Source of the DNA: a virus
Direction: 5' to 3' (one strand)
IMG/VR virus record: IMGVR_UViG_3300028827_000091
Location: 4,106 to 68,105 of that record
Length of the DNA: 64,000 nt
A program made the position numbers and the translations under genes. Of the stretch, positions 1 to 64,000 are shown piece by piece. Within the stretch, counting starts at the first letter, position 1. Every line of letters begins with the position of its first letter. The notes below the pieces were generated by a model. That model did no database searches. It was not told the origin of the DNA and saw only the letters and a list, made by a program, of their open reading frames with translations.

Positions 1-1
1 C

Positions 2-9
2 TATAAATA
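2..9 (+). promoter_or_regulatory. T4-type late promoter TATAAATA upstream of major capsid gene
   Basis: Exact TATAAATA, followed by SD AAGGAG and ATG at 57. Confidence 0.85.
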
Positions 10-56
10 ATAACAATACACTTGATTAACACAAATTACTAAGGAGAATAAAAGGT

Positions 57-1304
57 ATGTCTAATCAGCCACTATTGTCTGAAGAAGTAAAGCAGAAGTG
101 GGAACCTGTAATCAATGCTGAAGGTGTTGAACCTATCAAGAACAACACCATCAAGAATGCAACAATCCGTCTGCTTGAAAATACAGAAAAAGCTGCTCTC
201 GAAGAGAGCACAAACACTGGCAATATGCTTGCTGGTGGCGGTCAGGGCTTTGACCCAATCTTGATTTCAATGGTTCGTCGCACAATGCCATCTCTCATTG
301 CTCACGATATCATCGGCGTTCAGCCAATGAGCGGACCTACAGGTCTTATCTTTGCAATGAAGGCACACTACACCGGCGACCCACAAACAGGCGCAGAAGC
401 ATTTGGTACATCTGCACCTGACGAAACCTTCACTGGTGATGGCGCAGGTAACGCTGCACTGACAACAGACGGTGAACAACTCGGCGTGGATTCAGCGGTT
501 AACACTGCTGATGCTGGCGTTGCTCAGGACCCAGTGTTCCAGACCAACCCTTGGCCAGAAATGTCATTCAGCATCGAGAAGCAGTCTGTGACAGCAGGAA
601 CTCGTGCGCTGAAAGCAAAATACACAATCGAACTTGCTCAGGACCTCAAAGCAATCCACGGTATGGATGCAGAGGCAGAGCTTGCTAACATTCTTTCAAC
701 AGAAGTCGTTGGCGAAATCAACCGCGAAATCATTTCTAAGCTGCGTTCTCAGGCACGCACCGGTGCACAGAACACAAATGTTCCTGGCACATTCGATATG
801 ACTGGCGGCGCAAACGACGACACAGATGGTCGTTGGGAAATTGAAAAATATAAGAATCTGTATATGCAGATTGTTCGTGAAGCATCTACTATTGCTACAC
901 AGACACGTCGTGGTGTAGGTAACTTCATCATTTGTTCACCAATCGTAATGGCAGCTCTTGAGCAGGCAACCAAGCTCGACACTGCTGCAATCACAGGCAC
1001 TCTGCAAGGAGACTTTGTTGGTGCTACATTTGCTGGTGTTCTTGGTGGTCGCTTCAAAGTGTATGTTGACCCATATGCTGCATCAGACTTTGTGACTGTA
1101 GGCTACAAAGGCGCGAACGTTTATGATGCTGGTATGTTTTATTGCCCATATGTGCCATTGCAGATGATGAAAGCTGTCGGTGAAGAAGACTTCCAGCCTC
1201 GTTTGGGAATGAAGACTCGTTATGGAATCGCTTACAACCCATTTGTTAGCGGTACAGCAGGTCAGAATGATTATTACCGTGATTTTGCAGTTGTAGGAAT
1301 CTAA
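57..1304 (+). CDS. 23: T4-like major capsid protein gp23
   Basis: Motifs DPILISMVRR, GVQPMSGPTGLIFAM, RALKAKYTIELAQDLKAIHG, FYCPYVPL, FQPRLGMKTRYG. Confidence 0.97.
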   Translation: MSNQPLLSEEVKQKWEPVINAEGVEPIKNNTIKNATIRLLENTEKAALEESTNTGNMLAGGGQGFDPILISMVRRTMPSLIAHDIIGVQPMSGPTGLIFAMKAHYTGDPQTGAEAFGTSAPDETFTGDGAGNAALTTDGEQLGVDSAVNTADAGVAQDPVFQTNPWPEMSFSIEKQSVTAGTRALKAKYTIELAQDLKAIHGMDAEAELANILSTEVVGEINREIISKLRSQARTGAQNTNVPGTFDMTGGANDDTDGRWEIEKYKNLYMQIVREASTIATQTRRGVGNFIICSPIVMAALEQATKLDTAAITGTLQGDFVGATFAGVLGGRFKVYVDPYAASDFVTVGYKGANVYDAGMFYCPYVPLQMMKAVGEEDFQPRLGMKTRYGIAYNPFVSGTAGQNDYYRDFAVVGI

Positions 1305-1324
1305 GTTAATTCCTAAATATTGAT

Positions 1325-1355
1325 GAAAGGCGCTCGAAAGGGCGCCTTTCTTTTT
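1325..1355 (+). terminator. Rho-independent terminator after gp23
   Basis: GAAAGGCGCTC-GAAA-GGGCGCCTTTC followed by a T tract. Confidence 0.9.
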
Positions 1356-1369
1356 GCTCTCAAAGGATT

Positions 1370-2797
1370 ATGATGCTGGTATGTATATATACTATTATGG
1401 TAAACAAGGCAAAAGAATTATTGATAAGGAAAGACGGTAGAATCAACACAAGAAAAGTGATGAATGATTTTGCTTGGCTACGAAAGAACCACAAATCAGT
1501 ATATGATGACATTTTCGCCAAGACAGATTTTCTCGACAACAGCACAGACCAAAAAACACGGCTCTATGCGTACTTCAATAATTACACCGAGCCACAAGAA
1601 TGTGTTGTTTGTGGTCAAAAACATTTTCGATATATCAGAGAAACAAATACAATTTCAGATTGCTGTTCGATTCAGTGTAGTCTGAAAAACCCTCATCGAG
1701 CAGAAAAAATAAGTAGAACAAAAATAGAAAAGTTTCATCGAGGACACTGGCGAGATGAAATATTGGCAGATGCAGAAAAACTAGAAAAATATATCATCGA
1801 ACAGGCAGAGAAAAATCCGCATAAAGCTGCAAGACAAATGGGAGTGACGCCAAGAATCATATTGAATAGAGTACATTTATATAATTTGCAACACCTTCTT
1901 CACAATTCATATTTTATACCCGATTCTTCTAGTAGAGGAGAAAACGAAATTGTCGATTTTCTCAAGAGTGAACTCGGATTGAATGATATTGAAACCAGAA
2001 ATCGAACAATTTTATCTGATAATAAAGAATTAGACATATACATTCCATCATTGAATGTGGCTATAGAATTTGATGGTGTGTTCTGGCATTGTGAAGAAAA
2101 CGGCAAAGACAGGTATTATCACTTATCGAAAACAAATGAATGTGAAATGAAAGGAATTCAACTGTTTCACATTTTCGACAACGAATGGAATAATCCAACA
2201 AAGAAAGAAATATGGAAATCTCTCTTGCAACACAAAGCAAACAAATCTCAAACAAAGATTTATGCACGCAACTGTTCGATTATCAAAAATATCAACAATA
2301 CTTTCAAGAACGAATTTTTACTGAATAATCATTTGCAAGGGAAAGATAATTCAAATATCATCTATGGATTATGTGACGGGAAGGAAATCGTTGCAATGAT
2401 GTCCTTTGTCAAGTCTCGATTTACGCAAAAATATGATTGGGAATTGAGTAGGTTTTGCAGCAAGAACAACTATTCTATTGTCGGTGCAGCAAGCCGACTA
2501 TTGGAATCGTTCAAGAAAGACTACGGTGGCACAATCGTCTCTTATGCAAATCGTAGATGGAGTCAAGGAAACCTATATAGAAAACTTGGTTTTTCATATT
2601 CACACACCTCAAAGCCAAATTATTTCTACACAAAAGATTTTATCTGTCTAGAATCACGCCACAAATACCAAAAACACAAACTGAAAGAACTTCTTTCGTC
2701 ATATGATGAATCATTGACAGAAAATGAAAATATGAAGAAGAATGGCTTCTATAGAATATGGGATTGTGGAAATCTTGTTTTTGCTCTTTTTAATTGA
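1370..2797 (+). CDS. Hef-like free-standing homing endonuclease (Zn finger, Vsr/DUF559-like nuclease, GNAT-like C-terminus); likely start ATG 1397
   Basis: CxxC/CSxxC motifs; ELDIYIP..AIEFDGVFWH; KIYARNC; NHLQG; ELSRFC; RIWDCG. Confidence 0.75.
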   Translation: MMLVCIYTIMVNKAKELLIRKDGRINTRKVMNDFAWLRKNHKSVYDDIFAKTDFLDNSTDQKTRLYAYFNNYTEPQECVVCGQKHFRYIRETNTISDCCSIQCSLKNPHRAEKISRTKIEKFHRGHWRDEILADAEKLEKYIIEQAEKNPHKAARQMGVTPRIILNRVHLYNLQHLLHNSYFIPDSSSRGENEIVDFLKSELGLNDIETRNRTILSDNKELDIYIPSLNVAIEFDGVFWHCEENGKDRYYHLSKTNECEMKGIQLFHIFDNEWNNPTKKEIWKSLLQHKANKSQTKIYARNCSIIKNINNTFKNEFLLNNHLQGKDNSNIIYGLCDGKEIVAMMSFVKSRFTQKYDWELSRFCSKNNYSIVGAASRLLESFKKDYGGTIVSYANRRWSQGNLYRKLGFSYSHTSKPNYFYTKDFICLESRHKYQKHKLKELLSSYDESLTENENMKKNGFYRIWDCGNLVFALFN

Positions 2798-2828
2798 TTT
2801 TCAGCCTAACTTCTGACTATATACTATT

Positions 2829-4334
2829 ATGTATTCTAAATCTGTTCGCCAATTCGCAAAAAAATATCAATCAAAATCAGCAAACGCTTTCATACGATTA
2901 ACTGAAAGTGTATCGTTACTTAAAAAAGAAACAAAATGGTTAGATGAATTAAATCCATCATTAAAATTTCGAATTCTTTGTGTCGTAAATAATTTAGAAG
3001 AAATTCCTAAATGCAAACATTGCAATAATAATACGTCAATTGAGAAAAGCTATAAATTATCTTTCAATAAATTTTGTTCTGAAGCCTGCAGAAAAAATTA
3101 TCGTAAAAAAGAAACTATTTCAAACAGAAAAAATAATAAAAAATTGAACGATAGTGATTGGTTATATTCTGCTCGTATTGAAAAGCGAATGTCATTAGAA
3201 AATATAGCCGATATCTTAAATGTTCCAGTATATGCAGTAAAAGAGCACATCAAAAAATATAATATACCTGAGGTTAAATATAATGAAAGCGACTCTTTAA
3301 CTAGAACAATTCTATCTTCGAAAGAAAAAATGAAAGAACTCTATGAAAGCAAGGACATCCGCACAATAGCTGATGAATTCGGAGTGTCAAATTATTGCAT
3401 CTGGTACTGGTTGAGGAAACATAATATAGAGCCAAAAGCCTCTAATGGGTATCCACGAAAAGTAAAGAAAATAAGCAACGAAGAAGAAGAGCTTGTTAAT
3501 TTTCTTCGAGAGATTTACAATGGCGAAATCATAACATCTGATAGGTCATTGCTAAAAGGTTCAGAGATTGATATTGTCATACCTGATTTGAAAATGTGCT
3601 TTGAATACAACGGATTATATTGGCACAGTGAGAAATACAAAGATAAGAATTATCATTCAAACAAAACAAAAGAAGCAAAGAAGCAAGGATATACACTATA
3701 TCATATTTTTTCTGATGATTGGAATTTGAAGAATAAAATATGGAAAAGCAGAATAAAGCATCTACTTGGTGTGACCGAACACAAAATTTATGCGAGAAAA
3801 TGCGTAGTCAAAGAGATTAGTTCTCAAATCAAAAATAAATTCTTAGAAGAAAACCATTTGCAAGGGAAAGATAAATCATCTTTCCGATTTGGATTATTCT
3901 TCAACAATGAACTTGTTGCTGTTATGACTTTTGGCAAATCACGATTCAATAGAAATATCGATTGGGAACTTGTACGATATGCGTGCCTAAATAATCATTC
4001 AATTGTAGGAGGATTCTCAAAACTTCTGACGGCAGCACGAAAAAAACTAAAGAATGGAACAATTGTCACATATGCAGATAATTCGTATTCTGATGGTAAT
4101 GTGTATCTTACTAATGGTTTCGTTGCTATTGCATCTTATCCAGCAGGATACAAATATACGAAAGATATGATGAAACGTGAAAACAGATTAAATTTCACAA
4201 AGCAACGCCTCAAAGCCAAATATAAAGATAAGAATTTTGCAGGAATGACTGAAAAGGATATATGTGAATCTCTAGGATACACACGAATTTGGGATTGTGG
4301 CACAACAACCTATGTCTTGGACAATTCTATATAG
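2829..4334 (+). CDS. Second Hef-like homing endonuclease (paralogue of 1370..2797, with HTH repeats)
   Basis: EIDIVIP..FEYNGLYWH; KIYARKC; NHLQG; RIWDCG. Confidence 0.75.
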   Translation: MYSKSVRQFAKKYQSKSANAFIRLTESVSLLKKETKWLDELNPSLKFRILCVVNNLEEIPKCKHCNNNTSIEKSYKLSFNKFCSEACRKNYRKKETISNRKNNKKLNDSDWLYSARIEKRMSLENIADILNVPVYAVKEHIKKYNIPEVKYNESDSLTRTILSSKEKMKELYESKDIRTIADEFGVSNYCIWYWLRKHNIEPKASNGYPRKVKKISNEEEELVNFLREIYNGEIITSDRSLLKGSEIDIVIPDLKMCFEYNGLYWHSEKYKDKNYHSNKTKEAKKQGYTLYHIFSDDWNLKNKIWKSRIKHLLGVTEHKIYARKCVVKEISSQIKNKFLEENHLQGKDKSSFRFGLFFNNELVAVMTFGKSRFNRNIDWELVRYACLNNHSIVGGFSKLLTAARKKLKNGTIVTYADNSYSDGNVYLTNGFVAIASYPAGYKYTKDMMKRENRLNFTKQRLKAKYKDKNFAGMTEKDICESLGYTRIWDCGTTTYVLDNSI

Positions 4335-4337
4335 AGG

Positions 4338-4345
4338 CATAAATA
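4338..4345 (+). promoter_or_regulatory. Late promoter variant CATAAATA
   Basis: Same octamer recurs before other late genes (49025, 52630, 55867, and 61483 on the minus strand). Confidence 0.6.
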
Positions 4346-4349
4346 AAAT

Positions 4350-4805
4350 ATGTCCGCAATAAATTATTCTCTAAGAAATAATTTTCAGTTTGTTCTAAGC
4401 AATGCTCCGATTACATCTTTCACAGCAACAGGAGTATCGCTGCCAACAATTTCTATAAATCCTACACTTTATCCTACAAGAACACACGACATTAAAACTC
4501 CAGGTGAAAAAATCGAATTTGACCCAATAAATGTAGAGTTTATTGTTGAAGAAAATTTGAGCAACTATAAAGAAATGTATGACTGGATTCTTAAATGCAC
4601 ATCATACAATGGCAATAAAATGAATGATATTTTTGCTGATGCTTCTTTAATAATACTCTCAAATAACAAACAGCCTTTAAGAACAATCAGATTTGAAGGC
4701 ATCTTTCCTGGAATTCTTTCAGAAATTCAGTTTTCTACTCAAGATAGTGAACAGAACATTTCTAACGTAACATTCTACTACACGCGCTTCTTATTCGTCA
4801 ACTAA
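4350..4805 (+). CDS. 3: Tail completion / tube terminator gp3-like
   Basis: PGEKIEFDPINVEFIVEENLSNYKEMYDW; DASLIILSN; synteny gp23-gp3-uvsY-uvsW. Confidence 0.8.
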   Translation: MSAINYSLRNNFQFVLSNAPITSFTATGVSLPTISINPTLYPTRTHDIKTPGEKIEFDPINVEFIVEENLSNYKEMYDWILKCTSYNGNKMNDIFADASLIILSNNKQPLRTIRFEGIFPGILSEIQFSTQDSEQNISNVTFYYTRFLFVN

Positions 4806-4808
4806 TTC

Positions 4809-4837
4809 TTGACAGACCAACGAAGAAGTGGTAGAAT
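4809..4837 (+). promoter_or_regulatory. Sigma70-type promoter of uvsY (leaderless)
   Basis: TTGACA-N17-TAGAAT with ATG 7 nt after the -10 box. Confidence 0.75.
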
Positions 4838-4844
4838 TTTTCCT

Positions 4845-5243
4845 ATGAATCTCAAAGAACTGCAACGAATGGTCAAGAAGGAAATTCGAATAGACGAAAA
4901 CAATCTCGACAAATCAGCAATCAGCATTCCTATTCTACACAGCAAATATCTCCAACTTCTTCACGAATCACAAATGAAATGCGTCAAACTGAAAGCTGAA
5001 TATGACCAGATATATCGAACAAAATACATTTATTATAGAAACGACCACAATATCATTTTCAAATCGAAATCTGAAATAGAAGTGATGGTAGATGGCGATG
5101 GTGAAGTTCAAGAAAAAAGAATGAAACTCGAATATGAAAAAAGCAAAGCAGAATATCTTGAAAGTGTCATTAAAATGATAGGCGGTCTTTCGTTTCTGAT
5201 TCGCGATGCAATCGAATGGAAAAAATTCCAAGCAGGTATGTAG
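4845..5243 (+). CDS. uvsY: Recombination mediator UvsY
   Basis: IPILHSKYL, IRDAIEWKKFQAG; synteny. Confidence 0.88.
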   Translation: MNLKELQRMVKKEIRIDENNLDKSAISIPILHSKYLQLLHESQMKCVKLKAEYDQIYRTKYIYYRNDHNIIFKSKSEIEVMVDGDGEVQEKRMKLEYEKSKAEYLESVIKMIGGLSFLIRDAIEWKKFQAGM

Positions 5244-5310
5244 AAATTTCAGAAAAAGTGGTATGTTTTTCTGAAATTCTAACCTACAAATTTACATAGA
5301 ATATTGTTGT

Positions 5311-6810
5311 ATGACTGAGAAAAAAGCTGATATAATTATTCATAAGGTTAACGATGTCTATGTATGGGTAGAGTGTGAGAATTCTATCGCATTTGAGCTA
5401 GATGAATATTTTACTTTCTTTGCTCCAAATTATAGATTTATGCCCAAATACAAGAACAAAGTCTGGGACGGGAAGATTCATCTTTTCTCTGTGCGAACAA
5501 GACAAATCTTCTTGGGGCTCGTTCCATACATTCAAAAGTTTTCTCAAAGGTTCGGATATTCTTGTTCTATAGACAAAGATGTTCTGAACAAAAAGAAAAT
5601 CGAACCCAGAATAGTAAAGCAATTCCTTAAAGAACTTCACATTCATTCATCTGGAAAAAAACTTCCACCATACGACTTCCAAATGTTTGCCCTTTGGTGT
5701 GCAATGACACACAAAAGAACAATAATTCTATCTCCAACTTCTTCTGGAAAATCACTAATAATCTATGCGCTTTGTCGCTGGTTTCAAATCATACTCCCAA
5801 AAAACAAAAAAATTCTCATTCTTGCGCCTAGAACCGGGCTTGTCAAACAAATGGAATCTGATATGAAAGACTATTCATCAGAAGTTTCTTGGAACACAAA
5901 GAATGAAGTTCATACGATTATGGGAGGAAGAAAAAAGACATCTGATGCGCAAATCTATATCAGCACCTGGCAAAGCATCTATAGAATGAAGGAATCTTAT
6001 TTCGAACAATTTGGTGCAATCATTGTCGATGAAGTTCACGAAGCAGAGGCTTCATCTATCTGCAAGATAATGGAAAATCTTGTTGATTGTCCTAATAGAA
6101 TTGGTCTGACTGGCACACTACGAGATTCGAGAACATCGAAACTCACACTCGAAGGATTGTTCGGCCCAGCAAAAAGAATGACAACAACAAATGAACTGAT
6201 GGAAAGAAAAATTGTTGCAAAACTTAAAATTCAAGGTCTTTGTCTTGTCTACACCGATGAAGAAAAGAAAGCACTGAGAAAGGCAAAATACAAGCAAGAA
6301 ATTGATTGGCTCGTTGACAACACAAGAAGAACAGATTTCATTGCGAAACTTGCTGTCGTGCAGAAAAAGAACGGACTTATCCTTTTCAATTTTATCAAGC
6401 ACGGAAAATCTATATGCAATAGAATAAAACAACTCGACCCTTCAAGAAAAGTCTATTTTGTTGACGGCTCGGTATCTGCAGACAAAAGAGAAGAAATACG
6501 TCACCTGGTAGAAAGAGGCAAGAATGTCATTGTGGTTGCTTCTTATGGAACATTTTCTACAGGAATTTCAATCAAGAACATTCATTGGATTCAGTTCGCA
6601 TCACCTACAAAATCAAAAATACGAACATTGCAGTCAATAGGCAGAGGACTTAGAATCAACAAAGAAAAAAACTCTGTTATCTTATACGACATCGCTGATG
6701 ATTTATCTTGGAAAAGACACGAAAACTATTCTCTGAAACATTTTTCTTCACGCATTGACTTCTACAATCGTGAGAAGTTCGAATTCAAAATGAAACGAAT
6801 TCGAATCTGA
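5311..6810 (+). CDS. uvsW: SF2 DNA helicase UvsW
   Basis: WDGKIHLF, SPTSSGKS, DEVH, LQSIGRGLR. Confidence 0.95.
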   Translation: MTEKKADIIIHKVNDVYVWVECENSIAFELDEYFTFFAPNYRFMPKYKNKVWDGKIHLFSVRTRQIFLGLVPYIQKFSQRFGYSCSIDKDVLNKKKIEPRIVKQFLKELHIHSSGKKLPPYDFQMFALWCAMTHKRTIILSPTSSGKSLIIYALCRWFQIILPKNKKILILAPRTGLVKQMESDMKDYSSEVSWNTKNEVHTIMGGRKKTSDAQIYISTWQSIYRMKESYFEQFGAIIVDEVHEAEASSICKIMENLVDCPNRIGLTGTLRDSRTSKLTLEGLFGPAKRMTTTNELMERKIVAKLKIQGLCLVYTDEEKKALRKAKYKQEIDWLVDNTRRTDFIAKLAVVQKKNGLILFNFIKHGKSICNRIKQLDPSRKVYFVDGSVSADKREEIRHLVERGKNVIVVASYGTFSTGISIKNIHWIQFASPTKSKIRTLQSIGRGLRINKEKNSVILYDIADDLSWKRHENYSLKHFSSRIDFYNREKFEFKMKRIRI

Positions 6811-6922
6811 GGAGGCCAGCGGCGCGGAGGGTGCTGATTCCGAAAAGGGGACAACACCGAAACATCAAGGAAAGGTCAAGGCCATCTTTCTTTTTCTTTT
6901 TTTCTAGCTCAATTTTTCAACA

Positions 6923-7136
6923 AATGTAGAAGACCGAATCAATTCGTCTAATGTAGAAGACCGACATCTGCTAATGTAGAAGGCGAAGCCGAAGGCGTAG
7001 CCGCACGGACTGTCAAGGCGGAGAAGTTCTGAGTGAGGACGAAGTCCGAGCGAAGGCATCGAAGGACGAAGTCCGAGATGCAAAATAGTTACCAAGATGG
7101 TTTTTCTTTTTTTTGGTCGTTCGCATCGGCTTCGCC
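6923..7136. repeat. Three AATGTAGAAG direct repeats plus an array of GNA-triloop mini-hairpins; candidate replication origin
   Basis: Repeats at 6923, 6950, 6973; GGC-GAA-GCC 6982, GGC-GTA-GCC 6994, GGAC-GAA-GTCC 7037 and 7064, inverted copy 7128. Confidence 0.55.
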
Positions 7137-7205
7137 TCTGCTCACTATAAGCAACCAAGATGGTATAGATGAAGGGATTAGCAATAAAGGATTGTTAATA
7201 ACGAA

Positions 7206-7604
7206 TGGTGGGGAGGACTTTAACCTCCAGCTCCCACTACCCCGGACTCGCGTTTCCACTTGTCCCTCGCTGTTCGCCACTATAGCTCTAAGGCAACCAT
7301 ATCTGATTTCGGAATCTCCGTTTTCGTAGATTCCGCCGATAACAGATTTAGGTTATGGCTCCGGTGCCCTATTTGATTATGCACGATTAAGTTAACACAA
7401 TCAAGGGTTATTCTTGAAGAAAAAACAATGTTACAAGAACACTGCTTGCCCAAATCTATCATTGGTAAGTGACGACAAATTTGAGCGCGATTCTCCTACC
7501 CCGGTAAAGTAGTTTATCGCCGACACCTTTTGACGGGTGACGTATTCCGAACAAACATATCCGATTGCGGAATTCAATCAAAAAGGATATGCCTTACCAA
7601 TTTC
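7206..7604 (-). ncRNA. Putative ~400-nt structured antisense RNA with a tRNA-like 3' end
   Basis: Consensus promoter upstream; pairings ATTGGTAAG/CTTACCAAT, GCATATCC/GGATATGT, CGGAATCT/AGATTCCG; ends GGAGG-TTAAAGT-CCTCC-CCACCA. Confidence 0.55.
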
Positions 7605-7610
7605 TAACAC

Positions 7611-7639
7611 ATTATATACGACTATTTATACAATGTCAA
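7611..7639 (-). promoter_or_regulatory. Divergent consensus sigma70 promoter with an embedded late TATAAATA
   Basis: Minus strand TTGACA-N17-TATAAT; TATAAATA at 7623-7630 inside the spacer. Confidence 0.85.
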
Positions 7640-7726
7640 GTCTCAAGATAGAAAATAAATTTCTACACTGGTAATATATAGTGATTGAAAACTCTATTTT
7701 CAAGTCCTCAGGTAAAAAACTTTATC

Positions 7727-7755
7727 TTGACACTTTCACCGTAAATCTATATAAT
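7727..7755 (+). promoter_or_regulatory. Sigma70 promoter for gp55
   Basis: TTGACA-N17-TATAAT. Confidence 0.85.
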
Positions 7756-7793
7756 TCATATCTATACTGCATCGGTATAGACTTAGGAGAAAT

Positions 7794-8360
7794 ATGAACA
7801 AAACGAAAGATACTTCAACACATTACGTTTCAAACAAAGAGTTTCTACAAGACTTCATTGAATATAAAAAAGCAGTTTCAGACGCCGAACGTGAAGGTAA
7901 GCCCAAACCAAGATTGCCAGATTCAATAGGAATAAAAATAATGGCAATTGCGGAAAGGTTGTCGTTCAAGCCGAATTTCATCAATTATTTTTTCCGAGAA
8001 GAGATGGTTGAAGATGCAATAGAAAATTGTATAATGTATGCCGATAACTTCGACCCCGAAAAGAGTAAAAATCCTTTTTCGTACTTTACTCAAATATGTT
8101 ATTTTGCCTTCATTCGGCGCATCCAAAAAGAGAAGAAACATTTTCAGACCAAAGTCAAATATGTTCAGCGTGCATCAACACTTCTTCAAGAATCATCTAT
8201 TCAAGACCACGACACAGACGAAGACTATAAGAATTCATATCTTGAATTTTTGAGAGGATTCTATGATGTGGAGCTTGATGAAGAAGATGAGAAAAAAGAA
8301 AGAAAGAAAAGAGAAACAAAAACAACAACGGTTGACCTGACAGAGGTATGTGATGGCTAA
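7794..8360 (+). CDS. 55: Late transcription sigma factor gp55
   Basis: HYVSNKEF, KPNFINY, NFDPEKSKNPFSYFTQICYFAFIRRIQKEKK. Confidence 0.95.
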   Translation: MNKTKDTSTHYVSNKEFLQDFIEYKKAVSDAEREGKPKPRLPDSIGIKIMAIAERLSFKPNFINYFFREEMVEDAIENCIMYADNFDPEKSKNPFSYFTQICYFAFIRRIQKEKKHFQTKVKYVQRASTLLQESSIQDHDTDEDYKNSYLEFLRGFYDVELDEEDEKKERKKRETKTTTVDLTEVCDG

Positions 8361-9426
8361 AATCGCTATTCTTGGAGATACACATTTTGGTGCAAGGAAT
8401 GATTCAGAAGTGTTCAATGAATATTTCTTCAAGTTCTACGAAAATGTGTTTTTTCCGTATTGTGTAGAAAATGGCATTTCTAGAATCATTCAGACGGGCG
8501 ATTTTATGGATAGAAGAAAAAGCGTCAATTTCAAAATTCTTCACGAAACAAACAGAAGGTTTATGGATAAGCTCGCAGAGTTGATTCCTGATATTAAAAT
8601 TGATATGATTCCTGGAAATCACGACATCTACTATAGATACACAAACGAGATAAATTCTTTGAAAGAATTGTTTTCTTGGAGGGATTTTGTCGTTGTTCAC
8701 GACGAACAACCTACGACAATTGAAATTGATGGACTCAAAATTGATATGATTCCTTGGATTAACAAATACAATTTCAAGAATACTTTAGAATTCATTGAAA
8801 ACAGTATGAGCGACGTTTGTGTCGGTCACTTTGAAATTGTAGGTTTTGATATGCAGGCTGGAATCCCAGGACACGGCGGCCTAGATAGAAAGATATTCAG
8901 TCATTATGACTTGGTTCTTTCGGGCCACTATCATACAAAATCTGAAAAAGGAAACATACGGTATGTCGGTACGCCATATGAAATAACTTGGAGTGATTAT
9001 GACGACCCGAAAGGATTTCACGTTCTTGATACAGAATCAAGAGAATTAGAATTTATCAAGAATCCTTATAAAATGTTTCATAAAGCATTCTTTTGTTCAG
9101 ATGTCGATTATGAAGAATTTGATTTCAAAGAGCTAGAGGGCGGCATCGTGAAGGTCATTGTCAAAGATAGAAACGATAGCAAAAAATATGACTGGTTCTT
9201 AGATAAAATTATTGAAGCAATGCCGAATGATTTTTCTGTCGTTGAATCGGATGTTGTTCTAGTTGAAGGCGTTGATGCAGAATCCTTTGAGGCTCTAGAT
9301 ACTTTCACTGTTCTGAGAAATGCAGCAGCATCTGTTGCTGAATCAGAATCTCTCAACAAAAAGAAAATGCAGTCATTCATTCAAGAACTCTACACAGAAG
9401 CAGTGGCCCAAGGAAGAGACCAGTAG
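8350..9426 (+). CDS. 47: Recombination endonuclease gp47 (Mre11/SbcD-like)
   Basis: GDTHFG, GDFMD, GNHD, SGHYH. Confidence 0.93.
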   Translation: MMAKIAILGDTHFGARNDSEVFNEYFFKFYENVFFPYCVENGISRIIQTGDFMDRRKSVNFKILHETNRRFMDKLAELIPDIKIDMIPGNHDIYYRYTNEINSLKELFSWRDFVVVHDEQPTTIEIDGLKIDMIPWINKYNFKNTLEFIENSMSDVCVGHFEIVGFDMQAGIPGHGGLDRKIFSHYDLVLSGHYHTKSEKGNIRYVGTPYEITWSDYDDPKGFHVLDTESRELEFIKNPYKMFHKAFFCSDVDYEEFDFKELEGGIVKVIVKDRNDSKKYDWFLDKIIEAMPNDFSVVESDVVLVEGVDAESFEALDTFTVLRNAAASVAESESLNKKKMQSFIQELYTEAVAQGRDQ

Positions 9427-11151
9427 ATGATAGTTTTCACAAAGATAAAATACAAGAATTTTCTTTCTGCAGGAAACAAATTCATTGAAATAGAACTGAA
9501 CAAGACAAACACAACGTTAATAATTGGTCCGAACGGAAGCGGAAAATCTGCAGGCATCATTGATGCAATTTATTTTGCTCTGTATGGTAAACCTTATAGA
9601 AAAATCAAAAAAGACCAGATTGTCAATAGCATAAATGAAAAGAATTGTCTTGTTGAACTTGAATTTGAAATAGGAAAAACAAAATATAAGATTTGTCGTG
9701 GAATTCGTCCAAACAGATTCGACATCTACATAGATGGTAAATTGAAAGAGAACACCTCGTCAATCAAAGATTATCAGGATTATCTTGAAGATTCAATTCT
9801 GAAAATGAATTCTACCACAATGAAACAAATTGTGTTTCTTGGTTCTACGACCTTTGTTCCTTTTATGCGTCTTTGTGCAAATGATAGAAGAAAGGTGATT
9901 GAAGAAATTCTTGATATTCAAGTATTCTCGCAAATGAATCAAATTCTGAAGAGTCGTGGTGCAACTCTTGCTTCGAAATATTCTGACCTTCAGCACAAAA
10001 TAAAGATGGTGAAAACAAAAATTGAATTGAAAGAAGAGCATCGCGATGAGTTGCTCCAACAAAAAGAGGAACAAATTGAACAGAATAACAAACAGATTGA
10101 ATGTTTGAGGGAAGACATAAAGAAGATTGAGAAGGAAAGTGATGAACTTTCGCTTTTGATTGATAGCAGCCTTTCGAAAATCACAAAGGAAGGAAAACTG
10201 AAAACGAATTCTTCAGAGTTATCTACGATGCTGGCTTCAATCAAAAAGAATAGAAACAAATATAAAAAAGAAATTGTGTTTTTCAGAGAGAATGACGAAT
10301 GCCCTACCTGCAATCAAATAATCCATAAAGAATTTCGTGCTGAATCAATCAAGTATCGAGAAGAGAAGCTGAAAGAGTGTGAGAAGGCAATTTCTCTTGC
10401 TGAGAAGACTCTAGAAGGGTTTGCAAAGCAATTAGAAGAGGTTGCAGAGATACAAAAATTCATCAATGAAAATGAAAGGAAGATGTCGACCAATAATATG
10501 AGAATTAGAACCATCTCAGAGCACATCAGGTCCCTGGAGACTGCGAATAAGAAAATTTTTGATGAAGACTATACCGAAAACTCTTCCGACGTGGAGAAAG
10601 AGATACAGGGCTTGAGAGACGAACTTCGAAATTATCAGCTAGAAAAATCAGAGCTGTCAGATACAGGACAATATTATTCACTGATTTCGACACTTCTCAA
10701 AGATAATGGAATTAAATCACAAATCATAAGAAACTATTTGCCTACTATCAATAGTCTGATACGAAAGTATTTAGAGATTCTAGAGTTTCCTTGTGAATTT
10801 ACATTTGACGAGAATTTCAATGAGACGCTGAAATCAAGATATCGCGATAATTTCAGCTATGCAAATTTCTCAGAAGGCCAGAAGTTGAGAATCGATTTGG
10901 CTCTACTTTTTGCTTGGCGAGAGCTTGCTCGACTCCGCAATTCCGCCTCAACAAACCTGCTTGTTCTTGACGAAATTGGTTCAAGTTCTCTTGATGCAGA
11001 AGGAACGGAAGCTTTCTTGAGAATCATTGAAGAAACGACAGACAATTCAAACATTTTTGTTATCACCCACGATAACTCTATAACAGACCAGTTCAATCGC
11101 TGTCTTGAATATAGTCTACAAGATAATTTTTCGGTGATGAAAGAATATTGA
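9427..11151 (+). CDS. 46: Recombination ATPase gp46 (Rad50/SbcC-like)
   Basis: GPNGSGKS, CPTC zinc hook, FSEGQKLRIDLAL, LVLDE. Confidence 0.95.
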   Translation: MIVFTKIKYKNFLSAGNKFIEIELNKTNTTLIIGPNGSGKSAGIIDAIYFALYGKPYRKIKKDQIVNSINEKNCLVELEFEIGKTKYKICRGIRPNRFDIYIDGKLKENTSSIKDYQDYLEDSILKMNSTTMKQIVFLGSTTFVPFMRLCANDRRKVIEEILDIQVFSQMNQILKSRGATLASKYSDLQHKIKMVKTKIELKEEHRDELLQQKEEQIEQNNKQIECLREDIKKIEKESDELSLLIDSSLSKITKEGKLKTNSSELSTMLASIKKNRNKYKKEIVFFRENDECPTCNQIIHKEFRAESIKYREEKLKECEKAISLAEKTLEGFAKQLEEVAEIQKFINENERKMSTNNMRIRTISEHIRSLETANKKIFDEDYTENSSDVEKEIQGLRDELRNYQLEKSELSDTGQYYSLISTLLKDNGIKSQIIRNYLPTINSLIRKYLEILEFPCEFTFDENFNETLKSRYRDNFSYANFSEGQKLRIDLALLFAWRELARLRNSASTNLLVLDEIGSSSLDAEGTEAFLRIIEETTDNSNIFVITHDNSITDQFNRCLEYSLQDNFSVMKEY

Positions 11152-11161
11152 AGATAATGGT

Positions 11162-11190
11162 TTGACAAAAAGGAAGGATTGGTGTAGGAT
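11162..11190 (+). promoter_or_regulatory. Sigma70 promoter (leaderless)
   Basis: TTGACA-N17-TAGGAT with ATG 6 nt downstream. Confidence 0.7.
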
Positions 11191-11196
11191 TCACAT

Positions 11197-12015
11197 ATGA
11201 AGATACAAATTGGGTCAGATTTACATCGAGAATTTGTGCGTGACTGGTTCTCTAAGAATAGTCGAACTCGACTCTATGACCCTTCAGTTCCGCAGAATGA
11301 AAATATGACAAATCCTCTCGACCGAGCAGGTGAGTACGGTATTGGATTGCGCTTTTTCTTCGACAAAGTTGAGAATGTAGATATTCTCGTCCTTGCTGGT
11401 GATATTGAATATATGCGTCGGTTTGAGGATATGGATACTCTCTTTCGTGAAGGGCTGGAGCTTGCTCGGCACGTTGTTTATGTCCCGGGAAATCACGATT
11501 TTTATCGCTCTAGAATTTGCAAGATTCAAGAACTCAAAGAGAAATATACGAATTCAAAGAACATTCATATCCTTTACAACACATCTATAGATATTGAAGG
11601 TGTCAAGATTTTTGGCGGCACTCAATGGGGAAATCTAAATCCTGCTAACGAAATGACATATCGGTATAGCCTGAACGACTTTAGAAAAATCAAAATGTTC
11701 TCTCCTACTGATATGATAAGAGAACATTTGAAATTTCGAAATGCTCTAGAAAAGATGTTGCCTGATGTTGTCGTATCTCATTTTTTGCCTTGCACAAAAT
11801 CAATCCCTGCAAGATTCGCACACGATGCGATTATGAATGATTACTATTGCACAGATATGACACCATATTTTTATAATGTAAAACTTTGGATTCACGGTCA
11901 TACACACGATGCCTGTGACTACAATGTGGGCGACACTCGAGTTGTTTGTAATCCACACGGATATTTCGGCTATGAGAATATTGTTTTTGATAGAAAATTC
12001 GTTGTAGAAATTTGA
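11197..12015 (+). CDS. Calcineurin-like metallophosphoesterase
   Basis: SDLH, AGD, GNHD, HGHTH, NPHGY. Confidence 0.9.
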   Translation: MKIQIGSDLHREFVRDWFSKNSRTRLYDPSVPQNENMTNPLDRAGEYGIGLRFFFDKVENVDILVLAGDIEYMRRFEDMDTLFREGLELARHVVYVPGNHDFYRSRICKIQELKEKYTNSKNIHILYNTSIDIEGVKIFGGTQWGNLNPANEMTYRYSLNDFRKIKMFSPTDMIREHLKFRNALEKMLPDVVVSHFLPCTKSIPARFAHDAIMNDYYCTDMTPYFYNVKLWIHGHTHDACDYNVGDTRVVCNPHGYFGYENIVFDRKFVVEI

Positions 12016-12024
12016 ATCTTTTTC

Positions 12025-12080
12025 TTGACAGCATTGTCTACTTCGTGTAGACTCTTGGCAGTGAGTGAGTGAAAAGGAGT
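12025..12080 (+). promoter_or_regulatory. Early promoter and leader, copy 1 of a 44-bp repeat
   Basis: TTGACA-N17-TAGACT; 12037-12080 identical to 14240-14283. Confidence 0.8.
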
Positions 12081-12090
12081 TGATTTCGTA

Positions 12091-14220
12091 ATGATAAATA
12101 AATCCACTGACGTTCAAAAGAAGACAGCAATTCTTGCGCGTATGATGGCAAAAGAGAATCTTGTTGTAAGATTTGCCAATGCGCAGACAGCTAGCTTTAA
12201 TCCTGAGAAACGCGTCTTGACGCTGCCAAATTTTGTTAAAGAAACCCCTGATTATGTTCGTTTTGGTTTCAATGCACACGAGATTGCGCACGCAATTTTC
12301 ACTCCTCCTGGTCATAAAGTTACTTCTCTTCTCAACATTCTTGAAGATATCCGGATTGAAAAGTTAATCAAGCGGAAATATAAAGGTTCTGCTGTTTTTA
12401 TTGGTCAGATGTATGAATATCTCTGGGCCAATAATTTCTTTGGTGTGGATGAAATTTCAATCAAGAAAATGTCATTCCTTGACCGCTTGAATGTTTGGGC
12501 CAAGTGTGGTGAATATGTCGAGCTCGACATTCCTTTCAGTGATGAAGAGCAGGAACTTGTTGAAAAAGCATTCTTGACAAGCAGTTTCAATGATGTTCTT
12601 GCTCTCGAAAAAGAATTTAAGAAGTATCTGAAGAAGGAAAAAGAAAATTCCACCAGCGAGCTGCCAGAGTTTGAACCAGTGCTCGAAATACCGGGCGATG
12701 AAGACGTCACTGAGAGTCCAGATATTCCAGAAATGGATAATCAGTCCAACAAATCACTTTCAGATAATGAAGAAGATGATGATGAGGAGCCAAATGAAGA
12801 GCCAGTTGAAATTACCGCTGGTGGAGGCGAAGCATCAGAGACAGCAGAAAATGAAGAAAGTGAAAGTGGTTCTGTCGAATCCTCAGAGGACGAAGATGAT
12901 GAAGATGATGAAGATGAGGATGATGAAGAGCCAGTCGCTGAGACAATGGTGCACCTTAAAGAAAAAACAAAAGAATTGCTTGATGATTCTTCTACAGGAA
13001 GCGAGGATATTCTTGTAGGTACATTTGACGAAGAAGAGCACGTCATTAAATCTTCTGATTTCTGGGAGTATATTGAGACACTCAGCTCCTTTGAAGCAGG
13101 TAAGAATAGGTTAGATTTCAAAGAATTCTTGATGGCTGTCAAGCCACAGGTTTCATATATGGTTAAGCAGTTTGAGCAGAAGAAGCGTGCTACAGAATGG
13201 CGTGACACTTCTTCTCATAAAACAGGAGAACTTGATATTTCACGTCTCTCCGAATATCGTTTTTCAGATGATATTTTTATGCGTGAAGATATCTTTCCTG
13301 AAGGCAAGAATCACGGACTTGTTCTGGTCATTGATTTTTCTGCTTCAATGATTGAACAGATTTCTGGAGTTTGCAAGCAGGCCATCTTTCTTTCAATGTT
13401 TGCAAGGCAGGCAGACATTCCTTTGAAAGTGTATGGATTCACTTCCTCCTTTAAGGTTAATGCACTCAAGAAAAAATTAGGCATTGACAAAGAATTTACT
13501 CCAGGTGAATATTCAGAGGTTTGTGCACCTGCAAATGAAGTCGGCATTTTCGAGCTCATTGATACATTGAGCCATATTAAGGATTTCGAGCGGTCAATTT
13601 TTCAGCTCTACAATGTTGATTCTTGGTTCTATCCGATGAGCGGCGGTACACCTCTCGATTTGACAGCAATCATCCTTTCAAATGTTATTGCGAAGTGGAA
13701 AGAGATGAATGGAATTGAAATTGTTTCTTCAGTGTTCTTGACTGATGGTGCTTCTTCCACTCCTACAGTTTGGGATGCTTCTCATAATCGTGTTTCCAAT
13801 TTCTACGGTCGGCACGCCACCTTTGTTGATGTCATCACACGCAAAAGGTATTATAGGGGCGATTATCCCTACTACACAGAGATTGCATATGACATCTACA
13901 AGTCTCGTACTTGCTCGTCTATTACTGTCATTTATATGAAGAATACTCGGTCATTGCTAAATCATTTCTTCCATTACAGAGAAGATGAGAAAAAGGCTGC
14001 TGCTAGAGCGGAACTCCAGAGTAAGGGTCTTTTTGTTGTTGAAGACTATATGAATGGCGTCGTTGATTTATATCTTGCAATGAAAGACAAAGATATTTTT
14101 TCAGCAGCAATGGAACTTGAGATTAAGGAAGGCCGGGCTCGTTCTTCCTTCAAGAAGATGGCTCGAGCAAGGTCATCTAGCAAAGTGTTTGTATCGCTGT
14201 TTATGGATACAATTGCGTAA
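12091..14220 (+). CDS. CobT-like VWA protein with N-terminal HExxH motif and acidic linker
   Basis: HEIAH, NILEDIRIEK, MIDAS DFSASM, GGTPL, LTDG. Confidence 0.8.
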   Translation: MINKSTDVQKKTAILARMMAKENLVVRFANAQTASFNPEKRVLTLPNFVKETPDYVRFGFNAHEIAHAIFTPPGHKVTSLLNILEDIRIEKLIKRKYKGSAVFIGQMYEYLWANNFFGVDEISIKKMSFLDRLNVWAKCGEYVELDIPFSDEEQELVEKAFLTSSFNDVLALEKEFKKYLKKEKENSTSELPEFEPVLEIPGDEDVTESPDIPEMDNQSNKSLSDNEEDDDEEPNEEPVEITAGGGEASETAENEESESGSVESSEDEDDEDDEDEDDEEPVAETMVHLKEKTKELLDDSSTGSEDILVGTFDEEEHVIKSSDFWEYIETLSSFEAGKNRLDFKEFLMAVKPQVSYMVKQFEQKKRATEWRDTSSHKTGELDISRLSEYRFSDDIFMREDIFPEGKNHGLVLVIDFSASMIEQISGVCKQAIFLSMFARQADIPLKVYGFTSSFKVNALKKKLGIDKEFTPGEYSEVCAPANEVGIFELIDTLSHIKDFERSIFQLYNVDSWFYPMSGGTPLDLTAIILSNVIAKWKEMNGIEIVSSVFLTDGASSTPTVWDASHNRVSNFYGRHATFVDVITRKRYYRGDYPYYTEIAYDIYKSRTCSSITVIYMKNTRSLLNHFFHYREDEKKAAARAELQSKGLFVVEDYMNGVVDLYLAMKDKDIFSAAMELEIKEGRARSSFKKMARARSSSKVFVSLFMDTIA

Positions 14221-14227
14221 ATTTTTC

Positions 14228-14283
14228 TTGACAAGAAGTTCTACTTCGTGTAGACTCTTGGCAGTGAGTGAGTGAAAAGGAGT
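14228..14283 (+). promoter_or_regulatory. Early promoter and leader, copy 2 of the 44-bp repeat
   Basis: TTGACA-N17-TAGACT and an identical leader ending in SD AAGGAG. Confidence 0.8.
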
Positions 14284-14292
14284 GAATATTTT

Positions 14293-15471
14293 ATGAAGAA
14301 AACACGAGTAACCTTGCAGGAATTTGCTTCAATTGCACAGAAGCAGTTCGGTACAAATATTTTGACATCTGAGCAGATAAAAGATGTTGCCAAGAAAAAC
14401 AACATTTTTATTCCTAAAGATGCGTGGTCTGACCGAGTAGGTCGAGGCCGCTTTTTGGTAGGCCAGGCCAACACAGGTCAGATGAAAGAGGTGTCAGCAG
14501 ATGAATCTGATACTGCACCAGCAAAACCAGAAGTAGAAATGGTTGGCTCCATCAAAGCTATTCGTAATGCAGATGAATCATATATGCAGGAAGTTGACCC
14601 TCATTTCATTAAGTGGGGCAATTTCACAGATATCAATATGATTATTAAATCAAAGATTTTCTTCCCTGCTTTTGTGACTGGTCTTTCAGGGAACGGTAAG
14701 ACATCGATGATTGAGCAGGCTTGTGCCGCATCAAAGCGTGAGGTCATTCGTGTGAACTTCACGCGCGAAACAAATGAAGATGATTTGGTTGGCGGTATGC
14801 GCCTCATTGATGGCGACACTGTGTTCCAGTATGGTCCGGTTGCAGAGGCTTACCTTCGTGGCGCAGTGCTCATTCTTGACGAGCTTGACCTTGCAGACCC
14901 GAACAAAGTGATGGTTTTGCAGGGTGTTCTCGAAGGCAAACCAATCTTCATCAAGAAGTTAGGTAAGAAAATCAAGCCTGCTCCTGGCTTCACTGTGTTC
15001 GCTACTGCCAACACAAAAGGCAAAGGCTCACAGAATGGGCAGTTCATTGGCACCAACAACCTGAATGAAGCATTTCTAGACAGGTTTTCAATCACCGTTG
15101 AACAGCCCTATGCTTCGGCAGCAACAGAACTCAAGATTCTGAAAAATTATGCACTTGATTTCGCTCAGGGCAAGCTCGAAGAGCGTGAAGAAGAGATTCT
15201 CAAGAATCTTGTTCAGTGGGGACAGATTACACGTGACTCGTTCCTTGAGGGCTCGATTGATGAGTTGATTTCGACCCGTCGGCTGGTTGATACAGTCAAG
15301 AGCTACTTCATCTTTGGCAAAGACATCGAGAAGGCAATCAGGTATGCCACCAATCGGTTTGAAGATGAAGTGAAAGAGAGCTTCCAGGAACTGTATAAGC
15401 AGATTGATGCTGGTCTGCGCAGTGTGGATATTTCAGGGAACGAACCAGAATCTTCCCCGAGTTCATTCTAG
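14293..15471 (+). CDS. CobS/MoxR-like AAA+ ATPase
   Basis: GLSGNGKT, LILDE, ATANTKG, NEAFLDRF, ISTRRL. Confidence 0.88.
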   Translation: MKKTRVTLQEFASIAQKQFGTNILTSEQIKDVAKKNNIFIPKDAWSDRVGRGRFLVGQANTGQMKEVSADESDTAPAKPEVEMVGSIKAIRNADESYMQEVDPHFIKWGNFTDINMIIKSKIFFPAFVTGLSGNGKTSMIEQACAASKREVIRVNFTRETNEDDLVGGMRLIDGDTVFQYGPVAEAYLRGAVLILDELDLADPNKVMVLQGVLEGKPIFIKKLGKKIKPAPGFTVFATANTKGKGSQNGQFIGTNNLNEAFLDRFSITVEQPYASAATELKILKNYALDFAQGKLEEREEEILKNLVQWGQITRDSFLEGSIDELISTRRLVDTVKSYFIFGKDIEKAIRYATNRFEDEVKESFQELYKQIDAGLRSVDISGNEPESSPSSF

Positions 15472-15509
15472 TATGAATTGACAATCTGAAAAAAAGAAGG
15501 AGGTGGGGC

Positions 15510-15538
15510 TTGACAGTCCTGCCTTCTTCCTGTATCAT
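15510..15538 (+). promoter_or_regulatory. Sigma70 promoter for the gp45 operon, within an imperfect inverted repeat
   Basis: TTGACA-N17-TATCAT. Confidence 0.7.
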
Positions 15539-15571
15539 TACAAAAATTTTCAAAATGCAGAAGGAGAACCT

Positions 15572-16243
15572 ATGAAAATCAGTGAAGAGACAATTAACGC
15601 TCTCAAAAATTTTGCCACAATCAACCAAAGTCTTTTGTTTAAGAAAGGACAGACACAAAATACAATTTCTGTTGCGAAGAATATATTTGCTTCGGTAAGG
15701 TTAGAAGATAAATTCCCGATGGAATTTGGCATTTATGACCTAAATGAATTTCTAAATGCGTTGTCTCTTTTTGAAGACCCTTCAATTGATTTTGAAGAAT
15801 CTTATATGGTGATTTCTGAAAAGGGAGCATCGCTCATATACAATTACGCAGACCCATCCATTATTGTTTCACCACCGAAAGAAAAACTGAAGATGCCAGA
15901 CGCAGATGTTTCTTTCACAATCACAAAAGATGTATTCGACAAAATCATCAAATCGTCTTCTGTCCTACAATTGCCAGATGTTTGTATCACGAGAGAAAAG
16001 GATAACCTGATGATTGGCGTAACAGATAAATCGTCAGATAGTTCTAATGGATATGCTCTTCCGATTGGAAAATATGATGGCGATGCTGATTTTACTTTTC
16101 ATATTCGTGCTGAAATTTTGAAAATTCTACCCGACGACTACGATGTGGAGATTTCTTCGAAGCTGATTTCTCATTGGGAAGGAAAGAACAACAACGCAGA
16201 ATATTTTATTGCGTTAGAGAAGAGTTCTACATTTAACGGATAA
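15572..16243 (+). CDS. 45: Sliding clamp gp45
   Basis: MKISEETINALKNFATINQS, FGIYDLNEFL, YFIALE. Confidence 0.93.
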   Translation: MKISEETINALKNFATINQSLLFKKGQTQNTISVAKNIFASVRLEDKFPMEFGIYDLNEFLNALSLFEDPSIDFEESYMVISEKGASLIYNYADPSIIVSPPKEKLKMPDADVSFTITKDVFDKIIKSSSVLQLPDVCITREKDNLMIGVTDKSSDSSNGYALPIGKYDGDADFTFHIRAEILKILPDDYDVEISSKLISHWEGKNNNAEYFIALEKSSTFNG

Positions 16244-16262
16244 AGTCAAGGAGCTTCATATT

Positions 16263-17201
16263 ATGGAAGAAGTGTTGTGGGTTGAAAAATACCGACCAAG
16301 TACCGTGGCAGAGTGTATTTTGCCAGATAGAATAAAATCAATGTTTAAGACACATCTTGAAGAAGGAAAATTGCCGCAACATTTGCTCCTGACTGGCGGT
16401 GCCGGCGTTGGCAAAACAACAATTGCACGTGCGTTATGTTCAGAGCTTAATGCAGATGTTTTGTTCATTAACGCTTCAATTGAGGGCAATATAGATACCC
16501 TTAGAACAAAAATCAAGAACTTTGCGTCATCTGTGTCGATGATGGGTGGCGACAAGGTTGTCATACTTGATGAAGCAGACGGAGCAAATGCCACAAGTTT
16601 TCAACCTGCTCTCCGTGCATTTATGGAAGAGTTCTCGAACAATTGTAAATTCATTCTAACCTGCAATTACAAGAACAAGTTGATTGAGCCTATTCATAGC
16701 CGATGCGCTGTGATTGAATTTGTTTTTACGAAAGAAGAACAAATCAAAATGCAGGCTGCATTCTGGAAGAGGCTATGCAAGATTTTGGCGGACGAAGGTG
16801 TGTTGTTTGACGAAAAAGTTCTTGTTGAATTCGTCAAGAAATTCTATCCTGATTTTCGTCGAGCAATCAATGAGTTGCAGAGATATTCATCGTCTGGAAC
16901 AATTGATACTGGAATTCTAGCAACAATTGGTGACGTATCAATTTCTCAATTGATGAAGATGATGAAAGAAAAAGAATTTACTCTGATGAGAAAGTGGGTT
17001 GCTCAGAATTCAGATATTGACAGTGCAACAATTTTTCGCAGAATATATGATGGCCTTTATGAATATTTGGAGCCATCGAGCATTCCTCAAGCAGTTCTAA
17101 TATTGGGAGATGCACAATACAAAGCAGCATTCGTTGCTGATGCAGAAATAAATCTTGTTGCAGCCTGTGTTGAAATTATGTCAAATTGTGATTTCAAATA
17201 A
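16263..17201 (+). CDS. 44: Clamp loader large subunit gp44
   Basis: LWVEKYRP, GVGKTT, ILDEAD, SRC. Confidence 0.95.
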   Translation: MEEVLWVEKYRPSTVAECILPDRIKSMFKTHLEEGKLPQHLLLTGGAGVGKTTIARALCSELNADVLFINASIEGNIDTLRTKIKNFASSVSMMGGDKVVILDEADGANATSFQPALRAFMEEFSNNCKFILTCNYKNKLIEPIHSRCAVIEFVFTKEEQIKMQAAFWKRLCKILADEGVLFDEKVLVEFVKKFYPDFRRAINELQRYSSSGTIDTGILATIGDVSISQLMKMMKEKEFTLMRKWVAQNSDIDSATIFRRIYDGLYEYLEPSSIPQAVLILGDAQYKAAFVADAEINLVAACVEIMSNCDFK

Positions 17202-17653
17202 TGAGTGGAATTGACCTTTTCGGAAACGACATTGTAGAAGAGCAGGAAGAAGCGCCAGCAAAAAGAAAGCGCCGAGACCTTTTCAAAGAGTTTCTTCCTG
17301 ATTTGATGATGAAGAAAGAAAATATCCTACGACAAGACCCAGAAGCAGAAAAAGATTTTTCTACTTTCATTGTCAATAGAGCAATGTCGATGCACATCGA
17401 CACAGTTCTATATGCGAATGAGATAAATAAGATACCAGGTTTATCAAAGCAAATGGTCTATGATTTTTACATTCACGCCATACGTAAAGGAAAAAGGTAT
17501 GGCTGGGCCAAAAAAACAAATGAGAAAGATTTAGATATTGTTATGAAGTTCTACAATTACAATGAACAGAAGGCTTTAGATGTTCTAAATATTCTTTCTG
17601 AAAAGGATATTGAAGCAATCAAACACAAAATGAGAAAAGGTGGTAGAAAATGA
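17201..17653 (+). CDS. 62: Clamp loader small subunit gp62
   Basis: FIVNRAMS..DTVLYANEIN, RKGKRYGWAK; synteny. Confidence 0.88.
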   Translation: MSGIDLFGNDIVEEQEEAPAKRKRRDLFKEFLPDLMMKKENILRQDPEAEKDFSTFIVNRAMSMHIDTVLYANEINKIPGLSKQMVYDFYIHAIRKGKRYGWAKKTNEKDLDIVMKFYNYNEQKALDVLNILSEKDIEAIKHKMRKGGRK

Positions 17654-18072
17654 ATCTAGAAGAAAAAGTAAACTGGAACAAGAATATGATGCTCGAAGTG
17701 TCGTTGCCTGAAAGCGACTCATTCCTGCAGGTAAAAGAAACACTCGAGAGGATTGGTATTGCAAATTTCCGCGAGAAGAAGCTGTATCAATCTTGCCATA
17801 TCTTGCAGAAGAAAGGCAAATATTATATTGTTCATTTCAAGGAGATGTTTGCTCTTGACGGCAAGAAGTACTCTCTGACAAAAGAGGATATCTATCGTCG
17901 CAATCACATTGCAAATCTTCTTTCTGACTGGGGTTTGGTAGAATTAAAGTCACCAGTTGAACTTGTTGAAGGTAAAGATAGACCAAAGGTTTTTGTTCTC
18001 AAACATTCGGAAAAATCTGAATGGGAACTTGTGTCTAAATATACAATCGGCACAGACAAGAAAGGAAATTAG
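17650..18072 (+). CDS. regA: Translational repressor RegA
   Basis: [37 protein letters not shown]. Confidence 0.95.
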
Positions 18073-18073
18073 T

Positions 18074-18619
18074 ATGTACGAGATTTCAAAAGAATTTCAT
18101 TTTGATTATGGACATCGGGTTTATACTCAAAACCTCAATGAAGATTTAGCCCTAACGTCTTTCTGTAAATGTAAAAGACTGCACGGCCATACTGGAAAAT
18201 TGGTTGTTCATTTATCTGCAAAGGATGTGGGTAGTGATGGGTTTGTGACAGACTTCAATCATCTTGCTTGGCTGAAAAAATTTATAGATGATGCTATCGA
18301 CCACAAATTCCTTATTGGTTCGGATGACCCACTCTTTTCAAAAATAACAGGCAAGAGTTTGTGGGATACTGTTCCCTATGCAGAAAAAAGCGAGATAGGT
18401 TCAGAGCTTCGTGTTTTTGTTAACAAAGACGATGAATTTGAAAGTTCTTTTGTTGTTGTTCCGTTCTGTCCAACAAGTGAAAATCTTGCAAAATGGATGT
18501 ATGATGTTGTTCAAGGAGTTATGTGGGAACACAAAGTTGCGGTTGAAGCTGTCAGATGGTCCGAAACACCAAAAACAGAAGCAGTCTATAAACCAGAAAA
18601 TGTTTTGAGGTTCAAATGA
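18074..18619 (+). CDS. queD: 6-carboxytetrahydropterin synthase QueD
   Basis: [29 protein letters not shown]. Confidence 0.9.
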
Positions 18620-19524
18620 AAAAAATTCTAATATCTGAAATATTCTATTCAATTCAAGGTGAAGGGTCGAGAGTCGGCATCCCTTCAATTTTTGTTCGTG
18701 TCTTTGGGTGCAATTTGAATTGTCCTGGCTTCGGCCAAGAACGAGGAAAACTGATGCCGGAAGAAGAAATGCCTCATAACAAATTCGATATATCTTCCAT
18801 TGACAAAATTGAGGATTTGCCTGTTTTTGATGTGGGATGCGATAGTTCTGCTTCGTGGTCGAAACGATATCGTCATCTTTCAAAATCATATTCTGTTCAA
18901 GAACTTTGGGAAGCAATCTCAAACATTCTAAAAGAACAGAGGAGCAGAACAGAAGTTGATTATGATATTCCCGATATCGTAATCACTGGAGGAGAACCAC
19001 TACTGCCTGCATATCAGAAATTTTGGATAGAGTTTTTCTCATATGAAAATGTTGATAGATATTTCGAAGGAGACATTGATACAGTCACTTTTGAAACGAA
19101 TGGAACACAAAAGCTTCTAGATGAATTTGAGTGGGTTGTTTCTGAAGAAATAAGAATGAATTTTGATTCCAATGAATTGCCAATAAGAAAAATAATTTTT
19201 TCTGTTTCGCCTAAATTGAGTATCTCTGGAGAACCAAGAGCAAAGGCAATCAAAGAATCGGTTCTCGAAGAATATATGAATCTTCTAGGTGAAGAAAATA
19301 TGTTCTTGAAATTTGTTGTTCGTGATGAAGAAGACATACAAGAAATATTCGATGTTGTTGGTGCTTCGATGATTTATTGTCCTGTCTATTTGATGCCAGA
19401 AGGTGCTACTGATAAAGGACTAGGATTAACAGAACGAAGGGTAGCTGAACTGGCAATGAAGTATGGATTTCGATTCAGCCCTAGATTGCAGGTTAATTTG
19501 TTTGGCAATACTTGGGGAACTTGA
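18616..19524 (+). CDS. queE: 7-carboxy-7-deazaguanine synthase QueE (radical SAM)
   Basis: [17 protein letters not shown] with distal CDS, ITGGEP, ETNGT, SPK. Confidence 0.92.
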
Positions 19525-19569
19525 TGAGGTTAGTTGTTGCTGGCTAAAGAGAATTTGATGAACAATACC

Positions 19570-19598
19570 TTGACAGAGATTGATAAATTTGATAGAAT
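19570..19598 (+). promoter_or_regulatory. Sigma70 promoter for folE
   Basis: TTGACA-N17-TAGAAT. Confidence 0.75.
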
Positions 19599-19621
19599 TG
19601 ATAATTTAAGAAGGAGAGTAG

Positions 19622-20302
19622 ATGGCTCATTCAGAATTAAAAGATAAAATAGAAGCTATGAAGATGGAAGGCACGCCATTTCTTTGCAATGACAATATTC
19701 CTGAACTTTCAGACAATGCTCGTGATGAATTGAGAGAAAATGTTGCAAAAGCGTTTCAAGGTGTTCTCGATGCTCTTTTAATTGATACCGAAAATGACCA
19801 CAACACAAAAGAAACAGCGCACCGTGTTGCAAAAATGTATGTAGATGAAATTTTCCGTGGTCGATATTATCCAAAACCAAAAATAACAGCGTTTCCCAAT
19901 TCAAAAGAATACGACCAAATCTATACTGTAGGGCCTATCAGTGTCAGGGCAACCTGTGCACACCATTTTCAGAATATTGTAGGTAAGTGTTGGGTGGGCG
20001 TCAAGCCTGGTAAAAAAGTCATTGGACTTTCAAAATTTAATCGTCTTGTAGATTGGATTTGTTCTAGACCAACAATTCAGGAAGAAATGACGGAACAAAT
20101 TGCTGATGAAATAGAAAGAACAACACAGGCGAAAGGCGTTGCTGTTGTTGTGAGAGCAGAACATCATTGTATGATTCATCGCGGTGTCAAAGAGCACGAA
20201 TCAGATATGGTGACATCGGTAATGCGTGGTGAATTTAGAGAAAATCCTAGTCTGAAAGCTGAATTTCTATCTTTAATAGATATGAAGAAAAATGGTTCAT
20301 AG
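19622..20302 (+). CDS. folE: GTP cyclohydrolase I FolE
   Basis: TCAHHF, IGLSKFNR, QEEMT, HHCMIHRGV. Confidence 0.95.
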   Translation: MAHSELKDKIEAMKMEGTPFLCNDNIPELSDNARDELRENVAKAFQGVLDALLIDTENDHNTKETAHRVAKMYVDEIFRGRYYPKPKITAFPNSKEYDQIYTVGPISVRATCAHHFQNIVGKCWVGVKPGKKVIGLSKFNRLVDWICSRPTIQEEMTEQIADEIERTTQAKGVAVVVRAEHHCMIHRGVKEHESDMVTSVMRGEFRENPSLKAEFLSLIDMKKNGS

Positions 20303-20307
20303 AATAT

Positions 20308-20748
20308 ATGACAATCAAAATTAAAGATGAGCAAGGAAATGAGCGTATTCTTAAGGTAGGATTCACCTGCGGCTCATTTGATTTGTTCCACGTAGGGCAT
20401 ATCCTTATGCTTGAAGAAGCACGGAAACATTGTGATTATCTAATAGTCGGTTGTCAGTCAGACCCTACTATCGATAGACCGAACAAGAATAAACCAATCC
20501 AGTCATTGAATGAAAGGGTCATACAGTTGGCCGCCTGCAGGTTTGTAGATGAAGTTGTTGTTTATGATACAGAACAAGATTTGTATGGGCTTCTGCAGAA
20601 AATAAATCCTGATGTTCGAATAATCGGTGAAGATTGGAAAGGCATAAATTTCACTGGGTATGATTTGCCCATTCCTGTCGTTTTCAATTCACGCCAACAC
20701 AATTTCTCCTCTTCAGAATTGCGCCAAAGAATAATAGATGCAGCATAA
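20308..20748 (+). CDS. Cytidylyltransferase (TagD/RfaE-like HxGH family)
   Basis: GFTCGSFDLFHVGH, FSSSELR. Confidence 0.88.
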   Translation: MTIKIKDEQGNERILKVGFTCGSFDLFHVGHILMLEEARKHCDYLIVGCQSDPTIDRPNKNKPIQSLNERVIQLAACRFVDEVVVYDTEQDLYGLLQKINPDVRIIGEDWKGINFTGYDLPIPVVFNSRQHNFSSSELRQRIIDAA

Positions 20749-20757
20749 GGATTATCG

Positions 20758-21630
20758 ATGAAGCAAGCGGCCTTTATTGTTTCGTATCTGGGAAGAGGTG
20801 ACCGAAGCCCTAGACTCTATTCTAAGCGTCTTAATTATCACCGACGCCAGTTGGAGTGGTTATGCACAGAAAAATCAATTGACAGGGTTTTTGTGCGTTC
20901 TCAGGGCTATAACGAAGATGAGATTAGGATATATGAATCGGATAAGATATCTTTCTTGCATTCTGATGAACCACAGCACCCAGGAATTGGAAGAAATGTT
21001 CTTCTGAGACATTTCTATAGCACCGATTACGACGTTGCTCATTTTATTGACAATGATTCGATTCTCTATGACCACATTTTCGGAAAATCGTTTTTTGAAA
21101 AATTGAGTGAAGTTTGGGAAAAGCCTCAGATGTCGAATGTTGCTGGTTTTCGGCCTATCATTCCTAGACACGAGCCGTTCACTGGCGACTATCGAGCTGA
21201 GAAAGAATTGAGAGACAATAATTTTGTTTTCAGAAAGAATCTTCATTTGAAGGGTTCTTTCTTCACGATTAGGAATTTTAGCAAATATGATAATGTAGAA
21301 ATATTTTTTGATGAGAAAATGTTTCAGATGGAAGATGATGAATTTGCGATGAAAATGCTCCAGCAAGGTTTGCATTTCTATAAATGTGAGAACATCGTTC
21401 TGAATGAAATGGCGAATGGGGAATATTCGGTTCTCTTTTCTGAGCAAGATAGGATGAAAGATGTGCAGAAATGGAAAGATTATATTGCTGAAAAGTATTC
21501 TTCGGTTGGAGTGAGAAAAAATTCAAAAGGAAATCTTGATAGGTCGTCATTTATCAAAAGGTTTTGGAAAGCGCCGAATGAGGTTGTTGTTCCACTCGAA
21601 GGCGCGTTTTCTCTTGACAATTTCTTTTAA
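20758..21630 (+). CDS. Putative GT-A glycosyltransferase
   Basis: GIGRNVLL..F, HFIDND (DxD-like), EDDEF acidic motif. Confidence 0.6.
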   Translation: MKQAAFIVSYLGRGDRSPRLYSKRLNYHRRQLEWLCTEKSIDRVFVRSQGYNEDEIRIYESDKISFLHSDEPQHPGIGRNVLLRHFYSTDYDVAHFIDNDSILYDHIFGKSFFEKLSEVWEKPQMSNVAGFRPIIPRHEPFTGDYRAEKELRDNNFVFRKNLHLKGSFFTIRNFSKYDNVEIFFDEKMFQMEDDEFAMKMLQQGLHFYKCENIVLNEMANGEYSVLFSEQDRMKDVQKWKDYIAEKYSSVGVRKNSKGNLDRSSFIKRFWKAPNEVVVPLEGAFSLDNFF

Positions 21631-21641
21631 GGTGGTATAAT
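21614..21641 (+). promoter_or_regulatory. Sigma70 promoter (extended -10, leaderless)
   Basis: TTGACA-N16-TATAAT preceded by TGG; ATG 7 nt downstream. Confidence 0.7.
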
Positions 21642-21648
21642 TGCGCGT

Positions 21649-22041
21649 ATGAATCTTGATTATTCTTCATATAAAAGCATTTTTGTTACCTTTGAATTTG
21701 AAGGTGAACATTATTGGAAAGACGCTCCGAGCGAAGTTGAATTTCTAAGGTATCCTCATCGCCATCTTTTCAAAATCAAAGTTGAGATGACAGTTCATCA
21801 TTTAGATAGAGAAGTCGAATTCATACTATTTAAGCGAGAACTGCAAGAACTTTTCGAGAATCGGAATTTCAACAATAAATCTTGCGAAATGATTTGTGAT
21901 GATATTGCAGAATATTTGGCAGATAAATATCCCGGAAGAACTTATACTATAAGCGTGTCGGAAGATGGAGAAAATGGTGCTATCGGAAAATATGTGTTCA
22001 AAGAAAAGAAGTATGAGAACCCTGTTCATATTACCGATTGA
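21649..22041 (+). CDS. Second QueD-like T-fold protein (candidate CDG decarboxylase, DpdM-like)
   Basis: FEGEHYW, HRHLF, DREVEF, SCEM, VSEDGENG. Confidence 0.65.
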   Translation: MNLDYSSYKSIFVTFEFEGEHYWKDAPSEVEFLRYPHRHLFKIKVEMTVHHLDREVEFILFKRELQELFENRNFNNKSCEMICDDIAEYLADKYPGRTYTISVSEDGENGAIGKYVFKEKKYENPVHITD

Positions 22042-23113
22042 GCCTATAGAAAATAGGTATCCTGCTCATTGGTATAGATATCTCCCAAAACAATTTGATG
22101 AATATTTTGAAAGAAGGTGTTCTGATAGATGGGAGCTTCGTGTTGTTCCGGGCCAATGTAGGAGCAATGATTCTGGTGACGTAGCTTTCTTAAATTTCAT
22201 CGACACAAATCTATGGAAATCTGAACAGATGCGTCGTGTTTCTGAGATGTTCGAAAAAGGCCAAGTCAAAGATGGTGATGTTTTCTTGGTGACCGATGCT
22301 TGGAATCCTGCCATTCACCAATTGAGATATATGTCTGAATTGACAGGAATCAAAGTCAGGATTGTAGGAGTCTGGCACGCCGGAAGCTATGATGATTGGG
22401 ATATTCTTGGTCAGACCTTCTCAAACAAAGAATGGTCTTACGGCCTTGAACGTTCTCTGTATGAAGTCTACGATACGAATATATTTGCAACAGAATTTCA
22501 TAAGAATATGTTCAAAGAAAAATTAAAGATTTCTACTCAAGATAAACCTTGGAAAAGCGTTGTTTGTGGTTTTCCAATGGAATATATGTTCAACGGAACA
22601 CTCAAAGAAGCAGAAATTTGTGCGCCAAAGAAAGATATGGTGATTTTCCCACATCGAAAGAGTAAAGAGAAACAGCACGACATTGCTGAAGATTTAGGAC
22701 GAGAATTAAAATCAATCGGAGTTGATTTTTATATCTGTCACGGAAAAGGATTGAGCATTGAAGAATATCACAAGAAACTTGCCGAAGCAAAAGTTGTTTT
22801 TTCTGCATCTTTGCAAGAGACCTTAGGCATTGCTCAATTTGAAGGGATGCTACACGGCGCAATCCCTATTCAGCCAAACCGATTATCCTATGAAGAAATG
22901 TATGACCCTATCTTCAATTATCCTTCAGAATGGACAGAAGACTATTGTTCATATAAGATGAATAGAGACAAATTAGTAGATTTCATTGTTGATAGTATGG
23001 AAGATAATGAAAGCATTTCTTCTCGATTAAAAGAAAATTATAGGTACATCTCAAGAAAATTTTTCACTGGCACCGAATTCTACTTCTATGTTCTTTTAGA
23101 TGGAGCAATATAA
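22013..23113 (+). CDS. GT-B (GT4-like) glycosyltransferase
   Basis: WHAGSYD, FPHRKSKEK, SASLQETLGIAQFEG (Ex7E), SYEEM. Confidence 0.75.
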   Translation: MRTLFILPIEPIENRYPAHWYRYLPKQFDEYFERRCSDRWELRVVPGQCRSNDSGDVAFLNFIDTNLWKSEQMRRVSEMFEKGQVKDGDVFLVTDAWNPAIHQLRYMSELTGIKVRIVGVWHAGSYDDWDILGQTFSNKEWSYGLERSLYEVYDTNIFATEFHKNMFKEKLKISTQDKPWKSVVCGFPMEYMFNGTLKEAEICAPKKDMVIFPHRKSKEKQHDIAEDLGRELKSIGVDFYICHGKGLSIEEYHKKLAEAKVVFSASLQETLGIAQFEGMLHGAIPIQPNRLSYEEMYDPIFNYPSEWTEDYCSYKMNRDKLVDFIVDSMEDNESISSRLKENYRYISRKFFTGTEFYFYVLLDGAI

Positions 23114-24298
23114 ATGAGAACGACAAGATATTTTCCAGCAGTTAGTTGCGCCACTTCTAGCTACCTCAAAAAGTCTGATAAAGAAATTTTTAGTACGTCA
23201 AAGTGCATTAAAAAGTCATTGAGGTTTTACAATAAAGACTGGGATAATTATTTTTATCATCCGGATGTTCTTTTTTCTGCTGCACATCACGCAAAGAAGT
23301 TTCCTGATATTCGATGCGGACTTCAAATAGATGATAAAGCCTGCATCTTTGTTGATTCGGGCGGTTATCAGCTTTCGTCTGGAGCTCTTTCTGAAAAGAG
23401 TTGGAATAACAAAATAGCACTCGAATGGTCGGAAAATAACGGGACAATTTTTCCTATTCTTGACCGACCTGTTACTGGTAGCGTTTCAGAAGGCGAGATA
23501 AAAAGATGTCTTGAGCTTTCTGCAGATGCTGCAAAATATTACTATGAAAATCGCTCGAATTCTGCCTGTTCAATTCTGAATGTTCTTTCAGCAAAAAATG
23601 TTCCCGAAATGGAACGCTGGTATAGAGCAGTTTCTCCATACGAGTTTGACGGCTGGGCACACGGCGGAACGAACAGAAATTTCAAAGCAACACTGAAAGG
23701 AATCTTTTTTCTTCTGAAGAAAGGAGAATACGAGAAAGAAAATATAAAATTCCATCATATTTTCGGTGTGTCTCGTATGGATGCAATGATTTACTTTGCT
23801 GCCATTCAGAAGAACTTGAATAGTATGGGAATTGATGTTCAAATAACATTTGATAGCTCATATTTTCAGAGAAATTTGGCCTTCGGTGGTTATTTCATTT
23901 TTCCAGGATATACTGGTATTCAGCAAATATATTATTCGAACAGGAACAAATATGAGCATTTACCAGATGATTTAGGATTACCTTGTGATTGTCCAGTGTG
24001 TTCGACTATTCCGAGCATAAAAGACTGGCTTTCTGACCCTAGAGATTTTTATATGCTCGGACTCGAACATAATTTGTTCTTAATGCTCAGATACAAAAAA
24101 TCTATTGATTCTCTAATCAATATGAATATGCCAGAAGTTTTTTCTGCATCATTTCCTGCAGAAGTGACGAAAAATGTTCGTGCAATATACAAAGCATTTA
24201 ATAATCTTGATGCTGCATATGAAATCATCGATAGAGAATTTACAACAAAGAATACAGAAGAAGATAAATCATCTTTAGAAAGTTTCTTTGGAGAATAG
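23114..24298 (+). CDS. TGT-fold guanine transglycosylase, DpdA-like
   Basis: FVDSGGYQ, ILD, HIFGV, TFDSS, PCDCPVC...EHN zinc site. Confidence 0.8.
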   Translation: MRTTRYFPAVSCATSSYLKKSDKEIFSTSKCIKKSLRFYNKDWDNYFYHPDVLFSAAHHAKKFPDIRCGLQIDDKACIFVDSGGYQLSSGALSEKSWNNKIALEWSENNGTIFPILDRPVTGSVSEGEIKRCLELSADAAKYYYENRSNSACSILNVLSAKNVPEMERWYRAVSPYEFDGWAHGGTNRNFKATLKGIFFLLKKGEYEKENIKFHHIFGVSRMDAMIYFAAIQKNLNSMGIDVQITFDSSYFQRNLAFGGYFIFPGYTGIQQIYYSNRNKYEHLPDDLGLPCDCPVCSTIPSIKDWLSDPRDFYMLGLEHNLFLMLRYKKSIDSLINMNMPEVFSASFPAEVTKNVRAIYKAFNNLDAAYEIIDREFTTKNTEEDKSSLESFFGE

Positions 24299-24299
24299 T

Positions 24300-25202
24300 A
24301 TGAAACAAATCTATTTGGCAGGGAAAGCGAATGCTCTTGTTGTAGGACTTGGCATTGGTTCGATGTATAGAAGAATTCTATTAGAGAATGGTGTCACATT
24401 TGGTAGGGTAGATACAGTTGACCCTAACGTTTCTTCTGCCACATATAAATCGATTGAAGAGTGTCGTGGAAACAAATATGATATGGTTGTCATTGCTACG
24501 CCCAATTATCTTCACGAATCTTGTGCTCGTACAGCAGCAAGATTAAATTTAACAAATCTCATTGTTGTTGACAAACCAGGATTCGAAAGTCATTCGGCTT
24601 GGAAACGATTCAAAGAAGATTATCCTAATATTCGTTTGCAGATGGTAAAGAATAATCTTTTTCGACAAGAAATCACTAAATGGAAGAATATTCCTTATGA
24701 TTATTTAGAAATTTCTTGGTGCAACAAAAACAGAATACCAAAACCGGGTTCTTGGTTCACTGATAAAAAGAGAGCATTTGGTGGTGTGTCTAGGGATTTG
24801 ATTCCTCACCTTCTACACATCTACGCCGCAGTCAATGGATTTGAGCCAATCGAGTGGTGTGAAAAGTATCAGAGCAAAACATTAGATAATATAGACTCTA
24901 CTGATTATGGAGAAGTTGAAAAAGACGGAATCTATGATGTTGATGATTTTTGTCATATAGGATTTTTGAACGGAGAAGTTGTTGCAGATTGGTGTTCGGG
25001 CAAAAAGGATAAAATAGAAATTGCTTTCTGCAAAAATTCAGGAATTGTCTCGGTGAAGATAATTGAAAATCTTGGCCTCTGTCCTGAATATGCTTATGAT
25101 AGAATGTTCAAAAAATTCTTATATATGACCGAAAATGAGCACAAGAATTATGAATTGCTTGATGATTGGGTTTATATTACCCTCGAGGAGACAACGAAAT
25201 GA
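24300..25202 (+). CDS. Gfo/Idh/MocA NAD(P)-dependent oxidoreductase
   Basis: VVGLGIG, IATPNYLH, VDKP, GGVSRDLIPH. Confidence 0.8.
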   Translation: MKQIYLAGKANALVVGLGIGSMYRRILLENGVTFGRVDTVDPNVSSATYKSIEECRGNKYDMVVIATPNYLHESCARTAARLNLTNLIVVDKPGFESHSAWKRFKEDYPNIRLQMVKNNLFRQEITKWKNIPYDYLEISWCNKNRIPKPGSWFTDKKRAFGGVSRDLIPHLLHIYAAVNGFEPIEWCEKYQSKTLDNIDSTDYGEVEKDGIYDVDDFCHIGFLNGEVVADWCSGKKDKIEIAFCKNSGIVSVKIIENLGLCPEYAYDRMFKKFLYMTENEHKNYELLDDWVYITLEETTK

Positions 25203-26134
25203 GAACAAGAAGGTTTTTCACGACAGGCAATTTTGACATCAACGAAGAGTATTTTCATAAACCCGAGCCAAAAGATAATGAAATTGAAGTGCAAACAAAA
25301 ATTGTAGGAATTTGCAATTCCGACATTCAAATGTTTTCTGGTTCGTTTGGATTTCCTGTGCCGAAAGAAATCCAAGGACACGAAGGACTTGGTGTTGTTT
25401 CGAAAGTTGGAAAACGTGTCTGTGGTGTGAAAGAAGGAGATATTGTTGCGACGAACGCAGACAATTGCTTTGCTGATTTCTATAATGCGCCAAGAGGGTC
25501 TTTTGTGATTGTAGATAAACTAGACCCTATTTATATTCTAGAACCTATCGCCTGCGCATATAATATTCTTTATTATTTAGATATTCACCTAACGGCATTT
25601 GGAAAGCTGCCTGGAAAAATATTGATTCTTGGTTCAGGTTTTCTTGCAAAAGTTATCGCAGAACATCTTAAAGAATACGAACCTTTGGTTGTTGGTTCTG
25701 CAACACCGGAATATTGGTCACAGAAAGGAATTGAGCAGATACCATATCTTTATAGTGAAGGTCCACCTCAAAAATATGATATTGTGATTGACCTGAAAGG
25801 ACGAAGAATGTTCTTTGACACCCTCATAGATAATGATATGCTCAATGCAGGATGCATCTATATTGCTGCATCGCAATTTGATGAACCTATTAGAACAGAT
25901 TTATCATACCTGTTGTGGAAATCAGTTTTAATGTCGTGTCCTTCTCCCAGAGGACTTGTAGACTTTTATTCTTGTATGCACAAGGCAAAAGAATTTGTGA
26001 AGGAAAAGGAAGAACTTGTTCGTGATATTTGGTTTCCTGAAGGATATGACCGAAATGAGCCCGAAAGCCTATACAGAGCATTCAATGATGGGTTTGATGG
26101 TTCTAGACAGAAAAGGGGGTATTTGGTTTGGTAA
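25199..26134 (+). CDS. MDR (zinc-type) alcohol/polyol dehydrogenase
   Basis: GICNSD, GHEGLG, LEPIAC, ILGSG. Confidence 0.82.
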   Translation: MRTRRFFTTGNFDINEEYFHKPEPKDNEIEVQTKIVGICNSDIQMFSGSFGFPVPKEIQGHEGLGVVSKVGKRVCGVKEGDIVATNADNCFADFYNAPRGSFVIVDKLDPIYILEPIACAYNILYYLDIHLTAFGKLPGKILILGSGFLAKVIAEHLKEYEPLVVGSATPEYWSQKGIEQIPYLYSEGPPQKYDIVIDLKGRRMFFDTLIDNDMLNAGCIYIAASQFDEPIRTDLSYLLWKSVLMSCPSPRGLVDFYSCMHKAKEFVKEKEELVRDIWFPEGYDRNEPESLYRAFNDGFDGSRQKRGYLVW

Positions 26135-26418
26135 AAAAGGTTTCGTTGATAGATGAGCAGACTCGCTTAGAATCTTTTGTTGAGGCTTCTCTTAACACTG
26201 CAAGTGGTTTCTTGTTATCTTTTGTTGCGTGGATAACAATTGTTGTTCCTTTCTTTGGCCTGCCTTTCGATATAGGAGAAAGCTTCGGAATTACTTGTTT
26301 TTTCACTGTTCTATCTGTTGCTCGTAGCTATGCTTGGAGAAGATTCTTTAATAGGAGAGTTCATCGTCAGGTTCACAAATGGATGAAAGAATTCTATAGG
26401 AGGAGAAAGAATAAATGA
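26128..26418 (+). CDS. Small conserved phage membrane protein
   Basis: Two hydrophobic segments; SFVEA..N...GF, SVARSYAWRRFFN. Confidence 0.6.
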   Translation: MVKKVSLIDEQTRLESFVEASLNTASGFLLSFVAWITIVVPFFGLPFDIGESFGITCFFTVLSVARSYAWRRFFNRRVHRQVHKWMKEFYRRRKNK

Positions 26419-26975
26419 TATTGATAGGAATCGCAGGCAAGGCTCGTTCAGGAAAAGATACCATTGCTGAATATATGGTCAATGAATATGGAGCACATCG
26501 CTATGCTCTTGCCGACCCATTGAAGGAAGCGATATCTGTGGCAACCGGAATTCCATTAGATGATTTCTACAACGAAGAAAAGAAGGAGATAGAAAATCCT
26601 TTTTGGGGACTTTCTCCTCGCTATTTTGCTCAGCATTTTGGAACAGAATGTATGCGTCACCAGTTCAGAGAAGATTTCTGGTTGAAAAGAGCCGAACTTG
26701 AATATGTCAGAGTTCTTCAAGAATGTCATCCGGCATTCTTTGTTATTCCAGATATACGATTTGAGAACGAAGTCGACTGGATTAGAGAAATGGGAGGAGA
26801 AATGTGGCACGTTATTCGACCAGCATTAGGAGAAGGAATTGTTCGTCCTCACGCATCTGAAAAAGGTGTAGAGAGAAGAGAAGACGACACAGTTTTTGTT
26901 AATGAAGAAGGAAAGATTGATGGCCTGTATAGAGCTGTGGATAATGCTGTTTCTCATTTGAAGTCAAAGATATAG
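26415..26975 (+). CDS. 1: Deoxynucleoside monophosphate kinase (gp1-like)
   Basis: GKARSGKDT, ADPLK, QHFGTE, DIRFENE, HASE. Confidence 0.88.
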   Translation: MILIGIAGKARSGKDTIAEYMVNEYGAHRYALADPLKEAISVATGIPLDDFYNEEKKEIENPFWGLSPRYFAQHFGTECMRHQFREDFWLKRAELEYVRVLQECHPAFFVIPDIRFENEVDWIREMGGEMWHVIRPALGEGIVRPHASEKGVERREDDTVFVNEEGKIDGLYRAVDNAVSHLKSKI

Positions 26976-27004
26976 TTGACATTTTGCACAACATATGATA
27001 TTAT
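26976..27004 (+). promoter_or_regulatory. Sigma70 promoter
   Basis: TTGACA-N17-TATTAT. Confidence 0.65.
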
Positions 27005-27025
27005 TTATACCTATGGGAGAAATGT

Positions 27026-28021
27026 ATGGACTTTGAAAAAACAATCGTTTGTGAAATGTTATTCGGTAGTCATTTGTATGGTACGAGTACGCCTGAATCA
27101 GACAAAGATTTCTTCGGCGTCTATATGCCATCTTTGAATGAAGTTCTTTCTGGTCAGGTTCAGGATGTTATCAATCTATCAACCGCTTCATCTGATAGCA
27201 AGAATACTTCGGAAGATGTTGACCGCACCTTTTATTCGTTTCCAAAATTTATTCGCGAAGTTATCAAGGGCAACACAACGGCTCTTGATATGTTGCACGC
27301 GCCAGATTCTGCTCTTCTATATACATCTGATGTGTGGAAGGCCTTGCGCGAAAATCGTTCAAAAGCATACACAAAAAATATGAGAACATTTGTAGGATAT
27401 GTTCGCACACAGGCAAACAAGTACGGAGAAAAAGGTCGTAGAGTAAATGTTGTAAAAGCAGCATTGAAACTCTGTGAGAGTATCCGAAACAAAGAAGATA
27501 AATTGGAAGATTATTGGGAATTTTTGCCAGTCAATAACGAACACGCGAAGATTGTTATAATCGAACACGAACAGCTTGGAACTCAATATTTCTATGAAAT
27601 CTGCTCTAGAAAATTCCAGAGCACAATCACGTTTCACGAATTCGAATCTCGTCTCAAATCACTTCTTGATTCGTACGGCGAACGCGCCAGAACAGCGGCC
27701 GATTCAAAGGGAGTTGATTGGAAAGCAGTGATGCACGCATTTCGTGCTGGTTATCAGGCACGAGCAATTTTCAAGGAAGGCGATTTCACCTATCCTTTGC
27801 CTGAAACAGAATTCTTGAAAGAGGTTCGTTTGGGAAAGTTGAATTTCAAAGATGATGTATCTCCTAAACTTGATGCTCTTGTGCGTGAAGTTGAGGAACT
27901 ATCTGAACTTTCTGATTATCCTGCAGAAGTTGATAAGGAATTCTGGGTAAATTTGATGCTTGAAGTTTATAAAGATGTTTTCGGATTGAAGACAGAAAAT
28001 CCTGCAGGATATATTCAATAA
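27026..28021 (+). CDS. Pol-beta superfamily nucleotidyltransferase
   Basis: GSHLYGTSTPESDKD, DWKAVMHAFR. Confidence 0.8.
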   Translation: MDFEKTIVCEMLFGSHLYGTSTPESDKDFFGVYMPSLNEVLSGQVQDVINLSTASSDSKNTSEDVDRTFYSFPKFIREVIKGNTTALDMLHAPDSALLYTSDVWKALRENRSKAYTKNMRTFVGYVRTQANKYGEKGRRVNVVKAALKLCESIRNKEDKLEDYWEFLPVNNEHAKIVIIEHEQLGTQYFYEICSRKFQSTITFHEFESRLKSLLDSYGERARTAADSKGVDWKAVMHAFRAGYQARAIFKEGDFTYPLPETEFLKEVRLGKLNFKDDVSPKLDALVREVEELSELSDYPAEVDKEFWVNLMLEVYKDVFGLKTENPAGYIQ

Positions 28022-28233
28022 TGGCTAGATATACAGATGAATTAGATTTCTTTGGTGAGTTGTTAACCGTAAAAGAGTTTGTAAGCTCTTGTTCTTGTGG
28101 AGTATTCACTGATTATGACGGTTACGGCCACCCTGTCAAAGATAAGAAAGTGTGTCGTGATATTGTTGTGATTCCGTCGATGTTAGGTAACATCCCTGTT
28201 GACGCCACCCACATTATATGGTATAATAGCTGA
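28021..28233 (+). CDS. Hypothetical protein
   Basis: ORF abutting both neighbours; FTDYDGYG. Confidence 0.6.
   Translation: MARYTDELDFFGELLTVKEFVSSCSCGVFTDYDGYGHPVKDKKVCRDIVVIPSMLGNIPVDATHIIWYNS
28199..28227 (+). promoter_or_regulatory. Sigma70 promoter of gp43 (leaderless)
   Basis: TTGACG-N17-TATAAT with extended TG; ATG 6 nt downstream. Confidence 0.75.
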
Positions 28234-30828
28234 ATGAAATTTTATACATCCGTTGACAGACGTGGCGACACAATTTTTGTTCGTGAGGTGAATGGAAAAG
28301 AGCGCCTCAATTATTGCATAAAAGATTTTGTTCCCACACTTCTTGTTCCCGATTCAAAAGGCCAGTTCAAAAATGAATTCGGCCATCCTTTAGCAAAAGT
28401 TGACCTAGATTCAATTTCAGATGCAAGCAAATTTATCAGAGAATACAGTGATGTGGATGGGTTCGATGTCTATGGTTCTTCGAACTTTGTTTCTCAATTC
28501 ATCACTGAAAATTATCCTGGAGAAATTGAATTTGATTCTTCGTTGATTCGAGTCTTCAATTTTGATATTGAATGCGCTTCCGATGAAGGTTTTCCATATC
28601 CAGAAAATGCAGAATATGAAGTCATTTCTATATCGCTTTATGACAGTCAAACAAAAATAATTTACGTTTGGGGTTTGTACGAATATAACAATTCTCGTGA
28701 AGATGTTATATATCACCATTCTTCGACAGAAGAATCACTGTTGCGTTCTTTCATTGAATTCTGGAGAACAAATTGTCCTGATGTAATGACGGGATGGAAC
28801 ATTTCTACGTTTGATATACCTTATCTCGTCAATAGAATAAAGAAGGTTTTAGGTGAAAGTGCTGTAAAATCTTTTTCGCCTTGGGGAATCATTTCTGAAA
28901 CAACAATCCGTGGTGACTTTGGGCGAGAAAACCAATCTTACAATTTTATGGGTATAGCTTGTCTTGATTATTTAGACCTCTATAAAAAATATACATATTC
29001 TGGACAGGAGTCGTATGCTCTAGACCATATCGCTCACGTCGAACTGAAAGAAAAGAAAGTAGATTATTCCGAAGCTGGTACACTTCATAATCTGTACCTT
29101 ACAAATTTCCAAAAATTTCTAGAATATAATATTCAAGACGTAGAGCTTGTCAAAAAGCTAGATGAGAAAATGCGATTGATAGAATTGGTCTATACTCTGG
29201 CTTATATGACAAAGCAAACATTCCCTGATACCTTTTCTCCTGTGCGAACTTGGGAATCAATGATATATAACTGGAATTATGAAAAGGGAATTTTTTCTAA
29301 AGTTAAGAACACACGAGGAAATGCAAACGTTCAGGTCGCCGGCGCATTTGTCAAAGTTCCTGAACCAAGAGCATATGAATGGATTGTTTCTCTAGACTTA
29401 GATGGGCTATATCCTCATTTGATTATGCAGTATAATCTAGGATATGACACAATTGATGAAGACCTTTCTCCTACAGTTGAAGACTATGTAGAAAAGTATT
29501 TGAGCCATTGCGACAAATCCGAAAAAGAATTGCAAAATGAACGAAGAATTCTACCGTTCATAAACAAAACAGAAGATACTTCTAAATATAAAGAGCTTGA
29601 AAGAGCAGTTGCTGCGAACGGAACATATTATAGGAAAGACCATCAGAGTATGTTTTCTTGTTTGATGGAAAACTTATACAGCAACAGGAAAAAAACAAAG
29701 CGGCTTATGCTTCAAAAAGAGCAAGAGCGAGAAAACACAAAAGATAAGAAAGAAAAAGAGGAATTGACAAATCTTATTGCATCTTTGAACAACAAGCAGA
29801 TGGCCTTGAAGATTCTTGCCAATTCTGGATACGGCGCTATCGCAAATCGCTATTTTCAATTTTTTGACCCAAGAATTGCCGAAGCAATTACGCTATCTGG
29901 ACAGCTTTCTATTCGATGGGTCAGGTCGCGGCTTGACGCATATTTGAATAATTTGCTTAATACAGATGGAATAGAATATGTAAAATATGTAGATACAGAT
30001 TCAGCTTATCTTGAGTTAAAAGCCCTTGTAGATGAAATATTTGGGAAAGATGTTAAAAAGGAAGATTATACAGAAGTTGTAAATTTTCTAGATAAAGCAG
30101 TAAAAAATAGAATTGAGCCTTTTATTGAAAAATGCTATGAAGAACTTGCTGATTATATGAATGCTTATAGAAATGCAATGAGGATGACTCGTGAAGTTAT
30201 CGCATCAAGAGGGTTTTGGACAGCAAAGAAAAGATACGCATTGATGGTATATGATTCAGAAGGAGTTCGATACGCAGAACCAAAACCGAAAATTCTTGGT
30301 TTGGAGGTTAAGAAATCTTCTACACCAGAATTCTGCCGTGAAAAATTAGAAGAAGCAATTAAAATTATTCTAGAAGGAACCAACGATGAGTTGCTAGAAT
30401 TTCTTGAAGAAGTTAGAAAGGAGTTCAATTCATTGGGTCCCGAAGACATTGCTTTTCCTAGGTCTGTTTCTGGATTGAGAAAATATGCTGAATCAGGAAG
30501 AGCCATTTTCAAGAAGGGTTCTCCAAAGCACGTTAAAGGCGCTCTTATCTATAATCATATGCTAAAAGAAAAAGAAATGAAACTAGAGCAACCAATTCAA
30601 GAGGGAGGCAAAATAAAATTTGTTGACCTCAAAGAACCAAATCCTATTCATCAAAATGTTATTGCATTTCCTTCGAATTCTGTTTTGCCGAAAGAATTTG
30701 GTTTGCACGATTATATCAATTATGATTTACAGTTTGAGAAGGCATTTTTTCAGCCTCTAAAGACAATGCTCGATGCAGTAGGATGGAAATCAGATAGAAA
30801 CTCTACGCTTGAAATTTTCTTTGGTTGA
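28234..30828 (+). CDS. 43: Family B DNA polymerase gp43
   Basis: FDIE, GWNISTFDIPY, SLDLDGLYP, KILANSGYG, YVDTDS, KKRYA. Confidence 0.97.
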   Translation: MKFYTSVDRRGDTIFVREVNGKERLNYCIKDFVPTLLVPDSKGQFKNEFGHPLAKVDLDSISDASKFIREYSDVDGFDVYGSSNFVSQFITENYPGEIEFDSSLIRVFNFDIECASDEGFPYPENAEYEVISISLYDSQTKIIYVWGLYEYNNSREDVIYHHSSTEESLLRSFIEFWRTNCPDVMTGWNISTFDIPYLVNRIKKVLGESAVKSFSPWGIISETTIRGDFGRENQSYNFMGIACLDYLDLYKKYTYSGQESYALDHIAHVELKEKKVDYSEAGTLHNLYLTNFQKFLEYNIQDVELVKKLDEKMRLIELVYTLAYMTKQTFPDTFSPVRTWESMIYNWNYEKGIFSKVKNTRGNANVQVAGAFVKVPEPRAYEWIVSLDLDGLYPHLIMQYNLGYDTIDEDLSPTVEDYVEKYLSHCDKSEKELQNERRILPFINKTEDTSKYKELERAVAANGTYYRKDHQSMFSCLMENLYSNRKKTKRLMLQKEQERENTKDKKEKEELTNLIASLNNKQMALKILANSGYGAIANRYFQFFDPRIAEAITLSGQLSIRWVRSRLDAYLNNLLNTDGIEYVKYVDTDSAYLELKALVDEIFGKDVKKEDYTEVVNFLDKAVKNRIEPFIEKCYEELADYMNAYRNAMRMTREVIASRGFWTAKKRYALMVYDSEGVRYAEPKPKILGLEVKKSSTPEFCREKLEEAIKIILEGTNDELLEFLEEVRKEFNSLGPEDIAFPRSVSGLRKYAESGRAIFKKGSPKHVKGALIYNHMLKEKEMKLEQPIQEGGKIKFVDLKEPNPIHQNVIAFPSNSVLPKEFGLHDYINYDLQFEKAFFQPLKTMLDAVGWKSDRNSTLEIFFG

Positions 30829-30870
30829 CAAATGAAATTTTTGTGATATAATTCTTAGAACATATAAATA
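30825..30870 (+). promoter_or_regulatory. Tandem sigma70 and late promoters for the NAD salvage genes
   Basis: TTGACA-N16-TATAAT, then TATAAATA at 30863. Confidence 0.7.
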
Positions 30871-30904
30871 TTAAACAGTCATCTAAGTTAGGGAGTCTAG
30901 CACG

Positions 30905-31975
30905 ATGAGCAATAAAAAATATAAACTTGCTGTCTATATAGGCAGATTTCAACCTTTTCATAACGGTCACCGAAAAGTTATTGAAGAAGGACTAGAGATA
31001 GCTGATAGTGTTCTTGTTCTTCTCGGTTCCTTCAATACTCCACGAACAATCAAGAATCCCTTCACAAAATTTGAACGAAAAAAGATGATAAGTTGTTTCT
31101 TCAACGACAACATATCACACGATGCTTCTCATAGAGTCTATATTCGACCTATAAGCGATTACACTTATGACGAGAATAAATGGATTGAGCAGATTCAAAC
31201 AAAAGTCAAACTCTTTTCTGTTTCTGATAAAGAAATCGTCTTGCTTGGTTTCAAGCGCGACGATAGCAGCTATTATCTGAATTATTTTCCTAATTGGCAC
31301 ACATATTTTTCTGCAGAGCATCATCATTACAACGAACCTATAAATGGAACTGCGTTACGTGATGCTTATTTCTCAAATCCTGCAGAATTTTTCTCGAGTT
31401 ATTATGTGGATATGTTGCCTTCAACAACAATAGAAGTTATGAAGGAATTTGCCCGCAAAGAAGAATTCAAACAGTTGCAGAACGAATGGAAATATGTTCA
31501 GAATTACAAGGATATGTGGTCATCTGCTCCATATCCGCCTACCTTTGTGACAGCAGATGCTGTTGTCATTCAATCAGGACATATCCTTCTTGTTCAAAGA
31601 AAGTATGAGCCTGGCAAAGGCTTGTGGGCACTTCCTGGTGGATTTGTTGCCCCAAATGAAAAGATTTTTGATTGTGCAGTGAGAGAGCTGATTGAAGAAA
31701 CGAACATCAAGGTTCCGGAGAAAGTTCTTCGAGCTTCTTGTACCTTCAATCAGGTGTTCGATAGTCCTTTTCGTTCTGATAGAGGAAGAACCATCACTCA
31801 CGCATTTCTTTTTGAATTGAAAGATAATGAGAAGTTGCCTAAAGTGAAGGCAGCCGATGATGCTGAAGATGCAAAATGGTTTTCGTTTTCTGAGCTCGAA
31901 AGTATGGCTTGGAAAATGTTCGAAGACCACTTTCATATCCTCTATCATATGAGGAAAAGGCATAAAATAAAATAG
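30905..31975 (+). CDS. Bifunctional NMN adenylyltransferase / Nudix hydrolase (NadM-Nudix, NatV-like)
   Basis: IGRFQPFHNGH; PPTFVTADAVV; Nudix box GG...RELIEET. Confidence 0.92.
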   Translation: MSNKKYKLAVYIGRFQPFHNGHRKVIEEGLEIADSVLVLLGSFNTPRTIKNPFTKFERKKMISCFFNDNISHDASHRVYIRPISDYTYDENKWIEQIQTKVKLFSVSDKEIVLLGFKRDDSSYYLNYFPNWHTYFSAEHHHYNEPINGTALRDAYFSNPAEFFSSYYVDMLPSTTIEVMKEFARKEEFKQLQNEWKYVQNYKDMWSSAPYPPTFVTADAVVIQSGHILLVQRKYEPGKGLWALPGGFVAPNEKIFDCAVRELIEETNIKVPEKVLRASCTFNQVFDSPFRSDRGRTITHAFLFELKDNEKLPKVKAADDAEDAKWFSFSELESMAWKMFEDHFHILYHMRKRHKIK

Positions 31976-32023
31976 CTCTATTGGAGCTTATCCAATAAAT
32001 TTAAGAAGTTAGGGAGTCTAACA

Positions 32024-33337
32024 ATGAGAAATAACATCCTATTAAATACCGATAGCTATAAAACATCACATTTTCGTCAGTATCCGCCTGGAACAGAATA
32101 TGTTTATTCTTATATTGAAGCTCGTTCTGGTCAGGTACCTTATGTAATCGCATTTGGTTTACAAGCATTTATTAAAGAATATCTTCAGAAGCCCTTTTTT
32201 CAAGAAGATATTGATGAAGCAGAATATGTGTTCTCCTCTCACGGTGTGCCGTTTAATCGTGAAGGTTGGGAATACATTTTGGAAGAGCACGGTGGATATT
32301 TGCCGCTAGAAATAAGAATGGTTGAAGAAGGAACAAAAGTTCCCATAAGAACTGTTATTGCAACGATGGTGAACACCGACCCAAAGGTTCCTTGGCTCAC
32401 GAATTATATGGAAACAGCAATTCTCCGAGCAATTTGGTATCCTACGACAGTTGCAACAAATTCACATTTCGCAAAAGTTGAAATGATGAAGTATTGGGAA
32501 AAGACTTCTGATGCGCCAGTTGAGTCTCTCGATTTCAAGTTGCACGATTTTGGTGCTCGTGGTGTTTCTTCAAATGAATCTGCTGCATTGGGAGGAATGG
32601 CGCATCTAATCAATTTTATGGGTACAGATACTGTTGCTGGTTTGATTGCAGCAAGAGATTATTATGATGCGGGAATTTGCGGGTTTTCTATTCCAGCAGC
32701 AGAGCACAGCACAATCACATCTTGGGGTATTGAAAATGAATCTGCTGCATACAAGAATATGATAGAGGCATTTCCTGATGCTCCGATTGTTGCGATTGTT
32801 TCTGATTCCTATGACCTCAAGAATGCAGTAGAAAATATCTACGGCAACGAGTTGAAGAGTGTAATAGAAGAATCAGGAAAAACAGTTGTAATTCGCCCCG
32901 ATTCAGGATATCCTCCTGAAATTGTTGTGGAAACAATTCTTGGTCTGATGAAAAATTTTGGATGCGCAACGAACAGCAAAGGATATAAGGTTCTTCCTGA
33001 TTGTGTTCGGGTAATTCAAGGCGACGGAATCACCAATGAATCACTAAAGGATATTCTCAAGTATATGGAAGAAAATAAATTGAGCATTGATAATATCGCT
33101 TTCGGTATGGGCGGTGGCCTTTTACAGCAATGCAATCGAGACACATATGGGTTTGCGATGAAGTGTTCTGCAATTTGTGTGAATGGTGTGTGGAAAGATG
33201 TGTTCAAGAATCCTAAGACTGACCCAGGTAAGGCATCGAAATCTGGTCGTTTTGGTCTTTCTAGGATTGCTTTCAAGGATGGTGAACTCGTGACAAAGAC
33301 AACTTTTGAGAAAGTTCGCAAGAACGCTTCTATTTAA
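32024..33337 (+). CDS. nadV: Nicotinamide phosphoribosyltransferase
   Basis: TDSYKTSH, LHDFGARG, SIPAAEHS, IRPDSG, IQGDG, FGMGGGLLQ. Confidence 0.95.
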   Translation: MRNNILLNTDSYKTSHFRQYPPGTEYVYSYIEARSGQVPYVIAFGLQAFIKEYLQKPFFQEDIDEAEYVFSSHGVPFNREGWEYILEEHGGYLPLEIRMVEEGTKVPIRTVIATMVNTDPKVPWLTNYMETAILRAIWYPTTVATNSHFAKVEMMKYWEKTSDAPVESLDFKLHDFGARGVSSNESAALGGMAHLINFMGTDTVAGLIAARDYYDAGICGFSIPAAEHSTITSWGIENESAAYKNMIEAFPDAPIVAIVSDSYDLKNAVENIYGNELKSVIEESGKTVVIRPDSGYPPEIVVETILGLMKNFGCATNSKGYKVLPDCVRVIQGDGITNESLKDILKYMEENKLSIDNIAFGMGGGLLQQCNRDTYGFAMKCSAICVNGVWKDVFKNPKTDPGKASKSGRFGLSRIAFKDGELVTKTTFEKVRKNASI

Positions 33338-33339
33338 TC

Positions 33340-33386
33340 TTGACAGCCCCATCTTCATCGTGTATAATTGTGGTGAAGATGGGGCT
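33340..33386 (+). promoter_or_regulatory. Sigma70 promoter embedded in a 13-bp perfect inverted repeat
   Basis: TTGACA-N17-TATAAT; AGCCCCATCTTCA (33345) / TGAAGATGGGGCT (33374). Confidence 0.75.
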
Positions 33387-33407
33387 CTTGTGTGAAAAGG
33401 AGATAAT

Positions 33408-33917
33408 TTGAAAGATATATTTTTGAATTCGTTGGTTGAAGCTATGAACACAAAGAGCTATGATTTTCGGTATGAGTTCTATTGTCGGCTTTCTGATGAA
33501 CTTCATATCCCTAAGGCCATTAGGGAACAATATAAAGCAAAAAGTTTAGATACAATAATGCTTGTTGTTCGGTCTGATGCCTTTCCAGAGCCAGAATTTG
33601 ATTTTGACCGGCAGGAGTTTTCGTTTTATACTCATTTTGGTCGTGTACCTTTCACTGTCATCATTCCAGTTAAAGATATTTTTATGGTCATAGATGACTA
33701 TAATGGCATAGCTGTTCAATTTCATTATAAGGTTGAGCAAGAGCCGAAGAAATCTAATTTTGTTCCTAATTCTGCAGCGATGCCAATTCTTGTTGCAAAA
33801 CCTAACAGTTCATCTAAACCTAAACTTGTTGTGGACAACAACAAAAAATCTGAAAATCCAAAGTCAAAATCGAAAGCAAAGTTGAAGTTGGTTGTTGACA
33901 ATACCAAGAAGGAGTAA
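33408..33917 (+). CDS. sspB: SspB-like ClpXP adaptor
   Basis: FSFYTHFGRVPFTVIIPVKDI core; disordered tail with two KLVV motifs resembling the ClpX-binding LRVVK. Confidence 0.65.
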   Translation: MKDIFLNSLVEAMNTKSYDFRYEFYCRLSDELHIPKAIREQYKAKSLDTIMLVVRSDAFPEPEFDFDRQEFSFYTHFGRVPFTVIIPVKDIFMVIDDYNGIAVQFHYKVEQEPKKSNFVPNSAAMPILVAKPNSSSKPKLVVDNNKKSENPKSKSKAKLKLVVDNTKKE

Positions 33918-33918
33918 T

Positions 33919-34098
33919 ATGACAGATTTTAAGAAATACAAAAAATATTTGAAGATTGAGGAAGAAAATAAAGAGTTGAAAGCTCTCCTCAAAGAAATTT
34001 ATGAAGTATGCACATTGACAAAGAATCAGACAGAATATTCTGTTCTAAACGGTATTGTTCAGAAAGTCACTGAGATGACTCGGAAGTATAAGAAATGA
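33919..34098 (+). CDS. Hypothetical protein
   Basis: SD AAGGAG before MTDFKK. Confidence 0.55.
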   Translation: MTDFKKYKKYLKIEEENKELKALLKEIYEVCTLTKNQTEYSVLNGIVQKVTEMTRKYKK

Positions 34099-34529
34099 AA
34101 AGAAATATAGGAATTCGAACACTATTTAATTTCTTTGTTAATGTAATATATTTCGCTTTTGGATATTTCGGTATTATCGAGTCAATCGGTTGGGCAGGAA
34201 ATGTATTCATTTTTTGGACTTGGGCAATGGCAGTTGACATTTTATTTATTGTCGGCTTTCTTTCTTATTTTTTGAAGAATATACCACCAAATGCGTTTTC
34301 TGATTTTGCGAAAGATATTGCTTCATCTAATGGAAAGAACACAATCTATAGAAAATTTTCAATTGCTACAGGTTTTCTTTTTGGAGCTCCTTTGTTCGGC
34401 ATATGTATCGCATATGGATGGTTGTTTACTGCCGCAGCAATATTTGTGACATATTCGTGTTCTTTGATTCTGATGTTCGTTTGTGATGAAATAGCCGAAT
34501 CAGGAAAACATTTACTAAATGAAGGATAA
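34095..34529 (+). CDS. Hypothetical membrane protein
   Basis: About four hydrophobic segments. Confidence 0.6.
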   Translation: MKRNIGIRTLFNFFVNVIYFAFGYFGIIESIGWAGNVFIFWTWAMAVDILFIVGFLSYFLKNIPPNAFSDFAKDIASSNGKNTIYRKFSIATGFLFGAPLFGICIAYGWLFTAAAIFVTYSCSLILMFVCDEIAESGKHLLNEG

Positions 34530-34645
34530 ATCTACAGTTAAAGTTTTTTGGTCTGATTTAGTTTTTCCTGCACTAAATTTATTCAATTGTCCTAGTTGGT
34601 TGAAGTTTAATTCTTCTAACAGTCAAAAAGACGAAAAGGAAAAAG

Positions 34646-34840
34646 ATGAAAGGATACATTCTCCAGAACAAAGATAATACGTATCAAGGTCCTTTTTGTG
34701 AGCGAAAAGAGAATTTCGAAGAAGCTCAAATTCTGAACAGCCTTAAAGGGATAGACAGGAAAAGGATTCATAGGTTGATTGCTGTAGAATATATTTTTTG
34801 GAGAGGAAGAAAAGTTCTAGTAACAATTCTAGATGAATAG
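34646..34840 (+). CDS. Hypothetical protein
   Basis: SD AAGGA; co-oriented ORF. Confidence 0.5.
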   Translation: MKGYILQNKDNTYQGPFCERKENFEEAQILNSLKGIDRKRIHRLIAVEYIFWRGRKVLVTILDE

Positions 34841-34850
34841 GAGATAAAAT

Positions 34851-35291
34851 ATGAATTCTGACAAACAGGAAATCGATGAAACGAAGGACCTGAATGATAT
34901 TGAAACATCATTGACTGATGCCAAGCCTTCTACATTTGATGAGGCTACCGATGAAGATTTAGGAAAAATGAATCTGCCCGAAAACGTCAATTTTATTGGG
35001 CAGGGCGAAGCCGCAAGGAAGAAATTATCTGAATCTGTTGAAGCAGTGAAGGGTGACGAGCCAAAGAAGCCTCGAGGGCCAAAATTCACACCTATCAAAC
35101 GTATTGCTGCCTGGCAAAATTATATTGGAAGGATTCAATTGAAGGGAATGATGGCAAAATTCTCCTACAAGCCTAAATATTTGCCTTCTGATGAAACAAG
35201 AATGCAATCGCGCTCGCGTCAAAATCGTTCAAAGTATCTAGGAAATGGCGAATTGAGGCCTGTTCTAGAAGTTAGCGAAGCAAGCGGATAG
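34851..35291 (+). CDS. Hypothetical protein (acidic N-terminus, basic C-terminus)
   Basis: SD AGGAG. Confidence 0.6.
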   Translation: MNSDKQEIDETKDLNDIETSLTDAKPSTFDEATDEDLGKMNLPENVNFIGQGEAARKKLSESVEAVKGDEPKKPRGPKFTPIKRIAAWQNYIGRIQLKGMMAKFSYKPKYLPSDETRMQSRSRQNRSKYLGNGELRPVLEVSEASG

Positions 35292-35306
35292 GAGAGCAAT
35301 TTTCTC

Positions 35307-35335
35307 TTGACATTATAGTGTTTGAGTGGTAATAT
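35307..35335 (+). promoter_or_regulatory. Sigma70 promoter
   Basis: TTGACA-N17-TAATAT with extended TG. Confidence 0.6.
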
Positions 35336-35358
35336 AGCAGTATAGAGATGAAAGTGAG

Positions 35359-35643
35359 GTGAAAGTGAGATTTGTTTTCAATACAGCCATAGTCTGGTAC
35401 GGTAAGAAATATTATACGATGTCTGAAGACTGCTTTCCCAAATCATTTGATGTTGAGACAATAGATGATTTCGATGTTGATGCGATTTTGGAAGGCATCA
35501 ACAAAAATGTTCCGAATCCATTCTTTAAAGAAGATGTTCGGATGCGTAAAACAACAGCATTGCCAAAGTATTCTCTGCCTTCGTTGTTCATCGTTGAGGC
35601 AAAGGATTCATCTTGGAGTGTCTCTTATCGTGCAGAGGAATAA
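35359..35643 (+). CDS. Hypothetical protein
   Basis: ORF downstream of promoter. Confidence 0.55.
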   Translation: MKVRFVFNTAIVWYGKKYYTMSEDCFPKSFDVETIDDFDVDAILEGINKNVPNPFFKEDVRMRKTTALPKYSLPSLFIVEAKDSSWSVSYRAEE

Positions 35644-35682
35644 GACGATTAGAAATCTGCAGAACCATCTGCAGAATAAGGT

Positions 35683-35873
35683 TTTGAGTGGGCGGCGTGG
35701 AAAATCGAAGACACGCTCCAGAAAGAGAGGGTAGATTGCTGCTGGCTGCAGACAGCAGATTGAGGAAACACTCGGTAATGCGAGGAATACCCGCGAAGGC
35801 ATCAACCAATTTTGGTTTCTCTGCCTCTGGATTAGAAACCTCATAGCCGGAGTAGCGACCGGCCCCGCTCAAA
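35683..35873 (+). ncRNA. tRNA-like structured RNA, copy A
   Basis: Closing stem TTTGAGTGG/CCGCTCAAA; D-like arm GCGTG..CACGC; T-like arm GCCGG-AGTAGCGA-CCGGC; large central insert. Confidence 0.7.
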
Positions 35874-35895
35874 TTATTATTGATTTTGGAGGTCA

Positions 35896-36369
35896 ATGAA
35901 AATGAGTGATTATGTTAATGTCGATGGCGTGAAAGTCTCAATAGATAAGTTGGAGGAACTTGGTTCTATACGAAAAGAGGATGAGTATCCGAGGCCGGCC
36001 GATACGTATTGGTACGTAGATTCCGCCGGCGCTGCACATAAGACAGAGCGCTGTGCATATCCGTTTTATGCACGACATAAAGACAATCATAATGTTTTCT
36101 GTTCCCGCAAACAGGCGAAGAAAGCGGCTAAGATGATGAGACGTTCGAATGCCATCATCCGTGCCTGCCTTCTGGTCGACCCGGATTATGAGCCGGATTG
36201 GGATGATTATACTGAGGTGAAATACTCAGTGTATTATCTATCTTTACGTGGCCGAGGTGTGTGGGATGTTTATACTAGCACAGACCTTTCTTGGTCGCCT
36301 GCTTATGTCTCATCTATAAGTAAGGCTCGAGAAGTATGTGAGCTTCTTAACGAATGGGGTGTGAAATAA
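35896..36369 (+). CDS. Hypothetical phage protein
   Basis: SD GGAGG; YEPDWDD motif. Confidence 0.65.
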   Translation: MKMSDYVNVDGVKVSIDKLEELGSIRKEDEYPRPADTYWYVDSAGAAHKTERCAYPFYARHKDNHNVFCSRKQAKKAAKMMRRSNAIIRACLLVDPDYEPDWDDYTEVKYSVYYLSLRGRGVWDVYTSTDLSWSPAYVSSISKAREVCELLNEWGVK

Positions 36370-36384
36370 GAATAGGAGATTAAA

Positions 36385-36723
36385 ATGAATATGAAAATGA
36401 GAGAGGCAATGGGAAATCTTTTACAATCAGCAGCATCAGGAAAAGATTTTATTGTGGAACAATTGCCTGATACAGTTCACCAATTACTTATTTACACATT
36501 TGTGTCAGAATTAGCTATTACGATTATAGGATTGTTTCTAATTTATTGGTCGTGTAAATTTGCTCTAGAATATAAAGAAAAATCACTCGGTGGTTCATAT
36601 ATTATAGGATTTTTTATTGGTGGGGTTAGTTTTGTGATGGTAGTTTCTAATCTCGAATGGATTAAAATTTGGCTGGCGCCTAAAATTTTTATTCTTGAAT
36701 ATGCGTCAGATTTATTGAAGTAG
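36385..36723 (+). CDS. Hypothetical membrane protein
   Basis: SD AGGAG; FIVEQLPD..QLL, WIKIWLAPK. Confidence 0.65.
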   Translation: MNMKMREAMGNLLQSAASGKDFIVEQLPDTVHQLLIYTFVSELAITIIGLFLIYWSCKFALEYKEKSLGGSYIIGFFIGGVSFVMVVSNLEWIKIWLAPKIFILEYASDLLK

Positions 36724-36734
36724 AAGCAAAAAGT

Positions 36735-36869
36735 TTGAGCGGGCGGCGTGGAATAGCGCAGACACGCACAGTATGGAGGTTGGCCATCTCCAGAAGAGCG
36801 AGGCACAGCGGCCTCGAAAGTGTAGGGCCGAGCCCGAGAAAAGTCGGAGTAGCGACCGGCCCCGCTCAA
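36735..36869 (+). ncRNA. tRNA-like structured RNA, copy B
   Basis: Same 5' GGGCGGCGTGGAA..GACACGC and an identical 25-nt 3' end CGGAGTAGCGACCGGCCCCGCTCAA as copy A; different central insert. Confidence 0.7.
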
Positions 36870-37036
36870 TTTATTACTCCCACAGGCCTCTCGAAGAAGC
36901 TCAATATTGGAACACGAAAAGACGTGTGAGGGCTATGGACGCATAGCAGTAGGGAGATAAGGGCAGCTCGCCAGCGGCGGCCAGAACAAATAGCTGGCAC
37001 ATTTATAAATGTGTCGATTGTCAATATCTGATATAG

Positions 37037-37285
37037 GTGTATGAGATGAGTGAAGATTTTGATTGTGATGAATTTCTGAAAAGGTTACGTCGTGGTGATA
37101 CTCTGCCGGCCGTACCTGATATTGAAGGGCTTTTAGAAAAGCTCAATCAAGTAAGAACTATATCAGAATTAGATGCTCTTCGGAAAGAGACTTTCGAAGC
37201 AATGTCATTCGAGGACGGAAGTATGTTTAATGATGTTCAGTTGGCTTTTATTAGAGCAAAAAATAGACTTAATGGTATTTTGTGA
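37037..37285 (+). CDS. Hypothetical protein
   Basis: Co-oriented ORF. Confidence 0.5.
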   Translation: MYEMSEDFDCDEFLKRLRRGDTLPAVPDIEGLLEKLNQVRTISELDALRKETFEAMSFEDGSMFNDVQLAFIRAKNRLNGIL

Positions 37286-37306
37286 ATAGACTCTAAAGAG
37301 GTATAG

Positions 37307-37795
37307 ATGGCTTTTATTGATAAATTTAGAGAACCGATTTCGTTGCTTGATTATGCTCAGTTCAAGGATATTAGAACTGAACCGTTAGATATAGAGCATC
37401 TTGTTCAAATTCTTGGTATTGAACTTAGATATGACGAGTTTGAAGATTTATTATCTGGGTACCTGCGCAAAGAAGGTTCAAAGTGGGTGATTTCTGTTAA
37501 TGAAAAATACAGTGAAGGCCAAAAGAGATTCATAATCGCACACGAGCTCGGGCATTATATTCTTCATAAGTGTCGTCGTAAAGGTTTCTTTGATGAGGCA
37601 ACAATATTTTTTCCATATCACGTAAGTGATGAGATTGAAAAAGAAGCTAATCTTTGGGCCGCCGAATTGTTAATGCCTGAAAAATCTTTCAGGATAAAAG
37701 TTCAGAGTGGTATGACCAAGATAGAAGACCTTGCCGAATATTTTAAGGTTTCTGCTCTTTCGGTGAAGACTCGTGCTGAACAATTAGGATATTGA
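37307..37795 (+). CDS. ImmA/IrrE family (M78) metallopeptidase
   Basis: RFIIAHELGHY, EKEANLWAAELLMP, LAEYFKVS. Confidence 0.88.
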   Translation: MAFIDKFREPISLLDYAQFKDIRTEPLDIEHLVQILGIELRYDEFEDLLSGYLRKEGSKWVISVNEKYSEGQKRFIIAHELGHYILHKCRRKGFFDEATIFFPYHVSDEIEKEANLWAAELLMPEKSFRIKVQSGMTKIEDLAEYFKVSALSVKTRAEQLGY

Positions 37796-37808
37796 GAGGA
37801 GAACTTAA

Positions 37809-38108
37809 ATGCGTGGTATTATTCCTAATGGGACTAAAGATGGTGAATATTATCGAACCATCGATAAGCTCGAAGAAATGATAACTTCGAACAAGGAATC
37901 TGATAAGTCCTTACGTGCTCTTTTATGGTTCTTGCACGATTGTCAGTATAATCGTGAAGACTTGGGCAGAATGGCCGAATTATTAGATGAGAAAATTCGT
38001 CTGCGTGTCAATAGTTCAAGTTCCTTTTGTGATGAAGATATTGAAGATGAAGATGATGAGGATATTGAAATGTTTGTTCTAGGATTTTTCACCGGAAAAT
38101 TGTTCTAG
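37809..38108 (+). CDS. Hypothetical protein
   Basis: SD AGGAG. Confidence 0.55.
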   Translation: MRGIIPNGTKDGEYYRTIDKLEEMITSNKESDKSLRALLWFLHDCQYNREDLGRMAELLDEKIRLRVNSSSSFCDEDIEDEDDEDIEMFVLGFFTGKLF

Positions 38109-38124
38109 GATTTTCCGCCGGAAG

Positions 38125-38559
38125 ATGAGAGGAGAAAGCGAAATGGCCGAAGAACCTATAAAACTTGGTGATATAGTACAGGTCGATTTTAATAATGCGC
38201 AATACGCCTTATGCTCAAAGGCTGAGATATTGCACATCCCCCAGGCAACTGGCGATTCTTGGAGGTTTCGTGATTGTGAGAATGGCAATATCTATTATGT
38301 ATCCGAAGGATGCACCATAACGAAGGTGGTAGAACTTGGTGCATTGCCAAAGGCAGATAATTGTCCGAAATGGCAACCTACTCGGCCCACCTGGTGTTGG
38401 GTTTGGAATGATGATACTGATAATTGCAATAGTCTTCGTATAAAACGATTGGTAATCAATTCAGAAGATGGTCTATATTATACAATCAATGAAGATGGTC
38501 CGTGGGACAACGCAAAGCCTTGCGAACCTCCCGAATGGTGGTTTAATGAGTGGAAATAA
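38125..38559 (+). CDS. Hypothetical protein
   Basis: Co-oriented ORF; WCWVWND. Confidence 0.55.
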   Translation: MRGESEMAEEPIKLGDIVQVDFNNAQYALCSKAEILHIPQATGDSWRFRDCENGNIYYVSEGCTITKVVELGALPKADNCPKWQPTRPTWCWVWNDDTDNCNSLRIKRLVINSEDGLYYTINEDGPWDNAKPCEPPEWWFNEWK

Positions 38560-39008
38560 ATATGGATAAAGTACGTATCCCTGTGACTGTAGAGGAAGGA
38601 ATCTTTTCTGATGAATGCAAAGTTGCAGTTAGAACATCTGATGGTGGAACCATTCATTTCTTTGTTGATTCCGAACAGGTAATATTTTGTGGTAATAATT
38701 GTTTTTTAGAAGTAGCAATCGCCAAAGCAAGGCCAAATTATATTCGCATCTTGTTACCAACAGAAACTCTAGAAGACGGATTTCGGTGGATAGATGTTGA
38801 AAGAAATGAGACTGGCGTCGGAGAAGAAATGAAAAATAAAATCTATTACGAAGTTGTTGAAATTTTCCCAGATGAAAAGAACAGAACGTTCTATCGTACA
38901 ATTTGTGTGCGCGAGCGCAAAGAAGAAGCAGAAGCTGTTCTTAATGTTCTATACAAATCGGATAGTCTTGGAGAATGCTCATATGATATTATTGTTCGAA
39001 AATATTAA
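38550..39008 (+). CDS. Hypothetical protein
   Basis: Co-oriented ORF. Confidence 0.5.
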   Translation: MEINMDKVRIPVTVEEGIFSDECKVAVRTSDGGTIHFFVDSEQVIFCGNNCFLEVAIAKARPNYIRILLPTETLEDGFRWIDVERNETGVGEEMKNKIYYEVVEIFPDEKNRTFYRTICVRERKEEAEAVLNVLYKSDSLGECSYDIIVRKY

Positions 39009-39022
39009 AGGAGTGACGTGAA

Positions 39023-39223
39023 ATGGAAGGTGAAGATAACGGTGTTGCAGAGTTCAAAGAAGAAGTAATTGGTCTGTTGAAGAAGTATTCTCTACTTCAA
39101 GATAAATATATTTCTAAAAGAATGACTTGGGGAGAAAAGGAAGCATTCTTATTGGGAATCGAACGAGCTATTGAAACAATAGAAGAACTGGCACATACCA
39201 GTGATTATCTTACAAAAAAATGA
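39023..39223 (+). CDS. Hypothetical protein
   Basis: SD AAGGAG. Confidence 0.5.
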   Translation: MEGEDNGVAEFKEEVIGLLKKYSLLQDKYISKRMTWGEKEAFLLGIERAIETIEELAHTSDYLTKK

Positions 39224-39224
39224 C

Positions 39225-39252
39225 TTGCAATTCTGCCTACGGATGGTATAAT
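39225..39252 (+). promoter_or_regulatory. Sigma70 promoter (extended -10) before a non-coding structured region
   Basis: TTGCAA-N16-TATAAT preceded by TGG. Confidence 0.65.
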
Positions 39253-39271
39253 ACTACATCAACGTTTAATA

Positions 39272-39593
39272 CAGGCATTAGCACAACCTGGGCTTATGTA
39301 GGTATTTGGTTAAAAGTTTTGAGTGAGCGAGACAGCGGATGCGACCTAAAAGATGTGAAGGTTCCTCAAAAATCCGCAGCGAGCAATTCGCAATGACCGA
39401 CTCACTCCTGTCTGTGCCTGATGGCATTGGCCTGGCCTCTGGTCCCGTGAGCCGGACTAATCACGGGACGTTACAGTTTGAGAACCAGCAACGGTATTGA
39501 CCCTTGGTATGATTACGCCGAATTCCTCTGCCAAGAAAGATAGAGGTTGCAGCGCTCGGAGTAGTACGGCGGAATGAAACGAGCCGGTTCTCA
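39272..39593 (+). ncRNA. Orphan structured RNA(s)
   Basis: GC-rich with no ORF; stems CAGGCA/TGCCTG, GAGTGAG/CTCACTC, GCGGAT/ATCCGC, GTCCCGTGA/TCACGGGAC, TGAGAACC/GGTTCTCA. Confidence 0.55.
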
Positions 39594-39617
39594 TTTTATT
39601 TGAAAATGAGGTGAAAA

Positions 39618-39806
39618 ATGAAAAAATATTCTATTCGAAAACATCATTTCTTTATTGTTGTTTCAATTTTCTTTTTCTATCTCACCATAATGTCGGCAAT
39701 CGCAAAGAATCCAAATGGTGTTATTATAGGACTGATGTTTTCAATATGGTGTTCGATGGCTGCATATGTAGAATATCTTAAGAGGAAGGTTAATGAGCAA
39801 AAATAA
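39618..39806 (+). CDS. Small membrane protein
   Basis: SD GAGGTG; two hydrophobic segments. Confidence 0.55.
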   Translation: MKKYSIRKHHFFIVVSIFFFYLTIMSAIAKNPNGVIIGLMFSIWCSMAAYVEYLKRKVNEQK

Positions 39807-40140
39807 ATCAGAAATTGCTATTGTATATGAAACAGAGGATATACCTTTAGAATTGAAGGTTCTTGAGACTGTTCTCGAAGAAGTCGAAAAGGCAACAGAA
39901 AAGTTTCCGACCTGGCCGAATGACCCATTGCACGCACTTCACGTCCTTGGCGAAGAATTCGGCGAATTGGTGAAAGAAGCACTCCAGCTTGTCTATGAAC
40001 CTAACAAAACAAACATCGAAGAAGTCAAGAAAGAAGCGATTCAAACAGCAGCAATGGCTCTTCGTTTTCTATTCAGTTTAGAAAAAGATGAATACGAATG
40101 GAATAAGTGCGAACAACACAATCAAGATTTGAGCATATAG
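39793..40140 (+). CDS. MazG-like NTP pyrophosphohydrolase
   Basis: LGEEFGELVKE...EAIQTAAMA. Confidence 0.7.
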   Translation: MSKNKSEIAIVYETEDIPLELKVLETVLEEVEKATEKFPTWPNDPLHALHVLGEEFGELVKEALQLVYEPNKTNIEEVKKEAIQTAAMALRFLFSLEKDEYEWNKCEQHNQDLSI

Positions 40141-40152
40141 AAGGAATAGATT

Positions 40153-40635
40153 ATGGATGTATATGCAGAAGTCAAGAAAGAAAGATTGATGCAAGATTTG
40201 AAGTGGGGTGGCTCTAATCGACAGCGTTTCTATAATTCTCATAACTGGATAGTTTCTATTATCAACCAGTTAGGTGCAGCAGCAAAAACACCTTTTGACA
40301 TTGACAACTTTCGTCGTCAAATGGTAAAAGCTGCCGCACTGGCAATTGCAGCATATGAAAGCTCTTTAGAATGGGAGAGCAGGCCAACCTCAGAAGAATC
40401 TGTGGCTGATGTCGAAGAAAGTTCATCAGATAAATCTGTTCCAATGATAATTGTCGAACGGTCGATTGCAGATGAACCCGAGTTACCCGGCACAATGCCA
40501 GATGACATTTGGGAAGTGATATCTAACGATAAGGATGCTGCAACAGAGCTTCTTCGTGAAGCGGTTCGAATGACAAAATTAGGAATATTGAGGCGAGTCA
40601 AATTTTATTCTCAAGAAGACACAGAGAAAGAATGA
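40153..40635 (+). CDS. MazG-like fold protein with C-terminal extension
   Basis: ERLMQDLKWG...RQMVKAAALAIAAYES. Confidence 0.5.
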   Translation: MDVYAEVKKERLMQDLKWGGSNRQRFYNSHNWIVSIINQLGAAAKTPFDIDNFRRQMVKAAALAIAAYESSLEWESRPTSEESVADVEESSSDKSVPMIIVERSIADEPELPGTMPDDIWEVISNDKDAATELLREAVRMTKLGILRRVKFYSQEDTEKE

Positions 40636-40915
40636 AAGAAAATTCTCATTTAGATTTTTTCTTGCATAAATAATATAATGTTATCATTCACAAAAGGAGC
40701 CAATTCAGTGAAGACGCTGATATTCAATAGAGAAAAATCGCTGATTCTGAATAGTCTTCTTGCGCCTGCGAGAAGTTGGCTCAATATTTTCTTGTATCGA
40801 CCTATTCAATTTCATAAGGTATCATTTTTATAGGGGTCAGGCCCAAATTCATTTAAGAGCTTGCCCCACAAAAACACAGAAGGGGGAAGCAAATCACATA
40901 GACACAAAAAAGAAC

Positions 40916-40944
40916 TTGACAACAAGAAAACAACAAATTATAAT
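40916..40944 (+). promoter_or_regulatory. Sigma70 promoter of the tRNA/tmRNA array
   Basis: TTGACA-N17-TATAAT. Confidence 0.85.
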
Positions 40945-40990
40945 TGCGTTGTTGGATAAATGTTTTGTTCTTTACAATTCATTCATATAT

Positions 40991-41064
40991 GGGGCTGTAG
41001 TTCAGTTTGGGAGAACGCTTCCCTTGCAAGGAAGAGGTCGCCGGGTCGGAGCCGGCCAGCTCCA
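40991..41064 (+). tRNA. tRNA-Ala(TGC), no encoded CCA, atypical T-loop
   Basis: GGGGCTG/CAGCTCC with G3-U70; CTTCC-CTTGCAA-GGAAG. Confidence 0.88.
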
Positions 41065-41065
41065 C

Positions 41066-41158
41066 GCCTAACAAGATGAAAGCCTCCACGCGGCGTTAGG
41101 TGGTAACAGATGAATGACCTGTTTCGGTAGAGATAAGGGACATCTGGCTAATTTCATC
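41066..41158 (+). ncRNA. HDV-like (theta-type) self-cleaving ribozyme
   Basis: P1 GCCTAAC/GTTAGGT, P2 GATGAAA/TTTCATC, P3 GCC/GGC, L3 TCCACGC, J1/4 GG, P4 CAGATG/CATCTG, J4/2 GCTAA. Confidence 0.85.
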
Positions 41159-41167
41159 ATTTTGAAT

Positions 41168-41242
41168 GGGTCCGAAGCATTGTTGGCGATGCACCAGACT
41201 TTTAATCTGGGGAACGGGGTTCGACTCCCTGCGGGCCTACCA
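41168..41242 (+). tRNA. tRNA-Lys(TTT)
   Basis: CCAGA-CTTTTAA-TCTGG; TTCGA; CCA. Confidence 0.9.
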
Positions 41243-41246
41243 TTTT

Positions 41247-41321
41247 GCCCTTGTCGTTCAATGGATAGGACAACGGTCTTCTAAACCGTGAATCGGGGTT
41301 CGACTCCCTGCAAGGGCGCCA
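41247..41321 (+). tRNA. tRNA-Arg(TCT)
   Basis: ACGGT-CTTCTAA-ACCGT; CCA. Confidence 0.93.
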
Positions 41322-41353
41322 GTTTGAAAGCCAGGCTTTCAAATATTACAAAT

Positions 41354-41701
41354 GGGGCTGAAATAGTATCGATTAAGATTCGGAGCATTTGTAAGCACGC
41401 AGGTAGGCTGACCACCTTAAACGTTGGCAGTAAAATAGTCGCAAACGACGACGCACCGATAGCGCAAGCAGCGTAATCACCTCTATCAGATACTCGCCAT
41501 TCGGTGTTTGAAAAGAGGTCATTTAGAGTGGCTAGAATAGAATCATAGTGATAATTCTATTTGAAATTTTATCACTTGAGATATGGATTTGTATTTGCTG
41601 GTTTCGAGGCCATATCAAAAATTTAGGATAACCAGATAAGCGTGTAGAAATCACTTGTGAAGGTTTTAAGACGGCGGAGGCAGAGCCGCCCAGCTCCACC
41701 A
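41354..41701 (+). ncRNA. ssrA: tmRNA; tag ANDDAPIAQAA (41441-41476)
   Basis: 5' GGGGCTG, 3' CAGCTCCACCA with G3-U70; resume context TAGTC-GCA-AAC-GAC; tag ends in AA then stop. Confidence 0.93.
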
Positions 41702-41712
41702 AAATATTATCT

Positions 41713-41791
41713 GCGTCCCTACGCAAATTGGCAAAGCGGCCAGACTTAGAATCTGGTGATTTTCAGGGTTCGACTCCCTGGGGGCGTACCA
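41713..41791 (+). tRNA. tRNA-Leu(TAG), short variable arm
   Basis: CCAGA-CTTAGAA-TCTGG; CCA. Confidence 0.88.
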
Positions 41792-41799
41792 ATAAGTAT

Positions 41800-41876
41800 G
41801 GCGTTCATCTTCTAACGGCTAAGAACACCGGCTGTGACCCGGTCAATGGAGGGTTCGATTCCCCCTGAACGCCCCA
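41800..41876 (+). tRNA. tRNA-His(GTG)
   Basis: ACCGG-CTGTGAC-CCGGT; G-1:C73. Confidence 0.88.
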
Positions 41877-41885
41877 ATTATTTTC

Positions 41886-41914
41886 TTGACAATGAATCTT
41901 AGATGTGATAGATT
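41886..41914 (+). promoter_or_regulatory. Sigma70 promoter
   Basis: TTGACA-N17-TAGATT. Confidence 0.7.
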
Positions 41915-41923
41915 TTCATTGTC

Positions 41924-42096
41924 AAAGGGAGTTAGCTGAGACATCAAATGAAAATATTGTTTCAGCATATGTCGGCCGTTTGTTCTCACTCAATGAACAC
42001 CGACATTGACGTGGAGTCTGCGTGGGTGGTGTAGCATATGCTCGGAAGCTATGCGAGGCAGATGAAAACTTGGGTAGATATATAGGTTCTTCCTTC
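41924..42096 (+). ncRNA. Orphan structured RNA
   Basis: Directly after a promoter; stems GCTGAGACA/TGTTTCAGC, ATGTCGG/CCGACAT, TCTGC/GCAGA. Confidence 0.5.
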
Positions 42097-42147
42097 TAAA
42101 TTTCTTTTAACGGAACTAGATTTAGAGTCTATAATTTCACCCAAAAT

Positions 42148-42236
42148 GGGTTGGTGGCAGAATTGGCTAATGCACCGGGCTGTAACCCCGCAGTAGGTGT
42201 TAGACCTTGGAGGTTCGAGTCCTCCCCAACCCACCA
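42148..42236 (+). tRNA. tRNA-Tyr(GTA)
   Basis: Loop CTGTAAC, long variable arm, CCA. Confidence 0.88.
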
Positions 42237-42237
42237 T

Positions 42238-42311
42238 TCTCCGATAGCTTAATGGTAAAGCCGGCGACCGATAATCGTCAGATGGAAGTTCGATTCTTCC
42301 TCGGAGAACCA
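42238..42311 (+). tRNA. tRNA-Ile(GAT), C33
   Basis: GGCGA-CCGATAA-TCGTC; CCA. Confidence 0.85.
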
Positions 42312-42355
42312 GTTAGCTATAGCGAGTTCAAACGTCGTCGAACTTAGAATAGCTT

Positions 42356-42419
42356 ATGTCGCTGCTCTTGATTTTAATCAAGGACAAAAGAATGTCAGTT
42401 CGAATCTGACCAGCGGCAT
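42356..42419 (+). ncRNA. Minimal D-armless tRNA-like element
   Basis: ATGTCGCTG/CAGCGGCAT; T-arm GTCAG-TTCGAAT-CTGAC; single hairpin CTTGA-TTTTAA-TCAAG. Confidence 0.55.
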
Positions 42420-42422
42420 TTT

Positions 42423-42496
42423 CAGGGTGTAGGTTAACGGTAAACGCTCGGCCTTGGAAGCTGGGTATGGAGGTTCGATTCCTCCCACCCTGACCA
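42423..42496 (+). tRNA. tRNA-Pro(TGG)
   Basis: Loop CTTGGAA; CCA. Confidence 0.9.
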
Positions 42497-42503
42497 GTTA
42501 AAT

Positions 42504-42577
42504 TCACCGGTCGTCTAATGGCAGGATAGGAGACTTTGAATCTCTAGATGTTGGTTCGACCCCAACCCGGTGAGCCA
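42504..42577 (+). tRNA. tRNA-Gln(TTG)
   Basis: GGAGA-CTTTGAA-TCTCT; CCA. Confidence 0.9.
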
Positions 42578-42584
42578 TTGAAGT

Positions 42585-42664
42585 GCGCCCGTATGCCCTC
42601 TGGCTACGAACCAGTAGAAAGGCTAATTGGACACATTTGGGTTCGAGTCCCTCCGGGCGTGCCA
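42585..42664 (+). tRNA. Atypical tRNA-Arg(ACG)-like RNA lacking a normal D-arm
   Basis: GCGCCCG/CGGGCGT-GCCA; CTGG-CTACGAA-CCAG; D-loop-like TAATTGGA lies 3' of the anticodon arm. Confidence 0.6.
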
Positions 42665-42676
42665 GATTGTTTGTGA

Positions 42677-42784
42677 GGCCACGTAGCGTGAACGGTTAAC
42701 GCACAAGAGGTCGCTACTCTTGGTCTGCCATCTCATACCGGTTAATGATGGCAGTCCGGGTTCAAATCCCGGCGGGGCCAGCCA
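42677..42784 (+). ncRNA. tRNA-like RNA with non-canonical anticodon loop GTCGCTA and long variable arm
   Basis: D-arm GCGT..ACGC, CAAGAG-GTCGCTA-CTCTTG, CTGCCATC/GATGGCAG, CCGGG-TTCAAAT-CCCGG, ends GCCA. Confidence 0.65.
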
Positions 42785-42787
42785 ATT

Positions 42788-42873
42788 GGATGCGTGACTG
42801 AACGGTAAGGTACTCGGTTGCTAACCGAAGGTAGGAAAATCCTGAGCAGGTTCGACTCCTGCCGCATCCGCCA
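42788..42873 (+). tRNA. tRNA-Ser(GCT)
   Basis: Loop TTGCTAA, long variable arm, GCCA. Confidence 0.9.
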
Positions 42874-42875
42874 AT

Positions 42876-42968
42876 GGAGCAGACGGCGCACTGGAGCGCA
42901 ACTGGTCTTGAAAACCAGCGCATCGGGTTGGTAGCTCGGTGGGGGTTCGATTCCTCTCTGCTCTTCCA
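42876..42968 (+). tRNA. tRNA-Ser(TGA)
   Basis: CTGGT-CTTGAAA-ACCAG, long variable arm. Confidence 0.85.
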
Positions 42969-43010
42969 GTTTGTCACAAAAATTGTGATAAAATATAGGA
43001 AATTTAATAT

Positions 43011-43088
43011 TCCGGAGTGATGTCGATTTGGTAAGACAGCCGCCTGTTAAGCGGAAGTATGTGGGTTCGAGTCCCACCTCCGGAGCCA
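43011..43088 (+). tRNA. tRNA-Asn(GTT)
   Basis: CCGC-CTGTTAA-GCGG; GCCA. Confidence 0.9.
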
Positions 43089-43089
43089 G

Positions 43090-43164
43090 TCTCCCGAAGC
43101 ATTGCTGGCGATGCACTAGGCTCTTAACCTTGGGAAGTCGGTTCGATTCCGACCGGGAGGACCA
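43090..43164 (+). tRNA. tRNA-Lys(CTT)
   Basis: Loop CTCTTAA; CCA. Confidence 0.88.
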
Positions 43165-43168
43165 GATT

Positions 43169-43245
43169 GCCGGTCTAGCTCCAATCGGTAGAGCGGAAGC
43201 CTGAAGAGCTTCGCGATGGTGGTTCAAGTCCACCGGCCGGCACCA
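43169..43245 (+). tRNA. tRNA-Phe(GAA)
   Basis: GAAGC-CTGAAGA-GCTTC; CCA. Confidence 0.9.
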
Positions 43246-43249
43246 ATAT

Positions 43250-43326
43250 GGCTCGATAGTGTCAATGGTTGAACACAACGGTCTCCAAAACCGTAAATCT
43301 AGGTTCGAATCCTAGTCGGGCTGCCA
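43250..43326 (+). tRNA. tRNA-Trp(CCA)
   Basis: ACGGT-CTCCAAA-ACCGT; CCA. Confidence 0.92.
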
Positions 43327-43329
43327 GAT

Positions 43330-43422
43330 AGCAGTGTAGTGTAATTGGAAGCACGACGAGGCTTATACCCTCGAACGCCAGATTAGCGGTTAGCATCGGT
43401 TCGATTCCGGTCACTGCTACCA
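43330..43422 (+). tRNA. tRNA-Ile(TAT) with long variable region
   Basis: CGAGG-CTTATAC-CCTCG; ~21-nt variable region; CCA. Confidence 0.8.
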
Positions 43423-43440
43423 AATACAATAGGTGGAAAA

Positions 43441-43776
43441 ATGGCATCATTTGGCGAAAAGTGGAACGGAAAGGATTGGGAAAATTCTCTTCCAGACCAA
43501 AGTGACTGGTGTGATGGTCTAGGGTGCCCTTTCGAAAAAGAGACTTGTCTTTGCGCACAGGTTATGAATTTGAAAGAAAAGTTTCGAAAGGAATTCAAAC
43601 GGCCTTGGCGTTCACTAGAATATGAAGAACAGAAAAAGTTCTTGTTTGGTTTTCACAGCGCCTTTGATAGATTGAAATCTCACATTGTTGTTTTAGAAAA
43701 TGAATTGAGAGAATTGCGCGGCGAAAACAGAGTTTTGAAAGGAAAATTGAAAAAAGCCTCCCTAGCTCAACGGTAG
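43441..43776 (+). CDS. Hypothetical protein (coiled-coil C-terminus; stop codon inside tRNA-Val)
   Basis: SD AGGTGG. Confidence 0.55.
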   Translation: MASFGEKWNGKDWENSLPDQSDWCDGLGCPFEKETCLCAQVMNLKEKFRKEFKRPWRSLEYEEQKKFLFGFHSAFDRLKSHIVVLENELRELRGENRVLKGKLKKASLAQR

Positions 43777-43829
43777 AGCGGCGGTCTTACAAACCGTTGA
43801 TGGCAGTTCGATTCTGTCGGGAGGTACCA
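43756..43829 (+). tRNA. tRNA-Val(TAC)
   Basis: GCGGT-CTTACAA-ACCGT; CCA. Confidence 0.92.
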
Positions 43830-43853
43830 AATAGAAGAGGCGAAAAATGGAAT

Positions 43854-44006
43854 GTGGGAAGTGAATTTGAAAAGAAAGTAAGAATCTTGAGAAAAAAGAC
43901 TGGTTGTAGCTTCGTAAGGGCTCTCTACGCGCTTCGAAGAGCTGAAGGTAATATGAGTGTTGCAATCAAGTTTTTGAGAATAAAAGGGCGGCAGAACGCA
44001 AATTAG
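43854..44006 (+). CDS. Stand-alone EF-Ts N-terminal (UBA-like) domain protein
   Basis: VRILRKKTGCSFVRALYALRRAEGNMSVAIKFLRIKG matches the EF-Ts pattern VKELRERTG..CKKAL...GD.E.A...LR.KG. Confidence 0.6.
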   Translation: MGSEFEKKVRILRKKTGCSFVRALYALRRAEGNMSVAIKFLRIKGRQNAN

Positions 44007-44019
44007 GGCCTCTGCCGAA

Positions 44020-44586
44020 GTGAGGTGTCAATTGACTGATAGAAAAGAATGGCGTGCATATCATTTTGGAAATTTTTATCTTTCTTCGATACAACAAGGC
44101 ATTCAGGCTGCGCACGCACAAACATCGCTTTTTGTGAAATATTTAGGTATGCGCCCAAACCTGAAAGACAGAAAAGTGAAAATGTTTCTTGAGTGGGCAG
44201 ACAATCCAACAATGATTTGTCTGAATGGCGGAAACAATGAGCAAATGCACTTCACAAAAGATTTCTTTTCTTCAAAAGACAATCCTTATCCTTGGTGCAT
44301 TTTTTGCGAAGACGAAGAATCATTGGGAGGTCTTCTAACAAACGTTGTTATCCTCTTGCCGAAGAAAATCTGGAATGCCTTTGATACTTTTCGAACAGTG
44401 ATTTACCAGACTGATAACTGCAAGACTTTTGAGGAATATTATGAAGCAGTTTCCGTCGCAGAGTATTATGACGAAATGACTATGAATCACAGAGCACTTC
44501 GGATATACGAAAAAGAGTATGGCCCTTTTTCTCTATATGAATCTAGAATTGTGGATTATATGCGCAGGTTTCGATTGGCAGTATAG
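44020..44586 (+). CDS. Phage peptidyl-tRNA hydrolase type 2 (Pth2)-like protein
   Basis: LSSIQQGIQAAHA, TMICLNGG, FCEDEESLGGLLT. Confidence 0.6.
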   Translation: MRCQLTDRKEWRAYHFGNFYLSSIQQGIQAAHAQTSLFVKYLGMRPNLKDRKVKMFLEWADNPTMICLNGGNNEQMHFTKDFFSSKDNPYPWCIFCEDEESLGGLLTNVVILLPKKIWNAFDTFRTVIYQTDNCKTFEEYYEAVSVAEYYDEMTMNHRALRIYEKEYGPFSLYESRIVDYMRRFRLAV

Positions 44587-44601
44587 AATGAAATCTTTTT
44601 C

Positions 44602-44630
44602 TTGACAAAGCCTCTAAAATGATATAGATT
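44602..44630 (+). promoter_or_regulatory. Sigma70 promoter
   Basis: TTGACA-N17-TAGATT. Confidence 0.7.
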
Positions 44631-44662
44631 TGCATTACAAAGTGAGTTGTGAGGAGTTTTTT

Positions 44663-45070
44663 ATGGCATATATGAATCAGGAAAAGAAAAAGAGGATTGC
44701 CAACGCTTTGAAGCAGGCGGGCTTGCCAAAGTCTTTGAAATATTCTTTGGCGGTTCGAAATCATTCGACAATTGTTATGACAATTCGTTCTGCAGATATC
44801 GATTTCATCAAGAACTTTAATGATAATCTGCCGGAGAAGGATACTTTTGGTAATACTCCGAGAAAAGCAGTGGATTACATTGATGTCAATGTGTTTCACT
44901 ATAAGAGTCAGTTCTCTGGCAAAGCGCTCGATGTTCTAGAGAAAATTATTTCCTGCTTGAATATCGATAACTATGACAATTCAGATGTTATGACTGATTA
45001 TTTCGATGTTGGTTATTATGTCACTTTGGATATTGGTCGGTGGAACAAGCCATTTGTTTTCACTGGCTAA
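44663..45070 (+). CDS. Conserved phage early protein
   Basis: SD GAGGAG; MAYMNQEKK, NYDNSDVMTDYFDVGYY, IGRWNKPF. Confidence 0.75.
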   Translation: MAYMNQEKKKRIANALKQAGLPKSLKYSLAVRNHSTIVMTIRSADIDFIKNFNDNLPEKDTFGNTPRKAVDYIDVNVFHYKSQFSGKALDVLEKIISCLNIDNYDNSDVMTDYFDVGYYVTLDIGRWNKPFVFTG

Positions 45071-45074
45071 AGAA

Positions 45075-45150
45075 GACCCTGTAGTTTAACGGTTAGAATA
45101 CCAGACTTTCAATCTGGTGGCGGCGGGTTCGATTCCCCCCAGGGTCACCA
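45075..45150 (+). tRNA. tRNA-Glu(TTC)
   Basis: CCAGA-CTTTCAA-TCTGG; CCA. Confidence 0.9.
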
Positions 45151-45301
45151 TCACTGGAAGAAATGAGAACAGCCATAAATATGAAAAGAGGTTGTTCTAT
45201 GAGCCAAGCATTTATATTTTACTATGTTCTCATTTCTTCCATACTTAAAATAGTGTTTGTGGGTATGGCATTATATTATTTTTTCAAGGAGTGGGGAAAA
45301 A

Positions 45302-45472
45302 ATGGCAGCAAAGCACAGACCAGGCAGAAAAAAGAGACCTTGCAAGGTAGCATACAACGCTTCCAAGAAATGGTTGATGAATAAGGTCAAAAAGATTCAG
45401 AGACATTTGAAGAAATTCCCCGAAGATGAATCTGCAAAGAGTGCTCTTAATCGAGCAATGTCAAAGATTTAG
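45302..45472 (+). CDS. Small basic protein
   Basis: SD GGAG/GGGG; NKVKKIQRHLKKFPED. Confidence 0.5.
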   Translation: MAAKHRPGRKKRPCKVAYNASKKWLMNKVKKIQRHLKKFPEDESAKSALNRAMSKI

Positions 45473-45480
45473 AGTTTTGT

Positions 45481-45553
45481 GCGCCTATGGTGTTAATTGA
45501 TAGCATAGTCGACTTCCATTCGACAGGTGTGGGTTTGAGCCCCACTAGGCGCT
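45481..45553 (+). tRNA. tRNA-Gly(TCC), divergent, no CCA
   Basis: GCGCCTA/TAGGCGC; GTCGA-CTTCCAT-TCGAC; D-loop lacks GG; T-loop TTTGAGC. Confidence 0.7.
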
Positions 45554-45555
45554 TT

Positions 45556-45788
45556 CTTTGAGAAGCTGACAACTTCTCCGGCAAACCAAAGATGTCGTTA
45601 TTATTTCTTTGGAGGTTCTCAGGTGTCCTCATCATCTGCCGACCGCAAGAATCGGTTATTTCTTGTTCCAATGCTATGGATGGATTATTTCATAGCCGGC
45701 ATCGACACTTGCCGTAACCCAGTGAATTGCGGTTTAGATGTTGCCGCTTGTCAAAAAACATCCAGTGGTGAGGTCGCGAACTCACCAC
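45556..45788 (+). ncRNA. Orphan structured RNA between tRNAs
   Basis: Stems GAGAAG/CTTCTC, CCAAAGA/TCTTTGG, GCTATG/CATAGC and terminal GTGGTGAG-GTCGCGAA-CTCACCAC. Confidence 0.45.
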
Positions 45789-45793
45789 GTTTT

Positions 45794-45868
45794 GCCCGCT
45801 TAGTTTAATAGGCAAAACAGTGGACTTGTAATCCTCTGATTCCAGTTCGAGTCTGGAAGCGGGCTCCA
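45794..45868 (+). tRNA. tRNA-Thr(TGT)
   Basis: Loop CTTGTAA; TCCA. Confidence 0.88.
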
Positions 45869-45878
45869 GTTCAGCAGT

Positions 45879-45955
45879 GCGCCTATGGTGTTCAATTGGT
45901 AGCATATGACATTGCCTCTGTCAAGGAAAGGGTTCGAGTCCCTTTAGGCGCTCCA
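45879..45955 (+). tRNA. tRNA-Gly(GCC)
   Basis: TGACA-TTGCCTC-TGTCA; TCCA. Confidence 0.88.
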
Positions 45956-46016
45956 ATTATCTCATCTGCCAAGCGCAGAAGGAGTTGGGATACAGGCTAG
46001 ACTCTTATCCTCGTTT

Positions 46017-46091
46017 GCCGCTATAGCTTAATGGCAAAGCGCGTTCTTGGTAAGGACGAGAGTGAGGTTTCGATTACCTCTGGCGGCTCCA
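46017..46091 (+). tRNA. tRNA-Thr(GGT)
   Basis: CGTTC-TTGGTAA-GGACG; TCCA. Confidence 0.9.
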
Positions 46092-46112
46092 GATAATATT
46101 GGAAGGAAAATA

Positions 46113-46229
46113 ATGGCACGTACACCAAGAAAAAATATGACTGTCGCAAAGAATGAAATCAAAAGAAAAATTGCGAAAAGAAAAGTAGAAAGAAAGCGTG
46201 CGAAAAAGAGCAGTCGAAGTTCGCTCTGA
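46113..46229 (+). CDS. Very basic small peptide
   Basis: SD AAGGA; MARTPRKN...KRKIAKRKVERKRAKK. Confidence 0.4.
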   Translation: MARTPRKNMTVAKNEIKRKIAKRKVERKRAKKSSRSSL

Positions 46230-46298
46230 GAAGCGTAGAGGTTGCGCCGCGGTCTGCAAAACCGTTGTTTTGAGGTTCGATTCCTCCTCAGAGCTCCA
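46223..46298 (+). tRNA. tRNA-Cys(GCA)
   Basis: GCGGT-CTGCAAA-ACCGT; TCCA. Confidence 0.85.
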
Positions 46299-46307
46299 GA
46301 CAAATGC

Positions 46308-46336
46308 TTGACGATAACGCCAAATTGATATATAAT
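46308..46336 (+). promoter_or_regulatory. Sigma70 promoter
   Basis: TTGACG-N17-TATAAT. Confidence 0.75.
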
Positions 46337-46359
46337 TGTTTTGTGAAAGGAGGAATCGA

Positions 46360-46587
46360 ATGGCAGCAATAGAGTTCAATCCTGAAAAGATGCCGGCTTG
46401 TATTGCTCACGCTTTCATTCCTAATTGTTTCTGGTGTGAAAGTAAAAAGGATTTTGTTCAATATCGAGAACTTGCAACAAAATACGTAGGAGCAAAAGCA
46501 AGAGAAAGCGGCTTTGAGTCCATCAAAAGAAGTTATCCGAATGCAACAATGAAGCATTTGATTTATGAATATTTTTTGCCTCAGTGA
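46360..46587 (+). CDS. Hypothetical protein
   Basis: SD AGGAGG. Confidence 0.55.
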   Translation: MAAIEFNPEKMPACIAHAFIPNCFWCESKKDFVQYRELATKYVGAKARESGFESIKRSYPNATMKHLIYEYFLPQ

Positions 46588-46668
46588 TGGAATTGGTAGA
46601 CATAGCAGGTCGAGAGCCTGCGGCGAAATTAGAGTAGCGTGGAGGTTCGAGTCCTCCCTGAGGCACCA
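46578..46668 (+). tRNA. tRNA-Leu(GAG), C33
   Basis: GCAGG-TCGAGAG-CCTGC; long variable arm; CCA. Confidence 0.85.
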
Positions 46669-46672
46669 AAAT

Positions 46673-46748
46673 GGCCTACTGGTGTAATGGTTCAACATAC
46701 TGGATTGTCTCTCCGGAGCTCGGGGTTCGATTCCCCGGTAGGTCGCCA
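46673..46748 (+). tRNA. tRNA-Asp(GTC)
   Basis: CTGGA-TTGTCTC-TCCGG; GCCA. Confidence 0.9.
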
Positions 46749-46758
46749 GAACAAGAAA

Positions 46759-46834
46759 GGCTCTGTAGCATAAATGGTTGATGCGCCGGTCTCATAAGCC
46801 GGAAAAGATGGTTCGATTCCATCCAGAGCCACCA
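46759..46834 (+). tRNA. tRNA-Met/Ile2(CAT)
   Basis: CCGGT-CTCATAA-GCCGG; CCA. Confidence 0.88.
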
Positions 46835-46847
46835 AAGAGGAGAAGAA

Positions 46848-47117
46848 ATGGCAACACTCAAGAAGGTTGATTTGTCGACAATAGGAAAGGCAAACTGTGC
46901 AACAAGGCTAGTTCTCAGAAAAGGCAAAAGAACAGTTTTTGAGAGTGACGCTCCGTTCGATGAGAAAAAGGCATCATCGAAAAAGGATTACTGGAAGAAG
47001 CCTTGCCCATCTTCTCATCAAGAGGTTCTCATTCCGTATGTTGACAAGAACGGAATGAAGCGTGCAGCACTTCATCGTGTTCGTAAAAGTAATCTAGAGG
47101 TTGTGCCAGCACTATAG
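46848..47117 (+). CDS. Hypothetical basic protein
   Basis: SD GAGGAG. Confidence 0.55.
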   Translation: MATLKKVDLSTIGKANCATRLVLRKGKRTVFESDAPFDEKKASSKKDYWKKPCPSSHQEVLIPYVDKNGMKRAALHRVRKSNLEVVPAL

Positions 47118-47119
47118 GT

Positions 47120-47196
47120 GCGCCTATAGCCCAATTGGTAGAGGCATCGGATTTAAGTTCCGACAAGTGTGAGTTCGACTCTCACTAGGCGTACCA
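47120..47196 (+). tRNA. tRNA-Leu(TAA), short variable arm
   Basis: TCGGA-TTTAAGT-TCCGA; CCA. Confidence 0.88.
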
Positions 47197-47199
47197 AAT

Positions 47200-47274
47200 T
47201 CTCTGGTAGTTTAACTGGTAGAACGCTTGACTCTGAATTAAGTGGTGGAGGTTCGAATCCTCCCCGGAGAACCA
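47200..47274 (+). tRNA. tRNA-Gln(CTG)
   Basis: CTTGA-CTCTGAA-TTAAG; CCA. Confidence 0.9.
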
Positions 47275-47282
47275 ATTTCAAA

Positions 47283-47354
47283 TGTGGGCGGGCATAGTGC
47301 TCCTTTAGGGCTCATAACCCTGAATGCCAGGTGCAAGTCCTGGGCCCGCAACCA
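47283..47354 (+). tRNA. Initiator-like tRNA-fMet(CAT)
   Basis: AGGG-CTCATAA-CCCT (three GC pairs); short D-arm; ACCA. Confidence 0.75.
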
Positions 47355-47465
47355 AATTAGGAGGAAAAATGCGTTTCATTCTGGTCTTTGCTGGAATATT
47401 TGTTGCGCTCTATACTGGAGCCTTTTTCTATATTGGATTTAAGGACTTCGATTATTCAGGATGAA

Positions 47466-47542
47466 GCGGGTATAGCCCAATTGGAAGAGGCGGTAGGTTC
47501 AAACCCTATTCAGTGAAGGTTCGACTCCTTCTACCCGTACCA
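47466..47542 (+). tRNA. tRNA-Leu(CAA), short variable arm
   Basis: GTAGG-TTCAAAC-CCTAT; CCA. Confidence 0.88.
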
Positions 47543-47560
47543 AATTAAAAGGAGGAAGCT

Positions 47561-48067
47561 GTGGGAAGCCTAAAATTTGAAAAATTGCTTAATGAACAGT
47601 GGCGAAGTCTAAACAAGAATGTCGTAGATATACGAACAGTCTTGAGTCCTTATACAGCTTCTGATGACCTGAACATTCACATCGGCACAGATGCACAGAA
47701 AGGCGGCGGCAAATTCACAAACTTCGTTGTTTGCATTTGCGTCCACGAAATTGGTCGTGGTGGTCGAGTTTTCTATTTGAAATTCAAGAACATTCTTGTT
47801 AGCAATCTTTGGGAAAAACTCTACAACGAAACAATGCTTTCTTTGCAGGTTGCAGTTGAATTGACTGAAATCTATCCTGAACTTAGACAGAGAATTCTTG
47901 TTCACGTAGATGCGAACCCTGATAAAAGGTATGCTTCGTCTGACCACGTACAGGCTCTTGCTGGTATGATTGTTGGATATGGATTCAAACACATTTTGAA
48001 GCCTGATGCTTGGGCAAGCTCGCACGCAGCCGACCATCTCGTCAAGAATAAAAATTCTAAAAGATAA
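47561..48067 (+). CDS. RNase H-like YkuK/DUF458 protein
   Basis: IHIGTDAQ, GRGGRVFY, LYNET..S, VHVD, KPDAWASSHAAD. Confidence 0.8.
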   Translation: MGSLKFEKLLNEQWRSLNKNVVDIRTVLSPYTASDDLNIHIGTDAQKGGGKFTNFVVCICVHEIGRGGRVFYLKFKNILVSNLWEKLYNETMLSLQVAVELTEIYPELRQRILVHVDANPDKRYASSDHVQALAGMIVGYGFKHILKPDAWASSHAADHLVKNKNSKR

Positions 48068-48071
48068 TGTC

Positions 48072-48100
48072 TTGACATTCTTCTATATATAATGTAGACT
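48072..48100 (+). promoter_or_regulatory. Sigma70 promoter
   Basis: TTGACA-N17-TAGACT. Confidence 0.7.
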
Positions 48101-48129
48101 TATGGCATAAGTGAAAGGAGGATGTTTAT

Positions 48130-48387
48130 TTGAAGAAAAAACTTGACATTTCGGGTCCGAAAGGCAACGCATTTTTTATTCTTGCTCTTGCTTCAAAGTT
48201 GGCAGATACTGCCGGCCTTGATTCTGATATTGTTCTAGAAAAAATGAAGTCTTCGGACTACAACAACCTGCTCAGGGTGTTTAAGGATTATTTTGGTGAA
48301 CTTGTAGAATTTGTTTCGCCGTCGGAAATTCCGAGCGTAGAAAGTGAACTCTACACCATTGAGCCAGATTTGGGCGTCTATATCTAA
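48130..48387 (+). CDS. Conserved hypothetical phage protein
   Basis: LDISGPKGNAFFIL...MKSSDYNNLL. Confidence 0.7.
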   Translation: MKKKLDISGPKGNAFFILALASKLADTAGLDSDIVLEKMKSSDYNNLLRVFKDYFGELVEFVSPSEIPSVESELYTIEPDLGVYI

Positions 48388-48405
48388 CGTCCTATAGGAG
48401 GACAC

Positions 48406-49029
48406 TTGAGCAGAATTGAATCGTATTTAAGGAATATTAGTATTATCGCAATATTCCTTTTTTCGTTTGTGCTTGTTCCACTTAAGACAATTGATAATGC
48501 CAGCGACAAGATATTTGAGAATTCTATTCACACAGTCGAGGAATGGATTCCTAATGAAATCAATGCTTATGTTGATGATTATCCTTTAAGAAACAAGCTT
48601 CTAGACACAATATCAAATTATGTTTCTAATGAAGAAAAAGTTTTCCTCTATTGTGACCTCATTCTAGAATACAGCTATAAAAACGATTTGAATCCTTGGC
48701 TTGTTGCAAGTGTGATTGCTGTTGAATCTGGTTTTCGAGAAAAGGCACGGTCATTTGCTGGTGCTCGAGGATTGATGCAGGTGATGCCTAACTGGAGAGA
48801 ATCCTCCAGGACTGGCAACATTTATTTTTCTAGATGGCGAACTTATCGAGTCAATCTTTATGACCCCGAAACAAACATTCGATTCGGAACCCATATTCTT
48901 AAATACTATTTGGATAGATATAAGAATCCTCTTGTTGCCCTTGCTGCCTACAATGGTTCAAAAGGGAGTACTCGATATCCAGATTTGGTTCTTGCAAAAT
49001 TTGATTCTTTGATTGAAGAAGAATCATAA
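48406..49029 (+). CDS. Lytic transglycosylase (SLT) with N-terminal hydrophobic anchor
   Basis: IAVES, GARGLMQVMP, NIRFGT, ALAAYNG. Confidence 0.9.
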   Translation: MSRIESYLRNISIIAIFLFSFVLVPLKTIDNASDKIFENSIHTVEEWIPNEINAYVDDYPLRNKLLDTISNYVSNEEKVFLYCDLILEYSYKNDLNPWLVASVIAVESGFREKARSFAGARGLMQVMPNWRESSRTGNIYFSRWRTYRVNLYDPETNIRFGTHILKYYLDRYKNPLVALAAYNGSKGSTRYPDLVLAKFDSLIEEES

Positions 49030-49032
49030 ATA
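49025..49032 (+). promoter_or_regulatory. Late promoter CATAAATA
   Basis: Recurrent late octamer. Confidence 0.6.
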
Positions 49033-49215
49033 ATAATGTGTTTGGGCAGGCAGCACATCTTCGCCCTGAACAAGATTGCCGGGTTTCTTTCTTGTTCTAA
49101 AGACTGTGCTTTGACCTATGCGGAACTGGTTGGCACTATGCCGGTGTAGTGTCATTTGCGGTAAAGATATGAATGCCGACGCGCCTCTAGGTCCCAGTTT
49201 CAAAGGTAGGAGCAG

Positions 49216-49575
49216 ATGCCAAATTCCAATTTAACGAGGGATACTGTGAGAATTATCAAAGAGAATCCTGTCAAGTCAATGATTGCTATTGTGAGTGCAG
49301 TCGCGACATTGGTGACAGCAGCTTGGGCATTTGAAGATAGATACAATAACCTTCCACAAATTCAAGAAATACACATTGAACTCGTTGAATATGCAAATCA
49401 GGCGTATGAGAACAGAATTGATGATTTGGAAGATAAAATTTTCCTCCTAGATATGAAAGAGGCAAAAGGCATTGCTACTCCTGAAGATAAAGCACTCAAC
49501 CGTCGTTACAAATCTCGACTCAGAGATTTGAGAAATCGTAAAAAAACTTCCTACGATAGAAATCGAGCTCAGTAG
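49216..49575 (+). CDS. Single-TM coiled-coil protein (possible lysis accessory)
   Basis: SD AGGAG; TM segment MIAIVSAVATLVTAAWAF. Confidence 0.55.
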   Translation: MPNSNLTRDTVRIIKENPVKSMIAIVSAVATLVTAAWAFEDRYNNLPQIQEIHIELVEYANQAYENRIDDLEDKIFLLDMKEAKGIATPEDKALNRRYKSRLRDLRNRKKTSYDRNRAQ

Positions 49576-49582
49576 ATTCCAC

Positions 49583-49611
49583 TTGACAATTTAATCTTTA
49601 TTCGCTATACT
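49583..49611 (+). promoter_or_regulatory. Sigma70 promoter for the uvsX-gp41 operon
   Basis: TTGACA-N17-TATACT. Confidence 0.8.
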
Positions 49612-49641
49612 TTATCCTATTAAATCTTAAGGAGCGCGTAT

Positions 49642-49908
49642 ATGGCGGAGAAGAAATATGTCCACCAATTGATGTTGGACAAGAACGATGCCGTTCTTCT
49701 ATTTTCTAAGCATAACGAAGATGGTTCTCAATATGGAATTGAACTTCATATGCCTAAAAGGGATGAGAACGGAGAACTGATGCCTTATGAATATTTGCTT
49801 GCTGGAATTGCGATGTTCATTCAAGAAAAGAAGAATGTTGATTTGATTCTAGAATATTTTGATTCAAAAGTCAAAGAGGTAAGTGAGGGAAAAGAAGATG
49901 TCGAATAG
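49642..49908 (+). CDS. Hypothetical protein
   Basis: SD AAGGAG. Confidence 0.6.
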   Translation: MAEKKYVHQLMLDKNDAVLLFSKHNEDGSQYGIELHMPKRDENGELMPYEYLLAGIAMFIQEKKNVDLILEYFDSKVKEVSEGKEDVE

Positions 49909-50938
49909 TCTCACAGAGCGACTTCTCAAAAATTCAACTCTGAAAGGAAGAACAGCAACGCTCGATAAATCAAAAGTCCACAACAAAAGAGAGCTCGTAC
50001 CAACGCCTATTCCTGCAATCAATATTGGTCTTTCGGGTTCACCTACCGGTGGTCTTGGTTGTGGTTTGACTACAATTGCAGGCCCTTCGAAACACTTCAA
50101 GACATTGTTTGGTTTAATAATTACTGCGGCTTATATGAAAGCCAAACCGAATTCGGTTTGTGTTTTCTATGATTCGGAATTTGGAGCAGGAACACAATAT
50201 TTCAAATCTGTAGGAATAGACCCATCAAGAGTTGTTCATACTCCAATCACAAACATAGAAGAATTGAAGTTTGACATTATGAAACAGTTAGATGAACTCG
50301 AAGAAAAAGATGAAGTGATTTTCTTCATTGATTCAATCGGCAATCTTGCTTCCAAGAAAGAAGTTGATGATGCAATGGATATGAAATCTGTTGCTGATAT
50401 GACAAGAGCAAAGCAGCTAAAATCTCTTTGGAGAATGGTAACGCCTCATCTTAACCTGAAAGACATTCCACTCATTGCAATTTCTCATATCTATATGACC
50501 CAAGAAATGTTCTCAAAGGCAGTTGTTTCTGGAGGCACAGGTGGAATCTATGCGAGTGACACGATTTGGATTGTTGGTCGTCAACAGGAAAAAGAAGGAA
50601 GCGATTTAACAGGATACAATTTTGTCATTAACATCGAAAAATCGAGATTTGTGAAAGAAAAGAGCAAAATCAATGTGACTGTTCGTTTTGATGGTGGCAT
50701 AGATAAATGGTCTGGTCTTCTTGAACTTGCAGAAGAGTTCAACTACGTCTCAAAACCGAGAAAAGGATACTATGTTCGTAATTGTGTGAAAGATGATAAA
50801 CAAACACACAGAAAGAAAACATCTACAAAAGAATTCTGGGCTCCTATCTTTGAGAATACCGATTTTCTTAAAGATATCGAAAAGAAATATAAACTTGCAA
50901 CAGAAACACCAATTGTTGTAGAGGATGAAAATGAATAA
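49883..50938 (+). CDS. uvsX: RecA-like recombinase UvsX
   Basis: AGPSKHFKT, FYDSEFG, DSIGNLASKKE, ADMTRAK, IEKSRFVKEK. Confidence 0.96.
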   Translation: MREKKMSNSLTERLLKNSTLKGRTATLDKSKVHNKRELVPTPIPAINIGLSGSPTGGLGCGLTTIAGPSKHFKTLFGLIITAAYMKAKPNSVCVFYDSEFGAGTQYFKSVGIDPSRVVHTPITNIEELKFDIMKQLDELEEKDEVIFFIDSIGNLASKKEVDDAMDMKSVADMTRAKQLKSLWRMVTPHLNLKDIPLIAISHIYMTQEMFSKAVVSGGTGGIYASDTIWIVGRQQEKEGSDLTGYNFVINIEKSRFVKEKSKINVTVRFDGGIDKWSGLLELAEEFNYVSKPRKGYYVRNCVKDDKQTHRKKTSTKEFWAPIFENTDFLKDIEKKYKLATETPIVVEDENE

Positions 50939-51227
50939 AGAACTTAGCACTAAAGAACTTATCACACCTTATAAAGATTCTTTTTCGTATCAGCTCGTTG
51001 AATTGACACCCGAGCAGAAATCAGAAGAATATCCTGGCTCTACAGGGATTCTTATTGATGGCACTACAATTCGAATAGATGATTTATCTATTGGTGATTC
51101 GAAAGACCCTGTTCTAGATATTAAATATAAAATTGTTGAAGGGGTTCCAGAAAATCTGGAAGAATTAGAATCAAAATTGACAGCAGCAGTTATCGAATTA
51201 GTTAATGCTTATGTAAAGGAAGACTAA
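50925..51227 (+). CDS. Hypothetical protein at the gp40 syntenic position
   Basis: Lies between uvsX and gp41. Confidence 0.5.
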   Translation: MKMNKELSTKELITPYKDSFSYQLVELTPEQKSEEYPGSTGILIDGTTIRIDDLSIGDSKDPVLDIKYKIVEGVPENLEELESKLTAAVIELVNAYVKED

Positions 51228-52613
51228 TTGAGTCTAGAACCCATCTCAATTGAAGATGAAATCCTAACACAGCTTATTTACAATGAATCATATGCAAGGG
51301 CAGTTTCTCCTTATATCAAACCTGAGTATTTTGAATCTAGACCAAATAGGATAATCTTCGAAGAATATGATGCTTTTGTGAAAAAGTACGGGAATCCGCC
51401 TACGAAAGAGGCATTGATTCTCGAACTCGAAACTCGTGGCGATATTTCCGCAGATGATATGGAAGACATTCTGCGGAAAATTAGCGACCTTGCAAAGTAT
51501 TCTAAAAGAGAGAAGCCAGATGATGTTTGGTTGCTTGAAGCAACAGAAAAATATTGTTCAGATAGAGCAATATATCTGGCTGTTATGGAATCAATCAATA
51601 TCATTGATGGCAGTGATAAAAAGAGAAACAAAAATGTAATACCTGAATTGTTGGCAGATGCTCTGTCTGTTTCTTTTGATGAACATATCGGTCACGATTA
51701 TATTGAACAGGCCGATAAAAGATGGGAGTTTTATCACAAAAAAGAAAAACGCATTCGATTTGGGTTAGATTGGTTTAACAAAATAACAGATGGTGGTCTG
51801 CCCAAAAAGACGCTTTCGATATTTCTTGCTCCAACAAATTCAGGAAAAACTTTGGTGAAGTGTCACCTGGCAGCAGATTTTATGATGCACGGATATAATG
51901 TCCTCTACATTACAATGGAAATGGCAGAAGAAAAAATCTCAGAAAGAATCGATTCAAATTTGATGGGAATTGACATATCTGATTTGCGTGCTTTGCCGAA
52001 AGATATGTTCGATAGAAAAATCGAATTTATCAATTCGAAAACAACCGGAAGATTGATGATAAAAGAATATCCTACTGGTTCTGCTCACGTAGGCCATTTC
52101 CGTCATCTTTTACGAGAGCTTAGAATTAAGAAAAGATTTGTTCCTGATGTTATTTTCATTGACTATCTAAATATCTGTGCATCTAGCAGAATTCGAGGAA
52201 GCGAAAATACCTATGTTCTTATCAAGTCAATCGCCGAAGAATTGAGAGGTCTTGCTGTTGAACAAGATGTTGCAATAATATCTTCAACACAGACGAACAG
52301 GCAAGGTTGGGGCAGTTCAGATTTAGATATGAGCAATACCTCAGAATCTGCTGGTCTGCCAGCTACCGCCGATATGATGATAGGTATAATCGTAACAGAC
52401 CAATTGATACAAATGGGTCAAATGAAATTCAAACAATTGAAGAATAGGTTCACTGATGTTACGAAGAACGTAAATCATATTGTGAACGTGGAGCGCTCGA
52501 AAATGAAACTATCAGAATGCGAGGATTTTTCGGTCAACAAAGCAATTGCTCCGACAGCAGAGGAAAGAGCGACTAAAAACAACGAAGACCCATTCTCTAG
52601 TTTCAAAATATAG
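51228..52613 (+). CDS. 41: Replicative helicase gp41
   Basis: APTNSGKT, YITMEMAE, IKEYPTG, IDYLNIC, QTNR, QLKNR. Confidence 0.95.
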   Translation: MSLEPISIEDEILTQLIYNESYARAVSPYIKPEYFESRPNRIIFEEYDAFVKKYGNPPTKEALILELETRGDISADDMEDILRKISDLAKYSKREKPDDVWLLEATEKYCSDRAIYLAVMESINIIDGSDKKRNKNVIPELLADALSVSFDEHIGHDYIEQADKRWEFYHKKEKRIRFGLDWFNKITDGGLPKKTLSIFLAPTNSGKTLVKCHLAADFMMHGYNVLYITMEMAEEKISERIDSNLMGIDISDLRALPKDMFDRKIEFINSKTTGRLMIKEYPTGSAHVGHFRHLLRELRIKKRFVPDVIFIDYLNICASSRIRGSENTYVLIKSIAEELRGLAVEQDVAIISSTQTNRQGWGSSDLDMSNTSESAGLPATADMMIGIIVTDQLIQMGQMKFKQLKNRFTDVTKNVNHIVNVERSKMKLSECEDFSVNKAIAPTAEERATKNNEDPFSSFKI

Positions 52614-52629
52614 GATTCGTCCAGCAAAT

Positions 52630-52637
52630 CATAAATA
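52630..52637 (+). promoter_or_regulatory. Late promoter CATAAATA (leaderless)
   Basis: ATG 7 nt downstream. Confidence 0.6.
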
Positions 52638-52644
52638 ATACACA

Positions 52645-53940
52645 ATGATTTCATTCAGAAGTTACCTAGAAGAGAACAAAAAAGACAAAGCACAGAAAAT
52701 GGCGGCTGCAAAGGTTCTAATAAATTCTTTGCAAACAGTTGCCGTTAATCGTCCCGTTACAAATTCAAAAGTTACATATCACGTAAGAGCAGATATTGGC
52801 CCTGACCCAATTGTTGTTCTTGCTGGACTCGGGTATGCTGCAAAAGAATCTGCCGAACAAATATCTGGTCAATATACGACATATGATGTAGATGTCGATG
52901 GTACAAGAATTCTCTTTGTCAATCAACACAGAATAACAAAGGGTGGAACCTCAGCACTAAGAACGAAACAGTTGACTCCAGATAAACTGAATCTGTCAGG
53001 AACAACATTTCCGGCGATGAAGATTATTCATTATGTTGATAATCAATTAGATAGAATAACCAATATCGATGAAAAGATGAAGGTATTCTTGAAGAATCTT
53101 CTACGTGATGCAAATCAAAAAGGAACAACAATCAACATTGCAGATGAAGTTCCTGAGAATATTTCTGCCGCAGATTTGAAAACAATATCGAAAGATTATG
53201 GCGAAATTCTAGCAGGAATCTGGGCAACAAAGAACATTGGTTTCTCACAAATCTTTTTTCCTTCTGCAGAGAACGAACCACTCGTAGATTTCTACGGAAT
53301 CAGAGGAAAAATCAAGTATCCTGTATCTATCAAATCTGGTGGCGGCTCGGCAACATCTATCAAAAATTTAACGAACATCATTCGAGAAAAGCACAATTCT
53401 CCTGAATTTATGAATCAATTTACAGCTAAAGAGAAAGAATTGATTGATGTTCTCTTTTTCTTATCTGATATGCCAGTGATGGAATCAATTCTAACTGCCA
53501 ATATGAAACTGAACACAAAAGGATATAAAGCCCTTGCAAAAATAATTGGCACAAGAAATATCAATGTGAATGTCGTTAAAAACTGGATGGAAAACAAGAC
53601 CCACGATGAACTAGAAAAATTGTTGAAGCCTCTTTATGATGTAATAGGAAACAAACCAAAGAAGGAGTCTTGGAATTCTAGAAAAATGAAAGGGAATGAA
53701 ATTGGTTTTGTTGTGGGGCCTATGGGCCATTATCTTGTTTCGGAATTAAATAACAGGCATAATTTGGCTCTTTTGACGAAGATTGCATCTACCATAACAC
53801 TTCTTCAGTTGAATATTGATGTTAAAAAGAAAGTAATGTCATTCAAGCGTAAAAAATTCAAACAGGCAAAATTCAAGTTTTCTTGGCAAGGTGGAGCCCC
53901 GAACCCGAACAGAAACAGAATAGGTTTTCAGCAGTTATAA
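52645..53940 (+). CDS. Putative internal head protein with PD-(D/E)XK-like motif
   Basis: N-terminus MISFRSYLEE; KDYGE..EPLVDFY..ISIKS. Confidence 0.55.
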   Translation: MISFRSYLEENKKDKAQKMAAAKVLINSLQTVAVNRPVTNSKVTYHVRADIGPDPIVVLAGLGYAAKESAEQISGQYTTYDVDVDGTRILFVNQHRITKGGTSALRTKQLTPDKLNLSGTTFPAMKIIHYVDNQLDRITNIDEKMKVFLKNLLRDANQKGTTINIADEVPENISAADLKTISKDYGEILAGIWATKNIGFSQIFFPSAENEPLVDFYGIRGKIKYPVSIKSGGGSATSIKNLTNIIREKHNSPEFMNQFTAKEKELIDVLFFLSDMPVMESILTANMKLNTKGYKALAKIIGTRNINVNVVKNWMENKTHDELEKLLKPLYDVIGNKPKKESWNSRKMKGNEIGFVVGPMGHYLVSELNNRHNLALLTKIASTITLLQLNIDVKKKVMSFKRKKFKQAKFKFSWQGGAPNPNRNRIGFQQL

Positions 53941-54042
53941 TGTATTACCAAGGACACGATGAAGATAAGCAAACCTGGTTTGAAAGGAATATTTCTGTTC
54001 TGTGGGTAGCTATAGGATTTCTAATTATTATAGGAGGTTTTC

Positions 54043-54234
54043 TTGATAACACTTGAATATGAAGGTAGAATGCTTCGTGTTCCCGACAATTATATTGTTA
54101 TTGTCCGCCGTGGCGACGAGCTTATAGGATTGCCAGCATCAGAGGCCGATGGCGATGAGATTTTTCATATGAATATTTCGGAACGAGTAAAGGTAATATC
54201 TGGACGAACTGAAAAGAAAGAGAATCAGGAGTGA
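54043..54234 (+). CDS. Hypothetical protein
   Basis: SD AGGAGG before TTG. Confidence 0.45.
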   Translation: MITLEYEGRMLRVPDNYIVIVRRGDELIGLPASEADGDEIFHMNISERVKVISGRTEKKENQE

Positions 54235-54241
54235 GAACAAA

Positions 54242-55528
54242 ATGGTAATGCGGTTCACGCAGTTTCATCGCTTAAAATATTCTAACGAAGAAAGTTCTAC
54301 GCTTTCCGAAGGAGGCGCATTCGGACACCTTTCGCATCCTTTTGACATTGAAGAATTTACTTTCGCTGATTTGAAATCTATCATAGAAAAGTCTTTGTCT
54401 GGAGAACTCGAGTGGTCGAGAGAAAAAACTGATGGTGTTAATTTGCTCGTTTCTTGGAAAGACGGAAGACTCATTGCAGCAAGGAATCGTGGTCATCTCA
54501 AGAATTTTGGTGAAAAAGCTCTTGACAAATCTGGAGTTGCATCTATGTTTTCGGGAAGGGGCACTGTTCAAACAGCCTTCGTAGAGGCAATGAATGACCT
54601 TGAACAGGCAATTGAAAAACTTTCTGAAAAGAACAAAGAAAAAATCTTCAAGAACGGCAAAAAATTTATGTCAATTGAAGTTCTTTATTCGGATAATCCA
54701 AATGTGATTCAATATGGATTTGACGAAATAAGATTTCACGGAACGCTCGAATATGATGAAACTGGCACACCTCAAAGCCAATTAAATAAGCAAGATGGAA
54801 TTACACTTGCCGAAATGCTTAAAAAGATTCGTGCTAATAAACAAAGAACATTCGACATTAAAGCAATTGAGAAAATTCGCTTGAAAAGGTTGCCAGATTA
54901 TGATAACCTACGCAAGAAATTTGTTGCTGAACTTGTAAAAATAATGAAAGAATACAAAATGACGTGGAGCAGCACAATAAAAGATTATGTGGAGGCATAT
55001 TGGCTGAATTATATTGAATCTTTGGAGAAAAAATACAAAGTCAATCTTGACAAAGAAACAAGACAGGTGTTGCTTAACAGATGGGCACACTCTATTAAGA
55101 CTCCTAATATCAAGCAAATTTTGAAGATGCTTCCAAATGATAGAATTGCAAAGGCAGTTGCTGATTTTGACAAGAAACAATACAAGAATGAATATAAGAA
55201 AATGCAATTGAAATTTGAAATTCTATTCTTGCGGGTTGGTGTTGAAGTTCTCAAAGGACTAGATACTATGATGGCTGTCAACCCAGATAAAACATTAGAG
55301 AAAATGAAGAAGGATTTTCATTCAGCAGTTGAAAAGATTGGTAACTCCAAAAACCCAGATGCAATTTCAAAATTGCGACACGAATTAGAAAGAATTAACA
55401 AAATTGGTGGAATTGAACATCTCGTTCCAGCGGAAGGAATAACATTCTTCTACAAAGGTGAGCTTCTCAAATTGACGGGATTGTTTGCTCCAATCAATCA
55501 AATTACTAATTTACTTTGGAAATTATAG
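54242..55528 (+). CDS. Ligase-like nucleotidyltransferase (conserved in T4-like phages), putative internal protein
   Basis: GHLSHPFD, EKTDG (KxDG motif I), AEGITF, LKL. Confidence 0.6.
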   Translation: MVMRFTQFHRLKYSNEESSTLSEGGAFGHLSHPFDIEEFTFADLKSIIEKSLSGELEWSREKTDGVNLLVSWKDGRLIAARNRGHLKNFGEKALDKSGVASMFSGRGTVQTAFVEAMNDLEQAIEKLSEKNKEKIFKNGKKFMSIEVLYSDNPNVIQYGFDEIRFHGTLEYDETGTPQSQLNKQDGITLAEMLKKIRANKQRTFDIKAIEKIRLKRLPDYDNLRKKFVAELVKIMKEYKMTWSSTIKDYVEAYWLNYIESLEKKYKVNLDKETRQVLLNRWAHSIKTPNIKQILKMLPNDRIAKAVADFDKKQYKNEYKKMQLKFEILFLRVGVEVLKGLDTMMAVNPDKTLEKMKKDFHSAVEKIGNSKNPDAISKLRHELERINKIGGIEHLVPAEGITFFYKGELLKLTGLFAPINQITNLLWKL

Positions 55529-55541
55529 AAGGAAGGTCAAA

Positions 55542-55859
55542 ATGAAAAGTTTTGAAGAATATCTAAAAGAAAATGATGCTGTTCAATCATTGACGAGTGC
55601 TCTATTTCTAAATTTACGTCGTCGACTCAAATCTGGTTGGCACATTCAAAAAGTTTCTACTGCGGTGGCAATGAAGGACTCGGGGCCTGGAGTCGAAGAA
55701 GAAGCAAAGAAAGCAGTCTCAAACATTGTGAAAAATCGTGGCGGAGTTGTCAAATGGAAAAAGGCGAAACTTGGTGATGGAGATACCATTGAAGTTGATG
55801 GAGCACACATTTATGTTTTCGACAATGGTGATGTTGTTAAAATTGCAGTTGGGCCGTAG
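55542..55859 (+). CDS. Putative internal head protein
   Basis: MKSFEEYLKE, CTS-like N-terminus. Confidence 0.6.
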   Translation: MKSFEEYLKENDAVQSLTSALFLNLRRRLKSGWHIQKVSTAVAMKDSGPGVEEEAKKAVSNIVKNRGGVVKWKKAKLGDGDTIEVDGAHIYVFDNGDVVKIAVGP

Positions 55860-55866
55860 CCTAAAT

Positions 55867-55874
55867 CATAAATA
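55867..55874 (+). promoter_or_regulatory. Late promoter CATAAATA
   Basis: Recurrent late octamer. Confidence 0.6.
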
Positions 55875-55892
55875 ATGTAATGGAGAAACGAT

Positions 55893-56582
55893 ATGCCGAC
55901 AGCTTATATTAAATCACTCGCCGACAAAGGAAAAGGAACTGTTGCTGAACTCGAGAAGAAATGGGAGAAGGCAAAGGCACTTGCAAAGAAACAATATCCT
56001 GATGTGAGTCCTGACAGCGACCGTTATTATGCTATTGTTATGGGAATCTTCAAGAAAATGGCTGGTGTCAACGAAATGATTTCATTCAATGAATATGTTG
56101 ATATTCTTCAAGAAGATAAGAATTCTTATCTAGAATCCCTCGCAAAGCAGATTCAGAAGAAGTTCAAAGGAACAAAGGTTACCGTTGGAAAGAAAAATAG
56201 ATTTGGTTTATCTGTTCTGAGTGTTGTTTTTGACACAGAAATTGACGCAAAGAAACACGGTGCCGCAATCAAAAAATTTATGGAAGACAACAACCTATCA
56301 CCACAAATGGGTCTAAATAAAGGTCTTCCGGTGAAGTCGACTTCTACTATCAATGGAGTGAAAACAGTCACTTGGACACTTGATGGATTTCAGAAGAAGC
56401 CTATCAAAGAAGGAAAGATGAAAGAAGTCGCGTTGCTAATGACAGATTTTGAAAGCAAGTATCGAAAAAAGCTTCCATCTTGGGATACCAAAAAAATCAA
56501 AAAAATGTTAGCTGATTTTGGAAAAGAACAAGGATATTCTGCAGACATCATAAAATTTGCACAGAGCCAGCTCGGCAGCTAA
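55893..56582 (+). CDS. Multi-domain late protein with ChaB-like N-terminus
   Basis: EKKWEKAK...YYAIVMGIFKKM; internal MISFNEYV..LQE. Confidence 0.55.
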   Translation: MPTAYIKSLADKGKGTVAELEKKWEKAKALAKKQYPDVSPDSDRYYAIVMGIFKKMAGVNEMISFNEYVDILQEDKNSYLESLAKQIQKKFKGTKVTVGKKNRFGLSVLSVVFDTEIDAKKHGAAIKKFMEDNNLSPQMGLNKGLPVKSTSTINGVKTVTWTLDGFQKKPIKEGKMKEVALLMTDFESKYRKKLPSWDTKKIKKMLADFGKEQGYSADIIKFAQSQLGS

Positions 56583-56595
56583 GGAGATTTCCTCT

Positions 56596-56805
56596 ATGAG
56601 TAAGAAAAGCAAAAAAACACAAAATTCTATTAAAATCGATGAAGAATTAAATGTGTTCAATAATGACGTTTGGCTAGGGTCGATTGCAGAGACAGATTCA
56701 GGATATGAATTTCGCCACGATGTCACTATACTCGATATCGATTCTCGATTAATCGCAGATAGTATTTCTGACCTAGAAGAAAAAATCAAGAAACTGAAAT
56801 TATAG
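56596..56805 (+). CDS. Hypothetical protein
   Basis: SD AAGGAG before MSKKSK. Confidence 0.5.
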   Translation: MSKKSKKTQNSIKIDEELNVFNNDVWLGSIAETDSGYEFRHDVTILDIDSRLIADSISDLEEKIKKLKL

Positions 56806-56811
56806 ATAATT

Positions 56812-58086
56812 ATGAATCTATCTGAAGAAAATCTTCTTCACGAAGGCGTATTCGAAATTTTAATTTCTTATCTGAAAAGCCGACGCGTCAAATCTGAACT
56901 TCGAAAAGAAGTTGCTTCACGTTTGGCGCAGCTTTCTGTAGACTTTGCGAAAAATCCTGGTGGTGCAGCAGTAGATGCTTTCAGAGACGATATCGAAAAG
57001 ATTGTGAAGAAATATTCACTGAAAATAAATCCTTCTATTATCTATAGAATAATTCAAAGTGTTCAAAATAAACATAGAACACAAAAAAATACAAAAACTG
57101 TCACCACTACGTTTCCTAGAATGGTGCCTCATCCTATGAAATTAGAGTCACTGATTTCTTTCAAGAAATTCATTGGTCGAGATGAAGAAGAATATCTTGA
57201 CGAAAGACTTATTCAGCTTAACAATGGAGCAAAATATAATCAAATTGTGATTGCCGCCGGCGGCGCAGGCTCCGGAAAAGGTTTTGCTCTAAAGAACTTC
57301 GTTGATTCTTTTTCATACAAAGTTCGAGATGTAGATGAATGGAAAAGACTTTTCTTGAAGATAAATAGGGTGAAAGGAAAATATCCTGAAATTGCGGGCC
57401 TGAATTTGAAAAATCCGAAGGATGTTGCGCGTCTTCACGCCTTTGTTGATGAAAAAGGGATAAAAGATAAGACACTTCAATTGCTTGCTCGAAACATACC
57501 AAAGGACAGTAAACATAAACCTAATCTTTATTTCGACATCACAGGTAAAAGCGCAAAGAGTATCCAAGAGATTGTAAATTATGCAACATTGTTAGGGTAT
57601 GAGCCGAAAAATATTCATTTGCTCTGGATTTTAACCGACTATAAGGTTGCATTTGACAATAATCTTGGTCGTGACAGAGTTGTTCCAGAAGATATTTTTC
57701 TTGAGACGCATAGTGGCGCAGCTAAAACAATGTTCGATATTATTGGTGGTCAAGCATTACCGAATGGTTTGAATGGCGCAGTTTGGGTTATTCTTAACAA
57801 CAAAGAAAACACTGTCTATTGGAGACACGGCGATGGTAAATTGAAAGGACAACCAGAATTTTTTGGCGATAACAAAGCAAAGGATTTGGCTTATAATACA
57901 AAAGGAAATCTCACTGTCAAATCTTTTATGAGAATTCAGGCCAAGAAAGCAGGAAAACCTTTTGGTATGGGAGTTCTTGACTGGAAGAAACAGTTATATA
58001 ATTGGATTATTGCAAACATTCCGAGGTCTGGAACAAGTGAATTGATAATGAGAATTTTTAATAGAATAAAAGCTAAGAGTAGGTAA
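56812..58086 (+). CDS. P-loop kinase-like (AAA_33/zeta-like) late protein
   Basis: AGGAGSGKG, DVD, FDITG, NLGRDRVVP. Confidence 0.7.
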   Translation: MNLSEENLLHEGVFEILISYLKSRRVKSELRKEVASRLAQLSVDFAKNPGGAAVDAFRDDIEKIVKKYSLKINPSIIYRIIQSVQNKHRTQKNTKTVTTTFPRMVPHPMKLESLISFKKFIGRDEEEYLDERLIQLNNGAKYNQIVIAAGGAGSGKGFALKNFVDSFSYKVRDVDEWKRLFLKINRVKGKYPEIAGLNLKNPKDVARLHAFVDEKGIKDKTLQLLARNIPKDSKHKPNLYFDITGKSAKSIQEIVNYATLLGYEPKNIHLLWILTDYKVAFDNNLGRDRVVPEDIFLETHSGAAKTMFDIIGGQALPNGLNGAVWVILNNKENTVYWRHGDGKLKGQPEFFGDNKAKDLAYNTKGNLTVKSFMRIQAKKAGKPFGMGVLDWKKQLYNWIIANIPRSGTSELIMRIFNRIKAKSR

Positions 58087-58087
58087 T

Positions 58088-58384
58088 ATGTCACAATCGA
58101 AACTCGTAGATATCTATTTTGAAGCAGACGATTTCAATCCTGATAATCCGGCTATTTTGATTCGTGGATATGGTGTTCTTTCAATAGAAGGGTTACAAAA
58201 TGTTGTTTCGAAAAAGTTGGCAGAATTGGCAAAAGAGGTGAAAAGGGGAGATGTGAATAATCTTCGCTATTCATTAGAAACGACAAAAATGTTTCTTGCA
58301 CGAGCCTTACTTGATGCAGATGAACTTCTGAATAAACCACAAATAAAACGTAGATTGACATTGTTGAAAAGGAAGAAACGATGA
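58088..58384 (+). CDS. Hypothetical protein
   Basis: Tightly packed ORF. Confidence 0.55.
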   Translation: MSQSKLVDIYFEADDFNPDNPAILIRGYGVLSIEGLQNVVSKKLAELAKEVKRGDVNNLRYSLETTKMFLARALLDADELLNKPQIKRRLTLLKRKKR

Positions 58385-58638
58385 GAAGTTTTGAAGAATA
58401 TCTAGAAGAATCTTCGAAAGCAGAAAAAGAATTCGAAGAGCTTGTCAAAGCGCACGATATAACCTATGTCTATTCGTCAGGTCGAGCATATCGTGAAGGT
58501 GCTCAGGAATACAAAAGAATTCAAGATTTCATAAAGTCAGGAAAGATTTCGAAAGAAAAAGCAACAAAGATTTGGAACAAGTATGTTGACAAGAAAATTC
58601 GAGAAAAAAGTAGAAAAGAATATTATTGGGGAAAATAG
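58381..58638 (+). CDS. Putative internal head protein
   Basis: MRSFEEYLEE; HDITYVYS. Confidence 0.6.
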   Translation: MRSFEEYLEESSKAEKEFEELVKAHDITYVYSSGRAYREGAQEYKRIQDFIKSGKISKEKATKIWNKYVDKKIREKSRKEYYWGK

Positions 58639-59085
58639 TTGAGAACTTTTTGCCAATATCTTGAAGAATCAAAGAATGCTCAGGCAACACTTGCCAGATT
58701 ACGTGCTGAGAAAAAGAGAAAGGAAACAGAGATTTCGAAAGAGGAACTAGCAAGACTAGAAAAGGTTCTAGATGCTCTTTTCAAGCATTTGAATATCGAT
58801 ATCGAATTTACGCGCCACTTTTTTGAAAGAGTCAATGATGCAAGGAACAAGAAAAATATAACAATTGAAGAACTTAATCGAATTTTTCAAAAAGCTCACG
58901 AAAAATATGGTCTTTCTCTAATAAATAAGCCCAATAACTTCGAAGCAGTATTGAAAAGCGTTCTTTCAAAAATCAACATTCCTTTTGTATTAAGAATAAA
59001 TAAGAATGGTATCATAGAACTCATCGCAAAGACTGTGATGAGAAAGGCAAATTTTAAGACGCGCAATCCAGAGTTGAAGGTTTAG
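58639..59085 (+). CDS. Putative internal head protein
   Basis: MRTFCQYLEE; FTRHFFERVNDARN; NIPF; KTVMRK. Confidence 0.6.
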   Translation: MRTFCQYLEESKNAQATLARLRAEKKRKETEISKEELARLEKVLDALFKHLNIDIEFTRHFFERVNDARNKKNITIEELNRIFQKAHEKYGLSLINKPNNFEAVLKSVLSKINIPFVLRINKNGIIELIAKTVMRKANFKTRNPELKV

Positions 59086-59086
59086 A

Positions 59087-59692
59087 ATGGAATATTTAGA
59101 GACATTTTCTCTTTGGTATGAACATAATGTTGATGCACCACTTGATAAAATCGAAGAAGAATTCGACCCAATGTCTGTGCCTAAAAAGCGAACAAAGAAA
59201 GCTGAACTTTTTCTAGGAAGAATGCAGCCAGTTCATTTGGGTCATATAAAAATAATCAAGAAGATGAAGAATCCTATTGTTGTTTTGGTGAAAGGTGCGA
59301 AGAGTTCTCAAGATAAAACAAGAAATCCTTTGAACGCAGAAGACCAAATTCGTCTACTCAGAAAAGTAATTCCGAATTTGAAGATAATTGTTGTGAAAGT
59401 CGGATATCTTCCTGATATATTTTCTGACCTTCGTGAATCTGGAAATTATGAGATAACAACCGTCTATTCGGGCGCGGACAGAATCAACGCCTATAAGAAA
59501 CAAATTGATTCAATCAACAAGAAGTTGCCAAAAGATAGAAAGTTTGATGTGAAGTTCAAAGAAACAGAACGATTCACAAGTGCGACAAAAGTTCGAGAAC
59601 TGATTCGTTCAGGAAACGAAGAAGAGTTCAAGAAACTGATGCCGAAAGAGCTTCACAACGAATTCAAATTTCTACGCAAAAAGATATCGTAA
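59087..59692 (+). CDS. HxGH cytidylyltransferase-like protein
   Basis: GRMQPVHLGH, NPL, GADR, SATKVR. Confidence 0.8.
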   Translation: MEYLETFSLWYEHNVDAPLDKIEEEFDPMSVPKKRTKKAELFLGRMQPVHLGHIKIIKKMKNPIVVLVKGAKSSQDKTRNPLNAEDQIRLLRKVIPNLKIIVVKVGYLPDIFSDLRESGNYEITTVYSGADRINAYKKQIDSINKKLPKDRKFDVKFKETERFTSATKVRELIRSGNEEEFKKLMPKELHNEFKFLRKKIS

Positions 59693-59703
59693 ATTCTACA
59701 ATC

Positions 59704-60534
59704 CTACAGTGTGTAGAAATCATCTTCCATTCTAATCAACAATTTCTCCCAGTCTCTTTCACCACGATATTTTGCAAGTTTGTTGAGCCAGGTTCTGAAT
59801 CTGGTTCTTTTGATGCCTAAAGAAGCCAAATAATTTTCAAGAGGTGTGGTGTGGTCTGCGAGTGGCCCGCCGTTCTTATATGATTGACTTAACAGATTCC
59901 ACATTCTTCCTAAATCAGGCTGATTTGTTTTCTGCCCAAGAACTTTTTTGGCTCTTCCTTTTTTGATTTTCCATCCTTTCGGTGCATCACTTAATTTGTT
60001 TCCTAATGTCTTCATTCCATCTTGCGTGATGAAGACATATGTTTTCTTACCTGTGGAAGTTGGTTTTGAGAGAACAGTTGCTTCTCTCCCTCTTTCATCT
60101 GTTGCTGTTTTGACATCAGATGCTTCGGTGTATCCACGACTTTTATATGTGGCAAGGATAGTTTGGAATGCTGCTCTTGGTGTTGTGTTTTCTTTTATCC
60201 AGATTCCTTTCTGAGCATAGACAAATGTTCCGTCTGAGGCATTTCTGAAAAGGAAATCAGGATTTCCTGATTTGCGTGCCCAACGTCTGACTCCTTCTGC
60301 CCAATCATTTTTTGTGCCTAAGAATGTTGACCATCTTTGTTTCTTCTTCCTTCCCATTCTGATTTTTGCGAAGGTATCTGAATCACAGTTGAAATATGGT
60401 TTTCCCATAAAGACGCCGTCAGGGCAAGGAATTTTTGGCATTGGTGGGCTACCAATATTCTGACTTGCATCACTCGGAGAATGGCTTGCTAATGCTCCTC
60501 CAGTTGTGACCATTTCTTCAATATTTTTTGACAT
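59704..60534 (-). CDS. Late hypothetical protein
   Basis: Long ORF in minus-strand late operon. Confidence 0.65.
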   Translation of the reverse strand: MSKNIEEMVTTGGALASHSPSDASQNIGSPPMPKIPCPDGVFMGKPYFNCDSDTFAKIRMGRKKKQRWSTFLGTKNDWAEGVRRWARKSGNPDFLFRNASDGTFVYAQKGIWIKENTTPRAAFQTILATYKSRGYTEASDVKTATDERGREATVLSKPTSTGKKTYVFITQDGMKTLGNKLSDAPKGWKIKKGRAKKVLGQKTNQPDLGRMWNLLSQSYKNGGPLADHTTPLENYLASLGIKRTRFRTWLNKLAKYRGERDWEKLLIRMEDDFYTL

Positions 60535-60550
60535 TCTTTTTCTCCAGTTG

Positions 60551-61084
60551 TTATTCTAATTTTTCTAGTAGAGATGAAGGCATAAGTAATGTTTCTCGTG
60601 TTACGATATCCATCACTTCGAATATATTCTCGCCAAAAATTGTTTTTGTGGGCTTTTGTTCTTCTTTGACAACGTAGCAGCCTGATGTTACAATTAAATC
60701 TTCAAAAATAGATGAGTCAGATTTGTAGCGTCCAGGAGGTAACGTAGAACGTGACTCAGAAACCACTCCAGATTGCCCCACAAGCTCGCCTAACAGCGTT
60801 TCTGCATCTACGAGACCCTGAGCTTCCTTCAAAAGAAAAAGGGCGGCAGCGTAGCTTGTGAGCTTTGATTTTCCAAAAGGCAATTTTTCGAGAATTCGTT
60901 TCAAATTACGTGCAAGAATGTATATCAGCGACATTGCTTCTTTTTCTTCTGATGTTTTCGCCTGCTTGAGCTTTTTTCCATTCTTGTCAATCAATCCGAG
61001 TTTGTATGCGTCCCACTCTTCGAAAGGTGTGGACATTATACGAACAAATTTGTACGCTAGAAACAGTTCTATGGGATTAGGCAC
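60551..61084 (-). CDS. Conserved T4-like hypothetical protein
   Basis: YKFVRIMSTPFEEWDAYKLGLIDKNG, SYAAALFLLKE. Confidence 0.75.
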   Translation of the reverse strand: MPNPIELFLAYKFVRIMSTPFEEWDAYKLGLIDKNGKKLKQAKTSEEKEAMSLIYILARNLKRILEKLPFGKSKLTSYAAALFLLKEAQGLVDAETLLGELVGQSGVVSESRSTLPPGRYKSDSSIFEDLIVTSGCYVVKEEQKPTKTIFGENIFEVMDIVTRETLLMPSSLLEKLE

Positions 61085-61096
61085 GTACTTTCCTCT

Positions 61097-61477
61097 TTAC
61101 AATGCGTTTAATTTATTTATGATTTCGGTGTTGATGGGTATTTCTTTGATGTTGACTTCGGGTATATTATCTGGTAGAATATTTAGAAACAGGAGGAAAC
61201 TCTTAAGGTATGTGTGAGTGTGCTCTTCACAATAGAAAAACATCATTCTTGCGGCAGCAACGTTTCCAAAGATGTTGTCTAGAATGATAATATGATTCAA
61301 TAGCATTCTTATATTGACAGATTCATCTTTTCGTGCTAATCTTAGCAATAATCGTTTCACCGATGAGAAACGACGCAAATCTTCATTGAATTCATCAACC
61401 GATGAACATTGAGGATTATCATATTTTTTTGTTGCGTATATCAGAAAATTCTTGTCGGTAATTAAATCAAATTTCAT
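61097..61477 (-). CDS. Conserved T4-like hypothetical protein
   Basis: YDNPQC..EFNEDL, LLNHIIILDNIFG; start ATG 61477. Confidence 0.75.
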   Translation of the reverse strand: MKFDLITDKNFLIYATKKYDNPQCSSVDEFNEDLRRFSSVKRLLLRLARKDESVNIRMLLNHIIILDNIFGNVAAARMMFFYCEEHTHTYLKSFLLFLNILPDNIPEVNIKEIPINTEIINKLNAL

Positions 61478-61482
61478 ATAGG

Positions 61483-61490
61483 TATTTATG
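61483..61490 (-). promoter_or_regulatory. Late promoter CATAAATA on the minus strand (leaderless)
   Basis: Plus-strand TATTTATG, 5 nt from the start codon. Confidence 0.6.
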
Positions 61491-61507
61491 GGAAACTTAA
61501 TTATCAA

Positions 61508-62548
61508 ATGTCATTGCTTCTAGATACAAAATATTTGCATCTCATTTCTCCCAGGCTAGAACGGTTTAGAAAGACTGGAGATAACGCTTATAATTGTAGA
61601 TGTCCTATTTGTGGTGATAGTCAAAGAGACAAAAGAAAAACACGAGGCTATTTTCTCAAAAACAGAAAAATCGATGGGCTGTTTTTCTTCTGCCACAATT
61701 GCAATGCTTCAAAGTCTTTTAGGAACTTCTTGAAAGATTTTGATAGAATGTTGTTTCAGGAATATCAAAAAGAACTTCTTTCTAATGAAAAGCGCATAAC
61801 GTTTACGAAGAAGAAAAAAGAAGTCAAATATAAATTCGAAAATAAAAAGGCCAAATCTTTGGTTGATAACGAGAACTTCTTTCGTTTCCTTTTATCTTTT
61901 GATGAAATGCCAGAAAGCAAAAGACAATATTGGATTGACCGGCAAATCCCTAAGGACGCAAGAAGATACATTTATTATACACCAGCGTTTAAGGAATTCA
62001 CAAATCTTGCTCTAAAAAGAAAATATTTCACGGATGAACAATTGCGATTTGATTATCCGAGGTTCATCATTCCTTTCTTTGACGAAAACAGAAGGGTTTT
62101 TGGCTATCAAGGTAGAGAGCTTCCAGGAACAAAATCAGGTGCTAAATACATCACCATCAAATTTGATGATGATTATCCGAAAGCATTCGGATTAGATAGG
62201 ATTGATAGAACAAAACCAATCTTCATTGTCGAGGGTCCGATTGATTCGCTCTTTCTCAAAAATGCAATCGCAGCATCTGGAGGAGATTTGCTTTCTGTTG
62301 CTCTACGCATTCAACCAAAAAAAGAAATTTATATTTTCGACAACGAACCTCGCTCGAAAGAAACAACCGAAAAAATGAAAAAGGTGATTGAAGCAGGAAA
62401 ATCTATTGTGATATTTCCTTCTTCAATCAAAGAAAAAGATATAAATGATATGGTTATTTCTGGTGTCGATGTCCAAAAGGTGATAGACGAAAATATATAT
62501 GAAGGACTGGCAGCAAAAATAACAATGGCTAAATGGATAAAAATATGA
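61508..62548 (+). CDS. 61: DNA primase gp61
   Basis: NCRCPICGDS, FFCHNC, YQGR, VEGPIDSLF, FDNEPR, KDINDM. Confidence 0.95.
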   Translation: MSLLLDTKYLHLISPRLERFRKTGDNAYNCRCPICGDSQRDKRKTRGYFLKNRKIDGLFFFCHNCNASKSFRNFLKDFDRMLFQEYQKELLSNEKRITFTKKKKEVKYKFENKKAKSLVDNENFFRFLLSFDEMPESKRQYWIDRQIPKDARRYIYYTPAFKEFTNLALKRKYFTDEQLRFDYPRFIIPFFDENRRVFGYQGRELPGTKSGAKYITIKFDDDYPKAFGLDRIDRTKPIFIVEGPIDSLFLKNAIAASGGDLLSVALRIQPKKEIYIFDNEPRSKETTEKMKKVIEAGKSIVIFPSSIKEKDINDMVISGVDVQKVIDENIYEGLAAKITMAKWIKI

Positions 62549-63702
62549 AAAGGAAAAAGAATATGCTAGACGATTATCAAAATTACATTGCGCTATCACG
62601 CTATGCTCGCTGGAATGGAGAGAGAAGAGAAACGTTCACTGAAACAGTGGATAGATATATTCAATATTTCTTGGAGAAAGATTATCCCAACGGAAAATTG
62701 AATGAAGAAGACCGCAATTACATTGATTCCGTTGTTCGTTCTTATATCGAAGAATTGAAAACGATGCCTTCGATGCGCTGTCTTATGACTGCGGGCATTG
62801 CTCTAGAAAGAGATAACGTGGCAGCATTTAATTGTTCTTACAACAAAGCAGACTCGGTCACCTTCTTTGACCAGGCTCTCTATATTCTTTGTTGTGGTGT
62901 TGGATTTGGATTTTCTGTCGAACGTCAAGATATCGCAAACCTGCCCGAAGTTAAAATTGACGACATCAATCTCATCATTCTAAAGGAATATCTATCAGAT
63001 TCCGACCCAGAACTTTTGCCTTTGATTCAGTCAAATTCAGAATTGAGAGAGCTCTATGAAAACCACGAAAATTTCCCTGGTTGTCCTGAGGATGAAGTTG
63101 CTACATTTGATTCAAAGACAAACACAATTCTTGTTCCTGACTCGAAAATTGGATGGGCCTCTGCATTTCGAATTCTGATTGTGGAACTCTACAATTGCAA
63201 TTTTGATATTAAATGGGACACTTCAAAAATTCGTCCGGCAGGAGAACGACTGAAGACTTTTGGTGGTCGTGCATCTGGACCCGAACCACTAGAAAGCCTT
63301 TTTCGTTTCACTGTGGAGATGTTCAAGAATGCCGAAGGGAGAAAACTGACATCCATAGAATGTCACGATTTGATGTGCAAAATTGCTGAAATTGTGGTCG
63401 TAGGTGGAGTTAGGAGATGTTGTAAGTTTGATTATCTTATAAATACCGCAAATGGTTGGAAGCAGATATCTGATATAGCTGCTGGTGATGTAGTCTTGTT
63501 TAATGGTGAAGAAGTGACTGTATTAGAAAATTACGATAATGGCATACAAGAAGTTGTCGATATAGAAATGGAAGATGGCTCGACACACACCTGCACGCCA
63601 GAACATAGATGGTATGTTTACAATCACGATACGAACGAATGCGAATGGAGACAAGCAAATGAACTTGCGGACGGAGAATACTCGATGCTTGAGCCGAAAT
63701 GA
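62533..63702 (+). CDS. Ribonucleotide reductase (NrdJ/NrdA-like) N-terminal fragment fused to an N-intein; start may be 62545 or 62563
   Basis: SRYARW, MPSMR, FNCSY, GVGFGFSVE, GGRASGPEPL, VVVGGVRR then intein. Confidence 0.9.
   Translation: MDKNMKRKKNMLDDYQNYIALSRYARWNGERRETFTETVDRYIQYFLEKDYPNGKLNEEDRNYIDSVVRSYIEELKTMPSMRCLMTAGIALERDNVAAFNCSYNKADSVTFFDQALYILCCGVGFGFSVERQDIANLPEVKIDDINLIILKEYLSDSDPELLPLIQSNSELRELYENHENFPGCPEDEVATFDSKTNTILVPDSKIGWASAFRILIVELYNCNFDIKWDTSKIRPAGERLKTFGGRASGPEPLESLFRFTVEMFKNAEGRKLTSIECHDLMCKIAEIVVVGGVRRCCKFDYLINTANGWKQISDIAAGDVVLFNGEEVTVLENYDNGIQEVVDIEMEDGSTHTCTPEHRWYVYNHDTNECEWRQANELADGEYSMLEPK
63418..63699 (+). mobile_element. Split intein N-half (94 aa)
   Basis: Cys1 directly after GGVRR; G..I.DI..GD; block B TCTPEH; stop at 63700-63702 with no C-terminal HN. 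Confidence 0.8.
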
Positions 63703-64000
63703 GATTATTCATTTGATTTATAATTTCGAAAAGAAACGATTGAATAGTAATACTGCTAATCGGAGTTGGTGGTCGTTAAGAAACTATGATAATGAATTTG
63801 AATATATTATGCAAGAAACTTCTCATTTGAAGGAACCCAGTTGGGCAGAACGAATTTATCATTTTATGAATGGTATGAAAGAAGTGCCTATTTGTCCAGT
63901 GTGCCGTCGTAATGAATTGTCATTCTTAAATATCAATAAAGGATATATGACAGCTTGTTCGTTATATTGCTCGAATCGTAATCCAAAACGTGGAGCAAAG
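63689..64000 (+). CDS. Partial Hef-like endonuclease (third copy), not in the ORF track
   Basis: Open frame from TTG 63689 to the window edge: ...ERIYHFMNGMKEVPICPVC...TACSLYCSNRNPKR, resembling the N-termini of 1370 and 2829. Confidence 0.65.
   Translation, partial: MSRNEIIHLIYNFEKKRLNSNTANRSWWSLRNYDNEFEYIMQETSHLKEPSWAERIYHFMNGMKEVPICPVCRRNELSFLNINKGYMTACSLYCSNRNPKRGAK

Follow-up and report, generated by a model that had tools for sequence, protein, structure and literature searches.

Many relatives of the T4-like phage described here carry an early promoter that faces backwards just upstream of the late sigma factor gene gp55. A minus-strand promoter matching the consensus at 11 or more of 12 positions was found in this place in 71 of 150 related loci, and this is the new observation of the present work. 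In the phage under study, the same position holds a perfect promoter that points into DNA without genes, and it is possible, if still short of probable, that a genuine non-coding RNA, early and specific to this lineage, is transcribed from the region and acts in cis. We observe the promoter, the absence of genes, the strand-specific folding, the conserved promoter position and the unconserved RNA body; the occurrence of transcription, its end and its role we infer.

The DNA analysed, a stretch of 64,000 nucleotides referred to here as the window, comes from a T4-like phage; among cultured phages, its nearest kin have Pelagibacter and Methylophilales as hosts. The hosts of marine T4-like phages are SAR11, OM43 and picocyanobacteria and, to our knowledge, the MotA/AsiA middle mode of T4 is absent from these phages. 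The gene order of the locus is uvsY, uvsW, a 983-bp gap without genes (6811-7793), gp55, gp47 and gp46. Open reading frames of at least 110 aa lie nearly all on the plus strand of the window, and the predicted transcript runs against the direction of nearly all genes; a minus-strand transcript reading leftward would meet uvsW first, in antisense. The locus holds the following elements.

5311 to 6810, plus strand: uvsW helicase gene, 41-44% identity to UvsW of cultured phages
7206 to 7604, minus strand: predicted non-coding transcript body, with a strand-specific fold and raised GC; its 3′ end is provisional
7611 to 7639, minus strand: perfect sigma70-type early promoter, TTGACA-N17-TATAAT, matching at 12 of 12 positions
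7623 to 7630, minus strand: TATAAATA, the T4-type late promoter motif, within the spacer of that promoter
7727 to 7755, plus strand: perfect early promoter of gp55, divergent partner of the minus-strand promoter
7794 to 8360, plus strand: gp55 late sigma factor gene

A sequence-only reading of the region had described a perfect minus-strand sigma70 promoter, and the promoter is indeed there, far beyond chance: TTGACA-N16-18-TATAAT occurs in six exact copies in the window, with 0.02 expected from 100 shuffles. The copy at 7639-7611 is the only perfect promoter on the minus strand, while the other five lie on the plus strand and precede genes or the tRNA/tmRNA array. Since one perfect promoter heads that array, this promoter class appears to drive both stable-RNA and early genes in the phage. 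The predicted start of the minus-strand transcript is G7604 or close to it, 7 nt past the -10 element, and the -35 regions of the two divergent promoters are joined by an inverted repeat (7638-7650 / 7723-7735). The late motif fared less well. TATAAATA is present in the spacer, but its six occurrences, with 3.17 expected, are reached by 14 of 100 shuffles (the ATAAATA counts are 17 on the plus strand and 6 on the minus strand), and with the motif only at chance frequency the proposal that the RNA is made throughout infection is not supported.

The position of the backward promoter is conserved. Among 160 related loci, minus-strand matches at 11 or more of 12 positions cluster near gp55: 56 fall within the 100 nt preceding it and 20 within the next 300 nt upstream; elsewhere there are at most 2 per 100-nt bin, except at the start of gp55 itself, whose first 100 nt hold 5. 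In the 150 loci with enough upstream DNA, a promoter was found at 10 or more matches in 101, at 11 or more in 71 and at 12 of 12 in 29, leaving 49 loci without a minus-strand promoter at 10 or more. The slot promoter is present in cultured S-PM2 (record LN828717, about 74,904-74,932; L186 2515-2543) and HTVC008M (KC465899, about 80,267-80,295; L187 2416-2444) and also in a MAG contig (L217); in Melnitz-3, no match at 9 or more of 12 was found between the small ORF and gp55. This small ORF is the rule in relatives: a plus-strand frame of at least 100 aa occupies the gap in 140 of the 143 loci holding both genes, and its representatives are Sm-like (PF16243, phrog_471). The slot promoter of relatives thus faces an Sm-like gene, which the phage under study lacks. 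A profile search for that gene returned no remnant in the phage genome or in the gap of the closest relative. The relatives also carry, across the predicted start, a short hairpin that covaries; it is absent from the phage under study.

The closest relative (L002), whose gp55 is 69% identical, has the same divergent-promoter layout and no similarity of sequence or structure in the RNA. Its fold shows the same strand difference in weak form (z -1.38 on the minus strand, +0.83 on the plus strand). Judged by these comparisons, the conserved part is the promoter slot and not the RNA. In the literature searched we came upon no report of an antisense promoter preceding gp55; the Syn9 transcriptome and genome papers lay outside that search and may bear on the point.

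None of the frames in the gap of the phage under study accounts for the region. The longest (98 aa) is on the plus strand; the minus-strand frames measure 60, 48 and 40 aa, with no Shine-Dalgarno motif seen before the ATG of the 60-aa frame. Six small gap frames were scanned against Pfam (no match at E ≤ 1) and six against PHROGs (best E 0.068), five of the six being common to both scans, and tblastx of the gap against the gaps of related phages reached a best E of 0.027. The sequence-only reading, which saw no credible ORF and named a conserved small ORF as an explanation that would refute it, is upheld on this point: neither ORFs nor Pfam, PHROG or tblastx searches gave an explanatory gene.

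The gap DNA folds better on the strand that would be transcribed. Over the whole region, the minus strand reached -130.5 kcal/mol (z -3.80, 0 of 100 shuffles as good) and the plus strand -102.2 kcal/mol (z -1.56, 7 of 100 shuffles as good), in agreement with the earlier picture of a strong early promoter pointing into gene-free, structured sequence. In sliding 150-nt windows over 7300-7549, z ranged from -3.4 to -3.6 on the minus strand, whereas it ranged from -1.65 to +0.76 on the plus strand. The G+C content of the body, 0.40-0.49, is raised relative to the flanking genes (0.33-0.37) and also to the genome. The predicted fold contains the following hairpins.

7311 to 7334, minus strand: 6-bp hairpin, probability 1.00, previously noted as CGGAATCT/AGATTCCG
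7367 to 7407, minus strand: two-part hairpin (9 + 4 bp; probabilities 0.99 and 0.84) including 2 G·U pairs
7423 to 7447, minus strand: 10-bp hairpin, 2 of its pairs G·U, probability 0.93
7448 to 7486, minus strand: 15-bp hairpin that includes 4 G·U pairs (mean pair probability 0.99)

The three most probable helices hold 8 G·U pairs, which become A·C mismatches on the opposite strand. The stems that had been picked out by eye all exist (in plus-strand letters, ATTGGTAAG at 7461-7469 with CTTACCAAT at 7593-7601, ACATATCC at 7556-7563 with GGATATGC at 7585-7592, and CGGAATCT at 7310-7317 with AGATTCCG at 7328-7335). By our estimate, however, each of them taken singly lies near the chance level for 400 nt, and the 9-bp outer stem ATTGGTAAG/CTTACCAAT competes with the far more probable 15-bp hairpin; it is the whole-region minus-strand fold that is significant.

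We found no homologue of this RNA. Rfam gave nothing in the gap when the whole window was searched at gathering score, and for 6700-7900 at E ≤ 10 Rfam 15 gave a single match, to RgsA, which scored 12 bits where the gathering score is 88.4 and lay outside the RNA; the Rfam check that had been proposed thus leaves the RNA body without a family even at E ≤ 10. Rfam on the closest relative's gap also gave nothing. A 'distant' blastn search of 50,697 phage records returned no match to the RNA region, related gp55 loci searched by blastn and nhmmer (80 at first, later 160) gave chance matches only (best E 0.59), and 31 additional loci taken from prokaryote assemblies gave nothing by blastn or tblastx. 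A single-sequence covariance model built from 7367-7520 found only itself over 73 sources (626,626 bases, two whole related genomes included) and, with filters off, scored at best 1.7 bits (E 0.85) on the closest relative's gap. Local alignment to the closest relative's RNA scored 24, with a shuffle mean of 24.1, and the best complementarity of the RNA to other phage transcripts, 14 nt, equals the shuffle maximum. No closer relatives were found by a single-protein scan of viral contigs, and the best locus among the matches listed in a metagenome scan for closer relatives was 51% identical. The DNA comparison left out gp55 relatives at 55-67% identity (P0003-P0010) and a 143,377-bp contig with an identical gp55; four DNA runs, all of one sample, yielded few short contigs and no informative variation. 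Among the relatives searched, the RNA body appears unique to this phage and does not qualify as a conserved structured non-coding RNA.

At the provisional 3′ end of the body lies an element reminiscent of a tRNA.

7206 to 7229, minus strand: T-arm-like hairpin followed by CCACCA (stem 7228-7224 / 7216-7212 with a 7-nt loop; CCACCA at 7211-7206)

The hairpin at 7228-7212, GGAGG-TTAAAGT-CCTCC, matches the T arm of the tRNA-Tyr encoded by the phage itself (42148-42236) at 19 of 21 positions, with both differences in the loop, and the identity continues at 10 of 10 positions across the CCA and the first trailer bases, in transcribed orientation. This alignment scores 32, with shuffles at 19.6 ± 2.4 (maximum 30) and 1 of 200 control windows reaching 32. 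We read the element as a fragment copied from the 3′ region of that tRNA-Tyr. It has the 5-bp stem and 7-nt loop of a T arm and lacks a 7-bp acceptor stem: the acceptor strand is cut to 2 nt between the T stem and ACCA, 5 nt of the tRNA-Tyr strand are missing, and a 5′ partner strand was not found. ARAGORN reported 0 genes on 6700-7900, the Rfam tRNA model RF00005 had no match in the gap at gathering score or at E ≤ 10, and searches for tmRNA (RF00023 / RF04321, ARAGORN) found none in the gap, the only tmRNA matches lying at 41013-41701. The T-arm-like hairpin and CCACCA of the sequence-only reading are thus real, but they do not make the RNA tRNA-like, and its further idea that tRNA-processing enzymes set the 3′ end is not supported, since only the T arm and a 2-nt acceptor strand are present and the closest relative lacks the element. 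The element may mark or protect a 3′ end.

These data bear on the possibility that the region makes a trans-acting stable RNA of a new family, whose T-arm/CCA module would recruit tRNA 3′-end enzymes and so define or protect a 3′ end at 7206. Such an RNA would account for the significant strand-specific folding, for a promoter of the class that heads the tRNA/tmRNA array, and for a T arm, CCA and first trailer bases copied from tRNA-Tyr in transcribed orientation, in a phage whose listed tRNA genes are all, except a few, followed by an encoded CCA. We nevertheless regard it as doubtful. No homologue appeared by blastn in the 160 gp55 loci or by the covariance model in the 73 sources, the closest relative's whole genome among them; neither Rfam nor ARAGORN gave a match; the missing acceptor stem, the 5 lost nucleotides and the two altered T-loop positions speak against a working module; the exact 17-nt hairpin has 6 matches in IMG/VR, all in unrelated contexts; any tRNA-like piece in the closest relative's gap scores at null level; and target complementarity does not exceed chance.

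The opposite possibility is a body without function, that is, drifting spacer or debris from the loss of the Sm-like gene together with a stray tRNA fragment, where only the promoter matters (for example, by divergent transcription that helps the gp55 promoter) or where the promoter itself is residual. This would fit a body unconserved between the two closest genomes, a truncated tRNA-Tyr piece, individual stems estimated to be at about chance and a late motif at chance frequency. It is harder to reconcile with a fold at z -3.8 that 0 of 100 shuffles equal, with all 8 wobble pairs of the strongest helices favouring the transcribed strand, with the retention of a 12/12 promoter, with G+C raised relative to the genome, and with 983 bp of gene-free DNA, which is exceptional in so tightly packed a genome. 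We think it rather unlikely.

Downstream of the transcript, on the path to uvsW, lie two further elements.

6923 to 6984, plus strand: 12-nt direct repeat AATGTAGAAGRC in three copies, with spacings of 27 and 23 nt
6981 to 7137, both strands: G+C-rich mini-hairpins with GAA loops (about 6981-7077), enclosed by a perfect 12-bp inverted repeat (6981-6992 / 7126-7137)

AATGTAGAAGRC has 7 matches at no more than 1 mismatch in the window, with 0.72 expected, the 3 exact copies being those at 6923-6984, and it is absent as a repeat from the closest relative. The mini-hairpin region is structured on both strands (z about -2.8 each), and a T-run flanks the array. An array of GNA hairpins had been placed just beyond the CCACCA end; it exists, as a GAA-loop array, about 130 nt past that end.

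Repeats and mini-hairpins at 6923-7137 could be the elements of a replication origin, with the divergent promoter pair able to prime both ways; the sequence-only reading had already suggested that the RNA might be a processed replication primer. According to the available part of PMC3016281, T4 oriE consists of 12-nt iterons and an early-mode promoter, oriF lies at uvsY, active T4 origins sit at transcriptional divergence, and T4 uvsW is expressed late, its product unwinding origin R-loops. The likeness to these T4 origin transcripts (PMC3016281, as far as available) is that a host-polymerase promoter reads into non-coding DNA by uvsY and uvsW, at a point of transcriptional divergence, and that this early promoter points at 12-nt repeats and a G+C-rich hairpin array. 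In addition, it is the non-template strand that carries the G·T pairs of the relatives' start-site hairpin (10 arm types versus 1), as expected of a displaced-DNA structure. The comparison with oriF and oriG, which pair a promoter with an A+T-rich unwinding element, oriF using an R-loop as primer, holds for the promoter alone: no such element follows it, the GC at 7400-7599 being 0.41 against 0.33-0.37 in the flanking genes. As for oriE, both repeats and an early promoter are present, some 620 nt apart, and the closest relative does not have the repeats. Against an origin, the cumulative GC skew does not turn at the gap, either in the phage record or in two full-length relatives, and in most relatives a protein gene occupies the candidate origin position. 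Within the parts of the literature searched, we found no paper placing a replication origin before gp55. An origin at this locus is, in our judgement, unlikely.

The reading we prefer, tentatively, is a transcript that acts in cis. Host sigma70 RNA polymerase would start at about 7604 from the consensus promoter opposite that of gp55 and transcribe leftward. In many relatives, the slot promoter would read antisense into the small Sm-like gene and then uvsW; the phage under study and its closest relative lack that gene, and the transcript would instead cross about 400 nt of G+C-enriched DNA predicted to fold into successive long hairpins on the transcribed strand alone. The effect in cis could come from leftward transcription itself or from antisense RNA toward the uvsW side, early in infection, and the hairpins could give the RNA a long life. 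Action in cis rather than in trans is suggested by the lack of similarity between the two RNAs in sequence or structure and by the lack of target complementarity beyond shuffles. A selected strand-specific structure fits a trans-acting RNA equally well, and the antisense idea leaves the relatives' covarying start-site hairpin unexplained. From the predicted start to the end of uvsW is 794 nt, and to reach uvsW the transcript must pass these roughly 800 nt, hairpin array included; no terminator-like sites were found in 6500-8100. Taken alone, the RNA of about 400 nt is an orphan candidate.

Known RNAs offer partial parallels. ColE1 RNA II is a structured transcript of several hundred nucleotides that is processed into a primer, and the comparison with it drawn by the sequence-only reading is conceptual: there is no sequence or Rfam relation, and no antisense partner RNA is evident here. 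With tRNA genes (RF00005) the element at 7206-7229 shares the 5-bp stem, the 7-nt loop, 19 of 21 T-arm positions of tRNA-Tyr, the CCA and the same trailer bases, but it has no acceptor stem, D arm or anticodon arm. Stable RNAs C and D of T4 are encoded within its tRNA cluster, are co-transcribed with tRNAs and are linked to tRNA processing, their function being unknown. The candidate described here would resemble them as a phage-encoded stable RNA with a link to tRNA processing, whereas its locus is 34 kb from the tRNA array and on the opposite strand. CfrI of cyanophage S-PM2, as described in the available parts of PMC2984593 and PMC5931967, is an antisense RNA that overlaps psbA and a homing-endonuclease gene. 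Both would be non-coding RNAs of a few hundred nucleotides running against gene direction in a marine T4-like phage; on the same sources, CfrI differs in its locus and in overlapping genes, while the RNA predicted here would run at least about 800 nt before overlapping any gene. The two have no sequence relation, the blastn search of the RNA having given no phage match.

The boldest reading joins these elements: a new phage stable RNA would have replaced the gene of the Sm-like RNA-binding protein in the conserved slot, co-opted the T-arm/CCA 3′ end of tRNA-Tyr, on which tRNA end-processing enzymes would act, and, with the repeats and hairpins, would start or time replication. We hold this to be very improbable; if true, the conserved pair of divergent promoters upstream of gp55 would mark the main origin that has long been sought in these phages. 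The RNA in the window matters mainly as an unusual version of a conserved slot. That the slot is retained where the Sm-like gene it faces is gone points to a role for the act or the product of leftward transcription. Little is known of early/late timing and of the start of replication in marine T4-like phages, and a near-consensus early promoter kept facing backwards at one fixed site, between uvsW and the gene of the late sigma factor and directly ahead of the latter, provides a handle on both questions, one that is open to study in cultured S-PM2 and HTVC008M.

The source, a 68,105-bp IMG/VR virus record estimated to be 37% complete (bases 4106-68105 form the window), has as its nearest cultured kin the Pelagibacter phages Mosig and HTVC008M, the Methylophilales phage Melnitz and cyanomyoviruses of the Kyanoviridae, with identities of 41-44% for UvsW and about 51-57% for gp55. 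Because its genes are tightly packed and nearly all ORFs of at least 110 aa lie on the plus strand, the gene-free gap between uvsW and gp55 is exceptional. The identical gp55 protein (P0001 in the window) is recorded on two contigs, of which the longer has 143,377 bp, so that public data contain a fuller assembly of this phage. Plus-strand GC skew differs across the gap (about 0 to 0.07 to the left, 0.10-0.24 to the right; 1-9000 versus 9000-58000) although the genes are on the plus strand on both sides; the record's 4 kb further left again stand at 0.16, making this a local trough with no sign change. The features considered here are as follows.

4809-5243: uvsY (PF11056)
5311-6810, plus strand: uvsW
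6811-7793 (uvsW to gp55), 983 bp: gene-free gap
6923, 6950 and 6973: three direct repeats of AATGTAGAAGRC (12 nt)
6981-6992 / 7126-7137: perfect 12-bp inverted repeat
7036 and 7063: two exact copies of AGGACGAAGTCCGAG, forming GAA-loop mini-hairpins
7091 and 7154: palindrome ACCAAGATGGT, in two copies; a long T-run follows the one at 7091
7228-7212, minus strand: T-arm-like hairpin, followed by CCACCA
7639-7611, minus strand: TTGACA-17-TATAAT promoter, perfect consensus
7727-7755, plus strand: perfect promoter driving gp55
7794-8360, plus strand: gp55, followed by gp47 and gp46
40916-40944, plus strand: perfect promoter heading the tRNA/tmRNA array (array located by Rfam)

A perfect minus-strand promoter had been proposed from the sequence-only reading, and it was found at 7639-7611. 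The exact consensus with a 16-18-nt spacer occurs six times in the 64 kb, against 0.02 expected, and TTGACA-N16-18-TATAAT is clearly the early promoter type of this phage. The other five copies are all on the plus strand in front of genes, so that this copy alone faces backwards; since gp55 has its own perfect copy facing the other way, the two form a divergent pair. The same reading held the promoter to be both early and late. The late motif TATAAATA does lie in its spacer next to the early consensus, but the motif occurs six times in the window against 3.17 expected, a count reached by 14 of 100 shuffles, and a late start at this site is no more than a possibility. The shorter ATAAATA was counted 17 times on the plus strand and six times on the minus strand. 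Elsewhere, the genes starting at 12091 and 14272 have nearly identical leaders of ~45 nt (about 12020-12075 and 14225-14271), in which a TTGACA box is followed by a small palindrome (CTACTTCGTGTAG) and then CTCTTGGCAGTGAGTGAGTG, a layout suggestive of a repeated promoter/leader cassette.

As claimed, the region downstream of the minus-strand promoter holds no credible ORF: the longest frame within the gap is 98 aa, six small frames compared with Pfam and six with PHROGs gave nothing usable, and the best E from tblastx against the equivalent gaps in relatives was 0.027. For the 407 nt spanning 7606-7200, the folding energy was -130.5 kcal/mol on the minus strand (z -3.80, none of 100 shuffles as good), compared with -102.2 kcal/mol (z -1.56) on the plus strand. 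In 150-nt windows across 7300-7549, z was -3.4 to -3.6 on the minus strand and -1.65 to +0.76 on the plus strand; in flanking coding windows it was mostly -2.9 to +1.7. The most probable minus-strand helices are hairpins of 15 bp, 10 bp and 9+4 bp, which together contain eight G·U pairs; on the opposite strand these would become A·C mismatches. This strand specificity disfavours the view that the RNA body, the predicted minus-strand transcript within the gap, is without function. The nested stems described earlier are present in a region that folds significantly, but the single short stems are, by our estimate, at about chance level, and the outer 9-bp stem has the 15-bp hairpin as a competitor. 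G+C was 0.40-0.49 across 6700-7600 versus 0.33-0.37 in neighbouring genes, and no terminator-like site was found in 6500-8100.

Of the proposed tRNA-like CCA end, the hairpin and CCACCA are real, but the tRNA-like reading was not supported. This stretch agrees at 19 of 21 positions with the T arm of the tRNA-Tyr that the phage itself encodes (42148-42236), and the CCA and first trailer bases match at a further 10 of 10; the alignment scored 32, compared with 19.6 +/- 2.4 for shuffles (maximum 30), and only 1 of 200 control windows reached this score. The likeness, however, ends at the T arm, the acceptor strand is short by five bases, and both loop differences fall at positions conserved in the phage's listed tRNA genes. 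No tRNA or tmRNA was detected in the gap by ARAGORN (6700-7900) or Rfam (E<=10), and the Rfam comparison that had been suggested placed the RNA in none of its families. The 17-mer of the hairpin occurs six times in IMG/VR, in unrelated contexts. We read the element as a fragment copy of the 3' end of the tRNA-Tyr gene, oriented as it would be transcribed. Such a copy could mark or stabilise a 3' end, but a tRNA-like RNA does not follow from it. The window's array of about 29 tRNAs begins 47 nt after the promoter at 40916-40944, and the calls for the tmRNA region (41013-41701) conflict: from Rfam came a standard tmRNA (41354-41701, 112 bits) and a permuted one (41013-41476, 54 bits), from ARAGORN a permuted one (41149-41567) with the tag ANDDAPIAQAA.

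Homologues of the RNA body were sought without success by blastn in 50,697 phage records, by blastn or nhmmer in 160 related loci, or by blastn or tblastx in 31 prokaryote-assembly loci. The closest genome (locus L002, record G001; 142 kb with terminal repeats, gp55 69% identical) matches the window in layout: uvsW is followed by a ~670-bp gap with no ORF above 83 aa, promoters of 11/12 matches on each strand, and G+C-rich GAA-loop hairpins adjoining uvsW. Local alignment of the RNA body with its RNA region scored at the shuffle mean, that region folded weakly (z -1.38; opposite strand +0.83), and its gap contained no tRNA-like fragment and no iterons. A covariance model of 7367-7520 gave 1.7 bits on this gap with filters off and no match in 73 sources, including all of G001 and of a second full-length relative, G004. 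In both phages the tRNAs and the tmRNA stay recognisable. Because a conserved structured RNA would normally be recognisable at this distance, the RNA body is under no family-wide constraint. A trans-acting RNA is disfavoured by this lack of conservation and by a complementarity search against shuffles that gave no targets among other phage transcripts. Among 42 tRNA calls in G001, ARAGORN reported one with anticodon TTA ('tRNA-Stop'; 138965-139035, complement), possibly an ochre suppressor, and for its tmRNA both standard and permuted calls with the tag ANDDTPISAVA.

The three 12-nt repeats and the hairpin array raise the possibility that the gap is a replication origin. Passages of one T4 study describe 12-nt repeats paired with an early promoter at oriE and active origins at transcriptional divergence points (PMC3016281), and a single theta origin is predicted for Syn9 according to PMC2984593. 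However, no A+T-rich element follows the minus-strand promoter, no GC-skew turning point was seen at the gap in three genomes (this phage, G001 and G004), and the 12-nt repeats are missing from L002. These three results weigh against the origin reading, which is nevertheless a serious, if less probable, alternative.

The promoter position is what many relatives share. uvsW lies directly upstream of gp55 in 76 of the first 80 viral loci and 143 of all 160, and 140 of these 143 have a plus-strand ORF of at least 100 aa in between. All three representatives scanned matched phrog_471 (labelled 'methylamine utilization') and two of them the Sm-like domain PF16243; the gene is of about 130 aa (2075-2473 of L186, the S-PM2 locus, where it is S-PM2d113; 656-1048 in the MAG contig L217). 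A search with its profile turned up no remnant in either this record or the L002 gap, and phrog_471 had no match in this phage's record and only one of E 0.004 in G001, elsewhere in the genome. Minus-strand matches of at least 11/12 to the promoter boxes numbered 56 in the last 100 nt before gp55 across the 160 loci, 20 in the preceding 300 nt and, farther off, at most two per 100-nt bin, except five in gp55's first 100 nt. In the 150 loci where the upstream sequence was at least 450 nt long, 101 scored at least 10/12, 71 at least 11/12 and 29 scored 12/12. S-PM2 (11/12), HTVC008M (12/12) and L217 (11/12) carry such a promoter, which often stands back to back with that of gp55; Melnitz-3 has no such minus-strand promoter before gp55. 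Since the near-consensus slot recurs in many relatives despite the Sm-like gene, the conserved object is the backward-facing early promoter, and the sequence that it would transcribe differs between lineages. We found no description of a conserved antisense promoter before gp55 in the literature searched, the Syn9 transcriptome and genome papers lying outside its scope.

In relatives (e.g. L052, L006, L028, L086, L217 at 1060-1080 and the S-PM2 locus L186 at 2495-2515), a 4-6 bp hairpin begins 0-3 nt past the minus-strand -10, and a TGT is conserved at offset 5-6, where transcription is predicted to start. Of 65 distinct sequences 46 have the hairpin, with 26 different 5' arms, versus 244 of 955 random 30-mers; its distinct arm pairs on the minus strand include 10 G·T versus 1 A·C (control 276:339). 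As the 5' arm precedes the predicted start, the hairpin may work within the non-template strand of the DNA. It is absent from this window and L002.

We consider the predicted leftward transcript real because its promoter is perfect, of the phage's own class and in a conserved position. The most likely function would lie in leftward transcription, or in the antisense RNA that this yields in the direction of uvsW, during early infection. According to the T4 passages, uvsW is a late gene whose helicase clears away the R-loops that early origins need (PMC3016281); given this, early silencing of uvsW would make sense, and the hairpin chain could prolong the lifetime of the RNA. This mechanism as a whole is inferred. 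In its mode of working, the RNA comes closest to the early non-coding or antisense transcripts known from phages, namely those of the T4 origins and CfrI of S-PM2. It belongs to no known family, all membership features tested having failed except the isolated T arm, and is an orphan candidate, though a plausible one; the initial observation was largely confirmed, its interpretation only partly supported. Of wider reach, and easier to test, is the conserved promoter slot.

Follow-up and report, generated by a model that had tools for sequence, protein, structure and literature searches.

A candidate HDV-like ribozyme with a theta-type core and a P4 domain at the 3' end of a phage tRNA-Ala

The genomic HDV ribozyme is marked by a G1·U wobble, by a P1.1 pairing between L3 and J1/4, and by a catalytic cytosine that starts J4/2. 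At tRNAs, the closest described systems are the theta ribozymes, minimal HDV-like ribozymes of gut Caudoviricetes that are associated with tRNAs and carry no P4 (Kienbeck et al. 2024, PMC10879173). According to the accessible part of that paper, the theta set is defined by a cut site at tRNA 3' ends, within +/-5 nt, more than 80% of its members are placed in gut phages, whose hosts are typically Bacteroidota or Bacillota, and CCA is encoded in only 4.5% of the associated tRNAs. The layout given there runs P1 of 6-7, J1/2 of 1-3, P2 of 7, P3, T, CC, NCGY, P3', P1', GG, J4/2 from C, and P2' of 7, while the P1.1 pairs CC/GG, TC/GA and GC/GC co-vary in the accessible theta list (PMC10879173, supplementary file 2). 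In the literature we found HDV-like cutting of tRNA 3' ends described only for these minimal, P4-less ribozymes, mostly in recoded gut phages, and in no other paper. Here we describe an element in the window (the whole 64,000-nt stretch of viral DNA that was analysed) that presents a theta core together with a full P4 in a standard-code T4-like phage.

Architecture and operon setting

We found that the segment 41066-41158 on the plus strand carries all sequence hallmarks of an HDV-like self-cleaving ribozyme, a point confirmed at the level of the letters. It opens at G41066 (G1) with the P1 5' strand GCCUAAC (41066-41072), followed by J1/2 AA (41073-41074), the P2 5' strand GAUGAAA (41075-41081), and P3 (41082-41094), in which GCC (41082-41084) and GGC (41092-41094) enclose L3 UCCACGC (41085-41091). 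The P1 3' strand GUUAGGU (41095-41101) then leads into J1/4 GG (41102-41103), which provides the P1.1 partners of the L3 CC, the 44-nt P4 domain (41104-41147), J4/2 CUAA (41148-41151), with C41148 in the position of the catalytic cytosine, and the P2 3' strand UUUCAUC (41152-41158). P1 spans 7 bp, paired at 7/7 positions and closed by the wobble G41066·U41101, P2 consists of 7 Watson-Crick pairs (41075-41081 with 41152-41158), and P1.1 joins C41086/C41087 with G41103/G41102. P4 has an outer helix (41107-41112/41141-41146) and an inner one (41118-41125 with 41130-41134 plus 41136-41138) that is closed by a GGUA loop. The helices contain no mismatch, the conserved single-stranded residues are all intact, and C41148-U-A-A, which follows the pattern C-N-R-A, stands immediately 5' of P2' UUUCAUC. 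The nested double-pseudoknot order P1-P2-P3-P3'-P1'-P4-P4'-P2' was read by hand, and a parser and a descriptor agreed with it. The preliminary description had proposed a complete pseudoknot of this kind from G41066, with a G1-U wobble, L3 UCC, J1/4 GG, a candidate catalytic C41148 in GCUAA and an extended P4; each of these features was recovered, the extension being the 44-nt segment with its two-part helix.

The element lies within a tRNA/tmRNA operon on the plus strand. A sigma-70-type promoter-like site (TTGACA-17-TATAAT, 40916-40944), located ~47 nt upstream of tRNA-Ala, matches the consensus at 12/12 positions and is the best of 4 sites within 40600-41800, and this perfect consensus makes tRNA-Ala the first gene of the transcript. 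The tRNA-Ala(UGC) gene, which bears a G3:U70 pair and the discriminator A41064, occupies 40991-41064 according to Rfam (56.3 bits) and 40991-41065 according to ARAGORN. In an alignment, its T-loop GUCGGAG was unlike the usual UUCGAAU, which is retained by tRNA-Lys and by two related phage tRNA-Ala genes. The odd T-loop of tRNA-Ala is common to the phage tmRNA. Between discriminator and ribozyme stands a single nucleotide, C41065, which is at once tRNA position 74 and ribozyme position -1, and which places the predicted scissile bond at 41065/41066. A 9-nt spacer (41159-41167) separates the ribozyme from tRNA-Lys(UUU) (41168-41242), which is followed by tRNA-Arg(UCU) (41247-41321) and a one-piece tmRNA (41354-41701; tag ANDDAPIAQAA; RF00023 112.3 bits, model 1-374 of 374), all three with an encoded CCA.

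Encoding CCA is the rule in the window, as 27/29 tRNAs and the tmRNA do so, and tRNA-Ala is one of the two tRNAs that do not. The other is tRNA-Gly(UCC) (45481-45553), behind which a search with Rfam at E up to 10 returned chance-level matches only and no ribozyme, a hairpin alone being seen. The absence of CCA is by itself not diagnostic, because tRNA-Gly(UCC) shares it and has no ribozyme. CCA is likewise encoded on nearly all plus-strand tRNAs of four related T4-like contigs (L140, L144, L145 and L134), including the tRNA-Ala of L140. The phage is T4-like by its major head protein, gp43-type polymerase, UvsX, gp41 and gp61 homologues, clamp, clamp loader and late sigma factor, while translation table 11 keeps the long frames open and suppressors number 0/29 among the window tRNAs. 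Thus, the setting claimed earlier, a start 2 nt after the discriminator of a tRNA without encoded CCA, between the first tRNA and the remaining tRNA/tmRNA operon of a standard-code T4-like phage, holds at every point.

Statistical support, relatives and covariation

Upon comparison with Rfam, the model RF02682 (HDV-F-prausnitzii), which scores neither P2 nor P1.1, aligned exactly to 41066-41158 over model positions 1-74 of 74 with 29.3 bits, below its gathering score of 44 bits, and was missing from the gathering-level scan. The E value was 4.8e-5 for the single family against the 68-kb record and 0.19 for all 4227 families against the window. None of the other HDV-like Rfam families, RF00094 included, matched at the locus at E up to 10, and, at E up to 5, the all-family scan of the window returned no further ribozyme family. 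A general HDV descriptor (P1, P1.1, P2, P3 and C-N-R-A), which was written after the sequence was known, identified this single locus when both strands of the window were scanned; decoys with the catalytic C replaced by A, G or U yielded 0 matches in the window. Among dinucleotide shuffles, 2/200 gave any descriptor match and 0/200 gave one with a P2 of at least 7 bp. The P4 domain alone folded at -13.5 kcal/mol (z = -3.28), a stability equalled by 0/200 shuffles, while the pseudoknot-free fold of the whole 95 nt was unremarkable (z = -1.05, 28/200 shuffles as stable). In the minimum-free-energy fold of a 306-nt transcript, the cloverleaf, P1, P3 and P4 coexist and C41065 is paired with the P1 3' side, a modelled pairing that could compete with P1.1.

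Relatives of the core exist in public viral contigs. The P3-L3 core pattern occurred at no fewer than 125 loci in viral contigs, where the P1 sequences listed were diverse and where a complementary P1 5' strand lay 12-20 nt upstream of the core (mostly 16) in 95/125 among the matches listed. Two core-sharing relatives scored above the RF02682 gathering score of 44 bits, namely L003, with 50 bits, and L009, with 44.6 bits. A covariance model (R1), trained only on 10 sequences of the L003 type, matched the window once, at 41066-41158, with 46.3 bits and E ~7.5e-9, a score that is partly by construction because the search pattern that retrieved these sequences reproduced 15 fixed bases of the window itself, its P3-L3-P3' core plus U-GG; the model also matched the 68-kb record once. 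Model building from two MAFFT alignments, A1 and A2, was precluded by their low quality in the 3' half.

We quantified covariation in an alignment of 57 matches, 49 of them distinct, which was fitted to P1, P3 and P4 with P2 outside the model. P1 covaried at 7/7 pairs and was 99.4% paired, P4 covaried at 6/6 pairs, P2 covaried at 7/7 pairs and was 71% paired, and P1.1 was 97.9% paired. The first P1 pair in the 49 relatives was GU in 29, AU in 12 and GC in 4. The observed values for the covariation score, the share of paired cells or the number of cells with a two-sided change were equalled in 0/500 shuffles, and the 22 pairs that showed such a change in 2/500. A tRNA-anchored scan retrieved 22 loci, with the ribozyme at the tRNA 3' end in 15, of which nine had an L4 of 17-23 nt. 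The junction of discriminator plus C followed by G1 also occurs behind tRNA-Glu, tRNA-Thr and tRNA-Leu in unrelated contigs; several relatives sit at tRNA or tmRNA 3' ends, the P4-bearing forms standing behind several tRNA types and phage tmRNAs.

Close orthologs were sought separately. A blastn search with the 1021-nt cassette against cultured phages gave only tRNA-level matches, in 4 records, one with the 106-nt stretch of the ribozyme gave none, and two specific patterns found 0 loci in viral contigs. As no cassette ortholog was found, the covariation evidence comes from the relatives, with none for the window locus itself. In Ruegeria phage RpAliso, the annotation leaves 31 nt between a tRNA-Ala matching that of the window and the tRNA that follows, a gap too short for a ribozyme, and R1 found no match at the loci of RpAliso and Erythrobacter phage XM05. 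A UvsX-based search gave 65 related T4-like loci, with identity of at most ~60%, in which both the descriptor (832 kb) and R1 (838 kb) found 0 ribozymes, indicating that the element is sporadic in the T4-like lineage. We also tried a pattern scan of metagenomes, which gave at least 120 loci and was set aside as too loose: P1 was present in 0/115 distinct sequences among the matches listed, pointing to chance matches in GC-rich DNA that are uninformative on orthologs. No RNA sequencing runs holding the phage were listed, the only entries being three DNA rows of small share, all from a single study.

Proposed cleavage, end repair and alternative readings

Judging from sequence, we consider it likely that the element is an active HDV-like (delta-like) ribozyme, with a theta core and a P4 domain, that cuts the 3' trailer of tRNA-Ala co-transcriptionally. 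The placement for such a cut, as put forward in the preliminary description, gains support in silico from the fit of the fold, the exact position, the missing CCA, Rfam, the descriptor, R1 and covariation. We infer the following course of cleavage, end chemistry, RNase P action and repair. Transcription of the operon would start from the consensus promoter at 40916-40944, and the ribozyme would fold behind tRNA-Ala and cut between C41065 and G41066, releasing a tRNA-Ala that ends in A73-C74 with a 2',3'-cyclic phosphate. The ribozyme, now with a 5'-OH, would stay joined to tRNA-Lys as a 5' leader together with the 9-nt spacer until RNase P takes this leader off, such that no 3' endonuclease would be needed to excise the spacer between tRNA-Ala and tRNA-Lys. 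Dephosphorylation of the tRNA-Ala end and the addition of C75-A76 would have to follow, most likely through the CCA-adding enzyme of the host or some other healing activity.

The suggestion that phage phosphoesterases and nucleotidyltransferases perform this repair is weak. Candidates of both enzyme types are encoded, with a metallophosphoesterase (11197-12015) and an RlaP-family enzyme (27026-28021) among them; two of the three supposed nucleotidyltransferases, though, are NAD-salvage enzymes (an NMNAT-Nudix protein, 30905-31975, and a cytidylyltransferase-like protein, 59087-59692), and one of the two phosphoesterase matches is an SbcD/gp47-type nuclease (8350-9426). The RlaP family is also found in T4 itself and has little NTP specificity, as the accessible part of PMC12776372 describes it. 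A PDB sequence search with the metallophosphoesterase and the RlaP protein gave 0 matches. Among the ORFs scanned, from a record that covers only ~37% of a genome, we identified no PNK or RNA ligase and no dedicated healing enzyme for a blocked tRNA-Ala end that lacks CA.

An active ribozyme might also have been selected for something other than tRNA-Ala maturation, a reading that we regard as unlikely. The downstream version of it sees a self-detaching leader that gives tRNA-Lys, tRNA-Arg and tmRNA a 5'-OH precursor; in an uncoupling version, the downstream RNAs are separated from the promoter-proximal part; and in a passenger version, the element came in as part of a foreign tRNA-Ala cassette that lacked CCA. 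Some relatives fit such roles, since the L003 type, the closest by P4 and J4/2 sequence among the matches listed, has no detectable upstream tRNA; its cut site coincides with the end of a hairpin, and a tRNA-Thr begins 4 nt downstream of the ribozyme. The ribozymes of the L193 and L202 types are followed by a tRNA-Gly at a distance of 2 nt, and that of the window by tRNA-Lys at a distance of 9 nt. The absence from the 65 related T4-like loci and the oddity of a tRNA-Ala with a missing CCA and a divergent T-loop point the same way. However, the cut would fall 1 nt past the discriminator, at a junction that recurs behind tRNAs of three further types in unrelated contigs, the removal of a 5' leader by RNase P requires no help, and the theta set, as defined in the accessible part of PMC10879173, consists of cut sites at tRNA 3' ends.

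Two further readings deny a working ribozyme altogether. That the segment has lost its activity or resembles an HDV-like fold by chance, with host nucleases maturing tRNA-Ala, appears very improbable to us: its sub-threshold Rfam score, the searches for orthologs and RNA that found none, and the unexceptional pseudoknot-free fold would all agree with it, but shuffles rarely match the descriptor (2/200, and never in 200 with a P2 of at least 7 bp), the helices are free of mismatches with the conserved residues intact, the position relative to the tRNA end is precise, and P4 is unusually stable at z = -3.28. We rejected, as having next to no chance of being right, the reading in which the stretch forms part of a circularly permuted two-piece tmRNA gene. 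ARAGORN labels a permuted tmRNA (41149-41567) and RF04321 matches 41013-41476 with 54.4 bits, above the gathering score of 47. Yet a complete one-piece tmRNA with CCA is present at 41354-41701 (RF00023 112.3 bits), and the RF04321 match runs from tRNA-Ala across the ribozyme and two intact tRNAs into the 5' part of the tmRNA, a match that arises because tRNA-Ala and tmRNA share acceptor and T-arm sequence.

Wider meaning and comparison with known ribozymes

With cleavage behind tRNA-Ala as the preferred reading, the ribozyme would serve a single tRNA without CCA, next to 27 that encode it, and the question is raised of how the tRNA loses its 2',3'-cyclic phosphate ahead of CCA completion, on which the theta paper, whose text does not contain the word 'cyclic', is silent. 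That forms with P4 stand behind tRNAs of several types and behind phage tmRNAs suggests that the published theta motif undercounts the class. A more far-reaching view, which we put forward as decidedly speculative and think improbable, is that the cut acts as a deliberate gate and not as mere trimming, keeping tRNA-Ala exonuclease-proof and uncharged until healing and CA addition, and that theta-core ribozymes with or without P4 are a general 3'-end-forming module of environmental phages. If the gate existed, the C74 end with its 2',3'-cyclic phosphate would keep tRNA-Ala unusable before a specific healing step, and this step would set when, or in which host state, the additional tRNA-Ala competes with phage tmRNA for alanyl-tRNA synthetase; if the module were general, it would form the 3' ends of tRNAs, tmRNAs and hairpin-ended transcripts.

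Among the known systems, the genomic HDV ribozyme (RF00094) has the same nested double pseudoknot, G1·U, P1.1 and C at the start of J4/2 as the window element, but its context, the processing of a rolling-circle replicon, is unrelated. With RF02682, the element has in common the P4-bearing architecture, the end-to-end alignment and GGCUAA before P2; its P4 is, however, 25-27 nt longer than that of the model, and by curated score (29.3 versus 44 bits) it falls outside the Rfam HDV-like family. The likeness to the theta ribozymes, as far as the accessible theta rows extend, holds segment by segment throughout the core, with a P1 of 7 bp from G, J1/2 of 2 nt, P2 of 7 bp, P3 GCC/GGC, L3 T-CC-ACGC, GG and J4/2 CTAA, and with every length and sequence seen in those rows except for L4. 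It extends to the placement, as tRNA-Ala ends 1 nt before G41066 by ARAGORN and 2 nt before it by Rfam, which puts the predicted cut site within +/-5 nt of the tRNA 3' end, and to the association with a CCA-less tRNA in a tailed phage, as the accessible part of the theta paper describes it. The window element differs from the theta ribozymes by its 44-nt segment between GG and J4/2, which folds into the two-part P4 helix where L4 of the accessible theta rows measures 5-8 nt, such that it is not of the minimal theta form (no P4, short L4) described there, and by its setting in a T4-like, standard-code phage, where it is the one ribozyme among 29 tRNAs.

Fold of the element behind tRNA-Ala

We found that the sequence following tRNA-Ala(UGC) (40991-41064/65, ARAGORN and Rfam), whose acceptor stem GGGGCUG/CAGCUCC with G3:U70 ends in the discriminator A41064 and then C41065, parses from G41066 onward as an HDV-like fold with 0 mismatches. 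P1 pairs 41066-41072 with 41095-41101 (GCCUAAC/GUUAGGU, with G1·U at the base), followed by J1/2 (AA, 41073-41074), P2 (GAUGAAA/UUUCAUC, 41075-41081 with 41152-41158), P3 (GCC/GGC, 41082-41084 with 41092-41094), L3 (UCCACGC, 41085-41091), a P4 domain with a helix in two parts (41104-41147), and J4/2 (CUAA, 41148-41151), while C41086 and C41087 pair with G41103 and G41102 as P1.1 (CC/GG). This parse confirmed the preliminary description, which had placed an HDV-like ribozyme at G41066, in both its coordinates and each of the ribozyme features it listed. Folded alone, the P4 domain forms a 6-bp outer and an 8-bp inner helix (-13.5 kcal/mol, z = -3.28) and was equally stable in 0 of 200 shuffles. 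Upon folding a 306-nt transcript, the tRNA cloverleaf, P1, P3 and P4 coexisted, with C41065 forming an eighth P1 pair. The 95-nt pseudoknot-free fold was ordinary (z = -1.05), as is usual for pseudoknotted RNAs, and lends no support to a ribozyme.

An Rfam scan of the window at gathering thresholds left the element unreported. With E-value thresholds instead, RF02682 (HDV-F-prausnitzii) aligned end to end with exactly 41066-41158, at 29.3 bits versus a gathering score of 44. The E-value was 0.0011 on 361 nt, 4.8e-5 for this single family over the 68-kb record, and 0.19 for all 4227 families over the whole window, where it was the sole HDV-like match and no other ribozyme family was found. Because the Rfam model ignores P2 and P1.1, we wrote a general descriptor (P3 of 3 bp; L3 with C at position 2 and C/U at position 3; P1 of 7 bp; GG; P2 of at least 5 bp abutting P3; J4/2 C-N-R-A), which, across both strands of the window, matched the ribozyme locus only, whereas decoys with the catalytic C replaced by A, G or U gave 0 matches there. 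Dinucleotide shuffles yielded any match in 2 of 200 and a P2 of at least 7 bp in 0 of 200, figures that serve as a guide and not as a formal test, since the descriptor was made with the sequence already known.

Relatives and covariation

Using the P3-L3-P3' core and U-GG pattern, we fetched relatives from viral contigs and obtained at least 125 loci. Among the 125 matches listed, 95 had a P1-type complement of the 7 nt that follow P3', located 12-20 nt upstream of the core (16 nt in most), versus a chance expectation of ~10%, and their P1 sequences were diverse. The architecture of the window element recurred in relatives parsed alike. Closest among the matches listed was the type of L003, a locus in another public viral contig, with segments as long as those of the window, AA again as J1/2, and a nearly identical outer P4 and J4/2 (CAGAUG...CAUCUGGCUAA); its P1 and P2 are entirely different in sequence, yet complementarity is kept, and L003 itself attains the Rfam gathering score with 50 bits.

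R1, a covariance model trained on 10 L003-type sequences only, matched both the window and the whole 68-kb record just once, in the window at 41066-41158 with 46.3 bits (rough E 7.5e-9), part of this score arising by construction because the training set was retrieved via 15 window-derived bases. In the resulting alignment (57 matches, 49 distinct), which was fitted to P1, P3 and P4 and is thus biased in favour of those helices, covariation was seen at 7/7 pairs of P1 (99.4% paired), 6/6 of P4 and 1/3 of P3, and P1.1 was 97.9% paired. P2, absent from the model, covaried at 7/7 pairs and was 71% paired, with minimal forms misaligned there. The observed covariation score, share of paired cells and number of cells altered on both sides were reached by 0 of 500 shuffles and the observed 22 pairs with both-side change by 2 of 500, while sliding the partners by 1-3 columns lowered pairing from 91% to 36-53%. 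We are highly confident that 41066-41158 is a real ribozyme.

Several loci hold two HDV-like ribozymes within 300 nt (L003, 385-465 and 614-685; L009, 386-452 and 657-737; L120, 286-352 and 557-619), the second with a different P3 (ACC/GGU), i.e., P3 covariation. Searches for orthologs of the whole cassette found none, returning the tRNA alone by blastn against cultured phages, 0 hits with two specific patterns in IMG/VR, and P1 in 0 of 115 distinct sequences among at least 120 metagenome matches to a pattern that was too loose. The nearest phages by UvsX share at most ~60% identity; no ribozyme was found by the descriptor in 65 UvsX-related loci (832 kb) or by R1 in 67 loci, two of them from cultured phages (838 kb), indicating that the element is sporadic in this lineage.

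Transcript context and probable formation of the tRNA-Ala 3' end

A perfect sigma-70 consensus (12/12, TTGACA-17-TATAAT, 40916-40944) heads the tRNA/tmRNA array, making tRNA-Ala the first gene of a transcript that continues with tRNA-Lys, tRNA-Arg, a complete one-piece tmRNA (41354-41701, 112.3 bits) and more tRNAs. Two permuted-tmRNA calls, Rfam tmRNA_permuted (41013-41476, 54.4 bits, above threshold) and ARAGORN 'tmRNA*' (41149-41567), were rejected as artefacts of tRNA-Ala lying upstream of this standard tmRNA. As seen in 41040-41064 and 41670-41701, both genes share an acceptor stem, and their T-loops (GUCGGAG in tRNA-Ala, AGGCAGAG in the tmRNA) end in GAG instead of the usual UUCGAAU that two related phage tRNA-Ala retain.

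CCA is encoded by 27 of the 29 window tRNAs and by the tmRNA, the exceptions being tRNA-Ala (A-C/G, the slash marking the ribozyme start) and tRNA-Gly(UCC). Nearly all plus-strand tRNAs of the related T4-like contigs L140, L144, L145 and L134 encode CCA, as does the tRNA-Ala of L140. Comparison with two cultured phage tRNA-Ala at ~80% identity (...CUCCACCA versus ...CUCCAC/GCC in the window) puts the ribozyme start at the exact place of the second C of CCA. Within 45481-45600, a hairpin, GAGAAG...CUUCUC, lies behind tRNA-Gly(UCC); no ribozyme-like element follows the gene and no known RNA family matches there.

A second scan, anchored on the tRNA T-loop, gave 22 loci (2 without P1, 2 doubtful); in 15 the ribozyme stands where an ARAGORN tRNA ends, and in 3 it follows a tmRNA-like 3' end. 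Nine of the 15 tRNA-linked ribozymes have a GG-to-J4/2 segment of 17-23 nt, room for a short P4 stem, so P4-bearing tRNA-flanking forms are no rarity among public viral contigs. The junction of discriminator plus C / G1 also occurs behind tRNA-Glu (L193), tRNA-Thr (L196) and tRNA-Leu (L202); other relatives have the cut site right after the discriminator or after CCAU. Downstream of the ribozyme, the start of the next tRNA lies at 2 nt for the types L193 and L202, at 4 nt for the L003 type, and at 9 nt (tRNA-Lys) in the window. The same core also stands directly at the 3' end of CCA-less phage tmRNA in other viral contigs (L010/L192, about 384-454; L083/L198, about 285-340; L203); the tmRNA is confirmed by Rfam in the first two, with its end at the ribozyme start in L010 and L083, and by resemblance only in L203. 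The L003 type and several others lack an upstream tRNA, and a stable hairpin ends at the cut site instead (hairpin 3' end 0-5 nt away in L003, L015, L017, L029, L031, L045, L051 and L055), which may be a way of making a hairpin-protected transcript 3' end.

For the window, the reading with the best support is that the RNA cleaves itself co-transcriptionally between C41065 and G41066, and the proposal that the ribozyme cuts the 3' trailer of tRNA-Ala is supported in silico; we consider formation of the tRNA-Ala 3' end its likely role. By the chemistry of the class, cleavage would leave a 2',3'-cyclic phosphate on tRNA-Ala-C74 and a 5'-OH on the ribozyme. Together with the next 9 nt, the ribozyme would become the 5' leader of tRNA-Lys, for RNase P presumably to remove, and the tRNA-Ala end would need dephosphorylation and addition of C75-A76. 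Since tRNA-Gly(UCC) also lacks CCA, a CCA-adding activity would presumably exist in the infected cell anyway.

A phage phosphoesterase and nucleotidyltransferases had been put forward for end repair, but the candidates are weak. The 27026-28021 enzyme belongs to the RlaP family, which, in the available part of PMC12776372, has little NTP specificity and a member in T4. The metallophosphoesterase at 11197-12015 has a family-level name only and no PDB relative by sequence search, and 8350-9426 is an SbcD/gp47 nuclease. The gene at 30905-31975, an NMNAT-Nudix fusion beside nicotinamide phosphoribosyltransferase, and the cytidylyltransferase-like 59087-59692 look like NAD metabolism; the fusion and its neighbor form an NAD salvage pair (30905-33337). 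Elsewhere, QueD-like, QueE-like, GTP cyclohydrolase I and weakly TGT-like genes cluster at 17957-24298, a gene set presumably of the kind linked to 7-deazaguanine modification, and a tandem pair of large homing/HNH-endonuclease-like genes (1370-4334; 475 and 501 aa) immediately follows the gene for the major head protein.

Comparison with theta ribozymes

In a literature search covering few subscription journals, we found no published account of P4-bearing HDV-like ribozymes flanking phage tRNA or tmRNA. Theta ribozymes, as presented in the accessible portion of PMC10879173, are by definition minimal HDV-like ribozymes without P4; more than 80% come from gut phages, 58% have a cut site at most 5 nt from a phage tRNA 3' end, and only 4.5% of the associated tRNAs encode CCA. 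The window ribozyme fits all segments of the layout in that portion save L4, which measures 44 nt as compared to 5-8 nt in the theta ribozymes listed there, suggesting a theta-like way of working, yet a departure in the very feature that defines the subgroup. We would rather class the element with the P4-bearing HDV-like ribozymes of RF02682 type, here in a theta context.
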